Source: a virus. From it: DNA of 43,042 nt. The stretch is taken from positions 1 through 43,042 of IMG/VR virus record IMGVR_UViG_3300009413_000016. One strand, 5' to 3'. The notes under the pieces are model-generated. The model did no database searches and had not been told where the DNA came from. It saw only the letters and a program-made list of their open reading frames with translations. Positions within the stretch are counted from its first letter, which is position 1. The number at the start of each line of letters is the position of its first letter. Positions 1 through 43,042 of the stretch are shown piece by piece. Made by a program: the position numbers and the translations under genes.

Positions 1-113
1 AAAACTTGGTAAATCTCCAACTTCTATTTGAGGAATATCAAAACTAGGTAAATCTCCAACTTCTATTTGAGGAATATCAAAACTTGGTAAATCTCCAACT
101 TCTATTTGAGGAA
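1..113. repeat. 39-bp in-frame tandem repeat (unit tatcaaaacttggtaaatctccaacttctatttgaggaa); 1-98 is an exact copy of 42945-43042
   Basis: Direct comparison of the two window ends. Units are at 1-35 (partial), 36-74 and 75-113. On the minus strand each unit encodes FDIPQIEVGDLPS. Confidence 0.95.
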
Positions 114-1530
114 TATCAAAACTTCCAGCTAACTCAGTTATATTTTTTGATACTTTCTCTACAGGAGAAGTATTTTGCGCCGACGGGTCATTAGTTTCTT
201 CATCGCCAAATCCAAAGAAATTACTTACTCGGTCTAAACCTTTTGATATAGGCTGCGTCACATTTTCTTCAAATTTATTTTTGATGTTTTCCCATAGAGA
301 GGTAAATATGCTTTGGATATTATTCACAACATCAGAAAATACGCCATTAATATATTCTCCCATGTCTTGGAATATTAATTTGAACGCTTCTAGATGCGTA
401 GAAAAATCTGTGGAGAATAAATCAAATATCATTCCCCAACCGTCAAATATCATTCCGGTCAGGTCATACAGCGTTTTAAAAGCAGCAGCGGCGGCAATAA
501 TCTGATTATTCCATTCTGGATATTGCTTCAGCATTTTACCGATAAAGCTTTCGCCACCTTCAAAAAATACGTTAGCGTCTTCAGCGAGCAAAGCGAACGC
601 TGAAATTAGTCCAGTAATAAGAAGAGGTATAGCAGCTATGGCTACGTTTGCAAGCAGCGCCGCTATTTGGACGCTTCTAAAAGCTTTGGCCATAGCAAGT
701 AATGTTGTTACAAGCTTCATAGCTATAAAAGCTGCAGACGCTAATGCTAATAATTTAATTCCTTTAGTGAGCTGCTCTACATAAACAGGCAGCTGCTGCT
801 GTATTAATTCTCTATTTGCTTTCCACCATGATTCTATTTGATTCGCAACATTTTCAACAATAGGAGTTAATTCGCGGGAAAGTAATCTTGAAAAATCTTT
901 TCCTATCAAAGATAGATTTGTCAATGAGTCTTGGAATTCTGCAGAAAGAGCGGCGTCTTCAGCCGTGGCAACTCCTAAAGCTTCAGCCTCACCGATTAAT
1001 TCTCGGATTCCTTCTGAACCCTGCTGGAGCAGGCGGATAGAATTGCCTAGGCCAACTTTATTTACTAACTCATATTGTTGACTGCGAGGTAATCCTTGAA
1101 TCGCATCAGCTACTTCCATCAGCACATCTACTGTTGGTTTTAACTGGCCATTTGCGTCTGTGGCTGATATACCGAGGATACCAAATGCTTCTACAGCAGA
1201 ACCCATTCCTCTGGCTGCTTCGGAAATACCTATAGATAGACCTCGAATATCACCTTCGAGAGAGTTGGAGTCTGCACCAACACGCGACATAGCGAATGCT
1301 AATGCGTCAATAGTGCCGATGGCGATGTCTGTTTCGTCAGACAGTTTACCTTGACGGTCAACAGCGGCAGTTACAGCCGTTGAAAAACCGACCAAAGCCG
1401 CGGTCCCGGCGGCTACTGTGGTTGCGAAAGTCTTAACGAGGCTTAATCCTTTGTCAATCTCGGAATTGAATTTTTCAATATCTTCCGGGTCAAAGTCAAA
1501 GCCTAAGCCGACTAATAATTCATCCAGCAC
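1..1530 (-). CDS. tail tape measure protein, first 510 codons (continues across the window junction into 42630-43042)
   Basis: Open minus-strand frame from GTG at 1530 (AAGGAG at 1538-1543) to the window edge. It is absent from the ORF track because no stop lies inside the window. The frame joins exactly with 42630-42944. It has an Ala/Gly-rich helical N-terminus and hydrophobic central segments, and sits between the chaperone and baseplate genes. Confidence 0.85.
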   Translation of the reverse strand, partial: MLDELLVGLGFDFDPEDIEKFNSEIDKGLSLVKTFATTVAAGTAALVGFSTAVTAAVDRQGKLSDETDIAIGTIDALAFAMSRVGADSNSLEGDIRGLSIGISEAARGMGSAVEAFGILGISATDANGQLKPTVDVLMEVADAIQGLPRSQQYELVNKVGLGNSIRLLQQGSEGIRELIGEAEALGVATAEDAALSAEFQDSLTNLSLIGKDFSRLLSRELTPIVENVANQIESWWKANRELIQQQLPVYVEQLTKGIKLLALASAAFIAMKLVTTLLAMAKAFRSVQIAALLANVAIAAIPLLITGLISAFALLAEDANVFFEGGESFIGKMLKQYPEWNNQIIAAAAAFKTLYDLTGMIFDGWGMIFDLFSTDFSTHLEAFKLIFQDMGEYINGVFSDVVNNIQSIFTSLWENIKNKFEENVTQPISKGLDRVSNFFGFGDEETNDPSAQNTSPVEKVSKNITELAGSFDIPQIEVGDLPSFDIPQIEVGDLPSFDIPQIEVGDLPSF

Positions 1531-1756
1531 GTGGTTTCTCCTTAGGCTTTAGATGATTTTTTACATCTAATATCTCGTTAAGTATCAGCACGTCTTCGAT
1601 GGAGTATGTTCCATCTTCAAGTTCTCTCAGCGCGCATAATGGCGGGTCTGCGATAACTGGTCTATGTAGCCATGGGTCTACATTTTGAAAGGCTGATATA
1701 TCTACTGGTTTGCCACGCTGGACAGTTCGCTTCCTTTGTCCTGCCCTTTGAAAAAA
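1520..1756 (-). CDS. -1 frameshift extension of the tail chaperone (gpGT-like product, 2139->1520)
   Basis: T_TTT_TTC at 1750-1756 is in the zero frame (GGT TTT TTC). I translated the -1 frame by hand and it stays open for about 76 codons to TGA at 1520-1522, just past the tape measure start. Confidence 0.6.
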   Translation of the reverse strand, partial: FFQRAGQRKRTVQRGKPVDISAFQNVDPWLHRPVIADPPLCALRELEDGTYSIEDVLILNEILDVKNHLKPKEKPRAG

Positions 1757-2139
1757 CCCTTATAGTTCACCTGAACTACAAAGCCAAAAGCCTTATATAC
1801 TTCGGACATATTGTCGCCGGCATATACGCTATCAAAAACAGAGCGACTGATAATTTGGCCATCGCGGCGAGTATGACCAGTAGTCATCATGCGTACAATT
1901 AAATCCACGACTTTATCCGGAGAAGCAGATTCAAATAATTTAGATGCGGCAGTACTTAAAATAGAAACTTTATCTTCTGCAGAAGAATCTTTTTTGCTTG
2001 CCATTTGAATAATATCCGGCAAAGCCTTTCCTAGGATTGACGCTAATTCCATTTTAAATTGCATACCTACAATTGCAGGATATTGAGTGCATGAATATTC
2101 ATGCATATTGATTTCTTTTGTTTCAGTTTTACAAGACAT
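1702..2139 (-). CDS. tail assembly chaperone (gpG-like)
   Basis: ORF track 1702-2166, trimmed to the ATG at 2139, which is preceded by GGAG. It lies between the tube and tape measure genes and contains an in-frame slippery heptamer near its 3' end. Confidence 0.7.
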   Translation of the reverse strand: MSCKTETKEINMHEYSCTQYPAIVGMQFKMELASILGKALPDIIQMASKKDSSAEDKVSILSTAASKLFESASPDKVVDLIVRMMTTGHTRRDGQIISRSVFDSVYAGDNMSEVYKAFGFVVQVNYKGFFKGQDKGSELSSVANQ

Positions 2140-2170
2140 TGTTTTTCTCCAGCTTATTCCCGGCATAAAT

Positions 2171-2229
2171 TAGAGAGGAAGTCTTAAGCGATAAGCCGGG
2201 TAAACCGCTTAATATTGACTCCCTCTCTA
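2171..2229 (-). terminator. long interrupted hairpin between the tail tube and chaperone genes (possible partial terminator or RNA stabiliser)
   Basis: 13-nt arm 2171-2183 pairs with 2217-2229 (one mismatch). 7-nt arm 2184-2190 pairs with 2206-2212. Only a weak U tract follows on the minus strand. Confidence 0.4.
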
Positions 2230-2237
2230 AACTCGCT

Positions 2238-2663
2238 TTATACAGCTCCACCTAAGTGAAGCAGGTCAAGTCGCTCTACGACGATTCGCCACTCTTGTGA
2301 GCCAACAGCGTTTCCACGCGTCATATCGGCAGGACGCGGAATATACCCTTGTGTGCCTGAACCGATGTCATTATTATTGGTATCCTTGAACTGCACAAAG
2401 ATAGGCACAAAAGCACCATTCTCTTGAGCCGTTGTCAGACCTGCCATATAAGCATTTGAATCTGAAGTCTGCTGGATACGGAAAATAACTTCGCCAGAAC
2501 GGTCCGCGCTTAGCGTAACCGTCATGAGTCCATCTGCGCCAATAGTATGCGCCGCCGAATCACCGAGTCTTGCAAGCTGAATAACATCATCACCTTCGTC
2601 AAACCCAGTAATTGGAACGCCGTTTACAAGCAAGATGGTATTTAAGAAAGAATAACTTTGCAT
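2238..2663 (-). CDS. tail tube protein
   Basis: 141 aa, immediately downstream of the sheath gene. Size and sequence resemble the DUF3277-type tube proteins of small myoviruses (recollection). Confidence 0.75.
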   Translation of the reverse strand: MQSYSFLNTILLVNGVPITGFDEGDDVIQLARLGDSAAHTIGADGLMTVTLSADRSGEVIFRIQQTSDSNAYMAGLTTAQENGAFVPIFVQFKDTNNNDIGSGTQGYIPRPADMTRGNAVGSQEWRIVVERLDLLHLGGAV

Positions 2664-2673
2664 TACCTACCCC

Positions 2674-4143
2674 TTATCGTTCAAAAGTGCCTTGGATTTG
2701 TACGCCATGGATTGCGCCAGCGCCCAACGCTACAAAACTTAAGCCATTATATTGTCTGTTCTGTTTCTCAGACGCGCTTGTATCTGCCACCGGAATAGTG
2801 GTTACTTGATAACCTGTACCGAGGAATGTGCCGTCGATAGTTTCACCTGGAGCGATAAGCCCGTTAAGAACAGCGGTATCCAATACTCTAGTTACTTGCT
2901 GCTGAAGCGCCGCTACACCTTTATCAGTGTAAGGAACTTTAGTAGTCCGTGAAACAAGATAACCATATACTTCCGTTTGAATAGCATCTGTCAACCAATC
3001 AACACCGTGGATTTCATCAAAGAAGTAATCACCAGCCATATATGACTCACCATAAATAGCGGTGTCAGCTACTTGGAAGAAAACGTTAGCGCGTTTAGAG
3101 TCCAGAACAGCTTTGTCATTCGTGGAAATATCTTCCACAGAAATGCCTGGTAGTGATTTAAACTTCAGAGTCAATGTAGAATTTGGCTGACTGAAATTAA
3201 CAGTAAATGCACGACCAGCGATGCTTGCACTTGGATACTCGTCAGGATAAGAACTAAAAGTGGTCATAGTTCGGTTAAAGTTACCAGTATCGAGTATAGA
3301 CGCTATATCATTAGTGGTAACACTGTCGAGCACATCCAAGTCATTAGTAGTATTGAAAAATACTTTGGTTCTTGCTTGAATCCAAGAAGCAGCTGCTGTA
3401 ACCGCAGCTTCACCATTAATCTCAACATCTTCGCGAATTTCCTTAGTGAAGATTAAGCCATACCAAGCGTTGTTTTTCTGCTCAATGGCATTCAACGCAT
3501 CAGTAATAGTTTCTGGGTCTAAGCCATCAGACTTTGTTGATTCGCCTTGGCGCATCTGCAGCAGAGAAGAAATATCCGTGCCCGCGCCTGGGGTAGTCAA
3601 AAATGATACTGTCGAGGTTGCGCCAGTTGTTCCAGAGTTAATGAAAAATCGGCTTCCATCGTGCGCCACCGTAGCTGCAGAATATCCGCCAGAACCGATA
3701 GCTTGCAAGCCAACTTCAATCGCGTCGGCTACGTCGTCAAGCGTGGTATCCAACGTAAAGTCCAAGCCAGAAATAGTCTGTTGGTCGCCGTCAATAGAGA
3801 TAACAAACGCTCCGTCACTGATTCCTGTGAAATCAGATACATCGGTAACTGAACCTCCGCGGAGCTCAGCCGCTACAGCATTGGCTGCGCGCACACTCAC
3901 CATAAATGATGTAGGTTTTGGCTGTTGACTGAAATACGCATTTGCCAGTTTTACGACTTCAGAAGAACCTGGCCAGTCAGCGGCAACACCTTCAGCGTCA
4001 GAGTAGCTTCTGATGCGTTCGGCAAAACCGATTACCCCTGTTTCAGCAGTCACTACATTGAGAGTTCCAAATCCTGCTCTCGCAGGGAAAGTCGCTCCCA
4101 ATGCAATACTGACTGCTACAATCGAGCTTTTTGGTATAGTCAT
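2674..4143 (-). CDS. contractile tail sheath protein
   Basis: 489 aa, positioned just before the tube gene. Resembles the DUF3383-type sheath (recollection). Confidence 0.8.
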   Translation of the reverse strand: MTIPKSSIVAVSIALGATFPARAGFGTLNVVTAETGVIGFAERIRSYSDAEGVAADWPGSSEVVKLANAYFSQQPKPTSFMVSVRAANAVAAELRGGSVTDVSDFTGISDGAFVISIDGDQQTISGLDFTLDTTLDDVADAIEVGLQAIGSGGYSAATVAHDGSRFFINSGTTGATSTVSFLTTPGAGTDISSLLQMRQGESTKSDGLDPETITDALNAIEQKNNAWYGLIFTKEIREDVEINGEAAVTAAASWIQARTKVFFNTTNDLDVLDSVTTNDIASILDTGNFNRTMTTFSSYPDEYPSASIAGRAFTVNFSQPNSTLTLKFKSLPGISVEDISTNDKAVLDSKRANVFFQVADTAIYGESYMAGDYFFDEIHGVDWLTDAIQTEVYGYLVSRTTKVPYTDKGVAALQQQVTRVLDTAVLNGLIAPGETIDGTFLGTGYQVTTIPVADTSASEKQNRQYNGLSFVALGAGAIHGVQIQGTFER

Positions 4144-4144
4144 T

Positions 4145-4675
4145 TTATTGCACCTTTATTTCGATGGGGATTGAACTAACCCCTGTTTCATATTCACCGT
4201 TGATGGTGACTGCGTTGATAGTGGTAATCAACTCAGAGTCATTACCAACAGCATTTAAGATTAAGTCAAATTGAGCTCTTTGCTCCCAGCTTGAATCAAT
4301 CACTTCCGATAATCCTCGTACTTCAGAGCGTCTATTAACGCCTAACGCCGCAGAGTTTAAAAGTTCTGTCACTGTAGTACGCACAAAACCAGTGCGTGTT
4401 TTACGCGCATAATCCTTGGCATTGTCTCTAAAGAAATTAATAGACACCATTATTTCTCTAGAGCCTGAAGAACTGATGCGAATATCTTCGCCCTCGTTTT
4501 CTTCTTTAAACTCTTCCCATCCAACACTTGTATCCGTAGAAACGTGTACAGTGGCATATGAGCCAGATGGGCGCGGAGCGTTTTGCTGTGCTCTGATAGC
4601 CATGAATTCTGCATCATCCACTATAGTGTTGATGATAGTTCTTAGCAGCTGATTTATCGCTTCTTCTAGCAACAT
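4145..4675 (-). CDS. virion neck / tail completion protein (family not recognised)
   Basis: 176-aa ORF tightly packed between the connector genes and the sheath gene; start overlaps the upstream stop. Confidence 0.5.
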   Translation of the reverse strand: MLLEEAINQLLRTIINTIVDDAEFMAIRAQQNAPRPSGSYATVHVSTDTSVGWEEFKEENEGEDIRISSSGSREIMVSINFFRDNAKDYARKTRTGFVRTTVTELLNSAALGVNRRSEVRGLSEVIDSSWEQRAQFDLILNAVGNDSELITTINAVTINGEYETGVSSIPIEIKVQ

Positions 4676-5028
4676 TATTCAAGCGCTCCGTAGACAGTAT
4701 TGTGTCCATATGAAGACCAATCCGCATTCTGAATTACTCTGTATCTTCTGCCTTTGAAGATGATAGTATCTGCTAATTCGCCTTCTCTGTCTTCGGTAAC
4801 ACGTATTGGCTTCTTAGAGATAAACACGAAAATGCGCTTATTACGTTCTCCTTCTGGAAGCATTTGTAGGTCTTCAGCAGAAGCTGGTTGGCAGCTGGCT
4901 AAAGTCTTAAAAGTAGATGTAGCGCCTTCAACATAAATACCATCTACGTACCCGCCTGCGGTAGTTCTTTCTACTGTGATAATTTCAGCGGTGTCGGAAT
5001 CAAGAGCTTCTGAAACATTAATCGGCAT
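4675..5028 (-). CDS. head-tail joining / tail completion protein (family not recognised)
   Basis: 117-aa ORF with ATGA-type overlaps on both sides, inside the connector module. Confidence 0.5.
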   Translation of the reverse strand: MPINVSEALDSDTAEIITVERTTAGGYVDGIYVEGATSTFKTLASCQPASAEDLQMLPEGERNKRIFVFISKKPIRVTEDREGELADTIIFKGRRYRVIQNADWSSYGHNTVYGALE

Positions 5029-5480
5029 TATTTATTCACTTGATACGTTATCGCACGACGCAGATGTCCTGTTAGAACAAGTGGGTTGCCTTCTCGCGAT
5101 GTTAATTCAGGTTCCTTGATGCTTGTAATCTTATCCTTGACATCTGTTGTCACGGTTAATCCTAGGAGCTCTAGCGCTTTTTCTTTAGTAATCTTTCCGC
5201 TTACGATTTGCGCCGCTAACTTATTCATAAGGTTTTTATACTTGCGTCGATTTTCTGCGGTAGTAGAACGTAAAAAACTGCGTTCTGGAATCCCTTGAGC
5301 GGGGCTTCCAAATTCGTGAACCGCTCCAACCATAACTGTTGATGTACCGTCTGGATAATCGCCTGAATCCGCTGGAAGACCAACTTTTACTCGACCTTCT
5401 TTATTTACTTCTTTAGCTAAAGCTTCGATGCGCTTTATGGCTTTAGTTGGACTTTTCTTTACTTTAGCTGTTATGGCCAT
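5028..5480 (-). CDS. HK97 gp10-like head-tail connector protein
   Basis: Motif GIPERSFL resembles the gp10-family IPARPF motif. I moved the start to the ATG at 5480, which overlaps the upstream stop (GTATGGCCATAA). Confidence 0.65.
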   Translation of the reverse strand: MAITAKVKKSPTKAIKRIEALAKEVNKEGRVKVGLPADSGDYPDGTSTVMVGAVHEFGSPAQGIPERSFLRSTTAENRRKYKNLMNKLAAQIVSGKITKEKALELLGLTVTTDVKDKITSIKEPELTSREGNPLVLTGHLRRAITYQVNK

Positions 5481-5866
5481 ACTGCAGCTCTCACACCAAC
5501 GAAACATTGCCGACGTAAATCATCATAACGCTGCCCGTATGCTGTTTGTAAAAGATAGTCGTCTCGGGCTGAACGTTTAGAAGCATCACTTGCCGCTCTA
5601 GTTACAGAAACACCGCCCGCAGTTTTACTTTGGACAGGCCCGGTTTTAGCAGAGGTATCGCCTGCTTCGGAATTAGTAGCTAAAGTTAAAAAGTGAGCGA
5701 CTAAATACGCTTGAGCAATATCATATTTACCGCACCATCTTTTTTCATTTGTTCCCATTTGAGCAACAGCGTCATCAATAAATAACTGAATACGCGCATC
5801 TGAATATTCGGTGTCATCAGAAAATTCTGGAAAACGTAATCTTATATTTTCTATTGTTGCTGCCAT
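5471..5866 (-). CDS. head-tail adaptor (DUF4054-like)
   Basis: 131 aa. Position and N-terminal sequence (IRLRFPEF...YSD..I) resemble DUF4054 adaptors (recollection). Confidence 0.6.
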   Translation of the reverse strand: MAATIENIRLRFPEFSDDTEYSDARIQLFIDDAVAQMGTNEKRWCGKYDIAQAYLVAHFLTLATNSEAGDTSAKTGPVQSKTAGGVSVTRAASDASKRSARDDYLLQTAYGQRYDDLRRQCFVGVRAAVWP

Positions 5867-5868
5867 TG

Positions 5869-6303
5869 CTATTCGCCTTTATATGTATACGTCACCGCGA
5901 AGATTATTAACGCGGATAAAATAGCCGCTACCCACGCTAAAGCACTTTTGGTAATAGAAAAATGATTAGTAGAAATGGTTTTATTTTGTTCGTCGTTGGT
6001 GCTTTCTAATTTATCAATCTTTTTTTCTATTGCTGTGATTTTTTCTGACACGCCTGTCATCATGTAATCAAGATAGTCGTTATTATTTCTTTCTGCTTGC
6101 CAGATTTCAACTTTATGGACTCGGCTTTTGACGTTATCCACGTCATTGCCAAATCTTTTTAATGTTTCTGTGTGATTATTCACTTGCTCTTGAAGACGTA
6201 CAACCCCATGTATATCTCTTTGCATCGCCTGCATTCCAGAGCATATATCATCTAACTGCTTGTATAGACGCTCCAATTGATTATCACTCATGTGTGTAGC
6301 CAT
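5869..6303 (-). CDS. coiled-coil protein with a single C-terminal transmembrane helix, unknown function
   Basis: 144 aa. Heptad-rich N-terminal ~120 aa, then ALAWVAAILSALIIFAVTYTY. Embedded in the head module. Confidence 0.6.
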   Translation of the reverse strand: MATHMSDNQLERLYKQLDDICSGMQAMQRDIHGVVRLQEQVNNHTETLKRFGNDVDNVKSRVHKVEIWQAERNNNDYLDYMMTGVSEKITAIEKKIDKLESTNDEQNKTISTNHFSITKSALAWVAAILSALIIFAVTYTYKGE

Positions 6304-6349
6304 GTATTTGCCATGTAAAGTAAATTCGACGTCCTTGTCTGAATCATGC

Positions 6350-6613
6350 TTACTCTTTAGGAGTAGCTACTGCTTTGGTTTTAGAAACTTCAGATTTATC
6401 CTTAGCTTCTTTTTTGTTTAGCGCAGTGCCAAAATCGATTTTATCTGCAGTTTTAAGTGCTTTGACGAAATCAGATTCTTTAGCTACACTCCAATGGGCA
6501 TCGTCTACAAAGTTAATGCCAGGATGCAAACGAACAACGATAATCTTATTCGTTTTTGCGTCGCGAGCTTTAACGTTGAATTGACGAGCGGTATTATTAA
6601 TTACTCCGGCCAT
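6350..6613 (-). CDS. small protein downstream of the major capsid gene (possible head accessory protein)
   Basis: 87-aa ORF with a Lys-rich tail. Function is suggested by position only. Confidence 0.45.
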   Translation of the reverse strand: MAGVINNTARQFNVKARDAKTNKIIVVRLHPGINFVDDAHWSVAKESDFVKALKTADKIDFGTALNKKEAKDKSEVSKTKAVATPKE

Positions 6614-6615
6614 AA

Positions 6616-7605
6616 TTAGATACCTTCTGAGATTGATGCTGAGAGTGGGTAGTACACGTTAACACCACCTACGCGCGCGCGGCCAGGAATGATAAATTCA
6701 AGGTTCTTCTGCTGCACAGGAAGCATTTCCAGTTCTACCGGGATTTCAAGTTCGAGCTTATCAGGGTCGCGAGTATAAACTACCATCGCATCTGCTGTTA
6801 AGTTCGGGTTAAGTGCCGCGCTACATTCGTTAACGGCGATAATGTCATCCATGCTGTTCAGGTACGGGCTATTTTGCACCAGATACGCAGCAATAGTAGT
6901 ATCGCTGTTTGCTGAACGTGGGGTAGACATAATGTATGACCACTGTGCAGGAGGAAGAAGCAGAGTATCCGCTTGTTCAACCATTAAAGTGGTTTCAAAC
7001 ACGTCGGCAAACGCGTCATTTACATCAAACAGAATCTGGTCTGGAGTTTTATTAACCCACTCAGTGCCAGAACCGCCATCGACGACGTTACCCGATGGAA
7101 TGTTAGGGTTGCTGAAGAAACCAGGTAGACCAGAAGATGAATCACCAAAGAAAGCAATGTCATTTGTTTTCTGTTCAACTGATTTACGAGCAGCATTTGC
7201 ACGGCGCTGGTCTAAAGCAGCACCGGTTAATTGTGATGCTTGAATTTCGTCTAAGCTGTAGCCGTACGAAATACCGATTGAACGCACAGGCGCAGAAGTT
7301 TCTTTACCTGCGATATCAGCACGAGGCAAATCGTCTGCATACGCTTGAATGATTTTAGCCGCACCAACTTGGTCATAGGTGCGATAAGTGATAGTATTCA
7401 CTCCTGGACCCGCCTCGTTAGATACTGGGAAAAGCATACGTGCTTTCAGTTCAGGGTATTGAACATCATAGCTGCGAGATTTGATATGTTCTAATTGACG
7501 CTGAAAGAAGATACCGCCATCTGCATCCAGATAGGCATCGTTAACGGCGCGTGCGATTGCTGAATCGACAGAAACCACTTGGCCTTTAGAATCTTTAAGC
7601 TGCAT
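6616..7605 (-). CDS. major capsid protein
   Basis: 329 aa, following the scaffold and DUF2190-like genes. Resembles the DUF2184-type capsid proteins of Bcep781-like myoviruses (recollection). Confidence 0.8.
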   Translation of the reverse strand: MQLKDSKGQVVSVDSAIARAVNDAYLDADGGIFFQRQLEHIKSRSYDVQYPELKARMLFPVSNEAGPGVNTITYRTYDQVGAAKIIQAYADDLPRADIAGKETSAPVRSIGISYGYSLDEIQASQLTGAALDQRRANAARKSVEQKTNDIAFFGDSSSGLPGFFSNPNIPSGNVVDGGSGTEWVNKTPDQILFDVNDAFADVFETTLMVEQADTLLLPPAQWSYIMSTPRSANSDTTIAAYLVQNSPYLNSMDDIIAVNECSAALNPNLTADAMVVYTRDPDKLELEIPVELEMLPVQQKNLEFIIPGRARVGGVNVYYPLSASISEGI

Positions 7606-7616
7606 GATTAATCTCC

Positions 7617-8096
7617 TTAAGCACCAGCAGTGGTGGAAGTTGAGTTAAGTACCAGAACGGCTACTTCACCCGCGGCGGCAGTAGTATCAAAATAACCGTC
7701 CAGTTGGGTTTCGCCTGCACCCGCCGCACCCGCGTCAATAACGCCAGTACCATTGGTATACTTGGCTAAATCGCCAGGTACGCAACCTGCAGGAACTGTT
7801 ACCCAGATTTTACCTTTTTCCATAATAGCCATGGACTCAGTATCTTCATACTGAATAAGGCCAGTGTTAGCCGCGCCTTCCATATCTAGCGCGCGAACGG
7901 TAATACCTTTAAAACCGGTTTCATCAACGGCTGGTTCGGCTTGATTATCCGCATCAGTACCGCGAGTAACGCCAATGCCGAAAGCGCATGGGCCGTTTTC
8001 ACATGAGCGAGAAGAAAGCACACGGTCAGACAAGTCAAAAATCATACCTGCAAGTGCTTTACGTAAATTACGAGTATAAGAAGTTTGAGCACTCAT
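7617..8096 (-). CDS. DUF2190-like head structural / decoration protein
   Basis: 159 aa, Gly/Ala-rich, in the conserved position between the scaffold and capsid genes. Confidence 0.55.
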   Translation of the reverse strand: MSAQTSYTRNLRKALAGMIFDLSDRVLSSRSCENGPCAFGIGVTRGTDADNQAEPAVDETGFKGITVRALDMEGAANTGLIQYEDTESMAIMEKGKIWVTVPAGCVPGDLAKYTNGTGVIDAGAAGAGETQLDGYFDTTAAAGEVAVLVLNSTSTTAGA

Positions 8097-9235
8097 TATT
8101 TTTTACCTCCTTTCCAGGCGTTACGATTACGCTCAATCATTTTCTGACGAGCATCGATTACAACATCTTTAGGACTATCGTCCTTGTTATGTTGCTGGTT
8201 TAATGCGTCAGTAACAGGGTTAGAAGCCGAACTGGTCGACACGAGAGCATCAAAGCGAGCACGAATATAATCGGCTGATACGCTTTCGATGTCAATATCA
8301 GGGCATGCATCGGCAATAACCTCTTTGCGGATTTGCTCACAATCTTTGTTAGTATATTGAAACTTCGGATTGATTTTCAGAGCGGCATCGCGTGTGGCAA
8401 TGCGATTACCGACCAAAGTGTCGAGCATTTCTGGAGTAGGAACTTTAGCTTTAGCGTCATCCAGTTTCGCTTGTAGCGAATCATTCTGCGCTTTGGCTTC
8501 TTTTTCCTTCTCTTCCATCTCGTCTTCTTTCTTTTTCAGCTCTTCTTCGGCGTCTTCCGCTTTCTTTTCCATGTCGTTGAGGCGCTGCTGCATCTTGGCT
8601 ACAGCTTGTGCCGCCTGGTCTGACATTTCAAAGTCGACGCCATCAATACTTACTAATTTACCCATAATAGGTTCCTCAGGTATTTTGGTTGGTGACTCAT
8701 CGGACACTTTACAAGCTGGGCCGCAGCGTCCATTATCGACTAGAGCAATATGATTGCCCCGTATATTTCTCTGGATGGCATCGTATGTATCACCCTCCGG
8801 AGTAACTCCTGATACCCACTCAATATCTGACTGGTATCCATTTGAAAGTTCTACTTTGCCTTGTTCGATTTTCTTGATAGCGTCGCTGGTAGTAACATAC
8901 AACATCGTTTTTGCGTATATGCCGTCGACGGTAACTTCGGGCCCAGAAAAACCGATTTGGTATTTTTTAGCATTGTCCGCATTTACTAATTCAGATGGAT
9001 GATTATCCGTCATAATTTTATTAGCAAATGAAGCAAGTGACTCATCAGAAAAGACTTCTTCTTTTGGGCGATATACCTTGATAATATCCATAGGATTGCG
9101 GTCTTCAAGACCCATTTCCATGGCTAAGTATTCCTGAATTCCGGTACGCGCTATTCTTGCGGGGACAATAAGGAAGCCTTCGTCAGTATATTTACGTTGG
9201 CTGTCAGTAAGGTTTATGCGGTCTTTGATGTACAT
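8096..9235 (-). CDS. capsid scaffolding protein (DUF2213-like), possibly with prohead protease function
   Basis: Motifs GFL..PARIARTGIQEY, ELSNGY and GNHIALV..GRCG, plus an acidic coiled coil (EEELKKKEDEMEEKEKE). Confidence 0.7.
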   Translation of the reverse strand: MYIKDRINLTDSQRKYTDEGFLIVPARIARTGIQEYLAMEMGLEDRNPMDIIKVYRPKEEVFSDESLASFANKIMTDNHPSELVNADNAKKYQIGFSGPEVTVDGIYAKTMLYVTTSDAIKKIEQGKVELSNGYQSDIEWVSGVTPEGDTYDAIQRNIRGNHIALVDNGRCGPACKVSDESPTKIPEEPIMGKLVSIDGVDFEMSDQAAQAVAKMQQRLNDMEKKAEDAEEELKKKEDEMEEKEKEAKAQNDSLQAKLDDAKAKVPTPEMLDTLVGNRIATRDAALKINPKFQYTNKDCEQIRKEVIADACPDIDIESVSADYIRARFDALVSTSSASNPVTDALNQQHNKDDSPKDVVIDARQKMIERNRNAWKGGKK

Positions 9236-9261
9236 AAAACTTCCTTGAAAAGATTAAAGAA

Positions 9262-9291
9262 ATTATAGTAAGTTGGTTACCAGATGTACAG
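9262..9291 (-). promoter_or_regulatory. promoter-like element CTGTACA-N17-TATAAT upstream of the scaffold gene
   Basis: Minus strand reads gcTGTACAtctggtaaccaacttacTATAAT. AAGGAAG and the ATG at 9235 follow. Confidence 0.45.
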
Positions 9292-10125
9292 CTATATTTG
9301 TATCACTGGCTGAGCTATACACCGGCAATTGATGTCTTCCCCAGGATGTCCAGTATCTTTTGGAGGAGAGTCCCATCTGAACGTTTTTCCGTTATTATCT
9401 TTATGTGATTGGCGAACGTTACCGTCATCCGCTGTTACCCAAACATACTCTTCTATGCCAAGATTCTGCTGTCGTTGTTGGTTGAAGGCTGAATTCAATT
9501 TTGATGTTTGGTCTCGTGCAATAGTGCGAGCTCTATTTTCAGAAACTTTATATGCCTTTCTTATTTCTGATATCAAAGAAGAGGCGTTATTTCCTGTAAC
9601 AGTTCCATTGTAAACGACGTTTTCTACCTTCTTGAGGAACTCTTCTGGAATAGAGCGAATCAAAGCTACATTATCTTGCGTCTTGGCAATCAAAATATCT
9701 TCAAGATTCTCATTTCGAACTATTGACTGCATATTAACGCCAATAGCAGACTCAATAGATTTATAGAATCGCTTCTTATTCTCGTTATCTACCCCTTTAA
9801 CGAACGTACTTGCGACAAATCTAGCCTCAACTCCAATATTGGCATAAGCAGAACGTATGACTGTGAAGGCTCTTTCCAATTCAGAAGCATAAGCGTCGTT
9901 CACATATTCAGCTTCATATTGCTTTAGAATTGGAATAATCTTATTATTGATATCAGCTTTAAGACTGTTCGTTAGGTTCAGAAGAGCTTTCCGGAATTGT
10001 ACTTCGTTCTTCTTCGGATTCTTCACTGGTCGAGCTTTCTTCTTCTTGTTCTTCTTCAGAGGATTCTTGCTCGCTGTTGAGTTCTGATTCAGGGTCAGAG
10101 TTAAAGGCTCCAGATAATCCGGCAT
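9292..10125 (-). CDS. head morphogenesis protein (SPP1 gp7 / Mu F family)
   Basis: C-terminal motif VRQSH...GHPGEDINCRCIAQP. The only canonical start is the ATG at 10125 (GAGGAA upstream), which gives a 167-nt overlap with the portal gene. Confidence 0.75.
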   Translation of the reverse strand: MPDYLEPLTLTLNQNSTASKNPLKKNKKKKARPVKNPKKNEVQFRKALLNLTNSLKADINNKIIPILKQYEAEYVNDAYASELERAFTVIRSAYANIGVEARFVASTFVKGVDNENKKRFYKSIESAIGVNMQSIVRNENLEDILIAKTQDNVALIRSIPEEFLKKVENVVYNGTVTGNNASSLISEIRKAYKVSENRARTIARDQTSKLNSAFNQQRQQNLGIEEYVWVTADDGNVRQSHKDNNGKTFRWDSPPKDTGHPGEDINCRCIAQPVIQI

Positions 10126-11452
10126 TTTCTTCTTCCTCTTCTAATTCTTCGATGTATTTATCGGTAATGTTCTGATAAGTGCCTTTGTCTTTAAGTTGCT
10201 TAGCAACCATGCTTGGCTTAATAACGCCTTGGTCCAAATATACTTGGTCACGAGCGGCATCACGATTGCTCATTTCAGATTCTTGTTGTTCTGTAAGCTG
10301 GAATAAAGAGTTAAATTCGTAAGTAAGAATAGTTTCATCTTCAATGCCAATGTTTTTTGCCATAATCTTATCGAACTTAGAAAGCTTAGGACCATATATA
10401 TTTACTTGGTCTGCACGAATTTTATCGTAATAATTCTTCTGTTCGCCTTCGCCTGTGGAATTTAGACCTTTAGGAGAATCGCCAAATAGGCGCGTAGCAG
10501 GAATATCGGATGCTCCAGAAAGAATCTGATTGAACGTACGGATTAAGTCTGGTAAACCTGAGAAAGTATTAGTCTTATTCTGGAAGTCTTCTTCAGAGTC
10601 CAGCAGGAGCATATTATTAAAGCTCTTAAGTGCTGATGCTAATGAAAAGCGTTTACGCAATAGCTTCTCACCTTCTTCTGATTCCAGATACCCCATTAAA
10701 CCGCGTATTTTAACAACATCGACTACAGCTTCATACACCATGCTGGCTGCGGAATTAGTACAAGTATTAAAGTTAGTAACAGCATCGTAAATTCGGTCAA
10801 GTACTGAATCTGCCCAATATCCATTTCTACGGAATTCATCAAATGGAAGCTTTATTCCATCGAATCGAATCACTCTGCTGTGATGTACTACGACGCTTGT
10901 TTCATTAAAACGATATTCAGTAGGATATCCGTAATTTTCTTTTAATGGATTATGCTGAACTTGGTCTCCGCGTTGGACGCGATGTCGGTCAACTACGGCG
11001 ATATGGCGTAAACTTCCTGGTTTGATAGAGTCAATGTCTAACTCTTCACGAGGGTCTTTGCCATCATCAACTGCGATTATAATAAAAGCTGTACCATACA
11101 ATCGAGCCCATTTATGCGCTTCGTTAAATGCCGCTTTTAAGTTTAATCTTTCTTCTTCTGCTTCAAGCTTTTCTCTCATTTCAGAAGTTAGGTCATCATG
11201 ATTAAAAGAACGCCATTCGCGAGTCATATCATCTGGAATAATGTCAACAATTTTACCAGACACCCAATCCGTGCGATACATAGCATTGAGTTCGTCTTGA
11301 GCGCCATCTTGAGATAGTCGCTTATTATTGACAAATGTACTATGCGCTCGTTTATCTGTCTCAGTACCTAAATTCGCAAGTAAGTTTTCAAGACCATCTT
11401 TTGTCATTCCTAAAACTTTCTCATCGATGATTTCTGCTTCTGTTTGGCTCAT
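9959..11452 (-). CDS. portal protein
   Basis: 497 aa, immediately downstream of the large terminase. Resembles the DUF1073-type portal (recollection). Has an acidic Ser/Glu-rich C-terminal tail. Confidence 0.8.
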   Translation of the reverse strand: MSQTEAEIIDEKVLGMTKDGLENLLANLGTETDKRAHSTFVNNKRLSQDGAQDELNAMYRTDWVSGKIVDIIPDDMTREWRSFNHDDLTSEMREKLEAEEERLNLKAAFNEAHKWARLYGTAFIIIAVDDGKDPREELDIDSIKPGSLRHIAVVDRHRVQRGDQVQHNPLKENYGYPTEYRFNETSVVVHHSRVIRFDGIKLPFDEFRRNGYWADSVLDRIYDAVTNFNTCTNSAASMVYEAVVDVVKIRGLMGYLESEEGEKLLRKRFSLASALKSFNNMLLLDSEEDFQNKTNTFSGLPDLIRTFNQILSGASDIPATRLFGDSPKGLNSTGEGEQKNYYDKIRADQVNIYGPKLSKFDKIMAKNIGIEDETILTYEFNSLFQLTEQQESEMSNRDAARDQVYLDQGVIKPSMVAKQLKDKGTYQNITDKYIEELEEEEENAGLSGAFNSDPESELNSEQESSEEEQEEESSTSEESEEERSTIPESSSEPNEQS

Positions 11453-11500
11453 TATGGCGTTCCTACAATTTTATCAAAATAAATTCTCTATTATCCCAGC

Positions 11501-12997
11501 TTAAGATAATGCGTTTTCAGTGATACCTAATTCGGCATTTACGAGTAAATCTTCAATAGCATCCATAGTTGGGTCAATCTGGTCGTCATGTGCGTGGGTC
11601 ATTAATGGCGTAAACCCTCTGAATTCCTCTTTGTAGTCACTTAACCACGGAGCTTCTGCTGGTAGATGAACATGGCCTGCAGCTATATGAGGAATACAGT
11701 TAAAAGCTCTTTCTACTTTATCTCTGTTTCTCTGGATGTCTTCTACAGGGATAGTCGTTTTAGAATTGATTGTCTGAATAAGAGAAGTACCGCTTGACTT
11801 ATCTTCTATCTTGGCACATTGCACAGGGCGATTATTTGGATGATTCGTGTATCGGTGCTTATTCCAGAAATCTTTGAAATTACGCTCTAATTCTGGAGCT
11901 TCCCATTTACCTCTTAATTGGTCAATAAGATAGATACCTCCTGAACGACTCCATCCCCAACATTGAAATACTGAATAATCGTTATGCTCTTTGGTCTTGG
12001 CCGCAGTATCAGCGTAAATCCGCTTAATGACAATATCGTTAGGCAGCACAGTCCAGTATTTCCACCATTTATCTTTGAACATGCCTCCTCCGATAGGAGC
12101 AGGAATCTGGTGATACTGAGACGCTGTATTATACGGGTCAACTTGAGCCATTACCTCAAGCTGCTCTTTAGAATGCTTCATTTCCCACAGTACGTCGCCA
12201 TCAATTTCGTACTTGATTGGAATACCGTGTGTATATTTCTTAGGATACCATTTCTCTATTGGTCCTTCAGGTATAGGTGTAGGTAATAAGAGATGATGCC
12301 ATTTCTCGCCTGAACCGCCTTTTAGCAAGAATCCAGATGGGTCATCCTCGTGAACCCTCTGCATGATGACAATCATCGGGACAGATTCTAATGCTAGACG
12401 TGACTTGAAGGTAGATGTGAAGCGACGGTTAATCCTATTTCGCGTAGCGTCCGACAACGCGTCCTCTGGTTTAATTGGGTCATCAACGATAAATGCCCCA
12501 GTGAATCCTGATTCCATTCGGCCAGCTCGGAATCCGGTAACTGGACCGCCCGATGATGTAGCATAAACACCGCCGCCTTCTTTCGTGAACCAACGTTTCT
12601 TCGCCGATGTATCAATTCTTATTTCTCGTGGCCATAATTCTTGATACTCGTCTGATTCGACGATGTCACGACTCATCTGAGAATTCAGCAATGCTAAGTC
12701 GTCAGAGTAAGAAAGATGCATGAATTTGGCTTTAGGATTGATTGCCAGACCTCTAGCCATAAATGAAATAACGGCTAGTTCTGTCTTGGTATAACCGGGA
12801 GGTACGTTAATAATGAGCCGATTTATTTCACCGCTGATAACTCGGTCTAATGCATCACAGATTATTCTGTGGTGTTCGTTTACTATTAATTTTACGCCTT
12901 CTCTATGTTTGAAGAAATAGCGTGAGAAGTGAAGATGGGATTCATCAAATACGTATTTTAACGCATTGAGGTTATTTAGGTTATCAGCAATACTCAT
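11501..12997 (-). CDS. terL: terminase large subunit
   Basis: 498 aa. Walker A-like PPGYTKT, Walker B-like AFIVDDP, C-terminal nuclease-like region (IYADTA...HDD). Confidence 0.85.
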   Translation of the reverse strand: MSIADNLNNLNALKYVFDESHLHFSRYFFKHREGVKLIVNEHHRIICDALDRVISGEINRLIINVPPGYTKTELAVISFMARGLAINPKAKFMHLSYSDDLALLNSQMSRDIVESDEYQELWPREIRIDTSAKKRWFTKEGGGVYATSSGGPVTGFRAGRMESGFTGAFIVDDPIKPEDALSDATRNRINRRFTSTFKSRLALESVPMIVIMQRVHEDDPSGFLLKGGSGEKWHHLLLPTPIPEGPIEKWYPKKYTHGIPIKYEIDGDVLWEMKHSKEQLEVMAQVDPYNTASQYHQIPAPIGGGMFKDKWWKYWTVLPNDIVIKRIYADTAAKTKEHNDYSVFQCWGWSRSGGIYLIDQLRGKWEAPELERNFKDFWNKHRYTNHPNNRPVQCAKIEDKSSGTSLIQTINSKTTIPVEDIQRNRDKVERAFNCIPHIAAGHVHLPAEAPWLSDYKEEFRGFTPLMTHAHDDQIDPTMDAIEDLLVNAELGITENALS

Positions 12998-12999
12998 AG

Positions 13000-13392
13000 T
13001 CAGTAATCAAGGTCAAATTCCTTTCTTAAACGCTTTATCTCTAATCTTGATAATTTGCCGGTTACTTCGGCTTTACCCTTCTGAGAGACTTCTATTGCTT
13101 TGCGTTTCGGATGCATGTATTCCATCAGTTGCTTAGCAGCGTCTTGGCTTTTACCAATTTCTACTATTGAGCCCCTGTACTCGGCTTTTATAAGGTCAAT
13201 TAGCTCTTGCCAATCCCAGTCATCCGGCGCAGCTCCTTCATATTCTTCTTCCAGAGCTAAGACTTTTAAGTAAACTTGCGAGACTCTGCGTGGGTCTGTA
13301 CCACCCATAATCTGCGTTAAAAACTCTACCGGGCTTGGGATTTTCAGCTTGTCACATAGTGCCTTAACTTGTGATTCTGCGTTTATATCCAT
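13000..13392 (-). CDS. putative terminase small subunit
   Basis: 130 aa, directly upstream of terL. Assigned by position and size only; no Shine-Dalgarno sequence before the ATG. Confidence 0.5.
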   Translation of the reverse strand: MDINAESQVKALCDKLKIPSPVEFLTQIMGGTDPRRVSQVYLKVLALEEEYEGAAPDDWDWQELIDLIKAEYRGSIVEIGKSQDAAKQLMEYMHPKRKAIEVSQKGKAEVTGKLSRLEIKRLRKEFDLDY

Positions 13393-13430
13393 AGAGTATT
13401 ATACTAGATTAGATTATTTGATTTGTATAT

Positions 13431-13468
13431 AAAAAATCTCTTGACCAGAACAGGCTCCAGCCAAGAGA
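13431..13468 (-). terminator. putative intrinsic terminator downstream of the 242-aa repeat protein gene
   Basis: 7-bp stem tctcttg/caagaga (13437-13443 with 13462-13468), followed on the minus strand by a T6 run (13431-13436). The loop is long (18 nt). Confidence 0.4.
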
Positions 13469-13569
13469 TAAAGGGAACGTCCATGATTTGCAAGCGAGGA
13501 TATAAAGAGCACGCGTGCACGTACGTTATATATCAGAGATTAAATTATGGGAAATACTATTTTCCAAAG

Positions 13570-14298
13570 TTACAATCTGCCAATTGTCCAATACTTTCTT
13601 AACCGAATTTGTTCTTTTAGCATTTCCGTTAATTCATCAATATATAAATCGACATCATCGTCATATTCACCATCATACATATCATTGAACAATTTTACCT
13701 GAGACATGTTAGTATTTATAGAAGCTAACTTTTCTTGGATATATCTTTTTCTTATCAATGATGCCAATTCAAACATGACTTTTCTTTTTGGAAATACTCT
13801 ATATTGCGTTATTTGCATTTTAAGAAGTTCACCAGGTTTTAATCCTTTAACCGGATTTCTTTTAACTTTAATTCTATCTGTGTCAATATTCAATTTACCA
13901 AGTTCTAGCTTTTGTTCTGGTTGAGGTTCGCAAAAATGATTCATATTAATTTCACCATCTATAAAAGGCTCATTATATTTAATATACACTTTTGTTTTTT
14001 TATACACAGAAGGGTCTATCCGCCAATAGCTTCTTTGTTTGATTCCTATTTTTACCATTGCGGCCAATTCATCCATATATAAGTCTACATGGTTATCATA
14101 CTCTCCATTATTTATTCTTTGGTAAATACGTATTTGTGTTATTGTCTTATAAACTGTATGTAAGACTTCTTGCAAATAACGTTTTCTTAAAGCGTTTACT
14201 ATTTCTCTAGTTACCTTTTCACGGGGAAACTCGTCTTCCCACGGCTCTAATTTCATTTTCATCCGGTTTAAACATACTAAGCTGGGGTCATTTTTCAT
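13570..14298 (-). CDS. protein of unknown function with an internal ~70-aa duplication
   Basis: ORF track 13570-14313 uses a TTG start. The ATG at 14298 with GGAG at 14308-14311 is preferred. The two repeats share K.Y.QE, GEYD..VDLY.DEL and R.YW. Confidence 0.7.
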   Translation of the reverse strand: MKNDPSLVCLNRMKMKLEPWEDEFPREKVTREIVNALRKRYLQEVLHTVYKTITQIRIYQRINNGEYDNHVDLYMDELAAMVKIGIKQRSYWRIDPSVYKKTKVYIKYNEPFIDGEINMNHFCEPQPEQKLELGKLNIDTDRIKVKRNPVKGLKPGELLKMQITQYRVFPKRKVMFELASLIRKRYIQEKLASINTNMSQVKLFNDMYDGEYDDDVDLYIDELTEMLKEQIRLRKYWTIGRL

Positions 14299-14409
14299 TT
14301 TCTTAATCTCCAATTAATACTTTTACCATTATAAACTAAAGCACAAAATTCTTAAAATTATTGCTCCCAAAATTAAAGATGTATTAGTGCAGATAATTTT
14401 AATGCCGAC

Positions 14410-14438
14410 TTGTACCACTTAACTTATTGTTTTATATA
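14410..14438 (+). promoter_or_regulatory. promoter-like element TTGTAC-N17-TATATA inside the left arm of the inverted repeat, pointing rightward
   Basis: TTGTAC at 14410-14415, 17-nt spacer, TATATA at 14433-14438. Same -35-like pentamer as the other phage promoters. Confidence 0.4.
14413..14437. repeat. left arm of a 25-bp perfect inverted repeat (taccacttaacttattgttttatat)
   Basis: Exact reverse complement of 14599-14623. Confidence 0.95.
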
Positions 14439-14507
14439 CTAGAAGCATAAGTTTCAAATTAGGTTCACAACGTTTCTCCGTCCTTATATATAAAATATAA
14501 TTCACTA

Positions 14508-14527
14508 TACTGTATAAATATACAGTA
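14508..14527. promoter_or_regulatory. LexA (SOS) box-like palindrome TACTGTATAAATATACAGTA
   Basis: Matches the gammaproteobacterial consensus TACTG(TA)5CAGTA at 19 of 20 positions. It sits within 1 bp of the centre of the 25-bp inverted repeat pair. Confidence 0.6.
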
Positions 14528-14598
14528 CTAAGTGTGTTTTTTATTTTCTTAAAGATTTTATATAGTTAAGAACTTAAGAAAAAGAATAGAATAATAGG

Positions 14599-14623
14599 AT
14601 ATAAAACAATAAGTTAAGTGGTA
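14599..14623. repeat. right arm of the 25-bp perfect inverted repeat; on the minus strand it reads TTGTAT-N19-TATATC, pointing leftward
   Basis: Exact reverse complement of 14413-14437. A 2-nt insertion (ta) just outside the arm alters the promoter-like spacing. Confidence 0.9.
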
Positions 14624-14712
14624 TACAACGTAAAATTAAATTCTCAACGCGGGCCCCTGCTCTTATTCTTTTACCAAAATTAAAACAAATGGCAAAATAA
14701 ATGCATGTTTTA

Positions 14713-14759
14713 GTGTACATCACCAAAGAAGAAGATATAATAGTACCATCATCGAGCAA
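14713..14759 (+). promoter_or_regulatory. early promoter P1: GTGTAC-N17-TATAAT plus conserved leader AGTACCATCATCGAGCAA
   Basis: -35-like 14713-14718, -10 at 14736-14741. A 24-nt stretch (tataatagtaccatcatcgagcaa) is identical to 29991-30014. Confidence 0.65.
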
Positions 14760-14790
14760 CAACGCTTGAACTTAAATAAGGAACTTCGAA

Positions 14791-14964
14791 ATGACTAACT
14801 TAGAAAATGCTAGAAATGAAATCGTTACAATTTTAAAAAATGAAGGAAGAATCGAACTTGCTAACCATGTAAAAGCTAAAAATGAGGATACTCTTATCGT
14901 TGAGCATTTAGAGTATGCTGAACCTCATGAAATCGCTTATACTCTCATCTCTGTTTCTAATTAA
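14791..14964 (+). CDS. 57-aa early protein, unknown function (not in the ORF track, under 60 aa)
   Basis: ATG at 14791 preceded by AAGGAA. Hand translation gives MTNLENARNEIVTILKNEG...SVSN. Flanked by P1 and a terminator. Confidence 0.65.
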   Translation: MTNLENARNEIVTILKNEGRIELANHVKAKNEDTLIVEHLEYAEPHEIAYTLISVSN

Positions 14965-14983
14965 GAGCCTTCGGGCTCTTTCC
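14964..14983 (+). terminator. intrinsic terminator AGAGCC-TTCG-GGCTCT
   Basis: 6-bp GC-rich stem with a TTCG tetraloop, followed by TTTCC. The same hairpin recurs at 18316 and 30336. Confidence 0.6.
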
Positions 14984-15019
14984 TAACATGCATAAATACA
15001 CACATAGGAAACTACTAAA

Positions 15020-15310
15020 ATGCATACCACCGTCATTGCTAAATCTTCAACCTGCCCTAAAACACTCGTACACTACGAAATTCGTAGATTTCAAAGTATA
15101 GAATATTTTGTAGATACTTACCGACACGGCGCTTTCATTGATACCATATTCTGCGAGAGATTAGAAGAAGCTCTTGAAGCCTTCCACCACATCCGCGGAG
15201 ACTTGCCAATTTCGTATCATCTGCCCGGCGTCTTTGATAAATATAGATGCCACGCTAACTCGTCACAAAGTATAATAGATAAACAGTCTCAAATCCGTCC
15301 TCTTCCATAA
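15020..15310 (+). CDS. early protein, unknown function (96 aa)
   Basis: ORF track; AGGAA 9 nt upstream. Confidence 0.6.
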   Translation: MHTTVIAKSSTCPKTLVHYEIRRFQSIEYFVDTYRHGAFIDTIFCERLEEALEAFHHIRGDLPISYHLPGVFDKYRCHANSSQSIIDKQSQIRPLP

Positions 15311-15324
15311 AGGAGTAAATAAGT

Positions 15325-15555
15325 ATGTCTATGCTTATAACTAAGCTACGTGCGCTAGGATTCCACGTGAATGAGCACGAAACAAAAGCTACTGTATACA
15401 AACATGGCGATTATATTCTTTCTTTATCGCGTTATACCAAAAACGATAATTGGAAGTTTTCAGGAGGCTATAGCCTCGATAGGCATATCATAATGATAGC
15501 TGAACGAATTGCATATAATTGGAAAGTCCGAAGAATCTATTTGTGGAGTAAATGA
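15325..15555 (+). CDS. early protein, unknown function (76 aa)
   Basis: ORF track; AAAGGAG upstream. Confidence 0.65.
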   Translation: MSMLITKLRALGFHVNEHETKATVYKHGDYILSLSRYTKNDNWKFSGGYSLDRHIIMIAERIAYNWKVRRIYLWSK

Positions 15556-15558
15556 GAA

Positions 15559-16098
15559 ATGAACAAGATTAAAATCACTTCCAAAGAAACAACCGTATCT
15601 AAATTGATAGATGCCTCCCGTTGGGAAATCTTTCTTTATTTAATCACAAATGGCCGTAAAGGCCGACTGTATCGTATGGTCGAATATCCGGCCAAGATAT
15701 GGCAAACTCCAAGTCATATTAACTGCAGATGCGCAACAACTATGTCTCCTGAACGGTTCAAACGGGAATATTTTGGCGATTTTAAATCGGAGAATCCGAA
15801 TGAATGGACGCACAAAACTAAAAGTGGGTACAGATGTAAAATAGTAGTGCCTGAACCAGATGTTAATGGCATCATTATTGTAATAAATGAACGAGGTGAG
15901 TATATGCGCCATTTTGCTGGTTCCCTGAAAGTGAATCCAAGTGAATCAGAAATACAGGAATTTGCATCGGCTCTAACAAGGCACCCTAACGACCTAGATA
16001 ATATAGCGGAAATATACGCTATATGCCGTAAACCAAATGAATCATGCGAAGAACTTAAAAAGCGCATTAATGCCGCTATAAAAGGAGTAAATAAGTAA
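15559..16098 (+). CDS. early protein, unknown function (179 aa)
   Basis: ORF track; GGAG upstream. Contains H-I-N-C-R-C, the same short motif found in the MuF-like protein. Confidence 0.65.
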   Translation: MNKIKITSKETTVSKLIDASRWEIFLYLITNGRKGRLYRMVEYPAKIWQTPSHINCRCATTMSPERFKREYFGDFKSENPNEWTHKTKSGYRCKIVVPEPDVNGIIIVINERGEYMRHFAGSLKVNPSESEIQEFASALTRHPNDLDNIAEIYAICRKPNESCEELKKRINAAIKGVNK

Positions 16099-16292
16099 TG
16101 TGGACAAAAGAAAAACCAACTAAGCCTGGACTGTACGCATGGCGTCATAACAGTAAAGTACATCGCGAACTTGCACAAGTTTCGACACGCGCAGGAATCC
16201 TAGTTGTGTACTTCACTCACGACTCTCTTAACAGTCAAGAGTTCGTACTCAGTAAAGTTCAAGGCCGTGAATGGCTCAGAATTCCGGAGTAA
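16098..16292 (+). CDS. early protein, unknown function (64 aa)
   Basis: ORF track; AAAGGAG upstream; TAATG overlap with the previous gene. Confidence 0.6.
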   Translation: MWTKEKPTKPGLYAWRHNSKVHRELAQVSTRAGILVVYFTHDSLNSQEFVLSKVQGREWLRIPE

Positions 16293-16304
16293 TCGAGATT
16301 CCTA

Positions 16305-16505
16305 ATGCCGAAAAAGTATAGATATAGGTGTAAGCATTGCCACGAACTTCCTAAAGTTCGAGGTATGCCTTGCACTTCTGGTGGCAAAATTAAAGTAGTA
16401 AAATGCGAATGCCGATGGACGCCTCCCCATTATATATCTTACGCAATATGGATGAGTGAGTACGCCGTCGGCTCAGACCCGATTCAAGAGGAGATGAAAA
16501 TATGA
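16305..16505 (+). CDS. small Cys-rich protein (putative zinc ribbon), 66 aa
   Basis: CKHC...C...CEC cysteine pattern; ATGA overlap with the next gene. Confidence 0.55.
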   Translation: MPKKYRYRCKHCHELPKVRGMPCTSGGKIKVVKCECRWTPPHYISYAIWMSEYAVGSDPIQEEMKI

Positions 16506-16903
16506 CCCAACCATGCATAATTAAGCATGTCATGCAAACAGAAGATAAGAATTGTATGTCGGCGTGTATTACAATGATTACTGGGATTGATATTGACACA
16601 GTAACTAAAGAGTTTCATAAGGAATATTGTGACTGTAATATAGACCCGCACGAATACTTAGCTTATGTAGGAATGCCGTTCAGAAGATGTATGGCCGGAG
16701 AACGCAAGCTAATGCATAATCATGTATATTTTATGTGCGTTCCATCGCTGAATATACAAGGTGGATTGCATGAAGTCGTGGCTCAAATAAATAATGACGG
16801 TACTTGGTATATACTAGACCCCAATATGGGCAAAGAAAATAAAAAAGTATATATTGCTGGACCAGATAAAGATTTAAACCCAGGAATATATATATTCCTT
16901 TAA
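16502..16903 (+). CDS. papain-fold cysteine peptidase (C39-like), 133 aa
   Basis: Q-x5-C (QTEDKNCMSAC) with Gln six residues before the Cys, as in papain-like enzymes. Downstream GGLHEVV and ILDPN supply candidate His and Asp. GAGGAG RBS. Confidence 0.55.
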   Translation: MTQPCIIKHVMQTEDKNCMSACITMITGIDIDTVTKEFHKEYCDCNIDPHEYLAYVGMPFRRCMAGERKLMHNHVYFMCVPSLNIQGGLHEVVAQINNDGTWYILDPNMGKENKKVYIAGPDKDLNPGIYIFL

Positions 16904-16958
16904 CATCGTATGTATTAGAATACGAATTTAAACTTGAAGACATTAAGGCCAGATTATT

Positions 16959-17207
16959 ATGACAATCCAAAAAGTAACAAGTTATAAAGCGTCAGACGGT
17001 ACGTTATTCGATAATTATTCTGACGCGTATGACCATGACGCGGACATTGCTTTTAAAGAATGGTACCAAAAAGATGTGCTGCGGAATCCAGAAGAAGGAA
17101 TTGCCATTTATAATAACGCTGTTACGGCATGGTTACGCCGAAACAAAAATCGTATTATTGACTTCTTAGGTGAACGCGACCCAGAGGAAAAGCAAAATGA
17201 ACAATAA
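16959..17207 (+). CDS. early protein, unknown function (82 aa)
   Basis: ORF track; TAAGG upstream. Confidence 0.55.
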   Translation: MTIQKVTSYKASDGTLFDNYSDAYDHDADIAFKEWYQKDVLRNPEEGIAIYNNAVTAWLRRNKNRIIDFLGERDPEEKQNEQ

Positions 17208-17403
17208 GAAATTCGAAGAAATGCGCGAAGCGCAAGAGCGGCTGAAAGTCGCGTTAAAGCGAAATGCCGAACTTCAGCACAGTTACAAGTGGTTAGAACA
17301 GAAGGTATCAGCGTTAGAAGAACTAGAAGAAAATGTACGCGAGCATTTACGTAGAAACCCAAGCCAACGCGGTTACTTTTATGCCGACGACGAGGAAGGA
17401 TAA
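17197..17403 (+). CDS. coiled-coil early protein (68 aa)
   Basis: ORF track 17170-17403, trimmed to the ATG at 17197 preceded by GAGGAA. Confidence 0.55.
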   Translation: MNNKKFEEMREAQERLKVALKRNAELQHSYKWLEQKVSALEELEENVREHLRRNPSQRGYFYADDEEG

Positions 17404-17404
17404 T

Positions 17405-17602
17405 ATGTCTTGCCAAATTAAAGAAAACTTTGAAAATGACGAAATCGAACTTTGGGTAGATGGCGAATTTCGTGCGGGTTGGAATATGGTAGATATTCCT
17501 AAAGAAATAAAGCCTGTAATAGAAGGCATGCTTGATAAAGCGGTAGAAGCAGGAGAACATAATCATTTTCTAAAAGTTAGGAAACTAATATGTGGAATTT
17601 AA
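17405..17602 (+). CDS. early protein, unknown function (65 aa)
   Basis: ORF track 17333-17602, trimmed to the ATG at 17405 preceded by GGAAGGA. Confidence 0.55.
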   Translation: MSCQIKENFENDEIELWVDGEFRAGWNMVDIPKEIKPVIEGMLDKAVEAGEHNHFLKVRKLICGI

Positions 17603-17811
17603 TCAAGCGGTTCTTCTTTCTTAGATTACCAATTGAGCAACGCCGTTCACCATGGATGCGCGGCCTTTTGTACGCTGAAGAAGTCGGAGTTCAAGAAGCA
17701 ACTGACCAACTTTACAAACATGAGTTTGATGACGATTGCCGGGATTTTGATAAAGGTGTCTATGACTACATCAAACATGAACGCGAACAGTTAGGAGAAA
17801 ATCAAAGATGA
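17590..17811 (+). CDS. early protein, unknown function (73 aa), paralogue of 17808-17978
   Basis: ORF track; AGGAA RBS. Shares SPWM.GLLYAE.VG.Q with the next gene. Confidence 0.6.
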   Translation: MWNLIKRFFFLRLPIEQRRSPWMRGLLYAEEVGVQEATDQLYKHEFDDDCRDFDKGVYDYIKHEREQLGENQR

Positions 17812-17978
17812 TACGAAAATCGCCATGGATGAAAGGCCTACTTTATGCTGAGCATGTAGGAATTCAAAAAGCTAAAGAAAGGCTTTACCAACCTGCAAAA
17901 ACAAGAGATATGCGGGAGTTCCACAAAGGCATCAGAGAATACATTATTTATTGTACAATTGTGCTCAATGCTTTATAA
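17808..17978 (+). CDS. early protein (56 aa, not in the ORF track), paralogue of 17590-17811
   Basis: ATGA overlap, AGGAG RBS. Hand translation gives MIRKSPWMKGLLYAEHVGIQKAKERLYQ... Confidence 0.55.
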   Translation: MIRKSPWMKGLLYAEHVGIQKAKERLYQPAKTRDMREFHKGIREYIIYCTIVLNAL

Positions 17979-17979
17979 T
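17951..17979 (+). promoter_or_regulatory. promoter P4: TTGTAC-N17-TATAAT
   Basis: -35-like 17951-17956, -10 at 17974-17979. The leader carries acatacatatatacGGAGA before the ATG at 18023. Confidence 0.55.
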
Positions 17980-18022
17980 GGTAACATCACCAAGCCAACA
18001 TACATATATACGGAGAAATATT

Positions 18023-18313
18023 ATGGCTAAAGCAGTTAAATACTGGTACGGAAATGACACATTTGGGCGTCAAGTAGAAGTTGCTATGCGCGAAGATGAA
18101 GTGTACTTTGAGCGTCATCAATATCGTCACGAAATTTATGGTACACAAACCACTAAATGGGAACGTCACGAACCTTCTTTTGAAACCTCAACCAGAAACC
18201 AATATTCTGGTGAAGTTACGCGTCATCCTGAGCGCCCAATTATGACGTGGGGTTTTCAACGTCTGACACAATGCAACGAAGCTGGTTCTCGTCTTCGTTT
18301 ACCAAATAACTAA
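18023..18313 (+). CDS. protein of unknown function (96 aa)
   Basis: ORF track 17951-18313, trimmed to the ATG at 18023 preceded by GGAGA. Flanked by P4 and a terminator. Confidence 0.65.
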   Translation: MAKAVKYWYGNDTFGRQVEVAMREDEVYFERHQYRHEIYGTQTTKWERHEPSFETSTRNQYSGEVTRHPERPIMTWGFQRLTQCNEAGSRLRLPNN

Positions 18314-18315
18314 AT

Positions 18316-18340
18316 AAGAGCCTTCGGGCTCTTTTTCTTT
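18316..18340 (+). terminator. intrinsic terminator AAGAGCC-TTCG-GGCTCTT plus T run
   Basis: Stem 18316-18322 with 18327-18333, TTCG loop, followed by TTTTTCTTT. Confidence 0.75.
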
Positions 18341-18352
18341 AGGAGAAAATCA

Positions 18353-18514
18353 ATGAAATTACTTTTTACTGTTTTAGCGTCTTTGCTGTTTATTTATTTT
18401 GGGTACTTAGCTATTGGCCAAGAAAAATACAGCGTGGCTATTATATCTGCTGTTTGCGTTTTACTCGCCGTAGTTATCTACCGCGATGAAAAGAAATGGG
18501 ATGGTGAAAAATGA
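18353..18514 (+). CDS. 53-aa membrane protein with two hydrophobic helices (not in the ORF track)
   Basis: AGGAGA RBS. Hand translation gives MKLLFTVLASLLFIYFGYLAIGQEKYSVAIISAVCVLLAVVIY... ATGA overlap with the next gene. Confidence 0.55.
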   Translation: MKLLFTVLASLLFIYFGYLAIGQEKYSVAIISAVCVLLAVVIYRDEKKWDGEK

Positions 18515-18822
18515 GTATGTTAGTGCTAGTTGAGATATTTGAATCAATTGAAAAAGCAGCAGGACCAGAAGCGCGTATTGATTTTGCTTATAATCGTATT
18601 CAAACACCTGACCGCTCTTGGCCTACAATTACTCTTACCGTTATTTGGCCGAATGCTATCATAAGAAAAACCGAAGCGGATAAGAATTCAGATTGCGTAT
18701 ATCAGTACGACTTCGACGTAGGTGAGATTAAATATTCAATAAGCCAAGAAGCGCTTTACCAAAGAATCATAAACTATATAGCCGATATCCGACTACATTT
18801 ATATCCTAACCAAAAGTCATGA
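18511..18822 (+). CDS. protein of unknown function (103 aa)
   Basis: ORF track. Confidence 0.55.
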   Translation: MSMLVLVEIFESIEKAAGPEARIDFAYNRIQTPDRSWPTITLTVIWPNAIIRKTEADKNSDCVYQYDFDVGEIKYSISQEALYQRIINYIADIRLHLYPNQKS

Positions 18823-18935
18823 CTCTCTGGAATCATTTAGGGTTAATTTGTCTCAAGACGTGTAAGAATATACTCGATAAGCGCCATCATGAGCTTAGGA
18901 TTAACCCTATTTACATCTACGTATAAGGAAAGAAT

Positions 18936-19181
18936 ATGATATCTGTAACATGTAAACGCGATTTACTCCGCTGGTTCGTAGAATTGGTAATTTTGTTTTT
19001 TAGTTTTTCTGTGAGTTATCTAACTTTTGGTTTCTTTTTACCGCTGATTCTGGTAATTGAATACCAAGAGTATCAACTCTGGAAAATCCAGATGCAGATT
19101 ACAATTATCAACCAAAATATTGGCAAATTATCTGAAGCGACAAAAACAGGTATTCGCACTAAAACTCGCGAGGATTTCTAA
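18936..19181 (+). CDS. membrane protein, unknown function (81 aa)
   Basis: ORF track; AAGGAAAG RBS; hydrophobic stretch VELVILFFSFSVSYLTFGFFLPLILVI. Confidence 0.55.
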   Translation: MISVTCKRDLLRWFVELVILFFSFSVSYLTFGFFLPLILVIEYQEYQLWKIQMQITIINQNIGKLSEATKTGIRTKTREDF

Positions 19182-19183
19182 TA

Positions 19184-19417
19184 ATGGCAATTCAGATAAG
19201 ATTAGACATAGCCGTAACTAGCACGCGCCGTTCAGACCCACATATGTTTTATTTTGATGATAAATGTGGAACTGAATTAAGCGTAATGGAAACTAATGCC
19301 GAACGAGCATTCAAAAAAGCGAAGGCTGATTATTCTAGAATTAAGCAGACTAATTATGGTATTCTGTATTTAACGCGCGTATCGCGCATGACTAAAAACC
19401 ATAATTTTCAAGGTTAA
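19184..19417 (+). CDS. protein of unknown function (77 aa)
   Basis: ORF track; GAGGA RBS. Confidence 0.55.
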   Translation: MAIQIRLDIAVTSTRRSDPHMFYFDDKCGTELSVMETNAERAFKKAKADYSRIKQTNYGILYLTRVSRMTKNHNFQG

Positions 19418-19499
19418 AATACTCTGGAAAACTAATATATACACTTAAGAATAGACGTCATATACTGCGGCGTCTTAACACACATATACGGATAGCAAT

Positions 19500-19694
19500 A
19501 TGGCAAACGAAATCAAAAATCAAAACGAGCAATTGTCTCAAGTAAACCACCTCGCCTCTCAAATTTTTGAAAATTCGTCTAAGATTATAGACGAACGATT
19601 CGGTCAGAATTACGCACGAAAGAATCCAAATCTTCTTGCTTCTGTAGTTTCTCTACAAGAAAAACTATTCGCACATCAAAATAAAACAGCTTAA
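19500..19694 (+). CDS. protein of unknown function (64 aa)
   Basis: ORF track; leader acacatatacGGA resembles the leaders of P3 and P4. Confidence 0.5.
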   Translation: MANEIKNQNEQLSQVNHLASQIFENSSKIIDERFGQNYARKNPNLLASVVSLQEKLFAHQNKTA

Positions 19695-19712
19695 CGCATT
19701 TAAGGAATACGA

Positions 19713-22106
19713 ATGGCCATTCGCAGACACAAGGCTATTGTATCTTTAGGTACGTCTGTTTATAACAACAAAATAACACAGAAAGAAATTACGATTTCTC
19801 AGTTATTTAAACGACTATCAGAGCCAAATAGCCAAACTAAAAAAGACGGTAAGTATTTTATATTCGCGTCATTTGAAGGAAATGAGCGAAATGCTAAAAC
19901 GATAAAAGAGCATTATGGCGCAGTCATAGACTTAGATGATACAAGTCTCACATTAACCAAGATTAAAAAGAAGTTTGCTAAATACCCGCATTGTATATAC
20001 AGCACACATTCACATAAGGCAAAAGGTAAAGGCGATAGATTCAGATTAGTCTTACCATATAAACAGCCAATAGATAATACGACTCACGTCGAAACTATGC
20101 TTTACCTTATGGATACGCTTGGCGCTAAAGATGTGGATTTATCTTCTAAAGCTTTATCTCGGCCGATGTATCTTCCTGCAGTTCATCCCGACAGAAAAGG
20201 AACATTTGAGTATTTCTCCAATTTAGACGGATTATTCTTTAATCCTCTAAACCAGAATATTCGAGACCAAGTTGCTCAACTTCGTTTTGAACTAGATGAA
20301 AATGCTCTTGCTTCTTCTGAAGCTCCGTTTGACCCGAATACGGACGTAGAAGAAGGCGGACGAAATGATGCTTTAGCCCGGTTCATAGGTAAAACAATAA
20401 AAACAGGAATGGCTGTAGATGAAATTCTACCTATGGTCGAATCTTGGAATCAGATTAAACTTAGCCCTCCGCTTAGCGACAAAGAAGTCAAAACGATATT
20501 TAACTCTATTGTTAATTCTCATAAGAGAAATCACGGAGATTTAGTATGGGGTTATGATGAAATAATATCGAGAATAGATAAGAGCAAAGATATGAGCTCT
20601 GACTTCGACCATATTCTCGATATTATCTGTACTGCTATTGCTAAGAATAAACTTTCTAAAGTAAAAGTCGAATTAATAGTAGATAAACTCAGCAAAAAGT
20701 CTAAAATTGGCAAGCGTACAATTCAGAAAGAAATCACTTCTAAAGAATTAGAACTAGCCGGTAAACTTGAAGAATCTAATGAGGAAGGATTTGAGTCCGC
20801 TGCTAATGCTTTAAAAGAAGATTTCAAAAAATGGGTGTACGTTGCTTCTGATGACCGAGTATATAACCTAAAAACAGGTGAGTATTATAAGCGTGAAGCT
20901 TTCTCAGCCATGTTCGCAAATCCTAATGTTGAAGGCTCTTTGTTTGCGATGATTATGAAATATAATCTGATGAAGAAAGTGTCACGGTTAGAGTTTGACC
21001 CGGCAGAAGCAGAAGTGTATATTCGCGGTGGTGTTAAATACGCTAATACTTATATTTACCCTGACATCTTTCCTTTACCCGGTTCTATTCTTCCAGTGAT
21101 AAAGCATTTTGAATACTTAATACCAGATGAGTATGAGCGCAAAATACTATTGGACTTTATTGCACATTTAGTTCAATTCCCAGGAATCAAAATCAGATGG
21201 ATGCCGGTTATCAAAGGTGGTAAAGGTATCGGTAAAACGATTATTGCGGAAAAAATCATTCTGCCTATAATCGGATTCACTAATTTCGGTAAAGTGAATA
21301 ATGAGGTAATTAAATCCGACTTTAACGCTTGGCAATTAGACAAACAGCTGGTGGTCTTTGAGGAACTTGATATTGGCGCAAATCAGAAAGAGAAAGAGCA
21401 GCTCACTGATAGACTCAAATCGTTTATTACAGATAATATTCTTACTGCACACAGAAAAGGACTAGACCCGTACGATACTATCAACAAGGCCAATTCTCTG
21501 GCTTTTACGAATAAAGATGATGCGATAATTATCACCGCAGATGAGCGTCGATTCTGTATGATTCGTACAGATGTAAAACCACAGAAGGATGAATACTATC
21601 AGCGGTTAGCGAATTTTGCTGATAAGAATTTAAGCCAAATATATTACTTTTTTATGGAACGAGATTTATCCGACTTTTCGCCTCTACGAGCTCCTGAAAC
21701 TGACTATACGAAAGAAGTTAAAGCGCTATCTATGGGATGGCCAGGTTCAATCGTTAACGCGTGGATACAAGACCCAAGCCATCCTATTCATAAAGCCGGA
21801 TGCGTGAGTAATACTCAAGTAGTAGATTTTGTACGAGCAGAGTCCACCGGCCGTTATCGGTCATTAGCAGAAGACTTACAAAGCCCGGGTTCCAGCCAAG
21901 CGAAAAAGCTTTACTATACTTTGCGAAACTTCGGCTTTTCTAAGTATGAAAATCCGAGCAGCAATGATGGAAGAATACGCATAAATGGGAAACTTGAAAC
22001 AGTGTGGCTAATGCCAGAATCTGGACTAGAGAAGTCTGCGTCTAAATTAGTTTTGCGTAAATTACGCCAAATAAAAATACGGGATGATAATTGGGATGAA
22101 GGTTAA
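19713..22106 (+). CDS. bifunctional primase (prim-pol type) / SF3 helicase
   Basis: N-terminal VIDLDD and STHSH motifs. PriCT-like GGRNDALARFIGK. Walker A GGKGIGKT, Walker B LVVFEELD. Confidence 0.8.
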   Translation: MAIRRHKAIVSLGTSVYNNKITQKEITISQLFKRLSEPNSQTKKDGKYFIFASFEGNERNAKTIKEHYGAVIDLDDTSLTLTKIKKKFAKYPHCIYSTHSHKAKGKGDRFRLVLPYKQPIDNTTHVETMLYLMDTLGAKDVDLSSKALSRPMYLPAVHPDRKGTFEYFSNLDGLFFNPLNQNIRDQVAQLRFELDENALASSEAPFDPNTDVEEGGRNDALARFIGKTIKTGMAVDEILPMVESWNQIKLSPPLSDKEVKTIFNSIVNSHKRNHGDLVWGYDEIISRIDKSKDMSSDFDHILDIICTAIAKNKLSKVKVELIVDKLSKKSKIGKRTIQKEITSKELELAGKLEESNEEGFESAANALKEDFKKWVYVASDDRVYNLKTGEYYKREAFSAMFANPNVEGSLFAMIMKYNLMKKVSRLEFDPAEAEVYIRGGVKYANTYIYPDIFPLPGSILPVIKHFEYLIPDEYERKILLDFIAHLVQFPGIKIRWMPVIKGGKGIGKTIIAEKIILPIIGFTNFGKVNNEVIKSDFNAWQLDKQLVVFEELDIGANQKEKEQLTDRLKSFITDNILTAHRKGLDPYDTINKANSLAFTNKDDAIIITADERRFCMIRTDVKPQKDEYYQRLANFADKNLSQIYYFFMERDLSDFSPLRAPETDYTKEVKALSMGWPGSIVNAWIQDPSHPIHKAGCVSNTQVVDFVRAESTGRYRSLAEDLQSPGSSQAKKLYYTLRNFGFSKYENPSSNDGRIRINGKLETVWLMPESGLEKSASKLVLRKLRQIKIRDDNWDEG

Positions 22107-22425
22107 AAGTAAAAAACAACTTTCGGTTAAACCAAAACCAGTTAAACCGAAATTTAAAAAAGGCGCTAATCACGTAGATTACGCCAATATAATTTATACA
22201 GAAGAATTTGACCATTACCAAGCATATATAAAAGAAACGTGTTTAGATGGAAACCAAAAGAGTGCCAGATTAATAATACACGTTATGCTTCCATCTGGCC
22301 AAAATTTACCGTGCTACCACGCTGATTGCATACGCCCAGATTTAAATATGGCTGTAGCAGTCCTTCGTGACCAAATAAGCGAATGGCGATATGCGTTTAA
22401 TACCAGAAATATCGAGTCGCTTTAA
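22084..22425 (+). CDS. basic protein, unknown function (113 aa; start may be the ATG at 22096)
   Basis: ORF track; overlaps the primase stop; Lys-rich N-terminus. Confidence 0.5.
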   Translation: MIIGMKVKSKKQLSVKPKPVKPKFKKGANHVDYANIIYTEEFDHYQAYIKETCLDGNQKSARLIIHVMLPSGQNLPCYHADCIRPDLNMAVAVLRDQISEWRYAFNTRNIESL

Positions 22426-22543
22426 AAAGATAATTGGATAATAATAAGAAATTATGCAATTATTTAGTTTACTCAACCTGCGTTTAAGTCTACTATAATT
22501 ATGCTTTTACGCAAAAACTTAATTTAACAAAGGAAATTTTCAA

Positions 22544-23095
22544 ATGGCTAAAATTATTATCGAAACTGAAGACAAAGCTCTGGCAAAAGCAATCGCCGAA
22601 ATCCTGGGCACTTCAGCTGCAGCTACTTCTGGCAAAGCGTCGAATAAAAAGACTGCTCCTGAAGTAGAAGAAGCAGATGAAGAAGAAATCACAGTAGACA
22701 TGATTGTCGAGCTGTGTAAAGAAATCGGTGCGAAAGAATGTCGTCCAATTCTGAAAGACGCCGGTTATTCAAACCCGACTGCGTTGAAGAAAGATAAAGA
22801 CGTAGATGAAGATACTTTGGCTGAAATCTACGAGCAGCTTCTGGAACTTCAAGAACCTGAAGAAGACGAAGACGAAGACGAAGACGAAGACGAAGACGAA
22901 GACGAAGACGAAGACGAAGACGAAGACGAAATCGACGTTGAAACCGTCAAAAAAGCAGTTCAAGCTTTTGCCAAAGAAAACGGCAAAGAAGAAGCTGACG
23001 AAATCCTCGAAGAATTCGAAATCAAGTCTGTTCGCTCTCTGAAGAAACTGTCTCAAGAGCAGCTCGAAGAGCTTTACGAAGCTGTTACTGAATAA
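22544..23095 (+). CDS. highly acidic protein with an (ED)11 tract; candidate DNA mimic or chaperone
   Basis: 183 aa, very Asp/Glu-rich. AAGGAA RBS, its own upstream TATAAT (22494-22499) and a downstream terminator. Confidence 0.6.
   Translation: MAKIIIETEDKALAKAIAEILGTSAAATSGKASNKKTAPEVEEADEEEITVDMIVELCKEIGAKECRPILKDAGYSNPTALKKDKDVDEDTLAEIYEQLLELQEPEEDEDEDEDEDEDEDEDEDEDEDEIDVETVKKAVQAFAKENGKEEADEILEEFEIKSVRSLKKLSQEQLEELYEAVTE
22862..22927 (+). repeat. hexanucleotide microsatellite (GAAGAC)x11, in frame within the acidic protein gene
   Basis: Counted directly: 66 nt of perfect gaagac repeats. Confidence 0.95.
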
Positions 23096-23122
23096 GTAGT
23101 AATTTACCGATTTTGAAAGTTC

Positions 23123-23150
23123 AAAAAGGCGGGCTTTTGCTCGCCTTTTT
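23123..23150. terminator. intrinsic terminator (bidirectional type)
   Basis: AAAAA-GGCGGGC-TTTT-GCTCGCC-TTTTT; 7-bp stem including one G-U pair. Confidence 0.75.
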
Positions 23151-23169
23151 AGTATTAAGGAGAAAATCC

Positions 23170-23352
23170 ATGAAATCAATGCCACATGAACTTCGTGATT
23201 TAATTGACGATGCAAAGAAAAATCGTATCCAGGCCATCCGTTTCGGCGGCTCAGAACAAATTACGTCTGAAGAAATTAAAGAAGCTCAAGAAGCTTTAGC
23301 TTCAGGCAATGAAAAGAAAATGCATATTGCCATTCAAATTCTCAAAGGCTAA
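23170..23352 (+). CDS. protein of unknown function (60 aa)
   Basis: ORF track 23113-23352, trimmed to the ATG at 23170 preceded by AAGGAGA. Confidence 0.55.
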   Translation: MKSMPHELRDLIDDAKKNRIQAIRFGGSEQITSEEIKEAQEALASGNEKKMHIAIQILKG

Positions 23353-23355
23353 AAT

Positions 23356-24624
23356 ATGTCACACTCCAGATTAGCAGCTTCTAAAGCTCCGCAATGGATT
23401 CGCTGCCCTGGCTCAATAGCGTACGTTGAATTCCTGATAAAGGAAGGCAAAATACCAGAAGACAAAGCCGGCGATGCAGCTCGATTAGGTACAGCAGTTC
23501 ACGATATAATCGAGCATTGTATCAAGCAGGAAATCCATCCTCGCGCTCTTACAAAGCGGCAAATTGACCGAATAGTAAAGGCAGACCCTGAAACCAAAAA
23601 CATTATCATTACTTCTAAAGAAATCGGCGGCGCTTCTATGTGTGTCGAACGCGCTGAATTACTTAGAGGTGAATTTGATGAATTATTTGCAGAACGTAAA
23701 TACGACCTATCATTTCGTTATGATGTTGATTTAGGCGGAACATGTGATATCTCTGCTTTTCAACAAAATGGATGGTTGGCAATTGAAGATTATAAGAATG
23801 GCCGCGGAGCTGTAGAAGCTTCTAGTTACCAGCTTATGATTTACGCGCTTGGCGCTTATCATAACGAAGGAGATTGGTATAATTTTCAGAATGTACGGCG
23901 TACGGTTATTCAGCCTAATGCTTCACATCCTGAAGGTAAAATTCGCTCTGAAGAAATATCGGTCTACGAGCTGCTCAAATGGGAAGAAGAAGTACTTGCT
24001 CCAGCGGTTACTAAGATTGCGAGAAATACTGCCGAGTTAATTCCTGGCCCAATTCAATGTGAGTGGTGTCCTGCGCGACATTTGTGTGAAGCGAATGCCA
24101 AGGATTCACTCAGCATAGCTCAAATCGATTTTCAGAATGTAGCAAGCCCAAAGCCAGAACTCCCCGCACCTCAAAGCTTAAGCAAAGACCAACTCGCGTT
24201 TGTCGTTGATAATAAAAGCCGGATTCTCAAGTTTCTAGATGCGTGTGAGAACCACGTGTTTAAAACCATTGAGAGGGGAGAACAAATTGGTGATTACCAT
24301 TTAGAAAATAAAATTGGCAACAGAGTTCTATTGGAAGAAAAGTTAAAACGTAAGTTAAAACTTAAACGCATTTCCGTAGAAGATGTTACAATGACACCTG
24401 AACCTAAGCTGATGACAGTAACTCAGCTTGAAGCTTATCTTGCGGCTGTTAAAAAATGGCCAAAAGATAAGATAGCCAAATTCATGGAATCTGTCACTGA
24501 GAAGCCTATAACAGGCCAAAAGCTGGCAAAGACCTTGAATACCGCTGAATCCGATTTCAGCAATCTGAAAACTTCGAAAACTTCGAAAACTTCGAAAAAT
24601 AGAAAACTTAGGAGGCCACGATAA
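23356..24624 (+). CDS. PD-(D/E)XK exonuclease, Cas4/RecB-like (DUF2800-type)
   Basis: N-terminal W.RCPGS. Nuclease core GGTCD...IEDYK. C-terminal Cys cluster CEWCPARHLC. Confidence 0.75.
   Translation: MSHSRLAASKAPQWIRCPGSIAYVEFLIKEGKIPEDKAGDAARLGTAVHDIIEHCIKQEIHPRALTKRQIDRIVKADPETKNIIITSKEIGGASMCVERAELLRGEFDELFAERKYDLSFRYDVDLGGTCDISAFQQNGWLAIEDYKNGRGAVEASSYQLMIYALGAYHNEGDWYNFQNVRRTVIQPNASHPEGKIRSEEISVYELLKWEEEVLAPAVTKIARNTAELIPGPIQCEWCPARHLCEANAKDSLSIAQIDFQNVASPKPELPAPQSLSKDQLAFVVDNKSRILKFLDACENHVFKTIERGEQIGDYHLENKIGNRVLLEEKLKRKLKLKRISVEDVTMTPEPKLMTVTQLEAYLAAVKKWPKDKIAKFMESVTEKPITGQKLAKTLNTAESDFSNLKTSKTSKTSKNRKLRRPR
24568..24594 (+). repeat. 9-bp tandem repeat (aaaacttcg)x3 encoding KTS KTS KTS
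   Basis: Read directly; lies in the C-terminal tail of the exonuclease gene. Confidence 0.9.
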
Positions 24625-25325
24625 TGGCAACTACAAGAACTTCACGTACTCGCCGTCGCTCAGAAGAATCTGATGCACCCCGTTCTACTCGCTCTGCCCG
24701 TTCTGCCCGCTCATCGCGCCGCGAATCTTCTAAAGGTTCATCGGCAAAAGTGACCGGCCGTTTCATCACTGGTAAAGCCCGTTCGTCTTTTATGCGAGTG
24801 ATTAAGCTTGAAGAAGATGACAATGGAAATAAAGTGTGTAAAACGGGAATCATGATTCCTAAGAAAGACCGTAAGACGGTGAAGGCTCTTAAAGAAACAA
24901 TCCAGGCTGTTGCGCGTCAAAAATTCGGTAACGAAATTGACATCTTCAAATCCAAGAAAATGCATAATCCTTTGTTAGATGGTGATGAAGCCGCAGACGA
25001 CCCTGAGATTCCATCCGTTGGCAATGAATCGCGCGGATATTATTTACTTAATGCCAAAGCGTATAAATTGCCTCAAGTAGTAGATAAGCATAATGAGCGA
25101 ATTACAGATATTGACGAGCTCGAAGAAATTTGCGTATCTGGTTTCTGGTTCCGCTTCTCATTAACTTTTAAAGCATTTGATAACGAATCGCGCGGCGTGC
25201 GCGTGCTGTTGAACAATCTCATGTTTGTCGAAGAAGGCGAACGACTCGACGGCGGCAAGTCTGCTGAAGAAGACTTTGAAGACTTCGCAGAAGAAGGTGA
25301 TGATGACGAAGGTTGGGACGATTAA
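24624..25325 (+). CDS. ssDNA-binding protein (DUF2815-type) with an Arg/Ser-rich N-terminal extension and an acidic tail
   Basis: AGGAGG RBS. Core GRFITGKARSSF...KTGIMIPK. C-terminus EEGDDDEGWDD. Conserved position between the exonuclease and the polymerase. Confidence 0.65.
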   Translation: MATTRTSRTRRRSEESDAPRSTRSARSARSSRRESSKGSSAKVTGRFITGKARSSFMRVIKLEEDDNGNKVCKTGIMIPKKDRKTVKALKETIQAVARQKFGNEIDIFKSKKMHNPLLDGDEAADDPEIPSVGNESRGYYLLNAKAYKLPQVVDKHNERITDIDELEEICVSGFWFRFSLTFKAFDNESRGVRVLLNNLMFVEEGERLDGGKSAEEDFEDFAEEGDDDEGWDD

Positions 25326-25341
25326 TCCGCGAGGATAGTCA

Positions 25342-25371
25342 ATCCCGTCTCTTATGAGGCGGGATTTTTTT
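25342..25371 (+). terminator. intrinsic terminator
   Basis: ATCCCGTCTC-TTAT-GAGGCGGGAT (one G-U pair) followed by T7. Confidence 0.8.
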
Positions 25372-25394
25372 AGTATTCAATTTAAGGATTAATT

Positions 25395-27413
25395 ATGCAA
25401 TTACCCACCAGCTTTTTTGATATAGACTTCGAAACACGCTCAGAGCTCGATATTACACAAGTTGGGGCTAGAGCTTACGCCGAGCATCCATCTACTGAAA
25501 TACTAATGATAAGCTTTTCATTAAACGAAAAAAGCGTTTATAATTGGAATCCTTATTTTTCAAATCCAAAGGCATTAATAAAATTAAAAAATGGAATTCG
25601 CCAAGTAAAACGCGGTAAAAAAGTAATCCGCGCGCATAATGCCGAGTTCGAATACTGGATTTGGAATCTTGTAGGAACGCGGCAATTTGGTTGGCCAGAA
25701 TTTAGTATAGATAAATTTTACGATACGATGGTTGTATGCTGCATAGCCGGTTTTCCTGCCTCACTTGAAAACGCATCTGAAACTTTAGATTTAGTAGATA
25801 AGAAAAATAAAAGCGGTAAAGCGCTAATTAACTTCTTTTCAAAACCGTCTCGTAAAAAAGATGAAAAATGGAAAGACCCGATTGTCTATAAATCCAAATT
25901 TTTTGAATTCATTGAGTACTGTGACGATGACGTACGCGCTCAAATTGGTATTGCAAAAGCCTGTCCGCCAATGACGCTTCGGCAATATCAGGTCTACCAA
26001 TTAACCGAGCAGATGAATATACGTGGATTACCAATAGACGCGCCTATGGCGAGAGGAGCCCTGGAGCTCGTAGAGCAATACAAGGAGCGGGCTAATAGGC
26101 AAATACAAAAAATCACAAAGGGTGCGATAGAGAGTGCGACGCAAAACGTAGCGTTACAGAAATGGCTCAATGATAACGGCAGTCCGATACCGAATATGCA
26201 GGCGGCGACAATTGAGAAATATTTGAATAATCCAAAGACTCCTAAATTGGTAAAACAGGTACTTACTATTCGCTCTAATGTTTCCAAATCTTCTACGGCG
26301 AAATATAAAGCTGCGCTTACATATCTCACTTCCAAAAGCACTGTCCACGGGTTTATCAAAGCTTTCATCGCTAGAACAGGCCGATGGGGCGGACGCGGTC
26401 TACAAATTCAAAACTTCTCAAAGCCGGATAAAGACTTTCCGTATTGGTGCGATTATAATGTGCTAGCAAAAGCAATTGCCGACGTGGATATGTGGTTCAT
26501 AGAGGCTATTTACGCGGATGTCATGCAAGCTTTGAAAGCCGCTACACGCGCCATGATATATGCTCCTAAAGGTAAAAAGTTTATATGCGCGGATTACTCT
26601 CAAATTGAAGCGCGCATAGTTATGTGGCTTGCAGGCGATAAAGTCGGATTGAAAGATTTTGATGGAGAAGGTAAAATATACGAAAGTATGGCGGCTGATA
26701 TTTTTAGCGTATCTATATCCTCTATTAAGAAACCATCCTTTGAGCGCGATGTAGGTAAAGAGGTAGTTCTTGGGTGTGGTTTTGGCATGGGAGCAGACAA
26801 ATTCATTTTCCGATGCGTCGAGCAGCGCGGGCTTAAGGTAACAAGAGAAGTTGGTGTTAAAGGCGTTAAAGGATATCGTACTCGGTATAAACGTGTGCCA
26901 GAAGCTTGGAAAGAATGTGAGCGCGCAGCTATCTCTGCTATCAACAACTGCGGCGCAGTATATACCGCGTGTAATGGAAAATTAGCGTATAAAAAAGTCA
27001 GCCATTGGCTTATAGTACGACTACCATCTAGCCGTAAGCTGTATTATCCTTACGCAAAAGTGGTAATGGAAATAAATAACTTTGGCAAAGAGCAAGAGGT
27101 GATATACTATAAAAACTGGAATCAACAGGCTCCAGCAGGCCGCAAGTGGGAAGATGAACGCACTTGGGGCGGAACATTATTCCAGCATGGTGTTCAAGCT
27201 ACAGCGATGGACATCATGGCAAATGGAATGCTTAATGCAGAAAAGAAAGGATATCCGGCGCTATTCACTGTACACGATGAATCGTTGGCTATGGTTAACG
27301 AAGATTTTGGAACAGTAAAAGAGTATGAAGATATCTTATGCGAACTTGAACCCTGGGCGCAAGGCTTACCAATTGTTGCAGAAGGTTGGGAAGACACCCG
27401 GTATAAAAAGTAA
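25395..27413 (+). CDS. family A DNA polymerase with 3'-5' exonuclease domain
   Basis: Exo motifs FDIDFETRS and HNAEFE. Polymerase motifs ADYSQIEARI, RDVGKEVVLGCGFGMG and VHDES. Confidence 0.9.
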   Translation: MQLPTSFFDIDFETRSELDITQVGARAYAEHPSTEILMISFSLNEKSVYNWNPYFSNPKALIKLKNGIRQVKRGKKVIRAHNAEFEYWIWNLVGTRQFGWPEFSIDKFYDTMVVCCIAGFPASLENASETLDLVDKKNKSGKALINFFSKPSRKKDEKWKDPIVYKSKFFEFIEYCDDDVRAQIGIAKACPPMTLRQYQVYQLTEQMNIRGLPIDAPMARGALELVEQYKERANRQIQKITKGAIESATQNVALQKWLNDNGSPIPNMQAATIEKYLNNPKTPKLVKQVLTIRSNVSKSSTAKYKAALTYLTSKSTVHGFIKAFIARTGRWGGRGLQIQNFSKPDKDFPYWCDYNVLAKAIADVDMWFIEAIYADVMQALKAATRAMIYAPKGKKFICADYSQIEARIVMWLAGDKVGLKDFDGEGKIYESMAADIFSVSISSIKKPSFERDVGKEVVLGCGFGMGADKFIFRCVEQRGLKVTREVGVKGVKGYRTRYKRVPEAWKECERAAISAINNCGAVYTACNGKLAYKKVSHWLIVRLPSSRKLYYPYAKVVMEINNFGKEQEVIYYKNWNQQAPAGRKWEDERTWGGTLFQHGVQATAMDIMANGMLNAEKKGYPALFTVHDESLAMVNEDFGTVKEYEDILCELEPWAQGLPIVAEGWEDTRYKK

Positions 27414-27437
27414 TTTTAATTAAGTCGGAGAGTAATT

Positions 27438-27800
27438 ATGAGTGAAATTAAACACGAAGAAATGGTTGCTGTGCTAGCTAAGCCTGGTGATAAAGTAATG
27501 CAGGATTTGACGCCAAGTACTGCAGATTTGCTTCATATGGCCGTTGGTGTATCTGGTGAAGCGGGCGAGCTTTTAGACGCAGTGAAAAAAGCCGCAATTT
27601 ATGCCAAACCAATTGACCGCGAAAATGTTATCGAAGAGCTCGGTGATTTAGAGTTTTACATTGAAGGCATACGCCAAAATTTAGGTATTAGCCGCGAAGA
27701 AACGCTTCAGGCTAATATCAAAAAACTTAAGGTTCGATATGAAGGCCTTAAATACTCAAACCAAGCAGCGCAAGAGCGCGCTGACAAAGCCGGAGAATAA
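27438..27800 (+). CDS. MazG-like nucleoside triphosphate pyrophosphohydrolase
   Basis: GEAGELLDAVKK and EELGDLEFY motifs; 120 aa. Confidence 0.7.
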   Translation: MSEIKHEEMVAVLAKPGDKVMQDLTPSTADLLHMAVGVSGEAGELLDAVKKAAIYAKPIDRENVIEELGDLEFYIEGIRQNLGISREETLQANIKKLKVRYEGLKYSNQAAQERADKAGE

Positions 27801-27802
27801 TT

Positions 27803-28267
27803 ATGACCGCTAAAACCAAAGAACCAACATTTGAAGATTTACACAGCGATAAGTCCTCAGCAGAACTGATGGCTTTAATTGGTGGAACAACCGATAAACG
27901 CGAAAAAGCGACGTTGTCAAAACTTCTACGTTTCCGCCTTCGTAAAGAAGAAGAAGAAATTAAAGAAGAATTGAAGCAAGCGGCCGAAGACAGCAAAGAA
28001 GAAAAACGCCTTCTGAAGCAGACTCAAATCGACTTCATGGAAGCGCGCAAAGCTTATCTCGCATCTTATCGTGATATGAATGCTATCATTAATGGTAAAT
28101 CCATGTTGAAGCATCTGCCTGACTTCTCAGAAAAGTGCGCAGACTTTAAAGAAAAATCGGCAGCATTCTTAACTTCTATGGATGCTCATCTGTCTAACCT
28201 GGCCGCGGTTAAACGCAGCTTAAATGGCGAATCGACTGAAGACAATGCTGAGCAAACAGAAGACTGA
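27803..28267 (+). CDS. coiled-coil protein, unknown function (154 aa)
   Basis: ORF track; GGAGAA RBS; Lys/Glu-rich. Confidence 0.55.
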   Translation: MTAKTKEPTFEDLHSDKSSAELMALIGGTTDKREKATLSKLLRFRLRKEEEEIKEELKQAAEDSKEEKRLLKQTQIDFMEARKAYLASYRDMNAIINGKSMLKHLPDFSEKCADFKEKSAAFLTSMDAHLSNLAAVKRSLNGESTEDNAEQTED

Positions 28268-28544
28268 AGCTCCAGTCGAAAAGTATTGCGTAACCTCCGT
28301 GCAAAAGCGCGGAGGTCTTTGTTTAAAATTGGCCATTATAGGCAAGCGCAACTTTCCCGACCGTACGATACTTTGCAAACCCGGCAAAGTTTTTTTCATT
28401 GAATTTAAGGCCCCAAATAAAGACTTACGAAAATCACAAGCTTGGTTTAGGCGGCTTTTACTGAGATTAGGATTTACCGTATATGTCGCAAAAACAAAAG
28501 AACAAGTTGACCAAATCCTTGACAAAGAGATGGAAGCCTCGTAG
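28224..28544 (+). CDS. VRR-NUC domain nuclease
   Basis: PDR...GKVFFIEFK (D...ExK) motif. Start is uncertain (28224 or 28245). Confidence 0.7.
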   Translation: MANRLKTMLSKQKTEAPVEKYCVTSVQKRGGLCLKLAIIGKRNFPDRTILCKPGKVFFIEFKAPNKDLRKSQAWFRRLLLRLGFTVYVAKTKEQVDQILDKEMEAS

Positions 28545-29943
28545 TTATCAACAAATGTGCGTGGATGAAGGACTGAAGCGCAAATTCCTCGCTTTCTTTA
28601 TAGACCCAGGTTTAGGCAAAACCTCAATCACCCTCCAAATATTCAACAAGCGCAAATTACGTGGTCAAGTAAAAGCCATGCTTGTGGTCGCGCCATTAAA
28701 TCCGTGCTATATGACATGGGGTCCAGAAATAAAAGAATGGACCAACTTCCGTCGATTTAAATCAGTAGTTCTACACGGCCCAATGAAAGAAGCTAATCTA
28801 AAAAAACAAGCGGATATCTACATCATAAATCCTGAAGGCCTTCAATGGTTAGCTACTAAGCTAAAAGGTAAGCGCAAAGTAAACTGGCCATTTGACATGC
28901 TCGTGGTTGATGAATCAAGTAAGTTCAAAAGCGCGGACTCATCACGCTCAAAACTTATGCACAAGATGGCTCCTGCGTTTCCTTATCGGTATATACTAAA
29001 TGGTACACCTGTCGCAAATGGGTATATGGGGTTAATGAGCCAGATGAGAATAGTAGACCAAGGGCAAAGCTTAGGAGCCAAAATTACGTATTACCGCCAG
29101 AAATATTTTGAACAATATGGAAAACCAGAATGGCGCATGTTCAAACTTTCTAAAGGCGCAGATAAACGCATCATGAAAAAGATTGCACCATTTGCTGTCT
29201 GCCTAAAAGCTGAAGACCACGTAGACATGCCGAAAGTCAATATGTATCCGCGATTTATCAAACTGAATCCACGCTCCAAAAAACTTTATGACGAGATTGA
29301 AACAGAATTCTTTGCAGAAATAGATAACAAAGAATTGATAGCGGAATCCGCGTCATCACTTGCCACTAAACTCCATCAGATATGCAATGGTTCTATATAC
29401 GAAGACCAGGACCCTCTAGGTAAGCCTCTCCCTTCAAGTAAGCGGAAAATCATATCTCTACATTCTGAGAAGTTAAGTGCACTCGAGGACCTGATAGATG
29501 AGTTTAACGGTAAGCCGATTCTTATTGGATACAAGTTTCAACACGATAAAACTACGCTGAAAAACCATTTTAAGAATAAAATTAAATTCTTTGATGATGC
29601 AAAGACAGAGCAGCAGAAAGTTAAGCTTCAAAAAGATTGGAATGCAGGCAAGATAGACTTACTTGCTGGTAATCCTCAATCAGTTGGCCATGGACTTAAT
29701 CTTCAAAAAGGCGGGGCGTCGGTAATATGCATGTATTCCATCGACCATGACTATGAAATCTTCGACCAGTTCAGAAGGCGACTATATAGAAGCGGCAACT
29801 CAGCGAATTCAGTTTCGATTGCACTTCTTGTGGCAGAAGGACTGTATGACCACATGGTTATCTATCCAAACTTAGTTAAAAAGAAAGGTGTGCAAGACTC
29901 GTTTATGGACCGATTAATCGCCTATAGAAACAGCAGAAAATAA
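28483..29943 (+). CDS. SNF2-family (SF2) helicase / translocase
   Basis: DPGLGKT (motif I), VVDESSKFK (motif II), C-terminal QSVGHGLNLQ. A 62-nt overlap with the VRR-NUC gene is required to include the PRSYQ motif. Confidence 0.8.
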   Translation: MSQKQKNKLTKSLTKRWKPRSYQQMCVDEGLKRKFLAFFIDPGLGKTSITLQIFNKRKLRGQVKAMLVVAPLNPCYMTWGPEIKEWTNFRRFKSVVLHGPMKEANLKKQADIYIINPEGLQWLATKLKGKRKVNWPFDMLVVDESSKFKSADSSRSKLMHKMAPAFPYRYILNGTPVANGYMGLMSQMRIVDQGQSLGAKITYYRQKYFEQYGKPEWRMFKLSKGADKRIMKKIAPFAVCLKAEDHVDMPKVNMYPRFIKLNPRSKKLYDEIETEFFAEIDNKELIAESASSLATKLHQICNGSIYEDQDPLGKPLPSSKRKIISLHSEKLSALEDLIDEFNGKPILIGYKFQHDKTTLKNHFKNKIKFFDDAKTEQQKVKLQKDWNAGKIDLLAGNPQSVGHGLNLQKGGASVICMYSIDHDYEIFDQFRRRLYRSGNSANSVSIALLVAEGLYDHMVIYPNLVKKKGVQDSFMDRLIAYRNSRK

Positions 29944-29967
29944 TTTGCATTTATTTTTACCAAAAGT

Positions 29968-30014
29968 GTGTACTTCTACTTTGGTTATTGTATAATAGTA
30001 CCATCATCGAGCAA
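29968..30014 (+). promoter_or_regulatory. promoter P2: GTGTAC-N17-TATAAT plus conserved leader
   Basis: -35-like 29968-29973, -10 at 29991-29996. Leader AGTACCATCATCGAGCAA is identical to that of P1. Confidence 0.65.
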
Positions 30015-30043
30015 ACATACACAAACACGCTTAAGGAAATATT

Positions 30044-30331
30044 ATGGCTACTCTAACATTTGCACAAGAAAAAGCAATCGAGATTATCTCAAGTAAATTT
30101 GAAAATGTAAAAATTGCGGAAGTTTCTAAGTATGGAGCATTTGTTACTTTTGATAATGGCAAAGATAATATTTTTCTGCATCAAGCTTTTCAAGTAAAAA
30201 TTGGCAAGCGAGGTGCAATCCACTTTATCTGTGTGCATGCTTTTGACGCTGACAAAAAGCATCAAAGAGTATTAGCCAAACTTGCTGGTTATGCTCTTAA
30301 AATCCGTAAGTTCTATGTAATGCTATATTAA
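30044..30331 (+). CDS. protein of unknown function (95 aa)
   Basis: ORF track; AAGGAA RBS. Flanked by P2 and a GAGCC-TTCG(G)-GGCTC hairpin. Confidence 0.65.
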   Translation: MATLTFAQEKAIEIISSKFENVKIAEVSKYGAFVTFDNGKDNIFLHQAFQVKIGKRGAIHFICVHAFDADKKHQRVLAKLAGYALKIRKFYVMLY

Positions 30332-30335
30332 AAGC

Positions 30336-30363
30336 GAGCCTTCGGGGCTCCTCTAATTATTTT
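30336..30363 (+). terminator. hairpin GAGCC-TTCGG-GGCTC (terminator-like, weak T tract)
   Basis: Same stem-loop as at 14964 and 18316. The T run is displaced (ctctaattatttt). Confidence 0.5.
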
Positions 30364-30382
30364 CAAATAAATGCAAAAAACA

Positions 30383-30430
30383 ATGTACATTGGATAGAAA
30401 CATTGTACAATGGCTACATCATCGAGCAAA
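30383..30430 (+). promoter_or_regulatory. promoter P3: ATGTAC-N17-TACAAT plus conserved leader
   Basis: -35-like 30383-30388, -10 at 30406-30411. Leader GGCTACATCATCGAGCAA. Confidence 0.6.
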
Positions 30431-30460
30431 ACGTTATACACATATACACGAGGAAACGTC

Positions 30461-30979
30461 ATGTTAAACATCGCTAAAGTTACTGCTGAATCTATCAAAT
30501 CTCTGTCTACCAAGGAAATCGTTGAGCTGTACAACGCTACTCTTGCACAAGTCAATGCTTCTTCTGAAGCTGAACCCCGCACTCCAGTTAAGAAATTCCG
30601 TGACCGCACAACTGCAGAATCTCGCCTTCTTAAAATCAAACAAGAATGGCAAGATATCGCAGACGGTCATACTTCTGATGTTGAAGAAAAAGCTCCAGCC
30701 AAAAAGCTTGCTAAGAAAAAAATCAAAAAAGTAAAAAAATCTGAAGTTGGTAAGCCGAAAGGTTCTATCAAGAACGTAACAATTGGTTTAATCACTGAAG
30801 GCGCAGAAGATAAAGAAATCGTTGAGGAAGTTAAAGCACAATTTCCAGATTCTAAATTTGACTTCAGCCATGTATCTTGGTACCGTTCGACTCTATTCCG
30901 CGATGGTATCATAGGTCCTGAGCACGCGCCTCGCCGTTCCAAAGCGTATAAAACTTGGAAACAAAGCGAAGAAAAATAG
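30461..30979 (+). CDS. lysine-rich DNA-binding-like protein; its C-terminal domain is paralogous to the N-terminal domain of 31049-31420
   Basis: ORF track 30410-30979, trimmed to the ATG at 30461 (GAGGAA RBS). Central KAPAKKLAKKKIKKVKK. The C-terminal domain aligns by eye with the next gene. Confidence 0.65.
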   Translation: MLNIAKVTAESIKSLSTKEIVELYNATLAQVNASSEAEPRTPVKKFRDRTTAESRLLKIKQEWQDIADGHTSDVEEKAPAKKLAKKKIKKVKKSEVGKPKGSIKNVTIGLITEGAEDKEIVEEVKAQFPDSKFDFSHVSWYRSTLFRDGIIGPEHAPRRSKAYKTWKQSEEK

Positions 30980-30992
30980 TTTATTTACCTAG

Positions 30993-31018
30993 GTAGCGTG
31001 GTACTATTTCTACGCTAC
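30993..31018 (+). terminator. hairpin GTAGCGT-N12-ACGCTAC (weak terminator candidate)
   Basis: 7-bp perfect stem with a 12-nt loop, followed by attcaatttta. Confidence 0.3.
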
Positions 31019-31048
31019 ATTCAATTTTAGTAAAAAGAGGAAATTAAA

Positions 31049-31420
31049 ATGCCAGCACAAAAAGCAAAACCATCTGCCAAAAGTATCATTGAAACCGGTA
31101 TCGAAGGCGGTAAAACCGTAAAATTCATTTTAAGCCAAATTGCCAAGAAACTGCCCGATTCAAAAGCTGATGAATCTCATGTTCGTTTTTATGCGAATAA
31201 AATGGTTCGCGATGGTAAATTAGACGAAACCACGGCGCAAGAAAAATATGGATGTGGTAAGCGTGGGCGCAAACCTGCTGAAGGTAAAACAGCGGCTAAG
31301 AAAGCCCCAGCAAAATCTACTACCGCTAAAAAGGCTCCGGCAGCAAAAAAGGCTCCAGCCGCGAAAAAACCTGCGGCCAAAAAGACTACATCGAAGCGGA
31401 AAACTACTTCAGCGAAGTAA
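31049..31420 (+). CDS. histone H1-like protein (globular N-terminal domain plus AKKAPA-repeat tail)
   Basis: GAGGAA RBS. Tail reads AAKKAPAKSTTAKKAPAAKKAPAAKKPAAKKTTSKRK. Confidence 0.7.
   Translation: MPAQKAKPSAKSIIETGIEGGKTVKFILSQIAKKLPDSKADESHVRFYANKMVRDGKLDETTAQEKYGCGKRGRKPAEGKTAAKKAPAKSTTAKKAPAAKKAPAAKKPAAKKTTSKRKTTSAK
31345..31351 (+). promoter_or_regulatory. candidate -1 ribosomal slippery heptamer A_AAA_AAG, in the zero frame of 31049-31420
   Basis: Codons are GCA AAA AAG. This is the same heptamer as the E. coli dnaX frameshift site. The -1 frame is open from here to 31638. Confidence 0.35.
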
Positions 31421-31463
31421 CAGCCGGTTCTACTGTAATTGTCAAAAAAGCAATTGAAAGAGG

Positions 31464-31491
31464 CGGCGCCAAATATTTGTGCGCCGTTTTT
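31464..31491 (+). terminator. hairpin CGGCGC-N11-GCGCCG plus T5 (terminator candidate; conflicts with coding use of the orphan frame)
   Basis: 6-bp GC stem, long 11-nt loop, then TTTTT. Confidence 0.35.
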
Positions 31492-31640
31492 GTATCTGAT
31501 GAAAGTTTTACTCTAAAAAATGTAATTGTAATAAATGCCAATTTATTTCCACATGGAGTAGTAAGAACAACATCTTCACTTGATAAGTTCAGGCAACTAT
31601 TTAATAAATTAATTGATAATCATGCTTGCAGGAGAATATA

Positions 31641-32444
31641 ATGTCCGAAAGAGAATTCGACCAGACTCAGCTTAAACTGGCTCAGTTTAAATACCAACCC
31701 CATAAAGATTACCTTGGCCACATTTTTCGTTGGGGCTTTGCTTCTAAATACGTAAATAAAAATGTGGCCGTGCTCGATGTCGGATGTGGTCAAGAAATGC
31801 CATTTGCTCGCTCATTAGGCGGTTCTAATCCGAATTCAGTTCCATCTAAATACGTTGGAGTTGACTTAAATAAAATTCCAAACCCGGTTACACGCAAGAA
31901 CTTTCATGTTGAAGACGAATTCAACTTCACTAAGAAATTCCGGACGTTGAAACGTCAGCATGGCCAATTTGATGTAATTGTTAATTTCGAAGTATTTGAA
32001 CATATGACCATGGGACATGCCCGTAAACTTCTCAAAGGTATGCGTTATTTACTTGCTGAAAATGGCGTTCTTATTTTTAGCACGCCCGTGTATTGCTCTA
32101 CGTATAAGCAAGCAAATAACCACATTAACGAAGTCACTAAAAAAGAAATGGAAGATGAACTCCATAAAGCTGGCTTCAAAATCATTAAGCAATTCGGCAC
32201 ATTCGCCAATATTAATGATATCAAAAAAGTTGCTGCTAAAGACGAGCTTGAGTCGCACAAAGCTATGGCTGAATTTTACGGTAACGAAATTTTGGGTTGC
32301 TACTTAAGCCCGAAATATCCTGAAGCATCTCGCAATGTTACGCACATCTGCGTGCGTGATGACGATGGTAGAAAAGAATGTACATTAAAAGATTCTATCG
32401 TTAAATTTACAGGCGAACCATACGGAAAATCGAGGGATAAATAA
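31641..32444 (+). CDS. class I SAM-dependent methyltransferase
   Basis: ORF track start is a TTG at 31626, trimmed to the ATG at 31641 (AGGAG RBS). Motif I VLDVGCGQE, then VIVNFEVFEHM and NGVLIFSTP. Confidence 0.75.
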   Translation: MSEREFDQTQLKLAQFKYQPHKDYLGHIFRWGFASKYVNKNVAVLDVGCGQEMPFARSLGGSNPNSVPSKYVGVDLNKIPNPVTRKNFHVEDEFNFTKKFRTLKRQHGQFDVIVNFEVFEHMTMGHARKLLKGMRYLLAENGVLIFSTPVYCSTYKQANNHINEVTKKEMEDELHKAGFKIIKQFGTFANINDIKKVAAKDELESHKAMAEFYGNEILGCYLSPKYPEASRNVTHICVRDDDGRKECTLKDSIVKFTGEPYGKSRDK

Positions 32445-33421
32445 TGTTTAATTTAGTAAAAAAGATGGTAACTGAGCTTCAAGGCCATCCGGCTCCAGAA
32501 AAGCCAATTGCTCTTAGTAATGACGAATACGAGTTTCGGCTCATTGCCTTTGAAGAAGAAATCAATGAATACTCGGATGGGCATGTTACTGACAATTTAG
32601 AAGAACAACTTGATGCTCTTGTAGATTTAGTTGTCTTCGCTATGGGAGCTGCGGCAATTCAAGGTTTCGACTTTGAAGCAGCTTTCAAACGCGTAATGAA
32701 TGCTAACTTGGATAAACGAGTTGGCATAACCAAACGCGGTCATGCTAATGACCTGATGAAGCCGGCTTATTGGCGCGCTCCGTATCTCGGTGATTTGATT
32801 GACAAGCAGACTGAGAAAAAAGGCATCATCATTCTTGAAGGCCCAGACGGTGCAGGTAAAACTACGTTGGCCGAGTTCCTTAAAAAAGAATATGGCGCTT
32901 ATGTGATGCATTCTACGTGGTCTCCAGAGCTTGAAGCTGATATGGAAAAATACATGGAAATCACTACGCGTATGGCTCTGGAAATTTCGCAGAATCAACT
33001 TGTGGTTCTTGACAGACATTGGCTAAGCGAGTTGGTCTATTCTGATGTATTTCGTGGCGGTCATAACCGCACGGGTATGTATTTTGAAAGCCATAAAGCT
33101 CTTATTGGCGGAATTCATACTAAGAATAAGCTCGTAATATGCTTGCCAGATGTAGAAAAAGCTAAATTACATTTTGCGCGTTTAAAAGAGCAGCGCGAAG
33201 AAATGTATAGTAATATAAACGGCGTTATTCATGCGTACGGCGCAATATGCGATAATTCATGTTCTCATCATTTTAAAAACGAAAATGAAGAATATCTGCA
33301 AATGTGCCTAAATGGAGGTTTAACTCGCCGCCCAGACCGATGCATCCGCTATAATTGGATGGAGCAAGGCCACGACATGAAACAATTCTGCGAAACATAT
33401 TTATTTGGAGATAATCAATGA
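32444..33421 (+). CDS. fusion protein: all-alpha MazG-like NTP pyrophosphohydrolase domain (N-terminal) plus thymidylate-kinase-like P-loop kinase (C-terminal)
   Basis: N-terminal EEINEY...EEQLDALVDLVVFAMG...RVMNANLDKR. C-terminal ILEGPDGAGKTTLAEFL and VVLDRHWLSELVY. TAATG overlap upstream and ATGA overlap downstream. Confidence 0.7.
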   Translation: MFNLVKKMVTELQGHPAPEKPIALSNDEYEFRLIAFEEEINEYSDGHVTDNLEEQLDALVDLVVFAMGAAAIQGFDFEAAFKRVMNANLDKRVGITKRGHANDLMKPAYWRAPYLGDLIDKQTEKKGIIILEGPDGAGKTTLAEFLKKEYGAYVMHSTWSPELEADMEKYMEITTRMALEISQNQLVVLDRHWLSELVYSDVFRGGHNRTGMYFESHKALIGGIHTKNKLVICLPDVEKAKLHFARLKEQREEMYSNINGVIHAYGAICDNSCSHHFKNENEEYLQMCLNGGLTRRPDRCIRYNWMEQGHDMKQFCETYLFGDNQ

Positions 33422-34239
33422 TTCGTTTTCAACGTACTACCACAGATACCTGGCTGAGTCTTCTAGATAGTATTATGACTCATGGCCGAAAAGTCAGTCC
33501 ACGGGGTCAAGATACTTTGGAAATGATTAGTTGCACTTCTGAAGTGGATATGAATACTCCAATCGTTTCAAGCTTCGTAAGAAATATTAATACCAAGTTT
33601 TTATTTGGTGAAGCATGGTGGATTCTGTCCGGCAGTAATCGCGTATCTGACATCACTCCTTATCTTAAAAACATTGCCCAGTTTAGCGATGACGGTATTA
33701 CATTTAATGGCGCTTACGGCCCTAAGGTTATTGACCAACTACCTTATGCGCTAAAATGCCTCGTTGATGATGAATGTAGCCGCCAAGCGGTTATTAGTAT
33801 CTGGCGCGAGAAACCGGCTCCGTCCAAAGATATTCCATGCACATTGTCACTGCAGTTCTTTATCAGAGATGGTAAACTCCACACTCAAGCGAACATGCGT
33901 TCTTCTGACGCATGGTTAGGTTGGGTTTATGACGTGTTCAACTTTTCTATGATTTCAGCTTGGTTAGCGATTGCACTTCGCAGGCATGAAAAATATAAAG
34001 CGTTGACCTTAGGCGAACTTTATTTAACCGCTGGCTCTCAGCATCTTTATATGCGAAATAAAGATAAAGCCGTTGAAGCACTCGACATCATTTTTGAAAA
34101 TCATGTAGACGTCAATCCAATTAAACTGTCATGGTATACTCATCCTGAAGAGCTAGTTACAGACTTACGTCTTGCGGCGAATGACACTCCAGGTTCTCGG
34201 ATTATTTCTATGGTTGAAAATATGCGGAGTCCAAAATAA
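33418..34239 (+). CDS. thymidylate synthase homologue, predicted deoxycytidylate C5-hydroxymethylase (or methylase)
   Basis: Catalytic Cys in IPCTLSLQFFIRDGKL. NMRSSDAWLGWVYDVFNF has Asp where ThyA has Asn177 (RSCDVFLGLPFNIASY). GSQHLY motif present. Confidence 0.7.
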   Translation: MIRFQRTTTDTWLSLLDSIMTHGRKVSPRGQDTLEMISCTSEVDMNTPIVSSFVRNINTKFLFGEAWWILSGSNRVSDITPYLKNIAQFSDDGITFNGAYGPKVIDQLPYALKCLVDDECSRQAVISIWREKPAPSKDIPCTLSLQFFIRDGKLHTQANMRSSDAWLGWVYDVFNFSMISAWLAIALRRHEKYKALTLGELYLTAGSQHLYMRNKDKAVEALDIIFENHVDVNPIKLSWYTHPEELVTDLRLAANDTPGSRIISMVENMRSPK

Positions 34240-34673
34240 TGCGTAAATCCAAGCTTCAATATTTTATTGACTTGGCGAAACTTGTGTCTTCTAGAGCCTC
34301 GTGTTCTAGAAGACAAGTGGGTTGCGTTTTAGTTGATGAACATGACCATGTACTTTCTACTGGATACAATGGTCCACCTAAAGGTATTCCTAATTGCACC
34401 GATAAGCCTTGCGCAGGAGCCCATCTTCCATCAGGTCAAGGGCTAGACGTTTGCCAAGCGGTACACGCGGAGATGAATGCGGTTATCCAATGTAAAGACG
34501 TGCACGCTATTACCAAAGCATACGTAACTACAGCGCCGTGTTTGCATTGCCTGAAAGTTTTGGCTAATACCTCTTGCCAAGAGATTTTATTCGTTGATGA
34601 TTACCCAGGAAGCGAGCGGTCAAAAGATATGTGGGAAATGATAGGCAGAAAATGGACGCGAGTTATACAATAA
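34239..34673 (+). CDS. dCMP deaminase
   Basis: Zinc motifs HAEMNAV and PCLHCLK; TAATG overlap with the upstream gene. Confidence 0.85.
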   Translation: MRKSKLQYFIDLAKLVSSRASCSRRQVGCVLVDEHDHVLSTGYNGPPKGIPNCTDKPCAGAHLPSGQGLDVCQAVHAEMNAVIQCKDVHAITKAYVTTAPCLHCLKVLANTSCQEILFVDDYPGSERSKDMWEMIGRKWTRVIQ

Positions 34674-34703
34674 TACTAAATAGGGTTAACCGAGAGGACA
34701 TAT

Positions 34704-34735
34704 CTAGCCTGTAGATGATAATACCTACAGGCTAG
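34704..34735. terminator. bidirectional terminator hairpin where the two genome arms converge
   Basis: Perfect 11-bp stem CTAGCCTGTAG / CTACAGGCTAG with a 10-nt loop, between convergent genes. Confidence 0.7.
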
Positions 34736-34761
34736 ACCTTAAGAACGCGATACGGTTAATC

Positions 34762-35274
34762 CTATTTATCCCACCGACCGATTATCTTGTCAAATTGCTT
34801 ACTAGTTCTTGCCGCAAAATACCATCCTACCGCCGTAGCGGTTAATCCCGTGACAGATAGCACCACGACTCGGTACAAATCCAAAACTTCAGATGGCGGC
34901 AATACTTCTAAACCTCCAGTGATTTCTTCAAGCGAACTTAAAATTCGATAAGTTTGGTAAAACAGGATAATCAGTACCAGCGGTCTGACGCAAGACTTGA
35001 CGTATTCCGAAAAATCCGTTTTTGACTTCTGGCTTTCCGTAAACGCTTTTGTTTCTTCCTTTTCAATGTCAAGTTCTCCGGCTACACGAGTTTCCTCGAT
35101 TTTAGCTTCTGATAATCGAATCTGAGAGTCAGTAGTAGCTTCGAGCATATCCACTTTATGGTTAAACTTCATCTGCATATTGGCCCTTTCTTCGCGTTTA
35201 GTGAGGTATCCGAAGACACCTCCAAGCAAAGAGCCAAAACCCGCAGAGCCCAAAATATCAAGGATTATATCCAT
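34762..35274 (-). CDS. holin candidate (three predicted transmembrane segments)
   Basis: 170 aa. An N-terminal hydrophobic helix, a charged coiled middle and two C-terminal helices. GGAGGA RBS. Lies immediately after the endolysin gene. Confidence 0.6.
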   Translation of the reverse strand: MDIILDILGSAGFGSLLGGVFGYLTKREERANMQMKFNHKVDMLEATTDSQIRLSEAKIEETRVAGELDIEKEETKAFTESQKSKTDFSEYVKSCVRPLVLIILFYQTYRILSSLEEITGGLEVLPPSEVLDLYRVVVLSVTGLTATAVGWYFAARTSKQFDKIIGRWDK

Positions 35275-35277
35275 GAT

Positions 35278-35697
35278 TTAATCCTCCAGTTGAATATGCG
35301 GGCAATCCCAACCATATTCAATGCCCTCTACTTTTTTACCGTTGCGGTTGCTCCATAAGCCGCCCCACGATATTCGATAGCCTAGCTGGCTTGCAGCCTG
35401 TAAAAATGCGCACGCAACCATTGCTAGATGTGGCTCATGCCAACTTGCCTGCCCATCTACATACGCATAGAAATCTAAAGCTTTACCAGTTTGGTGATAT
35501 GATTTGCGATTATAACCGTCTAAATCGCTTTTACCTTCCTGATATAACTCATTTTGCAATTCAGCAGAGCGGTTGCCCGCGTACCGACCATGGCCAAAGT
35601 CTACACGTGTAATTTGTATGGCCAGGTCACTAATTTCGATAAGGCGCGAATCTACACCTTCTCGATTTTGCTTTGAGTTTTGTGATAGTTTGTACAT
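35278..35697 (-). CDS. endolysin, M15-family L-alanyl-D-glutamate peptidase (VanY-like)
   Basis: SYHQTGKALD (SxHxxGxAxD) and C-terminal WDCPH motifs; 139 aa. Confidence 0.75.
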   Translation of the reverse strand: MYKLSQNSKQNREGVDSRLIEISDLAIQITRVDFGHGRYAGNRSAELQNELYQEGKSDLDGYNRKSYHQTGKALDFYAYVDGQASWHEPHLAMVACAFLQAASQLGYRISWGGLWSNRNGKKVEGIEYGWDCPHIQLED

Positions 35698-35796
35698 ATT
35701 TACCTCTTAAAATATTAGCGGCGCCATTACTGCGCCACCCGCGGGAGACTAATCGGGTACAGCCACTCAGTTAGTATGCTGGTAAAGCCCATAAAA

Positions 35797-37830
35797 TCAA
35801 TATCCGTTAACAACTAAATAAAATCCAGTATCTATTAACGCGTTAGACAGGTCACGAGTCTGCACAGTGACCGTCGTCCCGCTGGACGTCGCATACCCAA
35901 TAGTTCCCGACCCTTTAAACGTAACGGCAGGCACAAGTATGGACGCGTTCGTATCGAGCTCAACTTCGACGACACCTTGTGCGGTCCGATTTACCGATAC
36001 TATCGCGACGCCTGAGCTAAGCGTCGCAGTGCCGTTATTATTTACATTCGCATACGCAATGGTCTGCAGCAAAAACCCTGAATCGTTAACGAGATTTGCG
36101 GGCGATAGAGACTCGTCGACGTCACCGATAAAGCTATTCGACGTGCCTAACTTACACCCGAAGCCAGGGTCCGGCGCAACGTTCGCAATTGCGACCATTG
36201 TAGCACCTATCGATGAGGACTGCCTGAATATATTGTCGTCAATATTCGCGTACTGAGTCGCGGCGGCGAGGTTAACGCCGTAGCACACACCTTTCGTCGT
36301 CTCGCGGGTATTTGCGAAAATGTTATCTTTTACGTTTGCGTTAAAAACGCTGCTTTGAAAGTGCACGCACCTACCTAACGAGTCAGTTATCGTGTTACCT
36401 AATATATTCAGCCGGTCTATAAAACTAGGCACTATGCCGCCGTCTTTAGAGTCTAGGCCAAAGCCCTCTATATAGTTACCTTCGACTGTTATATCTTCGC
36501 CGATGTTTTCTAAAGTAGCGTCGTGCGCAAACACCGCGATACCTGCGCGGTGCAGTTCGGTGTTAGACGGCCCCGCCAGTATAACGTTGCCTTTAATAAG
36601 CAGTCTGCGCGGCGGCGCGTAACCGTCAGCAGCAGTGTAGCCGCCTTTATCAATTCCCACCCCGATATGAGCATTAAAGATTACGTTATCGACAAAAGAA
36701 ATATCAGTCCCACCGTGCGTGTCCAGCGCCTTCCAGTTTGCACAGTTGTTTACGATGTTACGCGCGATTATGCCGCGCCGCGTAGGACGGTAATCGTCAA
36801 CGCTGCCGTCGCCTGCGGTGCTGTGGTATATGCGCGTTGCTGTAATCCCGTAAACGTTGTTGTTAGGCGCAATGCCCTCGCCAGGGAACCCGTCAGTCAT
36901 GTCCTCGACGAAGTTTTCGGACACATCAAAATCAATACATCCATACATGCGTATGCCGTCACGCGTGCAGTTTGTGATGTGATTACCCTTCGCCCTGAAC
37001 TCTGTTATGTTGTCGGCAATAATGCCGGACTGACCGAACCCGGATATTCTACAATTAAGTATTTCAATATTCGTGTTTAGGCTTGTTGGTGTAACGTCGG
37101 GTGACGCAGGGTAGTTGCCGTTATCATAGAAGTACTCGTCATAGCGACCTTCTACCGCAATGCCTATTGACCGATAAACAGGCGACGTCGAACCGCCGTA
37201 AAACGGTCCGCGAATATCAAGGCCTTTAATCCTTACATTGTCCGCGTTTTTAAGTATTTTTAAACCGGCGTACTCCGTACCCGTCGAAATGGTCGCGGCG
37301 TTGTCAAAGTCTTCCTGTAAAATAACCGAACCGCTCTCGCCGTAAATACGTTTATTGCTTGGTACTTCGGGCGCGGAGACGACTTTATACACTCCTTTGG
37401 GAATAAGTACATTGTCATGTGCGTTGATAGCCGCCTGTATCGCGGCACTGTCGTCTGTAACCCCGTCACCAACGGCGCCAAATAATTGAGGCGTAGCAAA
37501 CGGGCCGACGCGCCTCCATGGATAACCACTTAAAGGGTTGTTACCGCTATTGTCGTCTTCCATTGAAACATAAAGGTCACCAGATATATTAACAATCGAA
37601 CCAATATAATAGTCTTCATCGGGGTTGTATTCGGCTACCCCTTTTTGCGCCAGATAAGCTAGGCCACGAGTAAAATGACGCTGCAAATAGTTAAAGTTTT
37701 GATAAGTTGGAACTTCAGCGACCCAGCCTGCGTCAAATTTACCCGGGGTAGTTACATCTGGGTCTTCAACATTTGCGACTGGAGCGCCTGACGCCCATAT
37801 TCTTTCTAAGTCTGGTCTTTCAATTAGCAT
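35797..37830 (-). CDS. tailspike / receptor-binding protein with a pectate-lyase-like right-handed beta-helix (probable polysaccharide depolymerase)
   Basis: 677 aa. FGAVGDGVTDDSAAIQAAI motif and repeated N..I.N/G beta-helix rungs. Last structural gene after the baseplate. Confidence 0.75.
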   Translation of the reverse strand: MLIERPDLERIWASGAPVANVEDPDVTTPGKFDAGWVAEVPTYQNFNYLQRHFTRGLAYLAQKGVAEYNPDEDYYIGSIVNISGDLYVSMEDDNSGNNPLSGYPWRRVGPFATPQLFGAVGDGVTDDSAAIQAAINAHDNVLIPKGVYKVVSAPEVPSNKRIYGESGSVILQEDFDNAATISTGTEYAGLKILKNADNVRIKGLDIRGPFYGGSTSPVYRSIGIAVEGRYDEYFYDNGNYPASPDVTPTSLNTNIEILNCRISGFGQSGIIADNITEFRAKGNHITNCTRDGIRMYGCIDFDVSENFVEDMTDGFPGEGIAPNNNVYGITATRIYHSTAGDGSVDDYRPTRRGIIARNIVNNCANWKALDTHGGTDISFVDNVIFNAHIGVGIDKGGYTAADGYAPPRRLLIKGNVILAGPSNTELHRAGIAVFAHDATLENIGEDITVEGNYIEGFGLDSKDGGIVPSFIDRLNILGNTITDSLGRCVHFQSSVFNANVKDNIFANTRETTKGVCYGVNLAAATQYANIDDNIFRQSSSIGATMVAIANVAPDPGFGCKLGTSNSFIGDVDESLSPANLVNDSGFLLQTIAYANVNNNGTATLSSGVAIVSVNRTAQGVVEVELDTNASILVPAVTFKGSGTIGYATSSGTTVTVQTRDLSNALIDTGFYLVVNGY

Positions 37831-37841
37831 AATTTTGCCTT

Positions 37842-38543
37842 TTATAGTAATTCACCAAAATACCCGCCTATATCAGGGGATGTTGTACTTCCAAAACCTT
37901 TTGAATTTAAAACTCCTTTGAATCCAAAAAATCTATTATAATCATATGAAGCTTTATAGTTAACCGATACTCCTGCTGTTTTGGAAATAATATCTGTATT
38001 ATTTAGCAGAGAAATATCATTTCTATTTAACTTTTTACCAATTGAAATAGTATATTCAGTATCGCCATCTTCAAATATAACTTGAGGCGCATCAAATAAA
38101 TACTGGTATTGCGCAATAATATCTTCTGGCGTAGATTTTGATATATTTTTTATAATTCTTGCTTTAATAAATAAACGGTATTCATCGTCTGTTAATCTCC
38201 TGTTACCCGTTAAAATAGTATCAAGCGAAGCAAAAGGAGAACCTAAAGAAGCATTATTTATATCACCAAACGAGTCAGAACTAGGATGACCTAAAAAACC
38301 AAAATAAGTAAATATATTACCTTCAATAATAACTCTAGATTGGCCTACGATTGCTCCAAGAATATCTAGCTGATATCCTTCGGCAGTTTCAATCCATCGC
38401 TCATTTAATAAATCTTGAAAAACTTGTTCTAAATTTTCTGACTCTGATAAAAAATTAGAGATGTACGCTATAAGATTAGGAGATTCTTTAAACTGAGTTA
38501 CTAGCCTAGATAACGCTTTTTCTATGTGATTTACAGTTTGCAT
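37842..38543 (-). CDS. baseplate wedge / tail-fibre adaptor protein (Mu gp48 / P2 gpI position)
   Basis: 233 aa, directly after the gpJ-like gene. Assigned by position. Confidence 0.5.
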   Translation of the reverse strand: MQTVNHIEKALSRLVTQFKESPNLIAYISNFLSESENLEQVFQDLLNERWIETAEGYQLDILGAIVGQSRVIIEGNIFTYFGFLGHPSSDSFGDINNASLGSPFASLDTILTGNRRLTDDEYRLFIKARIIKNISKSTPEDIIAQYQYLFDAPQVIFEDGDTEYTISIGKKLNRNDISLLNNTDIISKTAGVSVNYKASYDYNRFFGFKGVLNSKGFGSTTSPDIGGYFGELL

Positions 38544-38545
38544 CG

Positions 38546-39712
38546 CTAAATCACCTCAATATTATCGACTAAGAAATTAGAAATTTCGCCAATATCGATT
38601 ATAATGTTTGATTGAGAAGTAGGAACGGGTGAAATGCTTATGTATAGTTCATCAATCTGATGGCCTACAATGCTGTTAATTGGAGTATAAAGCTCAGAAA
38701 ATATAACGTCATCTCCTAATCCAAATCCGCGCCCATTTACTAAATCTCCATTGGCGTAATCGACAATAGCTTGTTTAATTAAGTCATCGCCGTTAGCGGG
38801 ATAATTAGAGAATTTAGTAAGCTGAACTTGAACATAAATATCTATGGTATCAGGTCTAGAAAAATTAATCGTATGAAGCAAACCTTGTGAGTCAGAAATT
38901 ACTACGGATTCGTCTCCAAAAGAGGTTATACCCGCTGGTTTATTCAGCCATATTGCATTAGCTATATCTTCATCTAACCCACCTACTACAATTACTTGAA
39001 CCGAGTGTGGGGGCAATCCATTTGCGTCAATTATATCTGTGTCATTCTCAAGTACTGTTACTTGCGTAACAAATTCTAAGTTTGAAATTACCGCGTAAAG
39101 AGAATCTACAGTAGATTGCGCGCTGATAGCTAATGAGCGCAGGCGTCTTGCTCTAAGTTCTACGTCCGTTTCACGCTCAGAACCCACGTTTGCGTCTTCA
39201 ATATTAGTAACAGCGTTTAGCCCAGTAATTGGTGTTTCTATTTCCGTAAGAGTTCCAGCCGACGCCTCTATAACGCCAGTATTTAGTGCCGTTGCTGTTA
39301 CGTTGATAGAACCACCCGAGATAGTAACAGCGCTATCGGTAGCAAATTGCTCTTGCGAAGTGACATGGCTTACTAATGTTCCAGCGGGTATTGATGTTCC
39401 ATCGGTACCTGTGAAGGTTAAAGTGGCTACAGAGCTTGAAGCTTCATTTCGCGTTATTCCATTAATCTGCACAAGGTTACTAAGTGCTGCTCCTGTAGCC
39501 GCAGATGGATTAAAAGCGTTATATGCCCCTTCAGCAATTTCCCATAAATCACTAAAAGAACCAGCAAGTAAACCTATAATTTGCCCGTCAGGAGATTCAG
39601 GAGAAACATTAAGATTATTACCATATACAGAGCGAAATAGCGTTTCTAAGTCTGATTTGATTTCGTCAAGACGTTTTCTTTTAAAACCTGTTAATGTGAT
39701 TCCACTAGACAT
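38546..39712 (-). CDS. baseplate J-like protein
   Basis: 388 aa. Position and sequence resemble P2 gpJ / Mu gp47 (recollection). Confidence 0.7.
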   Translation of the reverse strand: MSSGITLTGFKRKRLDEIKSDLETLFRSVYGNNLNVSPESPDGQIIGLLAGSFSDLWEIAEGAYNAFNPSAATGAALSNLVQINGITRNEASSSVATLTFTGTDGTSIPAGTLVSHVTSQEQFATDSAVTISGGSINVTATALNTGVIEASAGTLTEIETPITGLNAVTNIEDANVGSERETDVELRARRLRSLAISAQSTVDSLYAVISNLEFVTQVTVLENDTDIIDANGLPPHSVQVIVVGGLDEDIANAIWLNKPAGITSFGDESVVISDSQGLLHTINFSRPDTIDIYVQVQLTKFSNYPANGDDLIKQAIVDYANGDLVNGRGFGLGDDVIFSELYTPINSIVGHQIDELYISISPVPTSQSNIIIDIGEISNFLVDNIEVI

Positions 39713-40067
39713 TTACGTATATCTCCTCTTGGTCTAATACGCCAAAATCAGTAGTGGCAGAAAAAGCAACTGTCAATATCCGCGTATTTCTATTTAATGA
39801 TAATTCGAATTCGGTCAATTCGGTAACGCCTGGAGTAGAGCGTATTCTGTTTTTAATTAACGTTTCTACTCGGCTTAAATCCACCGGTCTAACAAAAACC
39901 TCGTCAAACCACGGTGTGCCTGAATTAGTATTTAAAAACCATTCGCGTATATAAAACAATAATCGAGTACGAATATGCTGCGCTACTTCTTCGCCTTCAT
40001 TTACTGTTGCAAAAGAGCCATTAACAAGAACTAAATCATTATTTTTATCTAAAGCTTTGCTTATCAT
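39705..40067 (-). CDS. baseplate wedge protein (gp25 / gpW-like)
   Basis: 120 aa, between the spike and gpJ-like genes. Confidence 0.55.
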   Translation of the reverse strand: MISKALDKNNDLVLVNGSFATVNEGEEVAQHIRTRLLFYIREWFLNTNSGTPWFDEVFVRPVDLSRVETLIKNRIRSTPGVTELTEFELSLNRNTRILTVAFSATTDFGVLDQEEIYVNV

Positions 40068-40849
40068 TGCGGGCCTCCAGTTAATGGGTCGCCATGCGAA
40101 TGTACATGCGAATTACCACTTATACCGTTGCTGTCATGGTCTGCTGCTGAGCTTGTTCCTGTAATATCGATGTTACCATCCACAGAAGCATTAGACTGCA
40201 TAGTTGTTGTTCCAGCTATCGTCGCGTTACCAAGTACGCTTACATCACCTGTAAACTCTGCCAGCGGAGTATCTACGGTGACTTTCGTGGGCGCGGTTAT
40301 TTTAACCTCTTTGCCTTCATTAAGCATCTCTATGACAACCGTTCCAGTGGTCACATTTATGTCTTTATTGGCAAACATCGTAATTGTTTGGTCTTTTTCA
40401 TAATTACGTATTTGCAGGTTTTCAGTATCGTAGTCTGTAACTACTTTAGGTTCAGAACTCATTCCAACTAAGCATATTGCATCAGAAAGAGAATGCATGC
40501 GGTAATTATCAGGTGCTTTGGATTGGCCAGATTTATACCAACCATCGATTGACCTTTCTGAGAATAAAACTAAGCATTCATCATCTACCGCTATAGGAAA
40601 TGTTATACAGAAATTTCCGGCTTTTGGTTGCCATACTACTACATTTATGACTGGCGGAAGGTCAACAGCTGTGTTACCTTTAAAAATTCGCTTTACTAAA
40701 AGCTGAACTGTAGCAATTTGCTTTTCAGCATTAAATTCTACTATTTTACCAGGTAGACACGTATGCACGTTTTTCATGTAATTGGTTATGCCTTGCTTAA
40801 TTAAGCCCGGTAATCCGCCTGTTGATTCATTCGTTCTTTTATCAAGCAC
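40064..40849 (-). CDS. baseplate central spike protein (gpV / Gp138-like)
   Basis: 261 aa. N-terminal OB-like region, then a repetitive beta-helix (VTVDT, VSVLGN, ATIAGT). His-rich apex HVHSHGD. Confidence 0.65.
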   Translation of the reverse strand: MLDKRTNESTGGLPGLIKQGITNYMKNVHTCLPGKIVEFNAEKQIATVQLLVKRIFKGNTAVDLPPVINVVVWQPKAGNFCITFPIAVDDECLVLFSERSIDGWYKSGQSKAPDNYRMHSLSDAICLVGMSSEPKVVTDYDTENLQIRNYEKDQTITMFANKDINVTTGTVVIEMLNEGKEVKITAPTKVTVDTPLAEFTGDVSVLGNATIAGTTTMQSNASVDGNIDITGTSSAADHDSNGISGNSHVHSHGDPLTGGPQ

Positions 40850-41708
40850 TTTCTGATACTCCCTTCGCTAATGCATACCATTCGTTAGTATGAGTATCAC
40901 CTTTAAATATTACTTCGTACGCTCTGAATGTTCCATTAGCTGACGTTCTTTGCACATTTCTAAATTGCAGATTAGATAAAGATAATTGCGCGCTAGAAGC
41001 TTCTACAGTAAATAATCTTCCGGGTAATAACTTGGGATTTATTAGACTAGTAACTTCTACTCCAATTTCGGTTACAGTAGGAGAGCCTATCATTCCAGTA
41101 TTTTGATTTATCAGCACTGATTCAAGATAGTTTATCGAGGAATCACGTTCTATCACGTTGATTTCTCCGTCTTGTATATTCCATGTGAAATCATAATCTT
41201 CGGCCAGCATATCCATTATATCTTTTGTACTACCGCTTAAAGTTTGTCCTCTAAGCTTATCTGCTGGCGAATCTAAACCCTGAATTACACCTACCGTTAC
41301 CTCGTCAGAAGTTAAAGTCGAAAGCAGCTCATTTACCACATCCGCGATTTTCACGTTCTCAGATAGTGTTTTATTATATATGGCAGACTCCCAATCGCGT
41401 CCGCCATCAGCCGCATATACCGTTAGTATTCTATCTTCGCCTATTTTATTTGCATAGACATTTCTGCTTTTTCCTCTGAAGATAATACCTTCATCGCCTA
41501 AATATCCTACGCGTAAAGTAATAAGCGGGTCATCTGAAGTAAGCATTGATATTGTTTCTTGATTAGGATTATAAATATCAATTTTAGCGACATTAGGATA
41601 GCTTCTTTCACTTTTCGTTATTTCAAAAGCAATACGTAATTGAGAAATAGATTTAGTATTATTTCCCGACAGTATTAAAGAATACGACCTTTTAAATTGC
41701 CTAGCCAA
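40842..41708 (-). CDS. baseplate hub protein (gp27 / Mu gpP-like)
   Basis: 288 aa, upstream of the spike gene. Assigned by position and size. Confidence 0.5.
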   Translation of the reverse strand: MARQFKRSYSLILSGNNTKSISQLRIAFEITKSERSYPNVAKIDIYNPNQETISMLTSDDPLITLRVGYLGDEGIIFRGKSRNVYANKIGEDRILTVYAADGGRDWESAIYNKTLSENVKIADVVNELLSTLTSDEVTVGVIQGLDSPADKLRGQTLSGSTKDIMDMLAEDYDFTWNIQDGEINVIERDSSINYLESVLINQNTGMIGSPTVTEIGVEVTSLINPKLLPGRLFTVEASSAQLSLSNLQFRNVQRTSANGTFRAYEVIFKGDTHTNEWYALAKGVSESA

Positions 41709-42021
41709 TGGATTCTGCCTCCGTGTTAGTTAATTTAACTAGCAGAACATTATCACCTAAATTTGAGGCCGACGCATCTTCTTTAGGATTATCAATATTT
41801 ACGACATACATGTTATCGAGAGATATAGCATAATGCTGGACAATATCTACTCCTCCTAAAAGCGCAATTCCTTCGGCTAAAATCACAGCATTAAGGCTTA
41901 TATCCATATACCAAACTTCAGTCCGAGAATTATAAGACACAAACAAGTCATAAGTAGAGCCATTAATCGTTGCTCTAAATGACTGTGCTCCGTCAGATGT
42001 AAGTGGTATTTCTAATGCCAT
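41701..42021 (-). CDS. tail / baseplate assembly protein, unknown family
   Basis: 106-aa ORF, overlapping and tightly packed in the tail module. Confidence 0.45.
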   Translation of the reverse strand: MALEIPLTSDGAQSFRATINGSTYDLFVSYNSRTEVWYMDISLNAVILAEGIALLGGVDIVQHYAISLDNMYVVNIDNPKEDASASNLGDNVLLVKLTNTEAESIG

Positions 42022-42024
42022 GGT

Positions 42025-42630
42025 TTAAAACCACCCTGAAATTGTGTTTAGTATAGAGCTGTTCACTGTTTCTGATACAGCGTTCACCTGCTGCTTTCCT
42101 TTATCTACAACAGATGTTGCGGTTTTTGATACATCTCCAAATACATCGGACTCGGTCAAATTCAAGGTTTCTGACTCTGTCAGTATAACCTCTTCTAAGG
42201 TTAAATTAATAAACAGCGCACGAGATGAGTCTTTATCTTGTGAAGTTGAAACTCCAGTAATGACCATATTAGAATATGTTTTTAGCTTAGTTTCAACTTC
42301 AAGCGGTTCTGCGCGATTCTTTAGCTCAATAAAAGCGGCGTAAGCTTGTTGACTTCGCGTTAAGTTAGAATCATTGGAAGTGCCAAACAGGTTAGTAACG
42401 GTATTAATTATCTGGCCAATTGCCGCTGCTCCAAGAGGCGTATCAGTTATTACGCCTTGAATATTAATTATATCAGGCTGTACTATAGCATGGTCAGTAA
42501 TATCCGCACCAGCTTCAACTGGGTTTTTGGTTAATGACACAGAGCCAGTATGCTCTTCCAATAACACAGAGTCTAACTCTATGCCCCCTACGCTTCTCTT
42601 TGTCCGTATGAATAGGTTCTCAAAGGCCAT
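42025..42630 (-). CDS. tail protein downstream of the tape measure (Mu gpN position), unknown family
   Basis: 201-aa ORF; its ATG overlaps the tape measure stop. Confidence 0.45.
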   Translation of the reverse strand: MAFENLFIRTKRSVGGIELDSVLLEEHTGSVSLTKNPVEAGADITDHAIVQPDIINIQGVITDTPLGAAAIGQIINTVTNLFGTSNDSNLTRSQQAYAAFIELKNRAEPLEVETKLKTYSNMVITGVSTSQDKDSSRALFINLTLEEVILTESETLNLTESDVFGDVSKTATSVVDKGKQQVNAVSETVNSSILNTISGWF

Positions 42631-43042
42631 TACAATTCGACTCCACTATTTAAGTCTCTGGAAGCCTGTTCCCATACCGGTTCAAGCTCTCGAGCTATAT
42701 CACGCGCTATCTGCCGTGCATTACTTCTCGTTGTGCCACTTGTATCTTCGTTGCCATTAACTTCTACTTTAATTCCGCCAAGAGATATACTAGTTTGGTT
42801 ATTAATAGATTGATTTGTGTCAGACCGATTAATAGTATTTTCTGTTAAGGTGCCATCGGTTTCACCTGTGAATCCTTGAAAAGAAGCCATGTCAAAGCCA
42901 AAATCGCCGGAAGGCAAATCCTCAAATCCAAGTAATGGCATATCAAAACTTGGTAAATCTCCAACTTCTATTTGAGGAATATCAAAACTAGGTAAATCTC
43001 CAACTTCTATTTGAGGAATATCAAAACTTGGTAAATCTCCAA
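42630..43042 (-). CDS. tail tape measure protein, 3' end (continuation of 1-1530; 42945-43042 duplicates 1-98)
   Basis: The ORF-track entry 42630-42941 starts at an internal Met. The frame stays open upstream through the 39-bp repeats to the window edge. Combined non-redundant length is 1845 nt (614 aa). Confidence 0.85.
   Translation of the reverse strand, partial: GDLPSFDIPQIEVGDLPSFDIPQIEVGDLPSFDMPLLGFEDLPSGDFGFDMASFQGFTGETDGTLTENTINRSDTNQSINNQTSISLGGIKVEVNGNEDTSGTTRSNARQIARDIARELEPVWEQASRDLNSGVEL
42941..43042. repeat. 39-bp tandem repeat, copies 1, 2 and part of 3 (same array as 1-113)
   Basis: Units at 42941-42979, 42980-43018 and 43019-43042. Units differ only at one position (tt versus ta). 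Confidence 0.95.

Follow-up and report, generated by a model that had tools for sequence, protein, structure and literature searches.

Comparison of related loci shows a symmetric intergenic layout common to four related uncultured lineages, with a predicted LexA-type centre in this species-level lineage only. The source phage is an uncultured marine myovirus of ~43 kb, and the element is a dyad-symmetric core of 211 bp (repeat arms plus interior, 14413..14623) in the window, i.e., the whole stretch of 43,042 nucleotides that we analyzed. We assign a probability of roughly 40% to the reading in which this dyad is the phage's bidirectional control hub, a replication origin and/or an early-late switch, to which host LexA has probably been added as an SOS-sensitive component. 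The present evidence fits an origin and a transcription switch alike.

The intergenic gap and its dyad symmetry

The gene arms diverge at one point only in the window, the minus arm starting from 14298/14313 and the plus arm from 14791, in agreement with the earlier description of the region as the hinge between two arms. According to ORF maps and to PHROGs and Pfam matches, the gap between them (14314..14790) separates packaging/structural genes on the minus strand from early/replication genes on the plus strand. The packaging arm opens with an orphan protein of 242 aa (13570..14298, minus strand), which has an internal duplication and is confined to the lineage: two homologue clusters were found among 5.8 billion proteins, there were no relatives in IMG/VR and no family match, a PDB sequence search gave no meaningful match, and the AlphaFold structure model has a mean pLDDT of 39. 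It is followed by a protein of 130 aa (13000..13392, minus strand) that is probably the small terminase subunit (TerS), as suggested by its position directly upstream of the large subunit (TerL; 11501..12997, minus strand; phrog_38, E = 3e-112; Terminase_6C) and by its conservation: identity is 36-66% in every relative, among them the closest cultured one, Pseudomonas phage KPP23. This putative TerS gave no family match above cut-off and no meaningful match in a PDB sequence search. The dyad lies 1.1 kb upstream of it, with the orphan gene in between.

The early arm starts with an ORF of 57 aa without known family (14791..14964, plus strand). About 5 kb downstream of the dyad it encodes a primase-helicase of the P4/D5 type (PriCT_1 plus DUF5906/VapE-like SF3 NTPase; 19713..22106, plus strand), a candidate for the origin-binding initiator; a relative with 69% identity is carried by the contig that holds L002, the one related contig to yield it. 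Searches of PHROGs, Pfam and NCBIfam returned no family match for ~20 small early ORFs. For ten small ORFs at 16098-23095, the Pfam scan left nine without a match, and nine of the ten proteins tested against NCBIfam had none either; the ORF at 22544-23095 gave weak Pfam matches and a weak NCBIfam match below cut-off. No tRNA was detected by the tRNA scan, Rfam reported nothing in the whole window at the gathering threshold or in 14200-14900 at E <= 1, and no match to 13500-15600 turned up when 50,697 phage records were searched for DNA similarity.

The two repeat arms (14413..14441 and 14595..14623) are 29 nt long, 97% complementary and 153 nt apart; within them, 14413-14437 and 14599-14623 are exact reverse complements over 25 nt, as annotated previously. 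Apart from an 18-nt local palindrome at 36177-36200, the window has no other inverted repeat that reaches 18 nt over a distance of up to 600 bp. Scored without gaps, the dyad symmetry is highest at 14518.0, where 59 pairs out of 110 are complementary compared to a background of 28.3 +/- 4.8, and as single-stranded DNA the segment 14413..14623 folds at -37.4 kcal/mol (z = -7.7). The central part (14480..14600) is A+T-rich, with 19% G+C versus 40.5% for the genome. In the L203/L205 strains the dyad core is 94% identical, and the flanking genes are 92-94% identical. Public sequence data that contain the phage are the runs SRR5468454, SRR32932196-205 (a series) and SRR34846487, and the JGI datasets 3300008218 and 3300045079.

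Each arm contains the motif AAACAATAAGTTA, which is one mismatch from the IHF consensus WATCAANNNNTTR; the left copy (14420-14432, minus strand) and the right copy (14604-14616, plus strand) have their centres 92 bp to the left and to the right of the dyad centre. Two palindromic sites are placed 51 bp on either side of it: GTTCACAAC, a GTT-N3-AAC site at 14463..14471 that is conserved in the L203 group, and AGTTAAGAACT at 14564..14574, which is identical to the repeated site of L015 and is the only AGTT-N3-AACT in the 43-kb window. The window has only these two GTT-N3-AAC sites, so its symmetry is less elaborate than that of the relatives.

Exact copies of WATCAANNNNTTR occur at the corresponding positions in L001, L002, L015 and L169, and the matches per locus that fall inside the ~450-bp gap are one of two in L001, two of four in L002, two of five in L015 and both in L169. 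The AGTT-N3-AACT site is found four times in L001 and twice in L015, always as symmetric pairs inside the intergenic dyads; the totals for GTT-N3-AAC are five and four. The dyad of L001 (centre 1318) has nested arms of 59 and 35 nt, that of L015 (centre 4666) has three nested pairs of arms, that of L002 is centred at 4781.5, and that of L169 (centre 3274) has 77-nt arms with repeats that differ from the AGTT/AACT type. Given these correspondences, the 25-bp arms of the window are better explained as a pair of predicted IHF-type sites than as promoters.

A LexA-type palindrome at the dyad centre

The centre of the dyad is a 20-bp palindrome, TACTGTATA-AA-TATACAGTA (together TACTGTATAAATATACAGTA; 14508..14527), and its midpoint at 14517.5 is offset by 0.5 bp from that of the repeat (14518.0). 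The first-pass annotation had given it as a match to the SOS-box consensus TACTG(TA)5CAGTA at 19 of 20 positions, and this count is correct: the sole difference is at position 10, and both 9-nt half-sites are perfect. No second site with up to three mismatches to TACTGTATAAATATACAGTA is present in the window (0.01 expected). The shorter motif CTGT-N8-ACAG occurs twice in the window versus 0.34 expected, and the spacer consists entirely of A/T in the copy at 14508-14527 only. We estimate the chance of a full half-site, even in an A+T-rich palindrome, at ~1e-5. We regard this palindrome as a near-consensus box of the LexA type that is real in statistical terms, and predict that LexA binds to it.

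CTGT-N8-ACAG is the sequence recognized by LexA of Gamma- and Betaproteobacteria, and the tail fibre and tail sheath have all their relatives in phages that infect these two classes. The related locus L169 (60% TerL identity) was found in a MAG bin labelled Alphaproteobacteria, although binning of phage contigs is weak evidence; the LexA binding motif of Alphaproteobacteria is unlike CTGT-N8-ACAG. By its gene content the phage looks virulent, and this is what makes an SOS box unexpected here, as had been remarked. The accompanying statement that integrase, CI-like repressor and antirepressor are missing was borne out as well, with no match to an integrase, repressor, antirepressor or recombinase among the ORFs tested against PHROGs, Pfam and NCBIfam.

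Conservation in related phages, which had been proposed as a check on the box, was seen at short distance and disappeared at a greater one. In the L203-L206 strains (92-94% identical) the box is kept, with the central AA flipped to TT, whereas none of the related lineages with 60-75% TerL identity has it, and over 1.63 Mb of related loci it is a rare sequence. In L001 there is one half-site only, within an inside-out palindrome. Given its absence from these lineages, LexA binding cannot be what the element is conserved for, and by the same comparison of loci LexA cannot be essential to the element.

The box lies at about +63 from the start sites proposed in the first-pass annotation and 150-200 bp from better promoters (153-187 bp for the best ones in a consensus scan); the nearest promoter-like sequence is a lone TATAAT at 14496-14501 without a -35 hexamer. 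This is not the position of a classical LexA operator, which overlaps or just follows the promoter (about -40 to +20).

Predicted promoters, origin-like features and competing readings

Two outward-facing promoter-like sequences flank the dyad, each with 10 of 12 consensus positions. One, a sigma-70-type TTAAGA-16-TATAAT (14328..14355, minus strand), points into the packaging arm, and all of its bases are invariant in the strain alignment. The other, TGTACA-16-TATAAT (14714..14741, plus strand), points into the early arm; its hexamers are kept in L203/L205 and its spacer is changed. The class TGTACW-N16-TATAAT recurs in intergenic gaps at 9290 (minus strand) and at 17952, 29969 and 30384 (plus strand).

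The model that the first-pass annotation put forward, in which promoters in the two arms face each other, converge over ~150 nt and are both gated by LexA at the midpoint in the manner of the 186/P2 switch, appears doubtful to us. The hexamers and spacers are present exactly as described, TTGTAC-17-TATATA on the left (14410..14438, plus strand; hexamers at 14410-14415 and 14433-14438) and TTGTAT-19-TATATC on the right (14598..14628, minus strand; hexamers, as reverse complement, at 14623-14628 and 14598-14603), and the arms are 100% conserved in related strains. The left element can also be read as TGTACC-16-TATATA, which resembles the recurrent promoter class of this phage and is a near-member of it, so that this place may hold a weak inward promoter. 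However, neither -10 hexamer has the final T, the spacer on the right is as long as 19 nt, the right -10 reads TATAAC in the L203 strains, and neither element was listed by the consensus scan. Further points against this model are that the arms correspond to IHF-consensus sites in relatives, and that the promoter-like outer arms of L001 and L015 (TTCATA-16-AATAAT and TGTACT-17-TAGAAT) stand back to back and point outward. A LexA site near +63 is in no operator position, and no genes for CI, Apl/Cox, integrase or a Tum-like protein were found among the ORFs tested; the proposed likeness to the 186 switch is not supported.

In the reading that we prefer, the layout would be the conserved functional unit, and the dyad core would be the platform on which a protein-DNA complex is assembled. 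The outward promoters at 14355-14328 (minus strand) and 14714-14741 (plus strand) would be the main drivers of the two arms, while bends at the IHF-type sites, together with a site-specific protein bound to GTT-N3-AAC, would fold the A+T-rich centre. In this lineage the centre would have acquired the sequence of a high-affinity operator of Gamma- and Betaproteobacterial LexA. Host LexA would then occupy the dyad centre in undamaged cells and be released upon SOS induction, and melting of the hub, or read-through across it, would become responsive to DNA damage. A replication origin, which had been mentioned earlier as an alternative, is plausible and forms part of this reading, as suggested by the 19% G+C of the centre and by the primase-helicase 5 kb downstream; DnaA boxes, on the other hand, are absent. 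Scanning of the gap for DnaA boxes, the Fis consensus and GATC produced nothing relevant to the element. The cumulative GC skew is lowest near 15 kb, although it is confounded because the orientation of the genes also switches at the dyad. It was also observed that the whole 43-kb window contains no GATC site.

A competing reading takes LexA out of the dyad: the central palindrome would be the site of a dimeric phage protein, or just a cruciform or hairpin, with an incidental likeness to the LexA box and no involvement of the host protein. We consider it possible, albeit on the unlikely side. Each related lineage has a differing short palindrome at the same centre (ATTGGTAACCAAT in L015, TACAGTACT-N5-AGTATTGTA in L001), which is the pattern expected of a phage protein that co-evolves with its site; L001 and the window have the 14-mer AATATACAGTACTA in common with a different partner half. 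The AA/TT flip between strains suggests a hairpin or cruciform in vivo, and no good promoter is overlapped by the box. Conversely, a 19/20 match with perfect 9-nt half-sites is very unlikely to arise by chance, even in an A+T-rich palindrome, and no candidate phage DNA-binding protein was found with Pfam and NCBIfam. In addition, the same 22-mer is present in T5-like phages of several enterobacterial genera, and in near-identical form in a Vibrio member. T5-like phages share no obvious protein with this phage, which points to a shared host factor.

The location of the element upstream of the packaging genes (the 242-aa gene, putative TerS and TerL) raises the question of whether it is a cos- or pac-like site, where TerS would bind GTT-N3-AAC, IHF would bend the DNA as at lambda cosB, the central palindrome would be nicked by terminase, and the likeness to LexA would be secondary; we hold this to be unlikely, though a live rival. 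The ends of contigs from independent assemblies are concentrated at this place: among ten contigs read, four that carry TerL end at 14477, 14478, 14478 and 14488, and a 98.4% identical contig starts at 14512. Elsewhere, L022 starts 9.5 nt from the dyad centre of L002 and L088 starts 42 nt from that of L015, and ~30 contigs in ~160 TerL-related loci end less than 2 kb upstream of TerL. The identity of the putative TerS also tracks the type of site, with 64-66% in the AGTT/AACT lineages versus 37% in L169. These break points are, however, scattered (14437, 14477-14488, 14512, 14626), at least nine contigs span the element uninterrupted, and the breaks adjoin the most A+T-rich DNA and strain-mosaic boundaries, each of which can break assemblies. 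Moreover, cos requires binding sites on a single side only whereas the dyad is two-sided, genes of 0.3-1.8 kb that are specific to each lineage separate the dyad from TerS, and KPP23 has a TerS homologue but no such dyad in the equivalent gap. The KPP23 paper holds no information on the genome ends. A direct terminal repeat coinciding with the dyad was rejected, as the TerL-side ends of the window strain (14477-14488) and the early-side start (14512) do not overlap.

Flipping of the 153-bp segment by a recombinase acting on the 25-bp inverted repeats is a very improbable explanation. The length and the spacing of the repeats are typical of invertible promoters, and some Logan contigs break exactly where an arm ends, L206 on the outer side of one arm and L207 on the inner side of its partner. 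Nevertheless, no recombinase was found among the ORFs tested, and the spanning contigs (the window, L080/L085, L203, L204 and L205) differ in the central dinucleotide alone; inversion of the whole segment was rejected in view of the single orientation of the interior in all of them. A bidirectional intrinsic terminator formed by the palindrome or by the long repeat, another function that had been suggested, is so improbable that we set it aside: the palindrome can form a hairpin followed by a T-run (14536-14541), but the flanking genes point away from it, so no transcript must end here. The stem is without a G+C-rich core (-5.5 kcal/mol, z = -1.95), and nothing was reported at this place by the terminator scan. 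A hairpin telomere, i.e., a protelomerase site, was rejected as well, since no protelomerase was found and the symmetry is imperfect outside the central 20 bp.

Implications and comparison with known systems

In temperate phages, plasmids, integrons and colicin operons, LexA boxes are a familiar means of tying induction to DNA damage. The high-quality box described here is found in a phage without lysogeny genes, at the centre of a conserved, IHF-flanked dyad and away from promoters. It would mean that a strictly lytic phage, too, senses whether its host is in the SOS state, and may use this to set the timing of replication or of the early-late switch. More generally, host LexA could serve lytic phages as a part of non-coding architectural DNA (an origin, a genome end or the region injected first) and not as a repressor of promoters; we offer this as a tentative and rather unlikely generalization. 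If true, phages without a lysogeny module could read the DNA damage of their host directly. Should LexA not bind, the finding would come down to a phage origin or regulatory region of the usual kind, in which the palindrome is a coincidence. The dyad is also a specific candidate for the origin, or for the control hub, in an uncultured clade of marine myoviruses.

The closest parallels for the box itself are the sites of P1/P7 humD, coliphage 186 tum p95 and CTXphi rstR/rstA, which have the same CTGT-N8-ACAG palindrome with an A/T spacer; the P7 site, annotated as "LexA, regulation of humD expression", is identical to the window box at 18 of 20 positions. The CTXphi box is located in a divergent intergenic control region, as is the one in the window. 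In these temperate or plasmid-like elements the box overlaps a defined promoter, whereas the window box is accompanied by no lysogeny genes, overlaps no good promoter and occupies the centre of a dyad of 211 bp with IHF-type sites on both sides. As for the pR/pL (Pe/Pc) region of 186 and P2, the inward promoter-like elements of the dyad could in principle give convergent, overlapping transcripts; the differences are the poor -10 hexamers and the absence of CI, Apl/Cox and integrase. It should be noted that in coliphage 186 LexA acts at p95 of tum and not between pR and pL.

The lambda cos region (two-fold symmetry of cosN, R sites for gpNu1 in cosB, IHF site I1) resembles the element in being upstream of the terminase genes, in having an IHF-type site among repeats and in its symmetric centre, and contig ends are concentrated in it. 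It differs in that our element is two-sided, has an A+T-only centre, is separated from TerS by a 0.7-kb orphan gene and is spanned by many contigs, so that any genome ends in it are putative. The control region of phi29 (A2c/A2b/A3; p4, p6) is an example of a virulent phage with divergent early and late promoters, dyad-symmetric sites and a nucleoprotein hairpin; here, in place of a p4- or p6-like protein, of which none was identified, there are IHF-type and LexA-type sites for host proteins.

Dyad-symmetric origins between divergent promoters are represented by HSV-1 oriS/oriL and the SV40 ori, and iteron-plus-IHF origins by lambda ori, P4 ori/crr, R6K and pSC101. The A+T-rich centre, candidate repeats of the initiator type in inverted pairs on both sides, predicted sites for host bending proteins, divergent transcription units and the nearby P4/D5-type primase-helicase are features that the element has in common with them, whereas it is without DnaA boxes and is a candidate origin by its sequence features. 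No LexA box is known at the centre of any of those origins.

A further comparison is with T5-like phages (Demerecviridae), which are unrelated to our phage. The identical 22-mer TACTGTATAAATATACAGTACT is kept in the non-coding terminal-repeat regions (the iss region, IRD'spacerIRC') of T5-like phages of Escherichia, Salmonella, Klebsiella, Yersinia and Proteus, and Vibrio phage Athena has a 19-nt exact match plus a degenerate second copy. The paper describing this repeat region makes no mention of LexA or SOS (bioRxiv 10.1101/866236). That the 22-mer is conserved in phages of such diverse hosts is more readily explained by a host protein common to them than by a phage protein, and its presence in the T5 family, not reported before, suggests what could be a more widespread habit among lytic phages. 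T5 and lexA/recA mutants of E. coli are standard laboratory tools, so the idea is directly testable. The setting of the palindrome differs between the two groups: T5-like phages have two to eight copies in their 10-kb terminal repeats, none of them at the centre of a local dyad, and DnaA boxes (two beside the palindrome in chee24, three in Athena) rather than IHF-type sites. Both, however, are virulent, and in both the palindrome is part of non-coding DNA rich in repeats and adjoins the sites of another host protein.

Genome organization and the divergence point

The window represents a complete, circularly assembled phage genome, with an exact 98-bp terminal overlap inside a 39-bp tandem repeat (approximately three copies at each window end, positions 1-124 and 42940-43042); therefore, the contig is a circular assembly cut within this repeat, which borders the tail-gene region. 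The phage, a small myovirus, carries all of its structural and packaging genes on the minus strand (34762-42941, continuing through 1-14313), including tail sheath (2674-4143), portal (9959-11452), the large terminase subunit TerL (11501-12997), baseplate genes (38546-41708), major head protein, and protease. All early and replication genes occupy the plus strand (14791-34673), including a T7-style replication set that consists of a P4/D5-type primase-helicase (19713-22106), PolA (25395-27413), exonuclease, gp2.5-like SSB, and helicase; nucleotide-metabolism genes and an endolysin are also present in the genome. Because of this strand split, the gap at 14.31-14.79 kb is the sole divergence point. 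We found no integrase, repressor, antirepressor, recombinase, or protelomerase among the ORFs tested, and approximately 20 small early ORFs lack any match. Among cultured phages, the nearest relative is KPP23, a virulent phage of Pseudomonas (TerL 63%, PolA 48%) described in PMC4031330; a DNA-level similarity search with 13500-15600 against 50,697 phage records produced no match, and the contigs identical or near-identical to the window come from marine metagenomes.

Two genes deserve separate mention. The first gene of the packaging arm (13570-14298, minus strand) encodes an orphan 242-aa protein with a clear internal duplication (residues ~30-95 and ~175-240); it has only two homologue clusters among 5.8 billion proteins and, like the LexA-type box discussed below, is confined to this lineage. 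The ORF at 22544-23095 (plus strand) contains 11.5 perfect GAAGAC copies (22862-22930) that encode an acidic Glu/Asp repeat, and its C-terminus shows a weak likeness, below the cut-off (E = 7.6e-4), to an S13-like H2TH / actinobacterial-type IHF DNA-binding domain.

The window contains no GATC sites, compared to 139 expected under a Markov model, and no other 4-bp palindrome is depleted in it. GATC is also absent from contig L080 and from the 92-94% identical strains (L203-L206), and its counts are normal (29-56 per 10-13 kb) in the related uncultured lineages L001, L002, L015, and L169. The pattern suggests that this lineage is under strong selection from a GATC-specific restriction system of its host, or that a phage enzyme cuts GATC; the absence of GATC could help to identify the host. 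The end of the early arm (27438-27800 and 31626-34673, plus strand) carries a nucleotide-metabolism cluster with MazG-like pyrophosphatases, a pyrophosphohydrolase-kinase fusion, a thymidylate-synthase-like protein, and dCMP deaminase, a possible sign that the phage DNA contains a modified base, with a potential link to the missing GATC sites.

Anatomy of the dyad and its LexA-type centre

The inverted repeat described in the first-pass annotation is indeed present, with 29-nt arms at 14413-14441 and 14595-14623 that are 97% complementary (the inner 25 nt are exact) and 153 nt apart; the 43-kb window has no other long-range inverted repeat. The palindrome TACTGTATAAATATACAGTA (14508-14527) has a centre (14517.5) that coincides with that of the inverted repeat (14518.0), and no other match to it with up to three mismatches was found in the window (0.01 expected). 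The symmetry is statistically significant: the ungapped symmetry score is maximal at 14518.0, with 59 of 110 pairs complementary versus a background of 28.3 +/- 4.8. The dyad centre has a G+C content of 19%. Both repeat arms contain the IHF-like sequence AAACAATAAGTTA, which deviates from the consensus at one position and has its centres at -92 and +92 bp, and GTT-N3-AAC-type sites are located at -51 bp (GTTCACAAC) and +51 bp (AGTTAAGAACT); the latter sequence occurs only once in the 43 kb of the window and is identical to the site in the L015 lineage.

The central palindrome matches the LexA consensus at 19 of 20 positions, as had been proposed, and both of its 9-nt half-sites are identical to the consensus half-site, the estimated chance of such a half-site in an A+T-rich palindrome being ~1e-5. 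It shares 18 of 20 positions with the annotated LexA site of P7 humD (TACTGTATAAATGAACAGTA), and is closer to the consensus than that site. The CTGT-N8-ACAG motif is found twice in the window (0.34 expected), with an all-A/T spacer only in the 14508-14527 copy. LexA of Gamma- and Betaproteobacteria recognises this motif, and the hosts of the tail fibre and tail sheath relatives belong to these two classes only. Judged by its sequence, 14508-14527 reads as a LexA site.

An identical 22-mer (TACTGTATAAATATACAGTACT) is present in T5-like virulent phages (Demerecviridae) of Escherichia, and exact 20-21-mers are found in T5-like phages of Salmonella, Klebsiella, Yersinia, and Proteus; 872 of the 1,166 matching records are at least 99% identical across the matched stretch. 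There are 2-8 copies per T5-like record, and where the region is annotated they lie in non-coding terminal-repeat DNA. In Escherichia phage chee24 (MF431730, 9364-9385; L209 1201-1222) the sequence TACTGTATAAATATACAGTA(CT) lies just after two DnaA boxes; in Vibrio phage Athena the exact match spans 19 nt (L211 401-419), with a degenerate second copy at ~474-492 and three adjoining DnaA boxes. A paper on the T5 injection-stop region mentions neither LexA nor SOS (bioRxiv 10.1101/866236), and our literature search found no other paper that ties T5-like phages to a LexA site. Because the sequence is conserved across such distant hosts, a shared host protein is a more likely explanation than a phage protein.

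A consensus scan predicted two outward promoters, each pointing into its own arm and each matching 10 of 12 positions: TTAAGA-16-TATAAT (14355-14328, minus strand) and TGTACA-16-TATAAT (14714-14741, plus strand). TGTACW-N16-TATAAT (or TACAAT) is found again in other intergenic gaps, invariably oriented along the genes, at 9262-9290 (minus strand) and at 17952-17979, 29969-29996, and 30384-30411 (plus strand), and thus appears to be the standard promoter type of this phage. The inward, face-to-face promoters of the first-pass annotation are less convincing: the quoted hexamers were found at their positions, but both -10 elements lack the final T, the right spacer is 19 nt long, and the right -10 becomes TATAAC in related strains. 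Since the left element, TGTACC-N16-TATATA, is nearly a member of the phage promoter class, weak inward transcription is conceivable. The LexA-type box does not overlap any good promoter.

Conservation in strains and related lineages

In strains that carry the protein P0001, the flanking genes are 92-94% and the core element is 94% identical to the window; seven of the core differences fall in 14442-14458, and the remainder of the element is ~97% identical. No differences affect the repeat arms, either GTT-N3-AAC site, the palindrome arms, or either outward promoter. At the centre of the palindrome (14517-14518), the window has AA where contigs L203-L206 have TT in the same orientation (~2282-2283 in L203); the 9-bp palindrome arms are the same, and 19 of 20 positions still match the LexA consensus. 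Two independent substitutions seem less likely here than a micro-inversion of a hairpin loop. Separately, L086, a contig of low coverage and 100% identity elsewhere, begins with 32 bases unrelated to window positions 14698-14729, just upstream of the -10 of the early promoter, a sign of either a mosaic junction or a chimeric assembly at this site.

Four uncultured lineages share the divergent gap of the window upstream of their packaging genes, namely L001 and L015 (both with 75% TerL identity to the window), L002/L022 (72%), and L169 (60%), and in each of them it forms a large imperfect dyad: nested arms of 59 and 35 nt in L001 (centre 1318), three nested arm pairs in L015 (centre 4666), 77-nt arms in L169 (centre 3274), and a dyad centred at 4781.5 in L002. 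The exact IHF consensus WATCAANNNNTTR is concentrated in the gap (1 of 2 hits in L001, 2 of 4 in L002, 2 of 5 in L015, and 2 of 2 in L169), and the IHF-like sites of the window arms occupy corresponding positions. GTT-N3-AAC / AGTT-N3-AACT palindromic sites come in symmetric pairs, and all AGTT-N3-AACT sites of L001 (four) and L015 (two) lie within the gap. Motifs related to the phage promoter type, AGTGTACT-N17-TATAAT or TAGAAT, flank the L001 and L015 dyads, the outer repeat arms of which can be read as back-to-back outward promoters.

A short palindrome recurs at the exact dyad centre, and its sequence differs from lineage to lineage (ATTGGTAACCAAT in L015; TACAGTACT-AGAGA-AGTATTGTA in L001). 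The 14-mer AATATACAGTACTA, one LexA half-site with its flank, is common to L001 and the window, with the pairing reversed in L001. No CTGT-N8-ACAG box was found in the gaps of L001, L002/L022, L015, or L169, and the motif with an A/T spacer is rare over 1.63 Mb of related loci. The box is kept in the 92-94% identical strains and absent from lineages at 60-75% TerL identity; as judged from these sequences, the conserved feature is the dyad layout, and the LexA-type centre is specific to the window's lineage. KPP23 lacks the dyad.

Proposed function and comparison with known systems

We consider the element to be a possible nucleoprotein hub at the divergence point, serving as a replication origin and/or an early-late switch, which would combine bends of the IHF type, a protein that binds GTT-N3-AAC, and a centre that melts easily, and where, in the window's lineage, LexA would sit at the centre until SOS induction. 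On the available sequence data, we assign this combined reading a probability of roughly 40%. Features typical of an origin include the low G+C content of the centre (19%), the paired repeats with IHF-type sites, the downstream primase-helicase, and a cumulative GC-skew minimum near 15 kb that is confounded by gene orientation. A switch would be typified by the position, by the operator-like palindromes, and by the arms that resemble promoters in relatives. The two readings are inseparable here and need not exclude each other.

The most serious rival is a packaging or genome-end site. Contigs from independent assemblies end inside the dyad: of ten contigs read, four TerL-side ones end at 14477, 14478, 14478, and 14488, an early-side contig begins at 14512, contigs start near other dyad centres (L022 9.5 nt from the L002 centre, at 4791; L088 42 nt from the L015 centre, at 4709), and many contigs of the TerL clade stop within 2 kb upstream of TerL. 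However, the break points are scattered, those of the L203 strains lie at the arm edges (~14437 and ~14626), at least nine contigs span the element, and the breaks are beside the most A+T-rich DNA and strain mosaic boundaries. The contig ends could represent physical ends of the DNA, could lie where coverage is lost in A+T-rich stretches, or could mark mosaic boundaries between strains. The palindrome might also be a site for a phage protein, with an incidental likeness to LexA boxes, as the differing centres among relatives would suggest; this explanation is weakened by the conservation in the T5 family. A switch like that of phage 186 and a terminator, both raised in the first-pass annotation, and an invertible segment fail defining tests.

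LexA boxes on mobile elements are already known, as are dyad origins and control regions. What appears to be new here is their combination in a phage that lacks lysogeny genes, with a LexA-type box placed at the geometric centre of an IHF-flanked dyad. Owing to the T5-family parallel, the question can be tested in a standard laboratory system.

Follow-up and report, generated by a model that had tools for sequence, protein, structure and literature searches.

We propose that a Lys-rich, H1-like gene of an uncultured marine phage very probably uses programmed -1 ribosomal frameshifting at an A_AAA_AAG heptamer to add a conserved 96-residue domain to its protein, a reading based on comparative sequence analysis. 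Throughout, the window refers to the full 43,042-nt stretch of this phage that was analysed, and coordinates are given on its + strand (Table 1). In the mechanism we envisage, most ribosomes would stay in the 0-frame and stop at 31418-31420 to give a 123-aa protein. A fraction would slip one base back on the heptamer, where the Lys-tRNAs would re-pair from AAA-AAG to AAA-AAA, and would then read 96 codons in the -1 frame and stop at a TAA that overlaps the start of a methyltransferase gene. The predicted trans-frame product has 197 aa (0-frame residues 1-101 plus 96), and this long isoform would retain the helical N-terminal domain and part of the tail of the short protein and gain a basic linker and a compact helix/4-strand/helix domain. 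The same arrangement is present in all seven lineages for which DNA was available (the window, L001, L002, L003, L011/L013, L012, and L016), which argues that this is a real and new case in which a non-structural phage gene uses programmed frameshifting.

Table 1 Features of the H1-like gene and its -1 extension in the window
Feature	Coordinates	Strand	Details and basis
H1-like 0-frame ORF	31049-31420	+	123 aa; ORF and translation
Slippery heptamer A_AAA_AAG, proposed -1 shift site	31345-31351	+	X_XXY_YYZ register; 0-frame codons GCA/AAA/AAG
-1 frame extension	31351-31641	+	96 codons + TAA; translation, alignments, hhalign, AlphaFold2
GCCGC-N10-GCGGC six-pair stem-loop, candidate 3' stimulator	31358-31377	+	RNAfold dG -9.9 kcal/mol, z about -3
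Terminator-like hairpin	31459-31491	+	GC core 31464-31469 / 31481-31486; U-tract 31487-31491 (UUUUU)
TTG, sole ATG/GTG/TTG in the -1 frame	31477-31479	+	Residue 45 of 98 counted from the heptamer
AGGAG (31630-31634) and TAA (31639-31641) overlapping the methyltransferase ATG (31641-31643; TAATG)	31630-31643	+	Sequence

The heptamer and the -1 frame in the window

A first-pass annotation of this DNA had drawn attention to a 103-codon open frame without a start codon, which runs from 31330 to 31638, lies in -1 relative to the H1-like ORF and ends in a TAATG stop/start overlap. It had also described an A_AAA_AAG heptamer in the correct register, a TTG as the only canonical initiator in the frame, and a GCCGC-N10-GCGGC hairpin just 3' of the heptamer. 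All of these statements hold, with the hairpin following the heptamer after a 6-nt spacer. The frame is open from the heptamer onward, provides a long extension and contains no initiation codon of its own, its sole start-like codon being the TTG in the middle of the predicted domain. Of the 96 codons read after the slip, 74 lie past the 0-frame stop, and the last residues, R-R-I, are encoded by the Shine-Dalgarno (SD) sequence of the methyltransferase gene.

The window has no -1 stop 3' of the heptamer, compared to five in the 29 tail codons 5' of it. Shuffling of the 74 codons past the 0-frame stop gave a probability of 0.002 for a -1 frame that is open by chance, and the two other frames of the same stretch contain nine stops each. 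Heptamers of this kind are scarce in the genome, where A_AAA_AAG occurs in register only three times in about 12,900 codons; at the other two, the -1 frame reaches a stop after 3 and 5 codons. An Rfam search of 30900-31800 returned no match. We also noted a sigma-70-like TTGATA-18-TATAAT at 31613-31642, which overlaps the methyltransferase start codon and could not serve that gene, and we regard it as a coincidence.

The downstream frame could be read as an independent small gene, unrelated to the H1-like protein, that starts at TTG 31477 (54 aa), at some non-canonical codon, or by re-initiation past the 0-frame stop. Gene callers do annotate such 54-90 aa fragments, an AGAGG lies 11 nt upstream of the TTG, and a database protein of 90 aa, P0006, starts with M and might be a free-standing form. 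However, the TTG sits within predicted strand 2 (E42-50) of the extension, and a start there would remove the first helix, the first strand and part of the second from a confidently predicted fold. The terminator-like hairpin takes in both the TTG and its AGAGG, with the AGAGG forming part of the stem. The codon aligned with the TTG in L001 is TTA, and the start-like codons of the relatives are non-homologous between lineages; the frame of L003 has none at all in its first half. Because it cuts strand 2, is TTA in L001, has no homologous counterpart among the start-like codons of the relatives and is buried in the hairpin, we judge that the TTG is not a real start. There is likewise no ATG near the beginning of the -1 frame in any of the seven lineages, and the GTG and TTG codons are non-homologous. 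Moreover, it is from the heptamer, up to 46 codons ahead of the 0-frame stop, that the frame is conserved and free of stops. We thus consider an independent gene to be very unlikely.

Conservation of the site and of the -1 protein

An X_XXY_YYZ heptamer lies in the register of the upstream frame in the window and throughout the family (7/7 lineages). Each gene contains exactly one in-register A_AAA_AAG, located 4-8 codons past the opening of the -1 frame, and the heptamer is identical in all seven although the flanking tail sequence has diverged. An in-register heptamer is by itself not rare in Lys-rich genes, where it is expected by chance with a probability of 0.25-0.75 per gene (product 2.4e-3). 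No lineage has a -1 stop downstream of the heptamer, compared to 0-9 in the tail upstream of it, and the other frames contain 4-11 stops past the 0-frame stop. In synonymous permutations of the overlap, the probability of finding no -1 stop was 0.06 for the window, 0.05 for L001, and 0.002 for L002, with a seven-lineage product of 1e-7; past the 0-frame stop, shuffling gave 0.002-0.017 per lineage and a product of 1e-17.

These results bear on the concern that an assembly indel in an A-run has split a single gene, or that the frame is open accidentally. Homopolymer runs are indeed error-prone, and Lys-rich tails are T-poor, so that few stops are expected within them. However, the A6G junction is common to seven diverged lineages, two of which come from independent assemblies of different samples (L002/L014 and L011/L013), and the 0-frame carries on through a Lys-rich tail of the usual kind until it reaches its own stop. 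In the databases, all 24 clusters of homologues are short forms. Chance openness is opposed by the shuffle and permutation results for the window and for the seven lineages together, and the frame stays open in the AT-rich part (GC 0.28-0.34), which is where stops should be commonest. We therefore discount both the indel and the accidental frame, which the first-pass annotation had listed as alternatives, as extremely unlikely.

The protein encoded in the -1 frame is conserved from the heptamer onward in the five long-form lineages. L012 and L001 share 44% identity without gaps over 50 residues that start at the KK of the heptamer (BLASTP, E 2e-16), and the start-less 44 residues of the window match the profile of the relatives with an hhalign E of 9e-6. 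The least conserved codon position in the extension is position 3, both upstream and downstream of the TTG. Homology to the long form was not demonstrable for the L003 and L016 extensions. Two ORFs considered as ATG-started homologues of the extension (L003 1810-2067 and L004 1079-1357) gave hhalign E values of 0.25 and 0.14 and were rejected. In the relatives, the end of the extension also tends to abut the next gene, through TAATG in L012, TAAATG in L001, and TAA, one nucleotide, and GTG in L002; in L011 there is a 12-nt gap. Both the site and the trans-frame protein are thus conserved.

We found no form in which the two halves are fused in a single frame. A profile search with the extension against 1.84e9 representatives, at all lengths, returned only fragments of 54-90 aa, apart from P0003 and P0007, which proved to be repeat or immunoglobulin-type false matches. 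The 24 clusters of N-domain homologues comprise only proteins of 101-146 aa (search range 60-244 aa). A search for longer proteins, a weaker test than these two, also found no fused form. Neither half has a similar sequence among GenBank phages, by DNA or by tblastn, and no relative was found in bacterial genome contigs. The earlier proposal had been that a -1 slip appends a C-terminal domain of ~97 aa, non-repetitive in sequence, to the N-terminal domain and a partial Lys-rich tail, and comparison with related phages had been suggested as a check. The relatives bear it out, since 7/7 lineages share the in-register heptamer, an open -1 frame and a missing start, and conservation of the -1 protein sets in at the heptamer.

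The nature of the slip and its stimulators

The A_AAA_AAG heptamer is the dnaX site and ranks with the most efficient -1 motifs of bacteria (PMC4066793, PMC5009743). As in E. coli dnaX, which yields tau and gamma, the heptamer here has the same register and would give two products with a common N-terminal part. The stem-loop 6 nt downstream in the window and the SD-like sequences 10-14 nt upstream of the heptamer in L001 (dG -10.7) and L002 (dG -8.0) also resemble the layout of dnaX (PMC3711429, PMC5009743). However, the stem-loop is confined to the window lineage, the SD-like sequences are found only in those two lineages, and RNAalifold detected no consensus RNA structure just 3' of the heptamer across lineages. 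Neither a 3' structure at a distance of 5-9 nt nor a 5' SD-like stimulator is common to the family, and there is no Rfam match. The phage proteins are also unrelated to dnaX, and whereas the shifted frame of dnaX ends almost immediately and gives the shorter product, the phage shift would add a folded domain of 96 residues.

Because there is no conserved stimulator, the efficiency of frameshifting is probably low to moderate; even the best heptamers give only about 0.3% frameshifting without a stimulator in an E. coli reporter (PMC4066793). The heptamer would be less slippery if the host of the phage has a tRNA-Lys(CUU). No tRNA genes were found in the phage itself.

The same long protein could also arise by transcriptional slippage, in which RNA polymerase adds one A in the A6 run so that some mRNAs encode the fusion in a single frame. 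Every lineage has an A-run at the junction, the addition of one A would produce an identical protein, and slippage at A-runs is documented, as in the A9 run of Thermus dnaX (PMC3711429). However, the junction run is A6 in 7/7 lineages and never longer, whereas known sites carry at least 8, with 8-9 or more A/T being the usual length for polymerase slippage (PMC3711429). The register and the 3' G are kept in 7/7 lineages, which is relevant to tRNA re-pairing and not to the polymerase, and further A6 runs in these tails, which lie in the other register, do not serve as frame junctions. The short run, the constant G after it and the constant ribosomal register disfavour this alternative, which the first-pass annotation had also raised and which we consider quite unlikely; we infer that the slip is ribosomal.

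In other respects, the predicted arrangement resembles the lambda G/GT tail assembly chaperone and the T7 capsid proteins 10A/10B. There, an abundant phage protein is accompanied by a minor, longer version with an extra domain, made by a -1 shift close to the 3' end of its gene (PMC5009743). Both are structural or assembly cases and use other heptamers, G_GGA_AAG and G_GUU_UUC, whereas the present case lies in a DNA-metabolism module and concerns a putative DNA-binding protein. Separately, a G/GT-like site is present in this genome on the - strand (about 1756-1765).

The two isoforms and the hairpin past the 0-frame stop

The short isoform (123 aa) consists of a four-helix N-terminal domain (residues 10-67), followed by a disordered Lys/Ala/Pro-rich tail. 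AlphaFold2 places the helices at residues 10-19, 24-34, 42-55, and 60-67, with a pLDDT of about 50 in the tail, which presumably coats or binds DNA. The protein matches phrog_17205. With its small helical domain and its basic Lys/Ala/Pro-rich tail of AKKAPA-type repeats, it resembles histone H1, the chlamydial proteins Hc1 and Hc2 and the KPAA tails of the AlgP type. It has no match to Pfam Linker_histone at E <= 1. The match to chlamydial Hc2 (PF07382) covers the tail only and, with 12.3 bits (E 0.19), stays below the cut-off of 40, and we rejected this identity. Fold searches with the N-terminal domain gave nothing above noise: GH5/H1.0 appear in Foldseek only at E 5-7, and the best VIA Z of 4.9 is noise, with many winged-helix/HTH domains among the rows. 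To our knowledge, no frameshifting has been described in the histone H1, Hc1/Hc2, or AlgP-type families, and our literature search found no report of it in phage histone-like proteins.

The extension is modelled as a basic linker followed by a helix, four strands and a helix (AlphaFold2, pLDDT 77, pTM 0.66). Structure searches with this model returned only noise in Foldseek (best E 0.015 in the PDB and 0.014 in BFVD) and in VIA (best Z 7.1), and ESM Atlas scores were 0.77 or less. A sequence search of the PDB found nothing and PHROGs gave nothing significant. The added domain is thus predicted to be a new small alpha/beta domain without detectable relatives. It may give the DNA-bound protein an extra function, probably protein-binding.

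A second RNA element lies within the extension. The terminator-like hairpin, 41 nt past the 0-frame stop, has a dG of -18.4 and a z of -3.9, and none of 200 shuffled sequences folds as well. In the window, it has the form of an intrinsic terminator, a GC-rich hairpin with a U-tract 3' of the stop codon. The first-pass annotation had counted it as a point in favour of a chance frame; instead, it is conserved, and its position is tied to the 0-frame stop, with equivalent strong hairpins 19-41 nt past this stop in 6/7 lineages (z -3.7 to -8.0). The clear U-tract is found only in the window and is absent or weak in the relatives, so that a role as a terminator is uncertain for the family as a whole; a pattern scan for + strand terminators flagged none in four relatives.

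The hairpin could be the own terminator of the short-form gene, or its 3' stabiliser. If so, the long isoform would come only from read-through transcripts that also carry the DNA-modification operon. The hairpin is also a point against frameshifting, as ribosomes that have shifted would run off the end of any transcript terminated at it. More speculatively, the slippery site, the 0-frame stop and the hairpin may together form an attenuation-like switch that sets the flow of RNA polymerase and ribosomes into the cytosine-modification operon, an idea we rate as unlikely. Stopping in the 0-frame would free the hairpin to form, the transcript would be terminated or end there, and only the abundant short protein would be made, whereas ribosomes that have slipped into the -1 frame would translate through the hairpin and melt it, and finish exactly at the methyltransferase start. 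If this were true, frameshift efficiency would tune entry into the cytosine-modification operon, and the modification state of the host Lys-tRNA would act by way of this efficiency.

Frameshifting at the heptamer, our preferred reading, has consequences for how such genes are annotated. Automatic annotation systematically miscalls the extension as orphan ORFs of 54-90 aa with TTG or GTG starts, and these fragments are all that the databases contain of it. In SEA-PHAGES, 2397/2476 annotated phage frameshifts are tail chaperones (PMC10885494), and nearly all recognised ones are in genes for tail chaperones or capsids. Against this background, a -1 frameshift that is conserved in the gene of a putative DNA-coating protein, within a replication and DNA-modification module, would be a rare non-structural example, and it would define two isoforms for an abundant nucleoid-type protein of the phage. 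The case is also a compact one, with a site of 7 nt and optional stimulators, and the conserved hairpin within the extension raises the question of whether recoding is coupled to termination and to expression of the neighbouring cytosine-modification operon.

The open -1 frame of the H1-like gene

The locus lies in the DNA-metabolism arm of the window, which is a complete virus record of 43,042 bp with direct terminal repeats, recovered from uncultured material, with no tRNA genes and no similar sequence among GenBank phages. The methyltransferase that follows the H1-like gene opens an operon continuing with a MazG-kinase fusion and then a thymidylate-synthase homologue. The first-pass annotation had proposed -1 slippage at an A_AAA_AAG in the H1-like gene, and its description of the site was accurate. 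The H1-like reading frame (0-frame) translates to 123 aa and ends in an AKKAPA-type tail; the heptamer has the X_XXY_YYZ register, with 0-frame codons GCA AAA AAG, and the -1 frame stays open up to a TAA (31639-31641) overlapping the methyltransferase ATG, with a TTG as its sole start-like codon.

With only 28% G+C, the region 31500-31650 would be expected to hold many stops. When the 74 codons past the 0-frame stop of the window were shuffled, the frame stayed open in 0.2% of trials, and the other two frames of this stretch carry 9 stops each. The -1 frame protein past the heptamer (the extension) has the C-terminal residues R-R-I/V, encoded by the AGGAG of the methyltransferase ribosome-binding site, and its stop abuts or overlaps the next gene's start in 4 of the 5 long-form lineages (the window, L001, L002, L011 and L012). 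No other heptamer in the genome comes close to giving a -1 extension of this length. The runner-up, an in-register G_GGT_TTT / T_TTT_TTC inside a minus-strand ORF, leads into a -1 extension that is 78-79 codons long, with 60 codons past the 0-frame stop; this ORF is directly upstream of the long ORF in the tape-measure position, and the site looks like a classical tail-assembly-chaperone G/GT frameshift.

Positions of features in the window and in related phage loci
Locus	Feature	Position	Remark
Window	Tape-measure-position ORF	1..1530	- strand
Window	ORF with runner-up heptamer	1702..2166	- strand; heptamer ~1756-1765
Window	SNF2-type helicase	28483-29943	
Window	189-aa protein	30410-30979	C-terminal domain paralogous to N-domain of H1-like gene
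Window	H1-like gene	31049-31420	
Window	Open -1 frame	31330-31641	
Window	Heptamer A_AAA_AAG	31345-31351	
Window	Hairpin	31459-31491	
Window	TTG of -1 frame	31477	
Window	Class-I methyltransferase	31641-32444	first gene of operon
L001	GATAYAAT / GTTACAAT	~2315-2325	upstream intergenic region
L002	GATAYAAT / GTTACAAT	~1845-1853	upstream intergenic region
L011	GATAYAAT / GTTACAAT	~2447-2455	upstream intergenic region
L012	GATAYAAT / GTTACAAT	~231-239	upstream intergenic region
L001	Hairpin	~2781-2824	
L002	Hairpin	~2303-2339	
L003	Hairpin	~1305-1339	
L012	Hairpin	~684-721	
L016	Hairpin	~530-563	

Recurrence in related phages

Related loci came from IMG/VR searches with the methyltransferase (L001-L005) and with an alignment of H1-like proteins (L006-L008), and from the same alignment run against JGI metagenomes (L011-L016). 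They yield seven distinct DNA lineages: the window, L001 (=L007/L015), L002 (=L006/L014), L003 (=L008), L011/L013, L012 and L016. Wherever contigs reach far enough, they show the same gene order: helicase, paralogue, H1-like gene, extension, methyltransferase. The comparison supports the first-pass proposal, in that the heptamer and the open -1 frame recur in all seven lineages. A scripted scan found exactly one A_AAA_AAG in the 0-frame register per H1-like gene, always 4-8 codons past the opening of the -1 frame. Beyond it this frame runs for 73-123 codons, 63-96 of them past the 0-frame stop; the heptamer lies 15 to 133 nt from that stop, and the sequence flanking it shows no conservation across lineages. 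The first-pass annotation had also considered that an indel error in an A-run had split a single gene. This is not borne out: L002 and L014, and likewise L011 and L013, are assemblies from different samples with identical junctions, which rules out assembly error. The genes of L011 and L013 are identical apart from a tandem duplication of 21 residues in the Lys-rich tail (L013 ~2700-2800), so tail length is plastic.

The label "H1-like" describes architecture only. The N-domain consists of four short helices, and the basic tail behind it is disordered; the protein has no match to the Pfam linker-histone family, HC2 falls under the cut-off (E 0.19), and structure searches with the N-domain stayed at noise level, with rows nonetheless rich in winged-helix/HTH domains. 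In the adjoining paralogue the same helical domain forms the C-terminus, with the basic stretch ahead of it; this paralogue is also kept next to the H1-like gene in L001, L002, L003, L011 and L012. For the extension, no relative was detectable in sequence or fold searches. The L003 and L016 extensions are shorter, with weak mutual similarity and no demonstrable homology to the long form; these two share the arrangement, the homology of their domain being unproven.

Probable translation from the heptamer and the mode of slippage

Upstream of the heptamer, the -1 frame of the Lys-rich tail is broken by stops, mostly from GCT-AAR (the window has 5 over 29 codons, L012 has 9 over 47 and L016 has 9 over 63), and downstream of it there are none in any of the seven lineages. 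Under synonymous codon permutation the overlap stays open in 6% (window), 5% (L001) and 0.2% (L002) of trials; multiplied across the seven lineages, the probability is 1e-7. An ungapped alignment of L012 with L001 covers 50 residues starting at the heptamer's two lysines (44% identity, E 2e-16), and most lineages have the motif KK-x3-(V/I)EKI(R/K) directly after the site. The window's 44 residues ahead of the TTG match a profile of the other long forms (E 9e-6), and codon position 3 is least conserved both before the TTG (0.39) and after it (0.33), compared to ~0.5-0.58 at positions 1 and 2.

Internal initiation fits these data poorly. All seven lineages lack an ATG near the start of the -1 frame, their GTG/TTG codons fall at non-homologous positions, the L001 codon aligned to the window TTG is TTA, and no start in the L003 -1 frame yields at least 35 aa. 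AlphaFold2, given the seven-sequence alignment, predicts a compact extension fold (pLDDT 77, pTM 0.66) with helix 10-26, strands 30-39, 42-50, 58-64 and 72-77, and helix 82-95; a TTG-initiated protein, beginning at residue 45, would be without the first helix, the first strand and part of the second strand. Among 1.84 billion cluster representatives searched with a profile, only four were true relatives, all fragments of 54-90 aa called from internal start-like codons, and an N-domain alignment search over lengths of 60-244 aa gave 24 clusters, all 101-146 aa. Neither search found an in-frame fusion of both halves, which would be expected of an arrangement that serves to set the ratio of two products. 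P0006, a 90-aa relative of the extension domain from a 2562-nt Logan contig, is M-initiated at the helix 1 position, and represents either another lineage with the frameshift, its start called at an internal ATG, or a free-standing protein.

The chance of an in-register A_AAA_AAG in such Lys-rich genes is 0.25-0.75 per gene (product 2.4e-3, synonymous permutation). Chance heptamers are thus fairly frequent, and the heptamer by itself is modest evidence; the case is carried by its exact coincidence with the point where the -1 frame opens, plus the stop, conservation, start and fold evidence. The heptamer is the same as that of dnaX and ranks with the most efficient -1 motifs of bacteria; its slipperiness rests on the single hypermodified tRNA-Lys(UUU) present in about half of bacteria (PMC4066793, PMC5009743), and this host may not be one of them. 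Polymerase slippage in the A-run could take the place of tRNA re-pairing. However, all seven lineages keep the heptamer in register, its 3' G is invariant, and the A-run never exceeds six, whereas 8-9 or more A's are usually needed (PMC3711429), all of which argues against polymerase slippage. Stimulators vary by lineage: the window has the hairpin after the heptamer described in the first-pass annotation (six pairs, 6-nt spacer, dG -9.9, z -3), strong SD-like sequences lie 10-14 nt ahead of the heptamer in L001 and L002, and there is no consensus RNA structure near the heptamer across lineages. Frameshift efficiency may therefore be low; the bare motif gave ~0.3% in one E. coli reporter (PMC4066793).

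The hairpin behind the 0-frame stop

Sliding folds from the heptamer to the extension end, followed by shuffle tests, revealed one outstanding hairpin in six of the seven lineages (z -3.7 to -8.0, 0/200 shuffles folding as well) and none in L011. In all six it starts 19-41 nt past the 0-frame stop, and its place in the -1 protein varies (helix 1 in L012; the Y-L-C strand in the window, L001 and L002), so the hairpin tracks the end of the short-form ORF, not the -1 protein. The window's copy, which the first-pass annotation had called terminator-like, has a U-tract (dG -18.4, z -3.9) and resembles the terminators at other gene ends in this genome; the hairpins of the relatives have a weak U-tract or lack one, and a pattern scan flagged no + strand terminator in four of these relatives. 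An extended -10-like element is conserved in relatives ~40-50 nt upstream of the H1-like start (table), suggesting that the gene has its own putative promoter, so that promoter, gene and hairpin appear to form a cassette. A further promoter candidate, TTGATA-18-TATAAT at 31613-31642, agrees with the sigma-70 consensus at 11/12 positions but has a -10 that overlaps the start codon of the methyltransferase; we rejected it as probably coincidental. The simplest reading of the hairpin is a partial terminator or 3' stabiliser of the abundant mRNA for the short form. Synthesis of the long isoform would then depend on read-through transcripts, the same ones that carry the downstream operon. Shifted ribosomes might influence hairpin formation.

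We conclude that the programmed -1 frameshift of the H1-like gene is real and conserved. It is very likely that -1 recoding of some form occurs at the heptamer, and likely that this recoding is ribosomal frameshifting. Programmed -1 frameshifting is of a known kind; the class of gene in which it occurs here is unusual for phages.

Follow-up and report, generated by a model that had tools for sequence, protein, structure and literature searches.

The four-gene operon and its genome

The window, meaning the whole stretch of 43,042 nucleotides that was analysed, contains four co-directional open reading frames (ORFs) on the plus strand, which together span positions 31641-34673. The first gene of the cassette encodes a methyltransferase (31641..32444, 267 aa), its ATG being preceded by AGGAGA at 31630-31635. 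It is followed by a MazG-kinase fusion gene (32444-33421, 325 aa), in whose product an N-terminal MazG-like domain of the PRA-PH type (32444..32797, residues ~1-118) is joined to a C-terminal, thymidylate-kinase-like P-loop NMP-kinase domain (32798..33421). Next come a gene for a thymidylate synthase (TS) homologue with a dCMP 5-hydroxymethylase signature (33418..34239, 273 aa) and a dCMP deaminase gene (34239..34673, 144 aa). The stop and start overlaps described in the first-pass annotation can be read directly off the sequence, as TAATG at 32442-32446, ATGA at 33418-33421, and TAATG at 34237-34241. A perfect 11-bp inverted repeat, CTAGCCTGTAG / CTACAGGCTAG, with a 10-nt loop (34704..34735, likewise read directly from the sequence) separates the operon from the convergent genes on the lysis side and is likely a transcript end or hairpin. 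A terminator scan made no call at this repeat, as the scan allows loops of at most 8 nt and the repeat is not followed by a T-run.

The virus was earlier described as a myovirus unrelated to T4, and this holds: it encodes tail sheath and baseplate wedge proteins, and its terminase is closest to those of Pseudomonas phages KPP23 and RSP, not to that of T4. Also in line with the earlier description, no glycosyltransferase was detected among the scanned ORFs. The phage encodes its own family-A DNA polymerase (25395-27413), and its genome has a G+C content of 40%. A site count found GATC to be totally absent from the genome, which suggests that modification alone does not protect the phage against all site-specific systems of its host.

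Predicted functions of the encoded proteins

Domain matches in Pfam and PHROG uphold the four gene identities proposed from the first reading, namely a class I methyltransferase, a MazG-like domain with a Tmk-like kinase, a TS homologue, and a dCMP deaminase. The TS homologue matches the Pfam TS model (PF00303 Thymidylat_synt, 5e-18, 65.6 bits against a cutoff of 24.3). With this match, the catalytic cysteine, and the binding residues, its sequence places it in the thymidylate synthase superfamily. The aligned catalytic, phosphate-binding, and ribose-binding set comprises C141, R122, R161, S162, H209, Y211, E65, and Y100, with E. coli counterparts C146, R126, R166, S167, H207, Y209, E58, and Y94, respectively. 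Mapped onto E. coli ThyA, C141 corresponds to C146, D172 to N177, D138 to L143, T142 to H147, and M160 to Q165, with D164, S162, and R122 equivalent to D169, S167, and R126. The best solved relative in a PDB search is the CMP 5-hydroxymethylase MilA (3.6e-25), with true TS at 1e-11. A canonical ThyA is rejected, since Asp occupies both the Asn177 and Leu143 positions and the best NCBIfam TS score is 50.8 bits against a cutoff of 327.

The cytosine-type specificity residue noticed in the first reading is real: Asp172 aligns with Asn177 of E. coli ThyA and Asp179 of T4 gp42, and Asp is also found at this position in all six aligned cassette homologues. Asp at Asn177 confers cytosine specificity and is common to all dCMP-acting TS-type enzymes compared, and an acidic residue at the Leu143 position gives water access, leading to a hydroxymethyl and not a methyl product (PMC13326640). 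D138, at the Leu143 position, falls in a conserved KD[IV]PCT motif. The Ser162/Arg122 pair is of the deoxyribo-specific type, Ser167/Arg126 being the pair that marks a preference for deoxyribo- over ribonucleotides (PMC5175136). The D169N mark of 5-hydroxy-dCMP synthases is absent, since the window protein (D164) and every cassette homologue keep Asp at this position, and a synthase of the RB69 gp48 type is rejected for this reason. From this residue pattern, the TS homologue is predicted to be a hydroxymethylase and neither a methylase nor a 5-hydroxylase.

The MazG-like domain matches PRA-PH (PF01503, 5.3e-07, residues 14-88, 30.4 bits against a cutoff of 21.3) and phrog_671 (1.9e-18), and aligns in Foldseek with DR2231 (TMt ~0.71, rmsd 2.7). 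The family match and the modelled four-helix NTP-PPase fold indicate an all-alpha NTP pyrophosphohydrolase, which would act as the dCTPase. In other phages the pyrophosphohydrolase is a separate gene at the equivalent cassette position, and one cassette (L006) has a dUTPase_2-type enzyme in place of the MazG-like domain. In the structural model of the fusion protein, a MazG-like domain is combined with an NMP-kinase fold, and the kinase domain carries a P-loop/Thymidylate_kin region at residues 126-268 that matches phrog_761, “thymidylate kinase” (4.6e-19). Its motifs are a P-loop, GPDGAGKTT, and LDRHW; in the homologue alignment GPDGAGKTT and LDRH are invariant, as are residues G133, P134, D135, G138, K139, D190, R191, and R204. 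Pfam PF02223 is marginal, covering the P-loop only (28.1 against 27), the NCBIfam dTMP kinase model scores below its cutoff (33.8 against 83.25), and Foldseek matches include YorR, thymidylate kinases, and PPK2. The P-loop, the DR(Y/H/F) motif, and the NMP-kinase fold identify a thymidylate kinase-like NMP kinase, whose substrate would be the modified dCMP.

The product of the last gene is predicted to be a zinc-dependent dCMP deaminase, from its motifs and its homology to characterised enzymes. It matches PF00383 dCMP_cyt_deam_1 (2.5e-19, 69.5 bits) and phrog_174 (1.4e-35), and contains the zinc motifs HAE and PCxxC, as VHAEMNA and APCLHC. Its PDB relatives are the dCMP deaminase of S. mutans (3.9e-17), T4 Cd, human DCTD, and the enzyme of cyanophage S-TIM5.

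The methyltransferase matches Pfam Methyltransf_23 (PF13489, 2.2e-16, 60.4 bits), and its AF2 model (pLDDT 94.6) matches class I methyltransferases; in Foldseek only generic members of this class are found, at a TM of about 0.5. Its Rossmann-like fold, glycine-rich motif I (VLDVGCGQ), and acidic motif II (GVDLN), both motifs being invariant in the family, identify a class I SAM-dependent enzyme. Further family invariants are D7, D23, H27, R30, G48-C49-G50, D75, E117, E120, H121, S147, P149, H161, E164, and N232. E117, E120, and H121 align with the HENMT1 metal ligands E132, E135, and H136, that is, three of the four Hen1 ligands; the alignment ends before the fourth, and the invariant H161, assigned by position only, follows beta5 like HENMT1 His181. 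The nearest solved profile relatives include the O-methyltransferases UbiG and HENMT1, the HENMT1 match (1.9e-7) being no better than that of UbiG. The NCBIfam Hen1 model gave no match at E<=0.1, and the protein contains no RNA-binding or other accessory domain. One homologue has been called “capping protein” by GenBank annotators, and cap methyltransferases are listed by Foldseek. A DNA methyltransferase would be expected to show (D/N/S)PP(Y/F/W) or PCQ/ENV catalytic motifs and to match a corresponding Pfam family; an N6/N4 or C5 enzyme is rejected, as no such family was matched and the motif IV region reads NFEVFEH. The family is phage-restricted, with 268 relatives in IMG/VR and only three full-length ones in 185,579 species genomes. 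It is also the most conserved protein of the cassette, up to 78% identical compared to about 50-57% for the TS homologue.

Recurrence of the cassette and two cultured phages

Neighbourhoods were surveyed in IMG/VR for 80 methyltransferase loci with their stored flanks. A TS homologue is present in the flank at 59 of these loci and lies downstream, on the same strand and within 5 kb, at 53, and all five functions occur in the order MT-MazG-kinase-TS-deaminase at 32. For comparison, any TS homologue is found in about 2.8% of GenBank phage records. The four distinct GenBank phages that have a window-type methyltransferase all carry the cassette, and its gene order and coupling are kept across myo-, sipho-, and podovirus backgrounds. 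The grouping is more than chance, as the same syntenic set is found in dozens of unrelated viral contigs. Phages such as Pelagibacter HTVC119P have only the kinase and the TS homologue, and the methyltransferase is thus dispensable for the core. In addition, we observe a methyltransferase clade (L021-23, L027-32, and L035) that keeps every invariant residue in a lineage where no TS, ThyX, MazG, kinase, or deaminase homologue was found in about 54 kb of contiguous sequence, and where the methyltransferase adjoins the terminase.

Two cultured phages, Stenotrophomonas phage AXL3 (gp27-gp31) and Pseudoxanthomonas phage PW916, carry five homologous genes in the order of the window operon, with a TS homologue that is 52% identical to that of the window and a methyltransferase that is about 34% identical. 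They differ in being siphoviruses of high-G+C hosts, with the pyrophosphohydrolase and kinase as separate genes, and AXL3 additionally encodes a separate ThyX. According to the AXL3 paper, DNA of this phage resisted every one of the 35 restriction enzymes tested whose recognition sites contain G/C, including SmaI, HaeIII, NotI, and ApaI, whose sites are G/C only, and was cut by just 2 of 37 enzymes, TasI and Tru1I, which have A/T-only sites. This resistance fits cytosine replacement, the digests indicating that G or C is modified and not which base. The AXL3 and PW916 papers annotate the homologous genes as thymidylate synthesis, and hence the modification signal is currently hidden.

A candidate cytosine modification pathway and its counterparts

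We consider it probable that the operon encodes a self-contained nucleotide-level pathway in which a C5-modified dC, most likely 5-hydroxymethyl-dC, replaces dC. The best explanation is a T4-like pathway built from non-orthologous parts. The T4 logic proposed in the first-pass annotation is thus retained for the dCTPase, hydroxymethylase, dNMP kinase, and deaminase roles, with the amendment that the counterparts of gp56 and gp1 are analogues, not orthologues. The MazG-like domain would convert dCTP to dCMP, removing the competing canonical triphosphate and feeding the pathway, and the TS homologue would transfer a one-carbon unit from methylene-tetrahydrofolate to C5 of dCMP, to be hydrated to 5-hydroxymethyl-dCMP. 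The fused Tmk-like kinase would then yield the diphosphate and a host NDP kinase the triphosphate, for incorporation by the family-A DNA polymerase of the phage, and the dCMP deaminase would divert surplus dCMP to dUMP for the dTTP supply of a genome with 40% G+C. The DNA of this phage presumably carries the modified base. The earlier claim to this effect is supported indirectly by the AXL3 digests and by the co-occurrence of PF00303, PF01503, and PF00383 on metagenomic contigs experimentally enriched for modified cytosine (PMC8670742); of the products then listed, the TS signature favours the hydroxymethyl over the 5-methyl type.

For the methyltransferase, tailoring of the new hydroxyl would be the most economical role, for example by O-methylation to 5-methoxymethyl-dC, and we advance it tentatively. 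Whether it acted on the nucleotide or on DNA, the virion would then carry 5-methoxymethyl-dC, which is possible though doubtful. The gene is translationally coupled to the MazG-kinase gene, and its product is the most conserved of the cassette, syntenic in 53 of 80 loci and confined to phages, with a metal-ligand-like E-x-x-E-H...H set and UbiG and HENMT1 profile matches. Swappable tailoring on the same core has a precedent in the carbamoyltransferase that gives 5-carbamoyloxymethyl-dC (PMC8670742), and no glycosyltransferase was detected among the scanned ORFs. However, the identical invariant residue set in the TS-less clade weakens this reading, as do the dispensability of the methyltransferase for the core, seen in HTVC119P, and the occurrence of the E-x-x-E-H motif in other class I methyltransferases, such as UbiG; no Foldseek match is informative on the substrate. 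The ligand of Hen1-type metal sites is a vicinal diol; 5-hydroxymethyl-dCMP has none, and this too argues against a role on hmC. No report of 5-methoxymethyl-dC in natural DNA was found in the literature searched.

With similarly low confidence, the methyltransferase may instead be only co-inherited with the cassette and target an RNA 3' end, by Hen1-like 2'-O-methylation, or a ribose-containing nucleotide or signalling molecule, leaving plain 5hmdC as the virion base. This would account for a methyltransferase beside the terminase, with its invariants intact, in the lineage where no TS homologue was detected; the top PDB profile matches include HENMT1 and Hen1, and the “capping protein” annotation and the cap methyltransferases in the Foldseek list point in the same direction. 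Against it stand the lack of an RNA-binding or accessory domain and of an NCBIfam Hen1 match at E<=0.1, as well as a cassette order and coupling kept across myo-, sipho-, and podoviruses, which is unusual for unrelated functions.

It is quite unlikely that the TS homologue makes another C5 product, such as 5-methyl-dCMP (XP12) or 5-hydroxy-dCMP (RB69, DLP3). N177D is common to all these enzymes (PMC13326640) and residue-based product assignment is a correlation, but L143D correlates with hydroxymethyl and not methyl products, and all nine D169N homologues assayed in vivo gave 5hoC (PMC13326640), whereas the window protein and cassette homologues keep Asp. Ordinary thymidylate supply with no modified base, the deaminase giving dUMP, the TS homologue dTMP, and the kinase dTDP, agrees with the published AXL3 and PW916 annotations and with the Pfam/NCBIfam names “thymidylate synthase” and “dTMP kinase” but is extremely improbable given Asp in place of the uracil-specifying Asn177 and of Leu143, the NCBIfam TS equivalog score far below cutoff, and the separate ThyX and SmaI-, HaeIII-, NotI-, and ApaI-resistant DNA of AXL3.

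Should the core indeed be a hydroxymethylcytosine pathway, complete replacement of cytosine in the manner of T4 would extend beyond T-even-like jumbo myoviruses, as a compact and mobile cassette, with five functions in about 3 kb, that passes among small myo-, sipho-, and podoviruses in marine, freshwater, soil, and clinical-host settings. This would bear on restriction and CRISPR evasion, on phage-therapy candidates such as AXL3, and on virome sequencing and cloning bias. More speculatively, a Hen1-like metal site may O-methylate the TS-made hydroxymethyl group, in which case every cytosine would be 5-methoxymethylcytosine in the window phage, AXL3, PW916, and 200 or more uncultured relatives. 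That would be an undescribed natural DNA base made with one-carbon donors only and no sugar nucleotide, and a methyltransferase tailoring the hydroxymethyl would represent an enzyme class new to DNA and nucleotide chemistry. With two cassette-bearing phages, AXL3 and PW916, in culture, the question is quickly testable.

Among known systems, T4 has the same four enzymatic roles (gp56 dCTPase/dUTPase, gp42, gp1 dNMP kinase, and Cd). Although the window TS homologue and gp42 have only 24% identity, L143D, H147T, Q165M, and N177D are common to both and C146 and D169 are kept; this residue set, by which gp42 and MilA differ from true TS, is complete in the window protein. The deaminase is homologous to Cd. 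Unlike T4, the window has all its genes in one translationally coupled operon, fuses a PRA-PH pyrophosphohydrolase to a Tmk/YorR-like kinase as analogues of gp56 and gp1, and has a SAM methyltransferase instead of a detected glucosyltransferase. The MetaGPA 5-carbamoyloxymethyl-dC module (PMC8670742) likewise combines a core of PF00303, PF01503 (PRA-PH), and PF00383, likened here by Pfam content, with one tailoring enzyme, a carbamoyltransferase there and a class I methyltransferase in the window. The 5-hydroxy-dCMP synthases of RB69, DLP3, and RL38JI are also viral TS homologues that take dCMP as substrate ahead of replication, occur alongside a dNMP kinase, and carry N177D and L143E, but they have D169N, where the window protein keeps Asp164, and use flavin and O2, with arabinose or hexoses added by glycosyltransferases (PMC13326640).

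Hen1/HENMT1 resembles the window methyltransferase in its class I fold, in the Mg2+/Mn2+ ligands E132/E135/H136 matched by E117/E120/H121, and in His181, like which H161 is positioned; the similarity is weak (1.9e-7), and the window protein differs in having neither RNA-binding domains nor an NCBIfam Hen1 match and in its genomic context of deoxynucleotide metabolism. Finally, MilA, the best solved relative of the TS homologue (3.6e-25), also has Asp at the N177 and L143 positions. MilA and BcmA, the CMP hydroxymethylases of mildiomycin and bacimethrin biosynthesis, prefer ribo-CMP, with Ala176/Lys133 where the window has the deoxyribo-type Ser162/Arg122, and the window protein belongs to a phage genome, accompanied by a kinase and a deaminase instead of an N-glycosidase. 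The bacimethrin cluster pairs its CMP hydroxymethylase with a SAM methyltransferase by which the 5hmC base is methylated.

Operon organization and genomic context

Four open reading frames on the plus strand lie exactly where the first-pass annotation had placed them, encoding in order a methyltransferase (31641-32444, 267 aa), a MazG-kinase fusion (32444-33421, 325 aa), a thymidylate synthase (TS) homolog (33418-34239, 273 aa), and a dCMP deaminase (34239-34673, 144 aa). Read from the window sequence, they are translationally coupled through the overlaps it had described (TAATG at 32442-32446, ATGA at 33418-33421, and TAATG at 34237-34241), and Pfam, PHROGs, and NCBIfam uphold all four of its gene identities. 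The first protein is a class I SAM methyltransferase (Pfam Methyltransf_23, 2.2e-16). The second joins a region matching PRA-PH/MazG-like pyrophosphohydrolases (residues 1-118) to a P-loop NMP kinase (residues 120-325; phrog_761 “thymidylate kinase,” 4.6e-19), and in Foldseek searches with its AlphaFold model (pLDDT 92.4) the N-terminal domain matches DR2231 (TMt 0.71) and the C-terminal domain YorR, thymidylate kinases, and PPK2. The third is a TS homolog (PF00303, 5e-18), and the fourth is a dCMP deaminase whose relatives include the enzymes of S. mutans, T4, human, and a cyanophage. In three homologs of the kinase domain (P0182, P0192, and P0213), the protein also matches the uracil-DNA-glycosylase superfamily (PF03167), a hint that this kinase may be the center of further cassettes for nucleotide or DNA modification.

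An AGGAGA ribosome-binding site stands 5 nt 5′ of the methyltransferase ATG, and between the operon and the convergent genes beyond it, among them those for an endolysin and a protein of unknown function, lies a perfect 11-bp inverted repeat (34704-34735). A promoter and terminator scan around the operon gave match counts no higher than shuffled expectation. Since the promoter-like matches of the region do not exceed that expectation, the one strong sigma-70-like match, at 31613-31642 (+; TTGATA-18-TATAAT, 11/12 of consensus) with a −10 box that reaches into the start codon of the methyltransferase, is probably a chance occurrence or an internal promoter. Just 5′ of the operon are two neighboring lysine-rich proteins (30410-30979 and 31049-31420, +) that may bind DNA. 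A motif of ~35 aa (..PDSK.D.SHV..Y......RDG..) is common to both. The C terminus of the second is a histone-H1/AlgP-like tail of KKAPAAKK repeats; the first, the only one scanned, matches PHROG families of unknown function only.

The genome is of myovirus type, as previously proposed, with a tail sheath and baseplate wedge; its terminase is nearest to those of Pseudomonas phages KPP23/RSP and not to that of T4. With a G+C content of ~40%, the window encodes a primase-helicase, an exonuclease, a Gp2.5-like single-stranded DNA-binding/annealing protein, a family-A polymerase, and a SNF2-type helicase. Directly 3′ of the polymerase gene we observe a second, stand-alone MazG-like pyrophosphatase (27438-27800, +; phrog_229, 5e-41; PF03819). 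The phage thus has two NTP pyrophosphohydrolases, either of which is a candidate dCTPase. Sixteen metagenomic contigs represent this same phage. A near-identity DNA search of the 3-kb operon region against 50,697 phage records gave no match, and relatives are detectable at the protein level only.

Predicted product of the TS homolog and distribution of the cassette

The best solved relative of the TS homolog is the CMP 5-hydroxymethylase MilA (3.6e-25), whereas true thymidylate synthases score ~1e-11. The sequences of E. coli ThyA and T4 gp42 used for alignment were validated by their reproducing the literature numbering (C146/N177 in ThyA; C148/D179/H216/Y218 in gp42). The catalytic cysteine is retained (C141, ThyA C146), and the cytosine-type specificity residue noted in the first-pass annotation is indeed present, as D172 at the position of ThyA N177. 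In addition, D138 replaces ThyA L143, D164 retains ThyA D169, and T142 and M160 (ThyA H147 and Q165) are as in gp42; the diagnostic pattern is identical to that of gp42. According to a 2026 NAR study, N177D marks dCMP as the substrate, a hydroxymethyl product correlates with L143D/E, and flavin-dependent 5-hydroxy-dCMP synthases are recognized by D169N (PMC13326640). Because N177D and L143D are present and D169 is kept, the protein reads as a dCMP hydroxymethylase and as neither a methylase nor a 5-hydroxylase. In the MilA structure, Ala176/Lys133 confer a preference for ribo-CMP and Ser/Arg one for the deoxyribo form (PMC5175136); the window protein has Ser162/Arg122 at these positions. The residues described here for the window protein recur in every aligned cassette homolog.

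Among GenBank phage proteins, the TS homolog finds relatives in Pelagibacter phages HTVC119P/200P (56%), the cultured Stenotrophomonas phage AXL3 (52%), the cultured Pseudoxanthomonas phage PW916, and Manatee Spring virome genomes. The order methyltransferase, NTP pyrophosphohydrolase, kinase, TS homolog, dCMP deaminase is conserved in AXL3, a siphovirus, as well as in MW202621 (labeled Siphoviridae) and MW202510 (labeled Podoviridae). Only four distinct GenBank phages carry the methyltransferase, and all four have the cassette. IMG/VR holds 268 relatives of the methyltransferase; in the stored flanks of 80 fetched loci, a TS homolog is present in 59, lies on the same strand no more than 5 kb downstream in 53, and forms part of all five functions in canonical order in 32. 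At locus L006 the pyrophosphohydrolase position is taken not by a PRA-PH-type enzyme but by one of dUTPase_2 type, a nonorthologous replacement that supports a need for this activity. HTVC119P has only a kinase-like gene and the TS homolog, which makes these two the minimal core and the methyltransferase and deaminase accessories to it. Judged from these comparisons, the cassette is both conserved and mobile.

Experimental data from AXL3 bear on the base produced. Only 2 of 37 enzymes cut its DNA, TasI (AATT) and Tru1I (TTAA), and all 35 with G/C in their site failed, including SmaI, HaeIII, NotI, and ApaI, whose sites are G/C only (PMC7504290). In the MetaGPA study, co-occurrence of PF00303, PF01503, and PF00383 was specific to contigs with enrichment for modified cytosine (PMC8670742); a text search of its supplementary files returned no match for PF13489, PF01503, or PF00303. 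Taken together, the AXL3 digests and the MetaGPA co-occurrence best support, by analogy, that a base derived from 5-hydroxymethylcytosine replaces cytosine in the window phage. The published alternative is a dCMP-to-dTDP thymidylate pathway, as which AXL3 gp27-gp31 and PW916 ORF58-63 were described, the AXL3 authors leaving the modification unknown (PMC7504290); Asp at both the N177 and L143 positions argues that this annotation is wrong. Conversion of 5-hydroxymethyl-dCMP by the deaminase, giving 5-hydroxymethyluracil DNA, is rejected as the principal reading, given the resistance of AXL3 DNA to enzymes with G/C-only sites.

GATC sites are absent from the window, whereas shuffles that preserve dinucleotides predict 151 ± 12; every other 4-mer is at an observed/expected ratio of at least 0.56, and no avoidance is seen for other palindromes containing G/C (0.76 to 1.08). 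Close relatives show the same depletion (L005, 0/37 expected; L012, 1/27; L015, 1/55), which is not seen in other cassette-bearing phages such as AXL3. The depletion points to GATC as the target of a host system (MboI/DpnII-like, or Dam with a methyl-dependent nuclease) against which the putative cytosine modification is ineffective.

The methyltransferase family and its candidate targets

The methyltransferase is strongly conserved: across contigs whose TS homologs are ~50 to 57% identical, its identity reaches 78%. Invariant residues are D7, D23, H27, R30, the motif I GCG, D75, E117, E120, H121, S147, P149, H161, E164, and N232. The family belongs almost exclusively to viruses; among 185,579 species genomes we find three full-length relatives, each on a short MAG contig. 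Foldseek with its confident model (pLDDT 94.6) against the PDB and BFVD gave no clue to the substrate, matching only generic class I methyltransferases (TM ~0.5) and one uncharacterized phage homolog. A profile search of PDB sequences ranks a Rickettsia lysine methyltransferase first, then UbiG (2.4e-8) and human HENMT1 (1.9e-7), with Hen1 entries lower. The E-x-x-E-H motif of the family, also present in UbiG, aligns with IELIEH of HENMT1, where E132/E135/H136 bind the metal with a fourth ligand, His181, on a short helix after β5 (PMC10781085). Invariant H161 has the same relative position as His181; the alignment ends before it, and an 89-residue fragment searched against the PDB for an H161-Hen1 alignment returned only noise. 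The sequence suggests metal-assisted O-methylation.

Clustering of 75 unique methyltransferases reveals one clade (L021-23, L027-32, and L035) with no TS homolog nearby, in which every invariant residue is kept and the gene lies just upstream of the terminase. We walked one contig of this lineage (IMGVR_UViG_3300042319_003013; L179, L093, L092, L029, L185, and L186) for ~28 kb upstream to its start, with tiling verified by BLAST, and ~26 kb downstream. These ~54 kb, all but ~10 kb of the contig, contain no TS, ThyX, MazG, kinase, or deaminase homologs and no recognizable replication genes; they include an ORF of 3,653 aa. The methyltransferase can therefore probably work without a phage hydroxymethylase. 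For this reason, O-methylation of 5-hydroxymethylcytosine is only a tentative proposal, and a target outside the base pathway is rated as equally likely. The literature searched yielded nothing relevant on natural methoxymethyl-cytosine. At one locus (L025, 7650-9908), a divergent ThyX-like protein (PF02511, 1.3e-10) takes the place of the ThyA-like one, ~0.2 kb downstream of the methyltransferase homolog (ORF 7650-8786); no other fetched locus has such a neighbor, which rules it out as a general alternative partner.

Proposed pathway and relation to known systems

In the proposed pathway, the MazG-like domain would hydrolyze dCTP to dCMP, which the TS homolog would convert with CH2-THF to 5-hydroxymethyl-dCMP. 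The fused kinase may then form the diphosphate and host NDK the triphosphate, for incorporation by the phage PolA. The deaminase would divert dCMP to dUMP for dTTP, like T4 Cd; the window ORFs scanned include neither a ThyA nor a ThyX. The methyltransferase may act on the new hydroxyl, on a different atom, or on a different molecule. This follows the same logic as the T4 pathway. The core cassette has been seen before, misannotated in AXL3 and PW916 and as a statistical association only in MetaGPA, where it is joined to a carbamoyltransferase yielding 5-carbamoyloxymethyl-dC (PMC8670742), whereas the window cassette has a methyltransferase. The new element is that this set of genes is recognized as a compact cassette, widely mobile and equipped with a dedicated, phage-restricted methyltransferase; in the window phage its MazG-like and kinase parts are fused.

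Follow-up and report, generated by a model that had tools for sequence, protein, structure and literature searches.

A virus sequence of 43,042 nt (IMG/VR virus record IMGVR_UViG_3300009413_000016, positions 1 to 43,042; this whole stretch is called the window below) encodes a single polypeptide in which an all-alpha NTP pyrophosphohydrolase (PPase) is fused to a thymidylate kinase (Tmk)-like P-loop kinase. We propose, with a probability of about 0.6, that this protein is bifunctional and serves a pathway exchanging cytosine in phage DNA for 5-hydroxymethylcytosine or a derivative of it. Both enzyme types are known; our literature searches returned no earlier description of the PPase-kinase fusion. 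Gene fusions are among the strongest signs, obtainable from sequence only, that two activities work together. The gene and its segments are as follows (residue conservation is taken from alignment A1, i.e. 32 full-length fusion homologues):

32444..33421, + strand: fused NTP pyrophosphatase-nucleotide kinase gene, single ORF, 325 aa plus stop
32444..32809, + strand: N-terminal domain, residues 1-122, DR2231/PRA-PH-type all-alpha NTP pyrophosphatase of the MazG superfamily
32552..32626, + strand: acidic metal-binding motifs, residues 37-61 (EEE..E42, EE..D57...D61), from A1
32810..33418, + strand: C-terminal domain, residues 123-325, Tmk-like P-loop nucleoside-monophosphate kinase
32840..32863, + strand: Walker A/P-loop GPDGAGKT, residues 133-140, with G133, P134, D135, G138 and K139 invariant
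33011..33016, + strand: Tmk-type D190-R191 ('DRH') motif, both residues invariant
33194..33208, + strand: probable LID segment R251-E-E-M-Y255, from conservation in A1

The ORF starts with ATG and has no internal stops. The original prediction of one chain with a MazG-type PPase fold followed by a Tmk-type kinase is backed by Pfam, PHROG, AF2 and Foldseek, and the motifs quoted in its favour all lie within the ORF (EEEINEY at residue 37, EEQLDALVD at 53, GPDGAGKT at 133 and LDRHW at 189). The fusion is genuine, since 15 independent metagenome contigs from ENA, JGI and Logan assemblies encode the identical protein; another fused homologue, 77-78% identical to the window protein, occurs on 21 contigs. 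An unrecognised stop or a sequencing error splitting the ORF is thereby all but ruled out. It is scarcely credible that assembly or sequencing joined two neighbouring genes: it is true that every deposited phage genome has them as two genes, frequently with an overlap of a few bases, but the identical ORF came from different projects and assemblers, dozens of diverged fused homologues (33-78% identity) share a conserved linker region, DLxKPxGWxAP, and the AF2 model of the fusion (pLDDT 92.4, pTM 0.89) packs the two domains together. Full-length homologues that keep both catalytic residue sets number at least 32 (33-78% identity).

The N-terminal domain belongs to the all-alpha NTP pyrophosphohydrolase superfamily (MazG/PRA-PH/DR2231-like). 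Pfam PRA-PH (PF01503) matches residues 14-88 with 30.4 bits (cut-off 21.3, E 5.3e-7), and residues 3-125 match phrog_671 (1.9e-18) and phrog_18404 (1.3e-14), both NTP pyrophosphohydrolase/hydrolase families. The AF2 model is helical across residues 2-89 (pLDDT >93) and forms a four-helix bundle, in which E38, E39, E42, D57 and D61, invariant across the 32 homologues, make up an ExxE...ExxD metal-binding arrangement. In Foldseek the N-terminal half superposes on DR2231 of Deinococcus radiodurans (PDB 2yeu, 5hva) with a TM-score of 0.71 and an rmsd of 2.7 A. Both have a four-helix all-alpha fold with acidic metal-binding helices, and both carry the segments ANLxK and KPxGW, at 22-24% identity; DR2231, a dUTP-specific MazG-like dUTPase, is a stand-alone cellular house-cleaning enzyme, unlike the fused domain.

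The profile searches also bear out the kinase half. It matches phrog_761 ('thymidylate kinase') over residues 126-268 (4.6e-19), and two Pfam models, Thymidylate_kin (PF02223, 28.1 bits against a cut-off of 27, best stretch residues 131-151) and AAA_28 (PF13521, 27.9 bits), start at residue 129 and score barely above their cut-offs. The Tmk-type P-loop (EGPDGAGKTT, 131-140) and D190-R191-H are present; among the 32 homologues Y255 is invariant and conservation reaches 90% or more at R251, E253 and M254, and by analogy with Tmk the segment R251-Y255 is the probable LID. The Tmk equivalog model TIGR00041 gives 33.8 bits against a cut-off of 83.25, on the P-loop only, so the domain is Tmk-like and not a Tmk orthologue. 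Its Foldseek matches are YorR of the Bacillus SPbeta prophage (2axp/3kb2, TM 0.66-0.69), PPK2 and Tmk. YorR and bacterial Tmk share with it the P-loop NMP-kinase fold, the Tmk-type Walker A and the DR motif at 14-18% identity, and the YorR deposits assign no function, calling it just 'hypothetical' or 'uncharacterized protein'.

The original prediction had offered as an alternative that the kinase half phosphorylates hydroxymethyl groups in DNA after replication, as a first step to hypermodification, in the manner of the 5-HMUDK enzymes. These (M6 gp54, ViI gp67) are likewise small P-loop kinases encoded beside TS (thymidylate synthase) homologues in phages with modified pyrimidines, and the cassette described below contains an otherwise unexplained methyltransferase. 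This role is nevertheless very unlikely. The 5-HMUDKs act on 5hmU in DNA and form another family, phrog_800, which M6 gp54, an authentic member, matches at 2e-39 and the fusion does not match at E<=0.01; pairwise BLAST of the fusion with M6 gp54 aligned 21 P-loop residues and nothing else. The nearest structures are nucleotide kinases, and the neighbouring TS homologue is of the cytosine-specific type (Asp at Ec N177), not a dUMP hydroxymethylase. No aGPT-Pplase, PLP or radical-SAM partner gene of a 5-HMUDK was found among the ORFs scanned, which lie outside the structural-gene half of the window.

The fusion gene is the second of four translationally coupled genes, in the order SAM-methyltransferase, fusion, TS homologue, dCMP deaminase:

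31641..32444, + strand: class I SAM-dependent methyltransferase, 267 aa from ATG (PF13489 at 2.3e-16)
33418..34239, + strand: TS homologue, predicted dCMP hydroxymethylase, its start overlapping the fusion stop (ATGA)
34239..34673, + strand: dCMP deaminase, last gene of the cassette (PF00383 2.5e-19, phrog_174 1.4e-35)

The methyltransferase stop overlaps the fusion start (TAATG); an alternative TTG start for the methyltransferase is present at 31626. Its fold resembles that of methyltransferases acting on small molecules and nucleotides rather than on DNA, a PDB sequence search returned no matches, and in deposited phages it is seen only beside this cassette. A further 18 plus-strand and unassigned ORFs, outside the late structural half, were scanned (10 with Pfam, 9 with PHROG, one with both), and no glycosyltransferase, aGPT-Pplase or other DNA-modification enzyme was found among them. 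A megablast search with the cassette matched none of 50,697 deposited phage genomes; this phage has no close cultured relative among them.

The specificity of the TS homologue was read with published rules for the positions Ec N177, L143 and D169 (PMC13326640). The equivalents in the window protein are D172 (Ec N177), D138 (Ec L143) and D164 (Ec D169, retained), and C141, D138, D172 and D164 align with T4 gp42 C148, D145, D179 and D171. The controls at the Ec 177-equivalent behaved as expected, with Asn in the M6 dUMP hydroxymethylase and Asp in T4 gp42. The L143-equivalent rule is a heuristic, as the XP12-like phage Xoo-sp2 has Asn there. XP12 DNA carries 5-methylcytosine. The best PDB match of the TS homologue is the CMP hydroxymethylase MilA (3.6e-25), with true TS at ~1e-11. 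Given the residue signature of a T4 gp42-type dCMP hydroxymethylase (the Cys148, Asp179 and Asp145 equivalents), this protein most likely makes 5-hydroxymethyl-dCMP.

These residues weigh against an ordinary thymidylate-supply module, in which a dUTPase-Tmk fusion would work with a TS and a dCMP deaminase. Such a module is assumed by the published annotations of Stenotrophomonas phage AXL3 and Pseudoxanthomonas phage PW916, which carry related cassettes; it would agree with the kinase motifs (EGPDGAGKTT, DRH..S...Y), with DR2231-like proteins being dUTPases, and with Microbacterium phage Eula, in which the PPase-kinase pair occurs with no modifying enzyme. It is unlikely all the same, as Asp takes the place of Asn at the Ec N177 position of the TS homologue and also occupies that of L143, the protein's match to MilA is 14 orders of magnitude better than to any TS, the kinase falls far under the Tmk equivalog cut-off, and AXL3 also encodes ThyX and has DNA that is blocked at G/C-containing sites.

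For the cytosine-replacement pathway we infer the substrates of both domains as follows. The N-terminal domain would hydrolyse a canonical pyrimidine dNTP to the monophosphate and pyrophosphate; its target is most likely dCTP, possibly also dUTP. Hydrolysis of dCTP would keep this nucleotide from the polymerase and supply dCMP, which the separate, translationally coupled TS homologue would convert to 5-hydroxymethyl-dCMP. The C-terminal domain would take the modified dCMP from mono- to diphosphate, a substrate suggested by the cytosine-specific TS homologue nearby, and the host NDP kinase would complete the final phosphorylation. The dCMP deaminase would divert some dCMP to dUMP for thymidylate synthesis. 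The earlier idea that one chain removes a canonical dNTP and phosphorylates the modified dNMP made by the next gene is the best-fitting reading, as the specificity residues of the TS homologue encoded there point to modification of dCMP. Its wording of substrate channelling was imprecise, in that the PPase product dCMP would not be the kinase substrate; a separate hydroxymethylase intervenes, so the two steps are not consecutive.

By analogy, the fusion would correspond functionally to T4 gp56 (dCTPase) and gp1 (dNMP kinase) joined in one chain and drawn from unrelated families. The likeness to the T4 hydroxymethylcytosine pathway (gp56, gp1, gp42, cd) lies in dCTP destruction, dCMP hydroxymethylation, dNMP phosphorylation and the dCMP deaminase, and T4 gp42 and the window TS homologue have the Cys148/Asp179/Asp145 equivalents in common. 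In T4 gp56 and gp1 are separate, whereas the window has both predicted activities in one polypeptide. T4 gp56 showed no significant homology to the N-terminal domain (hhalign of A1 with gp56, probability 0.4%), which counts against membership in the gp56 family and not against dCTPase activity. T4 gp1 (PDB 1DEK/1DEL) is not in the top 50 structural matches of the Tmk/YorR-like kinase half, and the dNMP kinase family phrog_139 is matched by the P-loop of the fusion only. T4-type glucosyltransferases are missing from the window ORFs scanned, and a SAM methyltransferase is present instead.

The original prediction had also pointed to a second PPase gene and had supposed that the two PPases have different targets. 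The second gene is real:

27438..27800, + strand: stand-alone classical MazG pyrophosphatase beside DNA polymerase A (PF03819 2.2e-6, phrog_229 5e-41)

It found no PDB sequence matches and has no detectable pairwise similarity to the fused N-terminal domain; the two are of different families, which fits different targets. The dCTPase role could belong to this stand-alone MazG instead. In that version of the pathway, a doubtful but realistic one, the fused domain is a dUTPase: the deaminase floods the cell with dUMP, a relaxed Tmk-like kinase carries it to dUDP and on to dUTP, the tethered dUTPase clears this by-product, and exclusion of dCTP is left to the stand-alone MazG or to polymerase selectivity. 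The presence of a second MazG beside the polymerase speaks for it, as do the ANLxK segment shared with DR2231 and the standing of DR2231, whose crystal structures contain dUMP and a dUTP analogue resistant to hydrolysis, as the nearest structural and sequence relative. However, the choice between dCTP and dUTP is not readable from the sequence of the domain, and at a TM-score of 0.7 and 22% identity the DR2231 specificity is not transferable. Moreover, in the cassette contigs examined this PPase is the sole pyrophosphatase linked to a cytosine-specific TS homologue, and T4 gp56 (by the T4 annotation) is an example of a single enzyme acting as both dCTPase and dUTPase.

The fused form is absent from every deposited phage record; among these records MW202510 alone spans 80% or more of the query, with two separate genes. 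Adjacent, separate PPase and kinase genes in the same order are found in MW202510, AXL3, uvMED S28-C10, VAP7, Eula and a Tara contig, and in PW916 an overlapping ORF directly after the PPase, left without annotation, encodes the kinase. The pairs of AXL3 (gp30/gp29), PW916, MW202510 and uvMED S28-C10 are homologous to the two halves of the fusion (29-42% identity) and differ in being two genes; their cassettes likewise include the TS-like and dCMP deaminase genes, and those of AXL3, PW916 and MW202510 also the methyltransferase. The order [methyltransferase]-PPase/kinase-TS-like-dCMP deaminase recurs on unrelated phage backbones. In Eula the pair has no adjacent TS homologue, so the link of PPase and kinase to base modification is not a strict one. 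The kinases of AXL3 and of the marine L014 have an extra C-terminal domain of ~140 aa, missing from the window protein and without a Pfam match.

AXL3 is a cultured phage with the split cassette and a TS-like enzyme 52% identical to that of the window. Of 37 restriction enzymes, 35 fail to cut its DNA and the active ones are cutters of AATT and TTAA, a pattern that points to modified G/C positions (PMC7504290); these data were obtained on AXL3 and not on the window phage. The cassette offers a concrete hypothesis for this unexplained resistance. The highly conserved neighbouring methyltransferase may mark a cytosine derivative that has yet to be described. More speculatively, and we regard this as rather improbable, it may convert 5-hydroxymethyl-dCMP at the nucleotide level to such a derivative (e.g. 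5-methoxymethyl-dCMP or an N-methylated hmC), with the fusion, docked on a dimeric hydroxymethylase, keeping dCTP out and supplying the new nucleotide much as the T4 dNTP-synthetase complex does, in more compact form. If true, this would account for the G/C-site resistance of AXL3 DNA; our literature searches returned no report of methoxymethylcytosine in phage DNA. The fusion and the hydroxymethylase, both probably dimers, would also make a small two-protein system for the old idea of a dNTP-synthetase complex and metabolite channelling.

Across database homologues the two domains are joined in more than one way. Both halves are covered by 36 of the top database clusters, and a census of 240 matches contained 67-79 fusions in the PPase-kinase order; reverse-order, kinase-PPase fusions also exist (e.g. 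P0035, P0058 and P0152). The occurrence of split genes and of both fusion orders across many phages ties to a cytosine-replacement pathway two families whose routine annotation is 'thymidylate synthesis', the DR2231-like PPases and the Tmk-like kinases. The cassette can be re-annotated in abundant marine phages and in cultured phages of clinical interest (AXL3, PW916). Among the longer homologues we saw no triple fusion with TS or deaminase, and the 250-aa gene that follows the reverse-order fusion in L013 is not recognisable as a TS homologue. On a neighbour-joining tree of the kinase domains, whose resolution is too weak for counting fusion events, parsimony gives 17 changes between the fused and unfused states, and all 21 sequences of the clade that contains the window protein are fused.

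The original prediction had read positions 32444-33421 (+) as a single polypeptide joining a MazG-like pyrophosphatase (PPase) to a dNMP-kinase-like domain. This was borne out: the ORF is uninterrupted, each half was recognized independently by Pfam and PHROGs, and the quoted motifs were all found in the positions assigned to them. Four translationally coupled genes (overlaps TAATG, ATGA and TAATG), referred to here as the cassette, include the fusion gene in second place.

Genes of the cassette
31641-32444, +, class I SAM methyltransferase, first gene
32444-33421, +, PPase-kinase fusion, one ORF of 325 codons beginning with ATG and free of internal stops
33418-34239, +, thymidylate-synthase (TS) homologue, third gene
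34239-34673, +, dCMP deaminase, fourth gene

In Pfam, residues 14-88 matched PRA-PH (PF01503), the HisE/MazG-type all-alpha NTP pyrophosphatase family, with a score above the gathering cut-off, and matches to Thymidylate_kin and AAA_28 start at residue 129. In PHROGs, residues 3-125 matched 'nucleotide pyrophosphohydrolase/hydrolase' families (1e-14 to 1e-18) and residues 126-268 matched phrog_761 'thymidylate kinase' (4.6e-19). An AlphaFold2 model with 32 homologues as input (mean pLDDT 92.4, pTM 0.89) was split cleanly into two halves by Foldseek against the PDB, the N-half resembling DR2231, a Deinococcus MazG-like dUTPase (TM 0.71, rmsd 2.7 Å), and the C-half resembling SPbeta YorR, polyphosphate kinase 2 and thymidylate kinases. 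The first domain ends in a conserved DLxKPxGWxAP that aligns with the DR2231 C-terminus, and the interdomain linker is therefore only ~8 residues long. Among the 32 full-length homologues, the metal-binding E38, E39, E42, D57 and D61, the Walker A residues G133, P134, D135, G138 and K139, D190 and R191 of the Tmk 'DR' motif, and Y255 of the probable LID are invariant, and R251 of the LID is at least 90% conserved; the invariant positions coincide exactly with the predicted catalytic ones.

The fusion is genuine rather than artefactual. ENA, JGI and Logan assemblies together yielded 15 contigs on which exactly this 325-aa product was called, a homologue at 77-78% identity was present on 21 contigs, and 32 full-length homologues aligned end to end (33-78% identity); HMMER, run exhaustively against 1.84 billion representatives, returned 3288 relatives, of which 34 reached E ≤ 1e-30. 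Of 240 relatives retrieved for a census, 67-79 were PPase-kinase fusions and 4-7 were fusions in the opposite order, the latter confirmed by Pfam for proteins P0035, P0058 and P0152. The fused form was found in none of 50,697 deposited phage records. In podovirus MW202510, Stenotrophomonas phage AXL3, marine uvMED S28-C10, Vibrio phage VAP7 and Microbacterium phage Eula each protein has its own gene, with the PPase gene next to and ahead of the kinase gene as in the fusion; in Pseudoxanthomonas phage PW916 an overlapping ORF without annotation, directly after the PPase gene, encodes the kinase. The occurrence of split, fused and reverse-fused versions is classic evidence of a functional link between the two activities. 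In a rough NJ tree, with resolution too poor for counting events, fused and split forms are interleaved and the window protein falls in a clade of 21 fused sequences. No description of the PPase-kinase fusion was found in the literature searched; the kinds of enzyme and the pathway logic are already known, and metagenomic phages commonly have the fused architecture. Many unfused kinase relatives have an additional C-terminal domain of ~140 aa that matches nothing in Pfam, and in a few proteins this position is occupied by a uracil-DNA-glycosylase-superfamily domain (PF03167); the examples noted are AXL3 gp29 (L003 4389-5372), marine locus L014 5001-5999, P0062, P0072 and P0093.

On contigs where the fusion shares just 40-47% identity, this gene order again follows DNA polymerase A and an SNF2 helicase; siphoviruses (AXL3, PW916), a podovirus (MW202510) and marine phages have it too, there with PPase and kinase as split genes. 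No element is as constant as the kinase/TS-homologue pair; the methyltransferase, missing from locus L007, HTVC119P and uvMED, is optional. The upstream replication module (19713-29943, +) encodes a primase-polymerase/helicase (797 aa), exonuclease, gp2.5-like SSB, DNA polymerase A, a classical MazG, a VRR-NUC-like small ORF and the SNF2 helicase. Just 5' of the cassette, two small lysine/alanine-rich proteins with AKK/PAAKK repeats (30410-30979 and 31049-31420, +), both matching phrog_17205 (unknown function), look like histone-like or DNA-binding proteins.

The neighbouring TS homologue matched the CMP hydroxymethylase MilA at 3.6e-25 vs ~1e-11 for true thymidylate synthases. By E. coli numbering, Asp at N177 specifies dCMP, an acidic residue at L143 specifies hydroxymethyl rather than methyl transfer, and Asn at D169 marks a 5-hydroxy-dCMP synthase (Lee et al. 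2026, PMC13326640). Residues C141, D172, D138 and D164 of the window protein align with C148, D179, D145 and D171 of T4 gp42, and because these diagnostic residues match, the enzyme is most likely a dCMP hydroxymethylase; the position-143 rule is a heuristic, since XP12-like phage Xoo-sp2 has Asn there. XP12 DNA contains 5-methylcytosine in place of cytosine. Controls behaved accordingly: at the 177-equivalent the M6 dUMP hydroxymethylase carries Asn, and at the 143-equivalent the uvMED S28-C10 and VAP7 homologues carry the methylase-type Val/Leu. These last two (L004 4766-5524 and L010 2129-3031) have Asp at the 177-equivalent and are predicted to be dCMP methylases producing 5-methylcytosine, not hydroxymethylases; both cassettes are without the SAM methyltransferase. 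In XP12-like phages (Xanthomonas phage Xoo-sp2 gp65, L016 4941-5726), the C-terminal region joined to the homologous PPase domain is a different one without a P-loop, and the genes that come next 3' encode a TS homologue (Asp at the 177-equivalent), dCMP deaminase and DHFR; names given to the gp65 family in databases, for instance 'HAD superfamily hydrolase', look like misnomers.

AXL3, a carrier of the split cassette, offers independent experimental support: 35 of 37 restriction enzymes fail on its DNA, which only AATT and TTAA cutters digest, and its authors concluded that G/C positions are modified, leaving the base unnamed (PMC7504290). The published AXL3 and PW916 annotations assign the cassette to thymidylate synthesis, against which the predicted specificity residues of the TS homologue argue. 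The alternative that the kinase half acts on DNA as a 5-HMUDK was not upheld. M6 gp54, a 5-HMUDK, matched phrog_800 (2e-39), to which the fusion had no match, and the two have only the P-loop in common; a dUMP hydroxymethylase reading of the TS homologue was rejected, and thymidine-hypermodification partner genes were not found in the ORFs scanned.

The analysis shows the two folds, their catalytic residues, the linkage of the pair and the specificity of the neighbouring enzyme; the substrates of both fusion domains we infer. The N-domain would convert dCTP (perhaps dUTP too) to the monophosphate, the TS homologue would make 5-hm-dCMP, the C-domain would make 5-hm-dCDP, host NDP kinase would make the triphosphate, and dCMP deaminase would supply dUMP to thymidylate synthesis. 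T4 gp56, gp42, gp1 and cd follow the same logic, whereas the window cassette uses non-orthologous parts: gp56 and the N-domain have no detectable similarity (hhalign probability 0.4%), and the kinase is Tmk/YorR-like, not gp1-like. Least certain is the N-domain's specificity, dCTPase or dUTPase: DR2231 is a dUTPase, and a second, unrelated MazG beside the polymerase (27438-27800), with no pairwise similarity to the fused domain, could be the dCTPase. Substrate channelling as originally proposed must be revised, since the fused activities are steps 1 and 3 and the separate hydroxymethylase performs the step between; it would depend on a fusion-hydroxymethylase complex, which would be plausible.

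More intriguing than the fusion itself is the neighbouring methyltransferase (31641-32444, +), the most conserved cassette gene between contigs (70-78% identity vs 37-60% for the others). In all 5 deposited phage records that contain it, it accompanies this cassette, and in the loci examined it lies only beside hydroxymethylase-type TS homologues (Asp at Ec L143). By predicted fold it is similar to small-molecule, cap-guanine and tRNA-nucleoside methyltransferases and unlike DNA methyltransferases, and it may methylate the modified nucleotide; a methylated hydroxymethylcytosine nucleotide is a possible, if rather unlikely, cassette product. The metagenomic protein P0294 (469 aa) joins a dCMP deaminase domain (3-117) to a homologue of this methyltransferase (257-397), on a contig so short (2162 nt) that read-through or assembly error is possible; the fusion provides a second Rosetta-stone link, tying the methyltransferase to deoxynucleotide metabolism.

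The window (40.5% GC; no tRNA genes found) has a 39-bp tandem repeat (AAAACTTGGTAAATCTCCAACTTCTATTTGAGGAATATC), with a period of 13 codons, at both ends (1-124, ~3.2 copies; 42940-43042, ~2.6 copies), and probably represents an entire phage genome of ~43 kb, circularly closed and opened inside this array. The early protein of ORF 22544-23095 (+), which matches no family, has a Glu-Asp run encoded by a perfect (GAAGAC)x11.5 repeat at 22862-22930; the AXL3 replication module also has a glutamate-rich protein (PMC7504290).

What the first reader, a model, noticed from the sequence alone, without database searches (positions are those of the whole stretch)
33418..34239. Thymidylate synthase homologue carries Asp at the Asn177 base-specificity position
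The segment NMRSSDAWLGWVYDVFNF aligns by eye with E. coli ThyA QRSCDVFLGLPFNIASY. It also aligns with my recollection of T4 gp42 (NMRSNDVVFGFRNDYAW). Asp replaces the Asn that hydrogen-bonds uracil. In established TS and dCMP-hydroxymethylase biochemistry this Asn/Asp switch sets dUMP versus dCMP specificity. The catalytic Cys (IPCTLSLQFFIRDGKL) and the GSQHLY motif are intact, so the enzyme should be active. The sequence alone cannot tell whether it hydroxymethylates (T4-like) or methylates (XP12-like).
Basis: partly seen in the sequence, partly recalled or inferred. Interest (0 to 1): 0.7.

Follow-up and report, generated by a model that had tools for sequence, protein, structure and literature searches.

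The report
Phage dCMP hydroxymethylase in nucleotide-modification operon
This phage gene is a thymidylate-synthase relative re-tooled to modify cytosine rather than uracil nucleotides, most likely making 5-hydroxymethyl-dCMP for restriction-resistant phage DNA; this enzyme type is well known, but an uncharacterised methyltransferase next to it is not explained.

Summary
ORF 33418-34239 (+, 273 aa) is a thymidylate-synthase-fold protein with Asp172 at the E. coli ThyA Asn177 position. The catalytic Cys141, Glu65, Tyr100, Arg161, His209 and Tyr211 are intact. All 120 closest database homologues and 79 IMG/VR relatives also carry this Asp.

Published diagnostic residues now allow a lean. The protein has Asp138 at ThyA Leu143, Thr at His147 and Asp at Asp169. 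That is the T4 gp42 and MilA hydroxymethylase signature. The XP12/PaMx74 dCMP-methylase signature is Asn143/Pro147, and the 5-hydroxy-dCMP synthase signature is Asn169. Its closest solved relative is the CMP hydroxymethylase MilA, but it carries the Ser/Arg pair that specifies deoxyribonucleotides.

The gene sits in a translationally coupled operon: SAM methyltransferase, MazG pyrophosphatase fused to a dNMP kinase, the TS homologue, then dCMP deaminase. The cultured phage AXL3 has the same cassette, and its DNA resists 35 of 37 restriction enzymes, all with G/C in their sites.

Verdict: a new member of a known kind, probably a dCMP hydroxymethylase. The product is unproven. The conserved methyltransferase is the one open lead.

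The parts
33418..34239 (+). Thymidylate-synthase-fold pyrimidine C5-modifying enzyme, predicted dCMP 5-hydroxymethylase (273 aa)
   Evidence: The ORF is. It matches PF00303 at 5e-18. The best solved relative is MilA at E 3.6e-25, or 1.6e-39 with a family profile. The AF2 model has pLDDT 93.9, and its top Foldseek hit is MilA at TMq 0.77. NCBIfam TS equivalog scores of 31-51 bits fall far below the cut-offs of 108-405.
33931..33933 (+). Codon GAC for Asp172, the equivalent of E. coli ThyA Asn177 (base-specificity position)
   Evidence: Alignments are, and the codon is. The Asp is invariant in 120/120 and 79/79 relatives.
33829..33840 (+). Asp138-Ile-Pro-Cys141. Cys141 is the catalytic nucleophile (ThyA C146). 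Asp138 is at Cys-3 (ThyA L143), the position that correlates with hydroxymethyl versus methyl products.
   Evidence: Residue at Cys-3: Asp in the query, T4 gp42, MilA and SPO1 gp29; Leu in EcThyA; Asn in XP12 and PaMx74. It is Asp in 120/120 homologues. The rule comes from PMC13326640.
33898..33909 (+). Arg161-Ser162-Ser163-Asp164, equivalent to ThyA R166-S167-C168-D169. Ser162 marks deoxyribose preference. Asp164 excludes the D169N 5-hydroxy-dCMP synthase class.
   Evidence: Positions are. The MilA A176/K133 versus Ser/Arg rule is from PMC5175136. The D169N rule is from PMC13326640.
32444..33421 (+). Fusion protein: an N-terminal MazG/PRA-PH-type NTP pyrophosphohydrolase (about residues 1-122, predicted dCTPase) joined to a C-terminal P-loop dNMP kinase (about residues 123-325). 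Its stop overlaps the TS start (ATGA).
   Evidence: Pfam hits are PRA-PH at 5e-7 and Thymidylate_kin at 2e-6. PHROG hits are thymidylate kinase at 5e-19 and nucleotide pyrophosphohydrolase at 2e-18. PDB hits are the DR2231 MazG-like protein and the YorR kinase-like protein. The two domains are separate genes in AXL3 and MW202510. A kinase lies next to the TS in 74/80 IMG/VR loci.
34239..34673 (+). dCMP deaminase (144 aa). Its start overlaps the TS stop (TAATG).
   Evidence: It matches PF00383 at 2.5e-19 and phrog_174 at 1.4e-35. PDB relatives are the dCMP deaminases 2hvv, T4 cd 1vq2 and human 2w4l.
31626..32444 (+). Class I SAM-dependent methyltransferase of unknown substrate, the first gene of the cassette. 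The real start is probably a few codons downstream, because close relatives are called at 267 aa.
   Evidence: It matches Methyltransf_23 at 2e-16. The AF2 model has pLDDT 91.5 and a generic small-molecule MTase fold with no close analogue. It is conserved next to this TS clade in AXL3, PW916, both Manatee Spring phages and 42/80 IMG/VR loci, and even at 40% identity.

Best explanation
The ORF encodes a dCMP-specific member of the thymidylate synthase / pyrimidine hydroxymethylase superfamily.

The proposed chemistry is as follows. Cys141 attacks C6 of dCMP. Asp172 hydrogen-bonds and protonates N3/N4 of cytosine, where ThyA uses Asn177 to read uracil. The methylene group of 5,10-methylene-THF is transferred to C5. 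The exocyclic methylene intermediate is then captured by water, helped by Asp138 at the ThyA Leu143 position, instead of being reduced by hydride from folate. The product is 5-hydroxymethyl-dCMP plus THF.

The neighbouring genes complete a T4-like pre-replicative pathway. The MazG domain turns dCTP into dCMP, which removes the canonical competitor and supplies substrate. The fused kinase phosphorylates the modified dNMP. The dCMP deaminase diverts part of the dCMP pool to dUMP for host dTMP synthesis. The phage polymerase then builds DNA in which C is replaced by 5hmC. The conserved SAM methyltransferase may modify this base further.

Shown here: the fold, the residue identities, the operon structure and the conservation. 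Inferred: substrate, product and pathway order. No enzyme of this clade has been assayed.
For: - **Asp at N177.** Asp172 sits at the N177 position and is invariant in the family.
- **Full signature.** D143/C146/T147/S167/D169/D177 is identical to the signature of T4 gp42 and MilA. SPO1 gp29, a dUMP hydroxymethylase, shares D143. The 5mC-forming XP12 and PaMx74 enzymes have N143/P147, and ThyA has L143/H147. The rule is stated in PMC13326640.
- **Similarity.** BLAST bit scores are MilA 114, SPO1 gp29 89, EcThyA 63, XP12 57. The family profile hits MilA at 1.6e-39 and TS at 1e-19 or worse. The top Foldseek hit is MilA.
- **Sugar specificity.** Ser162 and Arg122 are the deoxyribose-specifying pair. 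MilA has Ala and Lys there.
- **Loss of TS features.** ThyA W80, H147 and R127, which bona fide TS and the XP12 enzyme retain partly or wholly, are lost.
- **Dedicated kinase.** A dNMP kinase is adjacent in 74/80 related loci and is fused to MazG here. T4 likewise needs gp1 for hm-dCMP.
- **No DHFR.** None is found in the window. XP12 and PaMx74 place a DHFR next to their methylase.
- **AXL3.** This phage has the same cassette, with the TS 51% identical by BLASTP. It also encodes ThyX, which would be redundant if the TS homologue plus deaminase could make dTMP via 5mdCMP. Its DNA resists all 35 tested enzymes with G/C in their sites, including KpnI and Eam1105I. Those two enzymes partly cut the presumed-5mC phage AXL1.
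Against: - No member of this clade has been assayed.
- The L143 rule is a correlation over a handful of characterised enzymes. XP12 shows that methyl-forming enzymes need not have Leu there.
- The MazG-TS-deaminase synteny is shared with XP12. XP12's 'HAD hydrolase' is 38% identical to the window's MazG domain.
- In the NEB screen, 5 of 7 tested deaminase-linked Asp177 enzymes made 5mdCMP.
- The window has no ThyA or ThyX of its own. That would also fit dTMP supply by deamination of 5-methyl-dCMP/dCTP.
- Similarity to T4 gp42 itself is weak: 27% identity, 42 bits.
- HMMER and a large MAFFT run shift the L143 column by one residue. The Asp138/L143 equivalence therefore rests on the ungapped alignment to MilA plus the published statement that MilA's Asp at Cys-3 is the L143 homologue.
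Confidence: 0.62

Rival explanations
1. XP12-type dCMP methyltransferase. The enzyme reduces the exocyclic methylene with folate hydride and makes 5-methyl-dCMP plus DHF. The adjacent deaminase converts part of the 5-methyl-dC nucleotide pool to thymidine nucleotides, so the phage needs no separate thymidylate synthase. The DNA then carries 5mC in place of C.
For: - It has Asp at N177, like XP12.
- The gene order MazG-like, TS, deaminase is the same as in XP12 and PaMx74.
- In bioRxiv 2024.12.05.627091, 5 of 7 tested deaminase-linked Asp177 homologues made 5mdCMP, and their deaminases prefer 5mC.
- The window encodes no ThyA, ThyX or other route to dTMP.
Against: - The signature differs from XP12 and PaMx74 at the product-linked positions: D versus N at 143, T versus P at 147, Q versus T at 151.
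- The XP12 enzyme is much closer to real TS (101 bits to EcThyA) than the query is (63 bits). The query is closer to hydroxymethylases.
- There is no DHFR in the window.
- A dedicated kinase is nearly always adjacent and is absent from the XP12 cassette.
- AXL3 keeps a ThyX, and its DNA resists KpnI and Eam1105I, which partly cut presumed-5mC AXL1 DNA.
Confidence: 0.2
2. The enzyme makes a C5 product other than hydroxymethyl or methyl. One possibility is 5-hydroxy-dCMP, as in RB69 and DLP3. Another is that the hydroxymethyl product is only a transient intermediate, which the cassette's SAM methyltransferase converts to an undescribed methylated nucleotide.
For: - TS homologues with D177 and an acidic residue at 143 can make 5-hydroxy-dCMP.
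- A small-molecule-type SAM MTase is tightly and widely linked to this TS clade. It is more conserved than the TS and is once fused to the deaminase.
- The AXL3 modification is chemically unidentified.
Against: - The diagnostic D169N of 5-hydroxy-dCMP synthases is absent: Asp in 120/120 homologues.
- 24-25 of the 80 related loci, the pelagiphage type, have only kinase plus TS with the identical signature. The TS product is therefore usable without the MTase.
- No glycosyltransferase or other tailoring gene was found near the cassette.
Confidence: 0.12
3. Ordinary thymidylate synthase, as database annotations say. Together with the deaminase and a 'thymidylate kinase' it would form a dCMP to dUMP to dTMP to dTDP salvage block.
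For: Relatives are annotated 'thymidylate synthase' in GenBank and JGI, and the AXL3 paper interprets the block this way.
Against: - Asp replaces Asn177 without exception.
- H147, W80 and R127 are lost.
- Scores are 3- to 9-fold below every NCBIfam TS equivalog cut-off.
- AXL3 carries a separate ThyX and has restriction-resistant DNA.
Confidence: 0.03

Closest known systems
MilA, CMP 5-hydroxymethylase of Streptomyces rimofaciens (mildiomycin pathway; PDB 5b6d, 5jp9)
   Same: - Closest solved relative: 36% identity, E 3.6e-25, Foldseek TMq 0.77.
- Same Asp at the N177 position, Asp at the L143 position and Thr at the H147 position.
- Same loss of W80.
   Different: - MilA has Ala176 and Lys133, which give a ribonucleotide (CMP) preference. 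The query has Ser162 and Arg122, the deoxyribonucleotide pair.
- MilA serves antibiotic biosynthesis in a bacterium. This gene sits in a phage DNA-precursor operon.
T4 gp42 dCMP hydroxymethylase, with gp56 dCTPase, gp1 dNMP kinase and cd dCMP deaminase
   Same: - Same predicted reaction and same active-site signature (D143/C146/T147/S167/D169/D177).
- Same pathway logic: dCTPase, kinase and deaminase.
   Different: - Only 27% identity and 42 bits, so it is a separate clade and not a gp42 orthologue.
- Here the dCTPase and kinase are one fused protein and all genes form one overlapping operon. In T4 they are scattered.
- No glucosyltransferase is found. A SAM MTase is present instead.
Xanthomonas phage XP12 / Pseudomonas phage PaMx74 dCMP methyltransferase cassette (5mC DNA)
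   Same: - Asp at N177.
- MazG-like gene, TS homologue and dCMP-family deaminase in the same order.
   Different: - The XP12 type has Asn143, Pro147 and Thr151, and keeps R127 and a TS-like core.
- It is followed by DHFR and has no adjacent kinase or SAM MTase.
- It shares only 30% identity over 149 residues with the query.
Stenotrophomonas phage AXL3 gp27-gp31, Pseudoxanthomonas phage PW916, and pelagiphages HTVC119P and HTVC200P
   Same: - These are true family members at 51-56% identity by BLASTP, or 50-58% by tblastn.
- AXL3 and PW916 have the full MTase, NTP-PPase, kinase, TS, deaminase cassette.
- AXL3 DNA resists 35/37 restriction enzymes.
   Different: - MazG and kinase are separate genes in AXL3.
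- AXL3 also has ThyX.
- The pelagiphage HTVC119P lacks an annotated MazG, MTase or deaminase beside its TS; the related IMG/VR loci of that type carry only kinase plus TS.
- None has had its DNA chemistry or enzyme product determined.
SPO1 gp29 dUMP hydroxymethylase
   Same: 30% identity and 89 bits. It shares Asp at L143, the SRQAV motif (Q at R127) and the FSDDG loop.
   Different: SPO1 gp29 has Asn at the 177 position, so it acts on dUMP and makes 5hmU. It also carries a long C-terminal extension.

Membership tests
Thymidylate synthase / pyrimidine hydroxymethylase superfamily (PF00303, cd00351) | TS fold and significant profile match | tested here: met
   PF00303 at 5e-18, 65.6 bits against a cut-off of 24.3. 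AF2 pLDDT 93.9. Foldseek to E. coli TS gives rmsd 2.0 over 227 columns.
Thymidylate synthase / pyrimidine hydroxymethylase superfamily (PF00303, cd00351) | Catalytic Cys (C146), together with E58, Y94, R21, R126', R166, D169, H207 and Y209 | tested here: met
   C141, E65, Y100, R29, R122, R161, D164, H209 and Y211 are all present and nearly invariant in the family.
Canonical thymidylate synthase ThyA (dUMP to dTMP) | Asn at position 177, which reads uracil O4/N3 | tested here: not met
   Asp172 in the query. Asp in 120/120 and 79/79 relatives.
Canonical thymidylate synthase ThyA (dUMP to dTMP) | Score above curated equivalog cut-offs, and the residues L143, H147, W80 and R127 | tested here: not met
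   NCBIfam scores are 31-51 bits against cut-offs of 108-405. The query has D138, T142, no Trp at the W80 position, and Q123.
dCMP hydroxymethylase functional class (T4 gp42-like, 5hmdCMP synthase) | Asp at N177 (cytosine specificity) | tested here: met
dCMP hydroxymethylase functional class (T4 gp42-like, 5hmdCMP synthase) | Acidic residue at L143 (Cys-3), the position correlated with water capture | tested here: met
   Asp138, the same as T4 gp42, MilA and SPO1 gp29, and Asp in 120/120 homologues. The equivalence depends on the ungapped alignment. HMMER and a large MAFFT run shift the column by one.
dCMP hydroxymethylase functional class (T4 gp42-like, 5hmdCMP synthase) | Deoxyribose-specifying Ser167 and Arg126' | tested here: met
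   S162 and R122. The rule is from PMC5175136.
dCMP hydroxymethylase functional class (T4 gp42-like, 5hmdCMP synthase) | Product is 5-hydroxymethyl-dCMP, with THF and not DHF released | not testable with these tools
   This needs an enzyme assay or LC-MS.
dCMP hydroxymethylase functional class (T4 gp42-like, 5hmdCMP synthase) | Orthology to T4 gp42 | tested here: not met
   27% identity and 42 bits, weaker than to MilA, SPO1 gp29 or EcThyA. It is a functional analogue from a different clade.
XP12-type dCMP methyltransferase (5mdCMP synthase) | Asp177 together with the XP12/PaMx74 active-site pattern (N143, P147, T151, R127) and a linked DHFR | tested here: not met
   Asp177 is met. The other positions are D, T, Q and Q. 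No DHFR is found in the window.
5-hydroxy-dCMP synthase (RB69 gp48 / DLP3 gp80 type) | Asn at D169 (D169N) | tested here: not met
   Asp164 in the query. Asp in 120/120 homologues. The rule is from PMC13326640.
MilA/BcmA-type CMP (ribonucleotide) hydroxymethylase | Ala at S167 and Lys at R126' | tested here: not met
   The query has Ser162 and Arg122.

The most novel reading that the evidence does not exclude
The class I SAM methyltransferase that travels with this TS clade may act on the hydroxymethylated cytosine nucleotide or on 5hmC in DNA. That would give a cytosine derivative not yet described in any virus, for example 5-methoxymethylcytosine or an N-methylated 5hmC. The evidence is linkage only. 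The MTase keeps its place in the cassette down to 40% identity, is more conserved than the TS itself, is once fused to the deaminase, and has a small-molecule MTase fold. Such a derivative could account for the unidentified G/C-site restriction resistance of phage AXL3.
Probability: 0.2. Interest if true: 0.75.

Novelty: new member of a known kind. Interest (0 to 1): 0.33.

Why it matters
The gene is labelled 'thymidylate synthase' throughout public databases. The AXL3 and PW916 papers both read the block as a dTMP salvage pathway, which is almost certainly wrong. Re-reading it as a dCMP hydroxymethylase operon predicts that this uncultured 43-kb phage, and hundreds of relatives in soil, freshwater and marine viromes including pelagiphages, carry fully substituted cytosine.

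This has three consequences:
- It affects sequencing and library preparation.
- It affects restriction and CRISPR evasion.
- It affects the use of AXL3-like phages in therapy.

The enzyme class itself is already well known, and Asp177 is used routinely to mine such genes. The TS finding therefore adds a member, not a principle. The piece that could yield new chemistry is the conserved, uncharacterised SAM methyltransferase in the cassette. Two cultured phages, AXL3 and PW916, make it directly testable.

Tried and rejected
- **Nucleotide search.** Megablast of the cassette against 50,697 phage records found nothing. The phage has no close cultured relative.
- **Methyltransferase function.** I tried to assign one by PDB sequence search with a single sequence (no hits) and with a profile (UbiG, PKMT2, Hen1 and cap-MTase level only). 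I also tried NCBIfam (all far below cut-off) and Foldseek against PDB and BFVD (TM about 0.5 to many unrelated small-molecule MTases; the only good hit is an unannotated phage protein). None gave a substrate.
- **Literature.** Searches for methoxymethyl-cytosine, for SAM-dependent steps in phage cytosine hypermodification, and for PW916 DNA chemistry found nothing relevant.
- **Tailoring genes.** I looked for glycosyltransferases or other tailoring genes among the small ORFs of the replication module. Only a second small MazG turned up.
- **Other dTMP routes.** tblastn for ThyX, DHFR, a second ThyA or a T4 beta-glucosyltransferase in the window found none.
- **Rejected: 5-hydroxy-dCMP synthase.** D169 is Asp.
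- **Rejected: ribonucleotide hydroxymethylase.** The Ser/Arg pair is present.
- **Rejected: canonical TS.** Asp177 is present and scores are sub-threshold.
- **Alignment caveat.** The large MAFFT alignment and HMMER shift the L143 column by one residue. I therefore scored the residue at Cys-3 directly. This matches how PMC13326640 assigns MilA and T4.
Full report
**Observation.** It contains the quoted peptides. It matches Pfam Thymidylat_synt at E 5e-18 and four PHROG 'thymidylate synthase' families.

HMMER alignments to solved thymidylate synthases are ungapped from RSSD (ThyA R166-D169) to VYD (P175-F176-N177). A MAFFT alignment with authentic reference proteins gives the same register. I fetched those references from public records: E. 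coli ThyA, T4 gp42, XP12 and PaMx74 TS homologues, SPO1 gp29 and the MilA sequence.

Asp172 (GAC, 33931-33933) is therefore the Asn177 equivalent, aligned with T4 gp42 Asp179 and MilA Asp186. The Asp is invariant in the 120 closest proteins of a 5.8-billion-protein search and in 79 of 79 scorable IMG/VR relatives. It is a fixed family character and not a chance substitution. The catalytic Cys141 and the equivalents of E58, Y94, R21, R126, R166, S167, D169, H207 and Y209 are all present.

**What the protein is.** It is not a real thymidylate synthase. NCBIfam TS equivalog models score 31-51 bits against cut-offs of 108-405. It also lacks H147 (Thr), W80 and R127 (Gln).

Its nearest solved relative is the CMP 5-hydroxymethylase MilA:
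- E 3.6e-25 with the single sequence, and 1.6e-39 with a profile of 35 family members. Thymidylate synthases follow at 1e-19 or worse.
- An AlphaFold model (pLDDT 93.9) has MilA as its best Foldseek match at TMq 0.77. TS structures follow at about 0.69.
- BLAST bit scores rank MilA 114, SPO1 gp29 (dUMP hydroxymethylase) 89, EcThyA 63, XP12 57 and T4 gp42 42.

Recent work gives diagnostic positions (PMC13326640; PMC8670742):
- N177: Asp indicates a cytosine substrate.
- L143: a bulky or non-acidic residue goes with a methyl product, and Asp or Glu goes with a hydroxymethyl product.
- D169: Asn indicates a 5-hydroxy-dCMP synthase.
- H147 also differs between classes.

I scored the residue three positions before the catalytic Cys directly.

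| Enzyme or group | Residue at Cys-3 (ThyA L143) |
|---|---|
| Query | Asp |
| All 120 closest homologues | Asp |
| T4 gp42 | Asp |
| MilA | Asp |
| SPO1 gp29 | Asp |
| E. coli ThyA | Leu |
| XP12 and PaMx74 (5mC-forming) | Asn |

The query's full signature D143/C146/T147/S167/D169/D177 equals that of T4 gp42 and MilA. XP12 and PaMx74 are N/C/P/S/D/D. Asp at D169 excludes the 5-hydroxy class. Ser162 and Arg122 are the pair that, in the MilA study, specify deoxyribonucleotides; MilA has Ala and Lys there.

One caveat applies. HMMER and a large MAFFT run shift the L143 column by one residue. The equivalence rests on the ungapped alignment to MilA plus the published assignment for MilA and T4.

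**Context.** The gene is the third of four overlapping, co-directional genes:
- A class I SAM methyltransferase at 31626-32444 (Methyltransf_23).
- A fusion of a MazG/PRA-PH NTP pyrophosphohydrolase with a P-loop dNMP kinase at 32444-33421.
- The TS homologue.
- A dCMP deaminase at 34239-34673.

The junctions are ATGA and TAATG overlaps. The cassette lies at the end of a replication module with primase-helicase, DUF2800 nuclease, Enc34-type SSB, family A polymerase and SNF2 helicase.

The same cassette, with MazG and kinase either fused or separate, occurs in:
- Stenotrophomonas phage AXL3.
- Pseudoxanthomonas phage PW916.
- Two Manatee Spring phages.
- Several metagenomic contigs.

The 80 IMG/VR loci divide as follows:
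- 33 have all five functions.
- 24 have only kinase plus TS. Pelagiphage HTVC119P, which has no annotated MazG, MTase or deaminase beside its TS, is of this type.
- 8 have MazG-kinase-TS-deaminase without the methyltransferase.
- A kinase is adjacent in 74 of the 80.

The TS signature is the same in all architectures.

**Mechanism proposed.** This is a T4-like pre-replicative pathway. MazG hydrolyses dCTP to dCMP. The TS homologue converts dCMP to 5hm-dCMP using CH2-THF and water. The fused kinase phosphorylates the product. The deaminase feeds dUMP to the host TS.

Several observations support hydroxymethyl over methyl:
- The near-obligatory dedicated kinase.
- The absence of a DHFR, whereas XP12 and PaMx74 place one beside their methylase.
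- The separate ThyX in AXL3.
- AXL3 DNA resists all 35 tested enzymes whose sites contain G/C and is cut only by TasI and Tru1I. The resistant set includes KpnI and Eam1105I, which partly cut the presumed-5mC phage AXL1 in the same laboratory's panel.

Other observations favour the methylase rival:
- The MazG-TS-deaminase synteny is shared with XP12. XP12's 'HAD hydrolase' is in fact 38% identical to the window's MazG domain.
- The window has no ThyA or ThyX of its own.
- In the NEB screen, 5 of 7 tested deaminase-linked Asp177 enzymes made 5mdCMP.

No member of this clade has been assayed. My estimates are:
- About 0.9 that the enzyme is dCMP-specific.
- About 0.62 for the whole hydroxymethylase statement.
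- About 0.2 for the methylase.

**Novelty.** Asp177 TS homologues linked to MazG and dCMP deaminase are already documented as the domains most strongly associated with modified-cytosine viral contigs. Asp177 is used routinely to mine them. The TS finding is therefore a new member of a known kind. Its practical value is mainly to correct the annotation, since the AXL3 and PW916 papers interpret the block as dTMP synthesis.

**The unexplained part.** The SAM methyltransferase is the open question.
- It accompanies this TS clade even when only about 40% identical.
- It is more conserved than the TS on the same contigs: 65-78% identity against 50-56%.
- It occurs once as a deaminase-methyltransferase fusion, on a single 2.2-kb contig.
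- Its confident AF2 model (pLDDT 91.5) has a generic small-molecule MTase fold with no close analogue.
- No paper addressing it was found.
- It is dispensable for the TS, because kinase-TS-only phages exist.

It may tailor the 5hm-cytosine nucleotide or 5hmC in DNA, which would be new chemistry. I put this at about 0.2.

Noticed in passing
window 31626-32444 (+): A class I SAM methyltransferase of unknown substrate is the first gene of the cassette. It is tied to the D143/D177 TS clade across divergent phages and is more conserved than the TS on the same contigs. One relative, P0183 (469 aa, L098), is a deaminase-MTase fusion.
   Followed up: partly
window 32444-33421 (+): The MazG-type NTP pyrophosphohydrolase and the dNMP kinase are fused into one 325-aa protein here and in several relatives (L009, L015-L020). 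They are separate genes in AXL3, MW202510 and many IMG/VR loci. This Rosetta-stone link joins dCTP hydrolysis to phosphorylation of the modified dNMP.
   Followed up: partly
L004 (Xanthomonas phage XP12, MT664984) 46207-46980 (-): The XP12 gene annotated 'hydrolase (HAD superfamily)', just upstream of its dCMP methylase, is 38% identical over 101 residues to the window's MazG domain. It is probably a MazG-like dCTPase and is mis-annotated.
   Followed up: partly
window 27438-27800 (+): A second, small (120 aa) stand-alone MazG-domain protein (PF03819, E 2e-6) lies just downstream of the DNA polymerase gene. Its role relative to the MazG-kinase fusion is unknown.
   Followed up: no
L008 (Pelagibacter phage HTVC119P) 5469-6753; IMG/VR loci L025-L032 and others: T7-like pelagiphages, some with an integrase, carry only a small kinase plus the same D143/D177 TS homologue, with no MazG, MTase or deaminase nearby. 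This implies that abundant marine podoviruses may have modified cytosine. In GenBank the kinase gene is annotated as hypothetical.
   Followed up: partly
window 1-14313 and 34762-43042 (- strand) versus 15020-34673 (+ strand): The genome has two divergent arms. Structural and lysis genes are on the minus strand, with baseplate and sheath-type neighbours in relatives. Replication and nucleotide genes are on the plus strand, and the GC and AT skew flips near 15-16 kb. A 97%-identical TS occurs on contigs up to 43.6 kb, so the window is probably a near-complete phage genome.
   Followed up: no
window 30410-30979 and 31049-31420 (+): Two conserved ORFs of unknown function (189 and 123 aa, no Pfam hits) lie directly upstream of the methyltransferase. 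They are also present upstream of it in the 97%-identical relatives (L096, L097). They could belong to the modification module.
   Followed up: no
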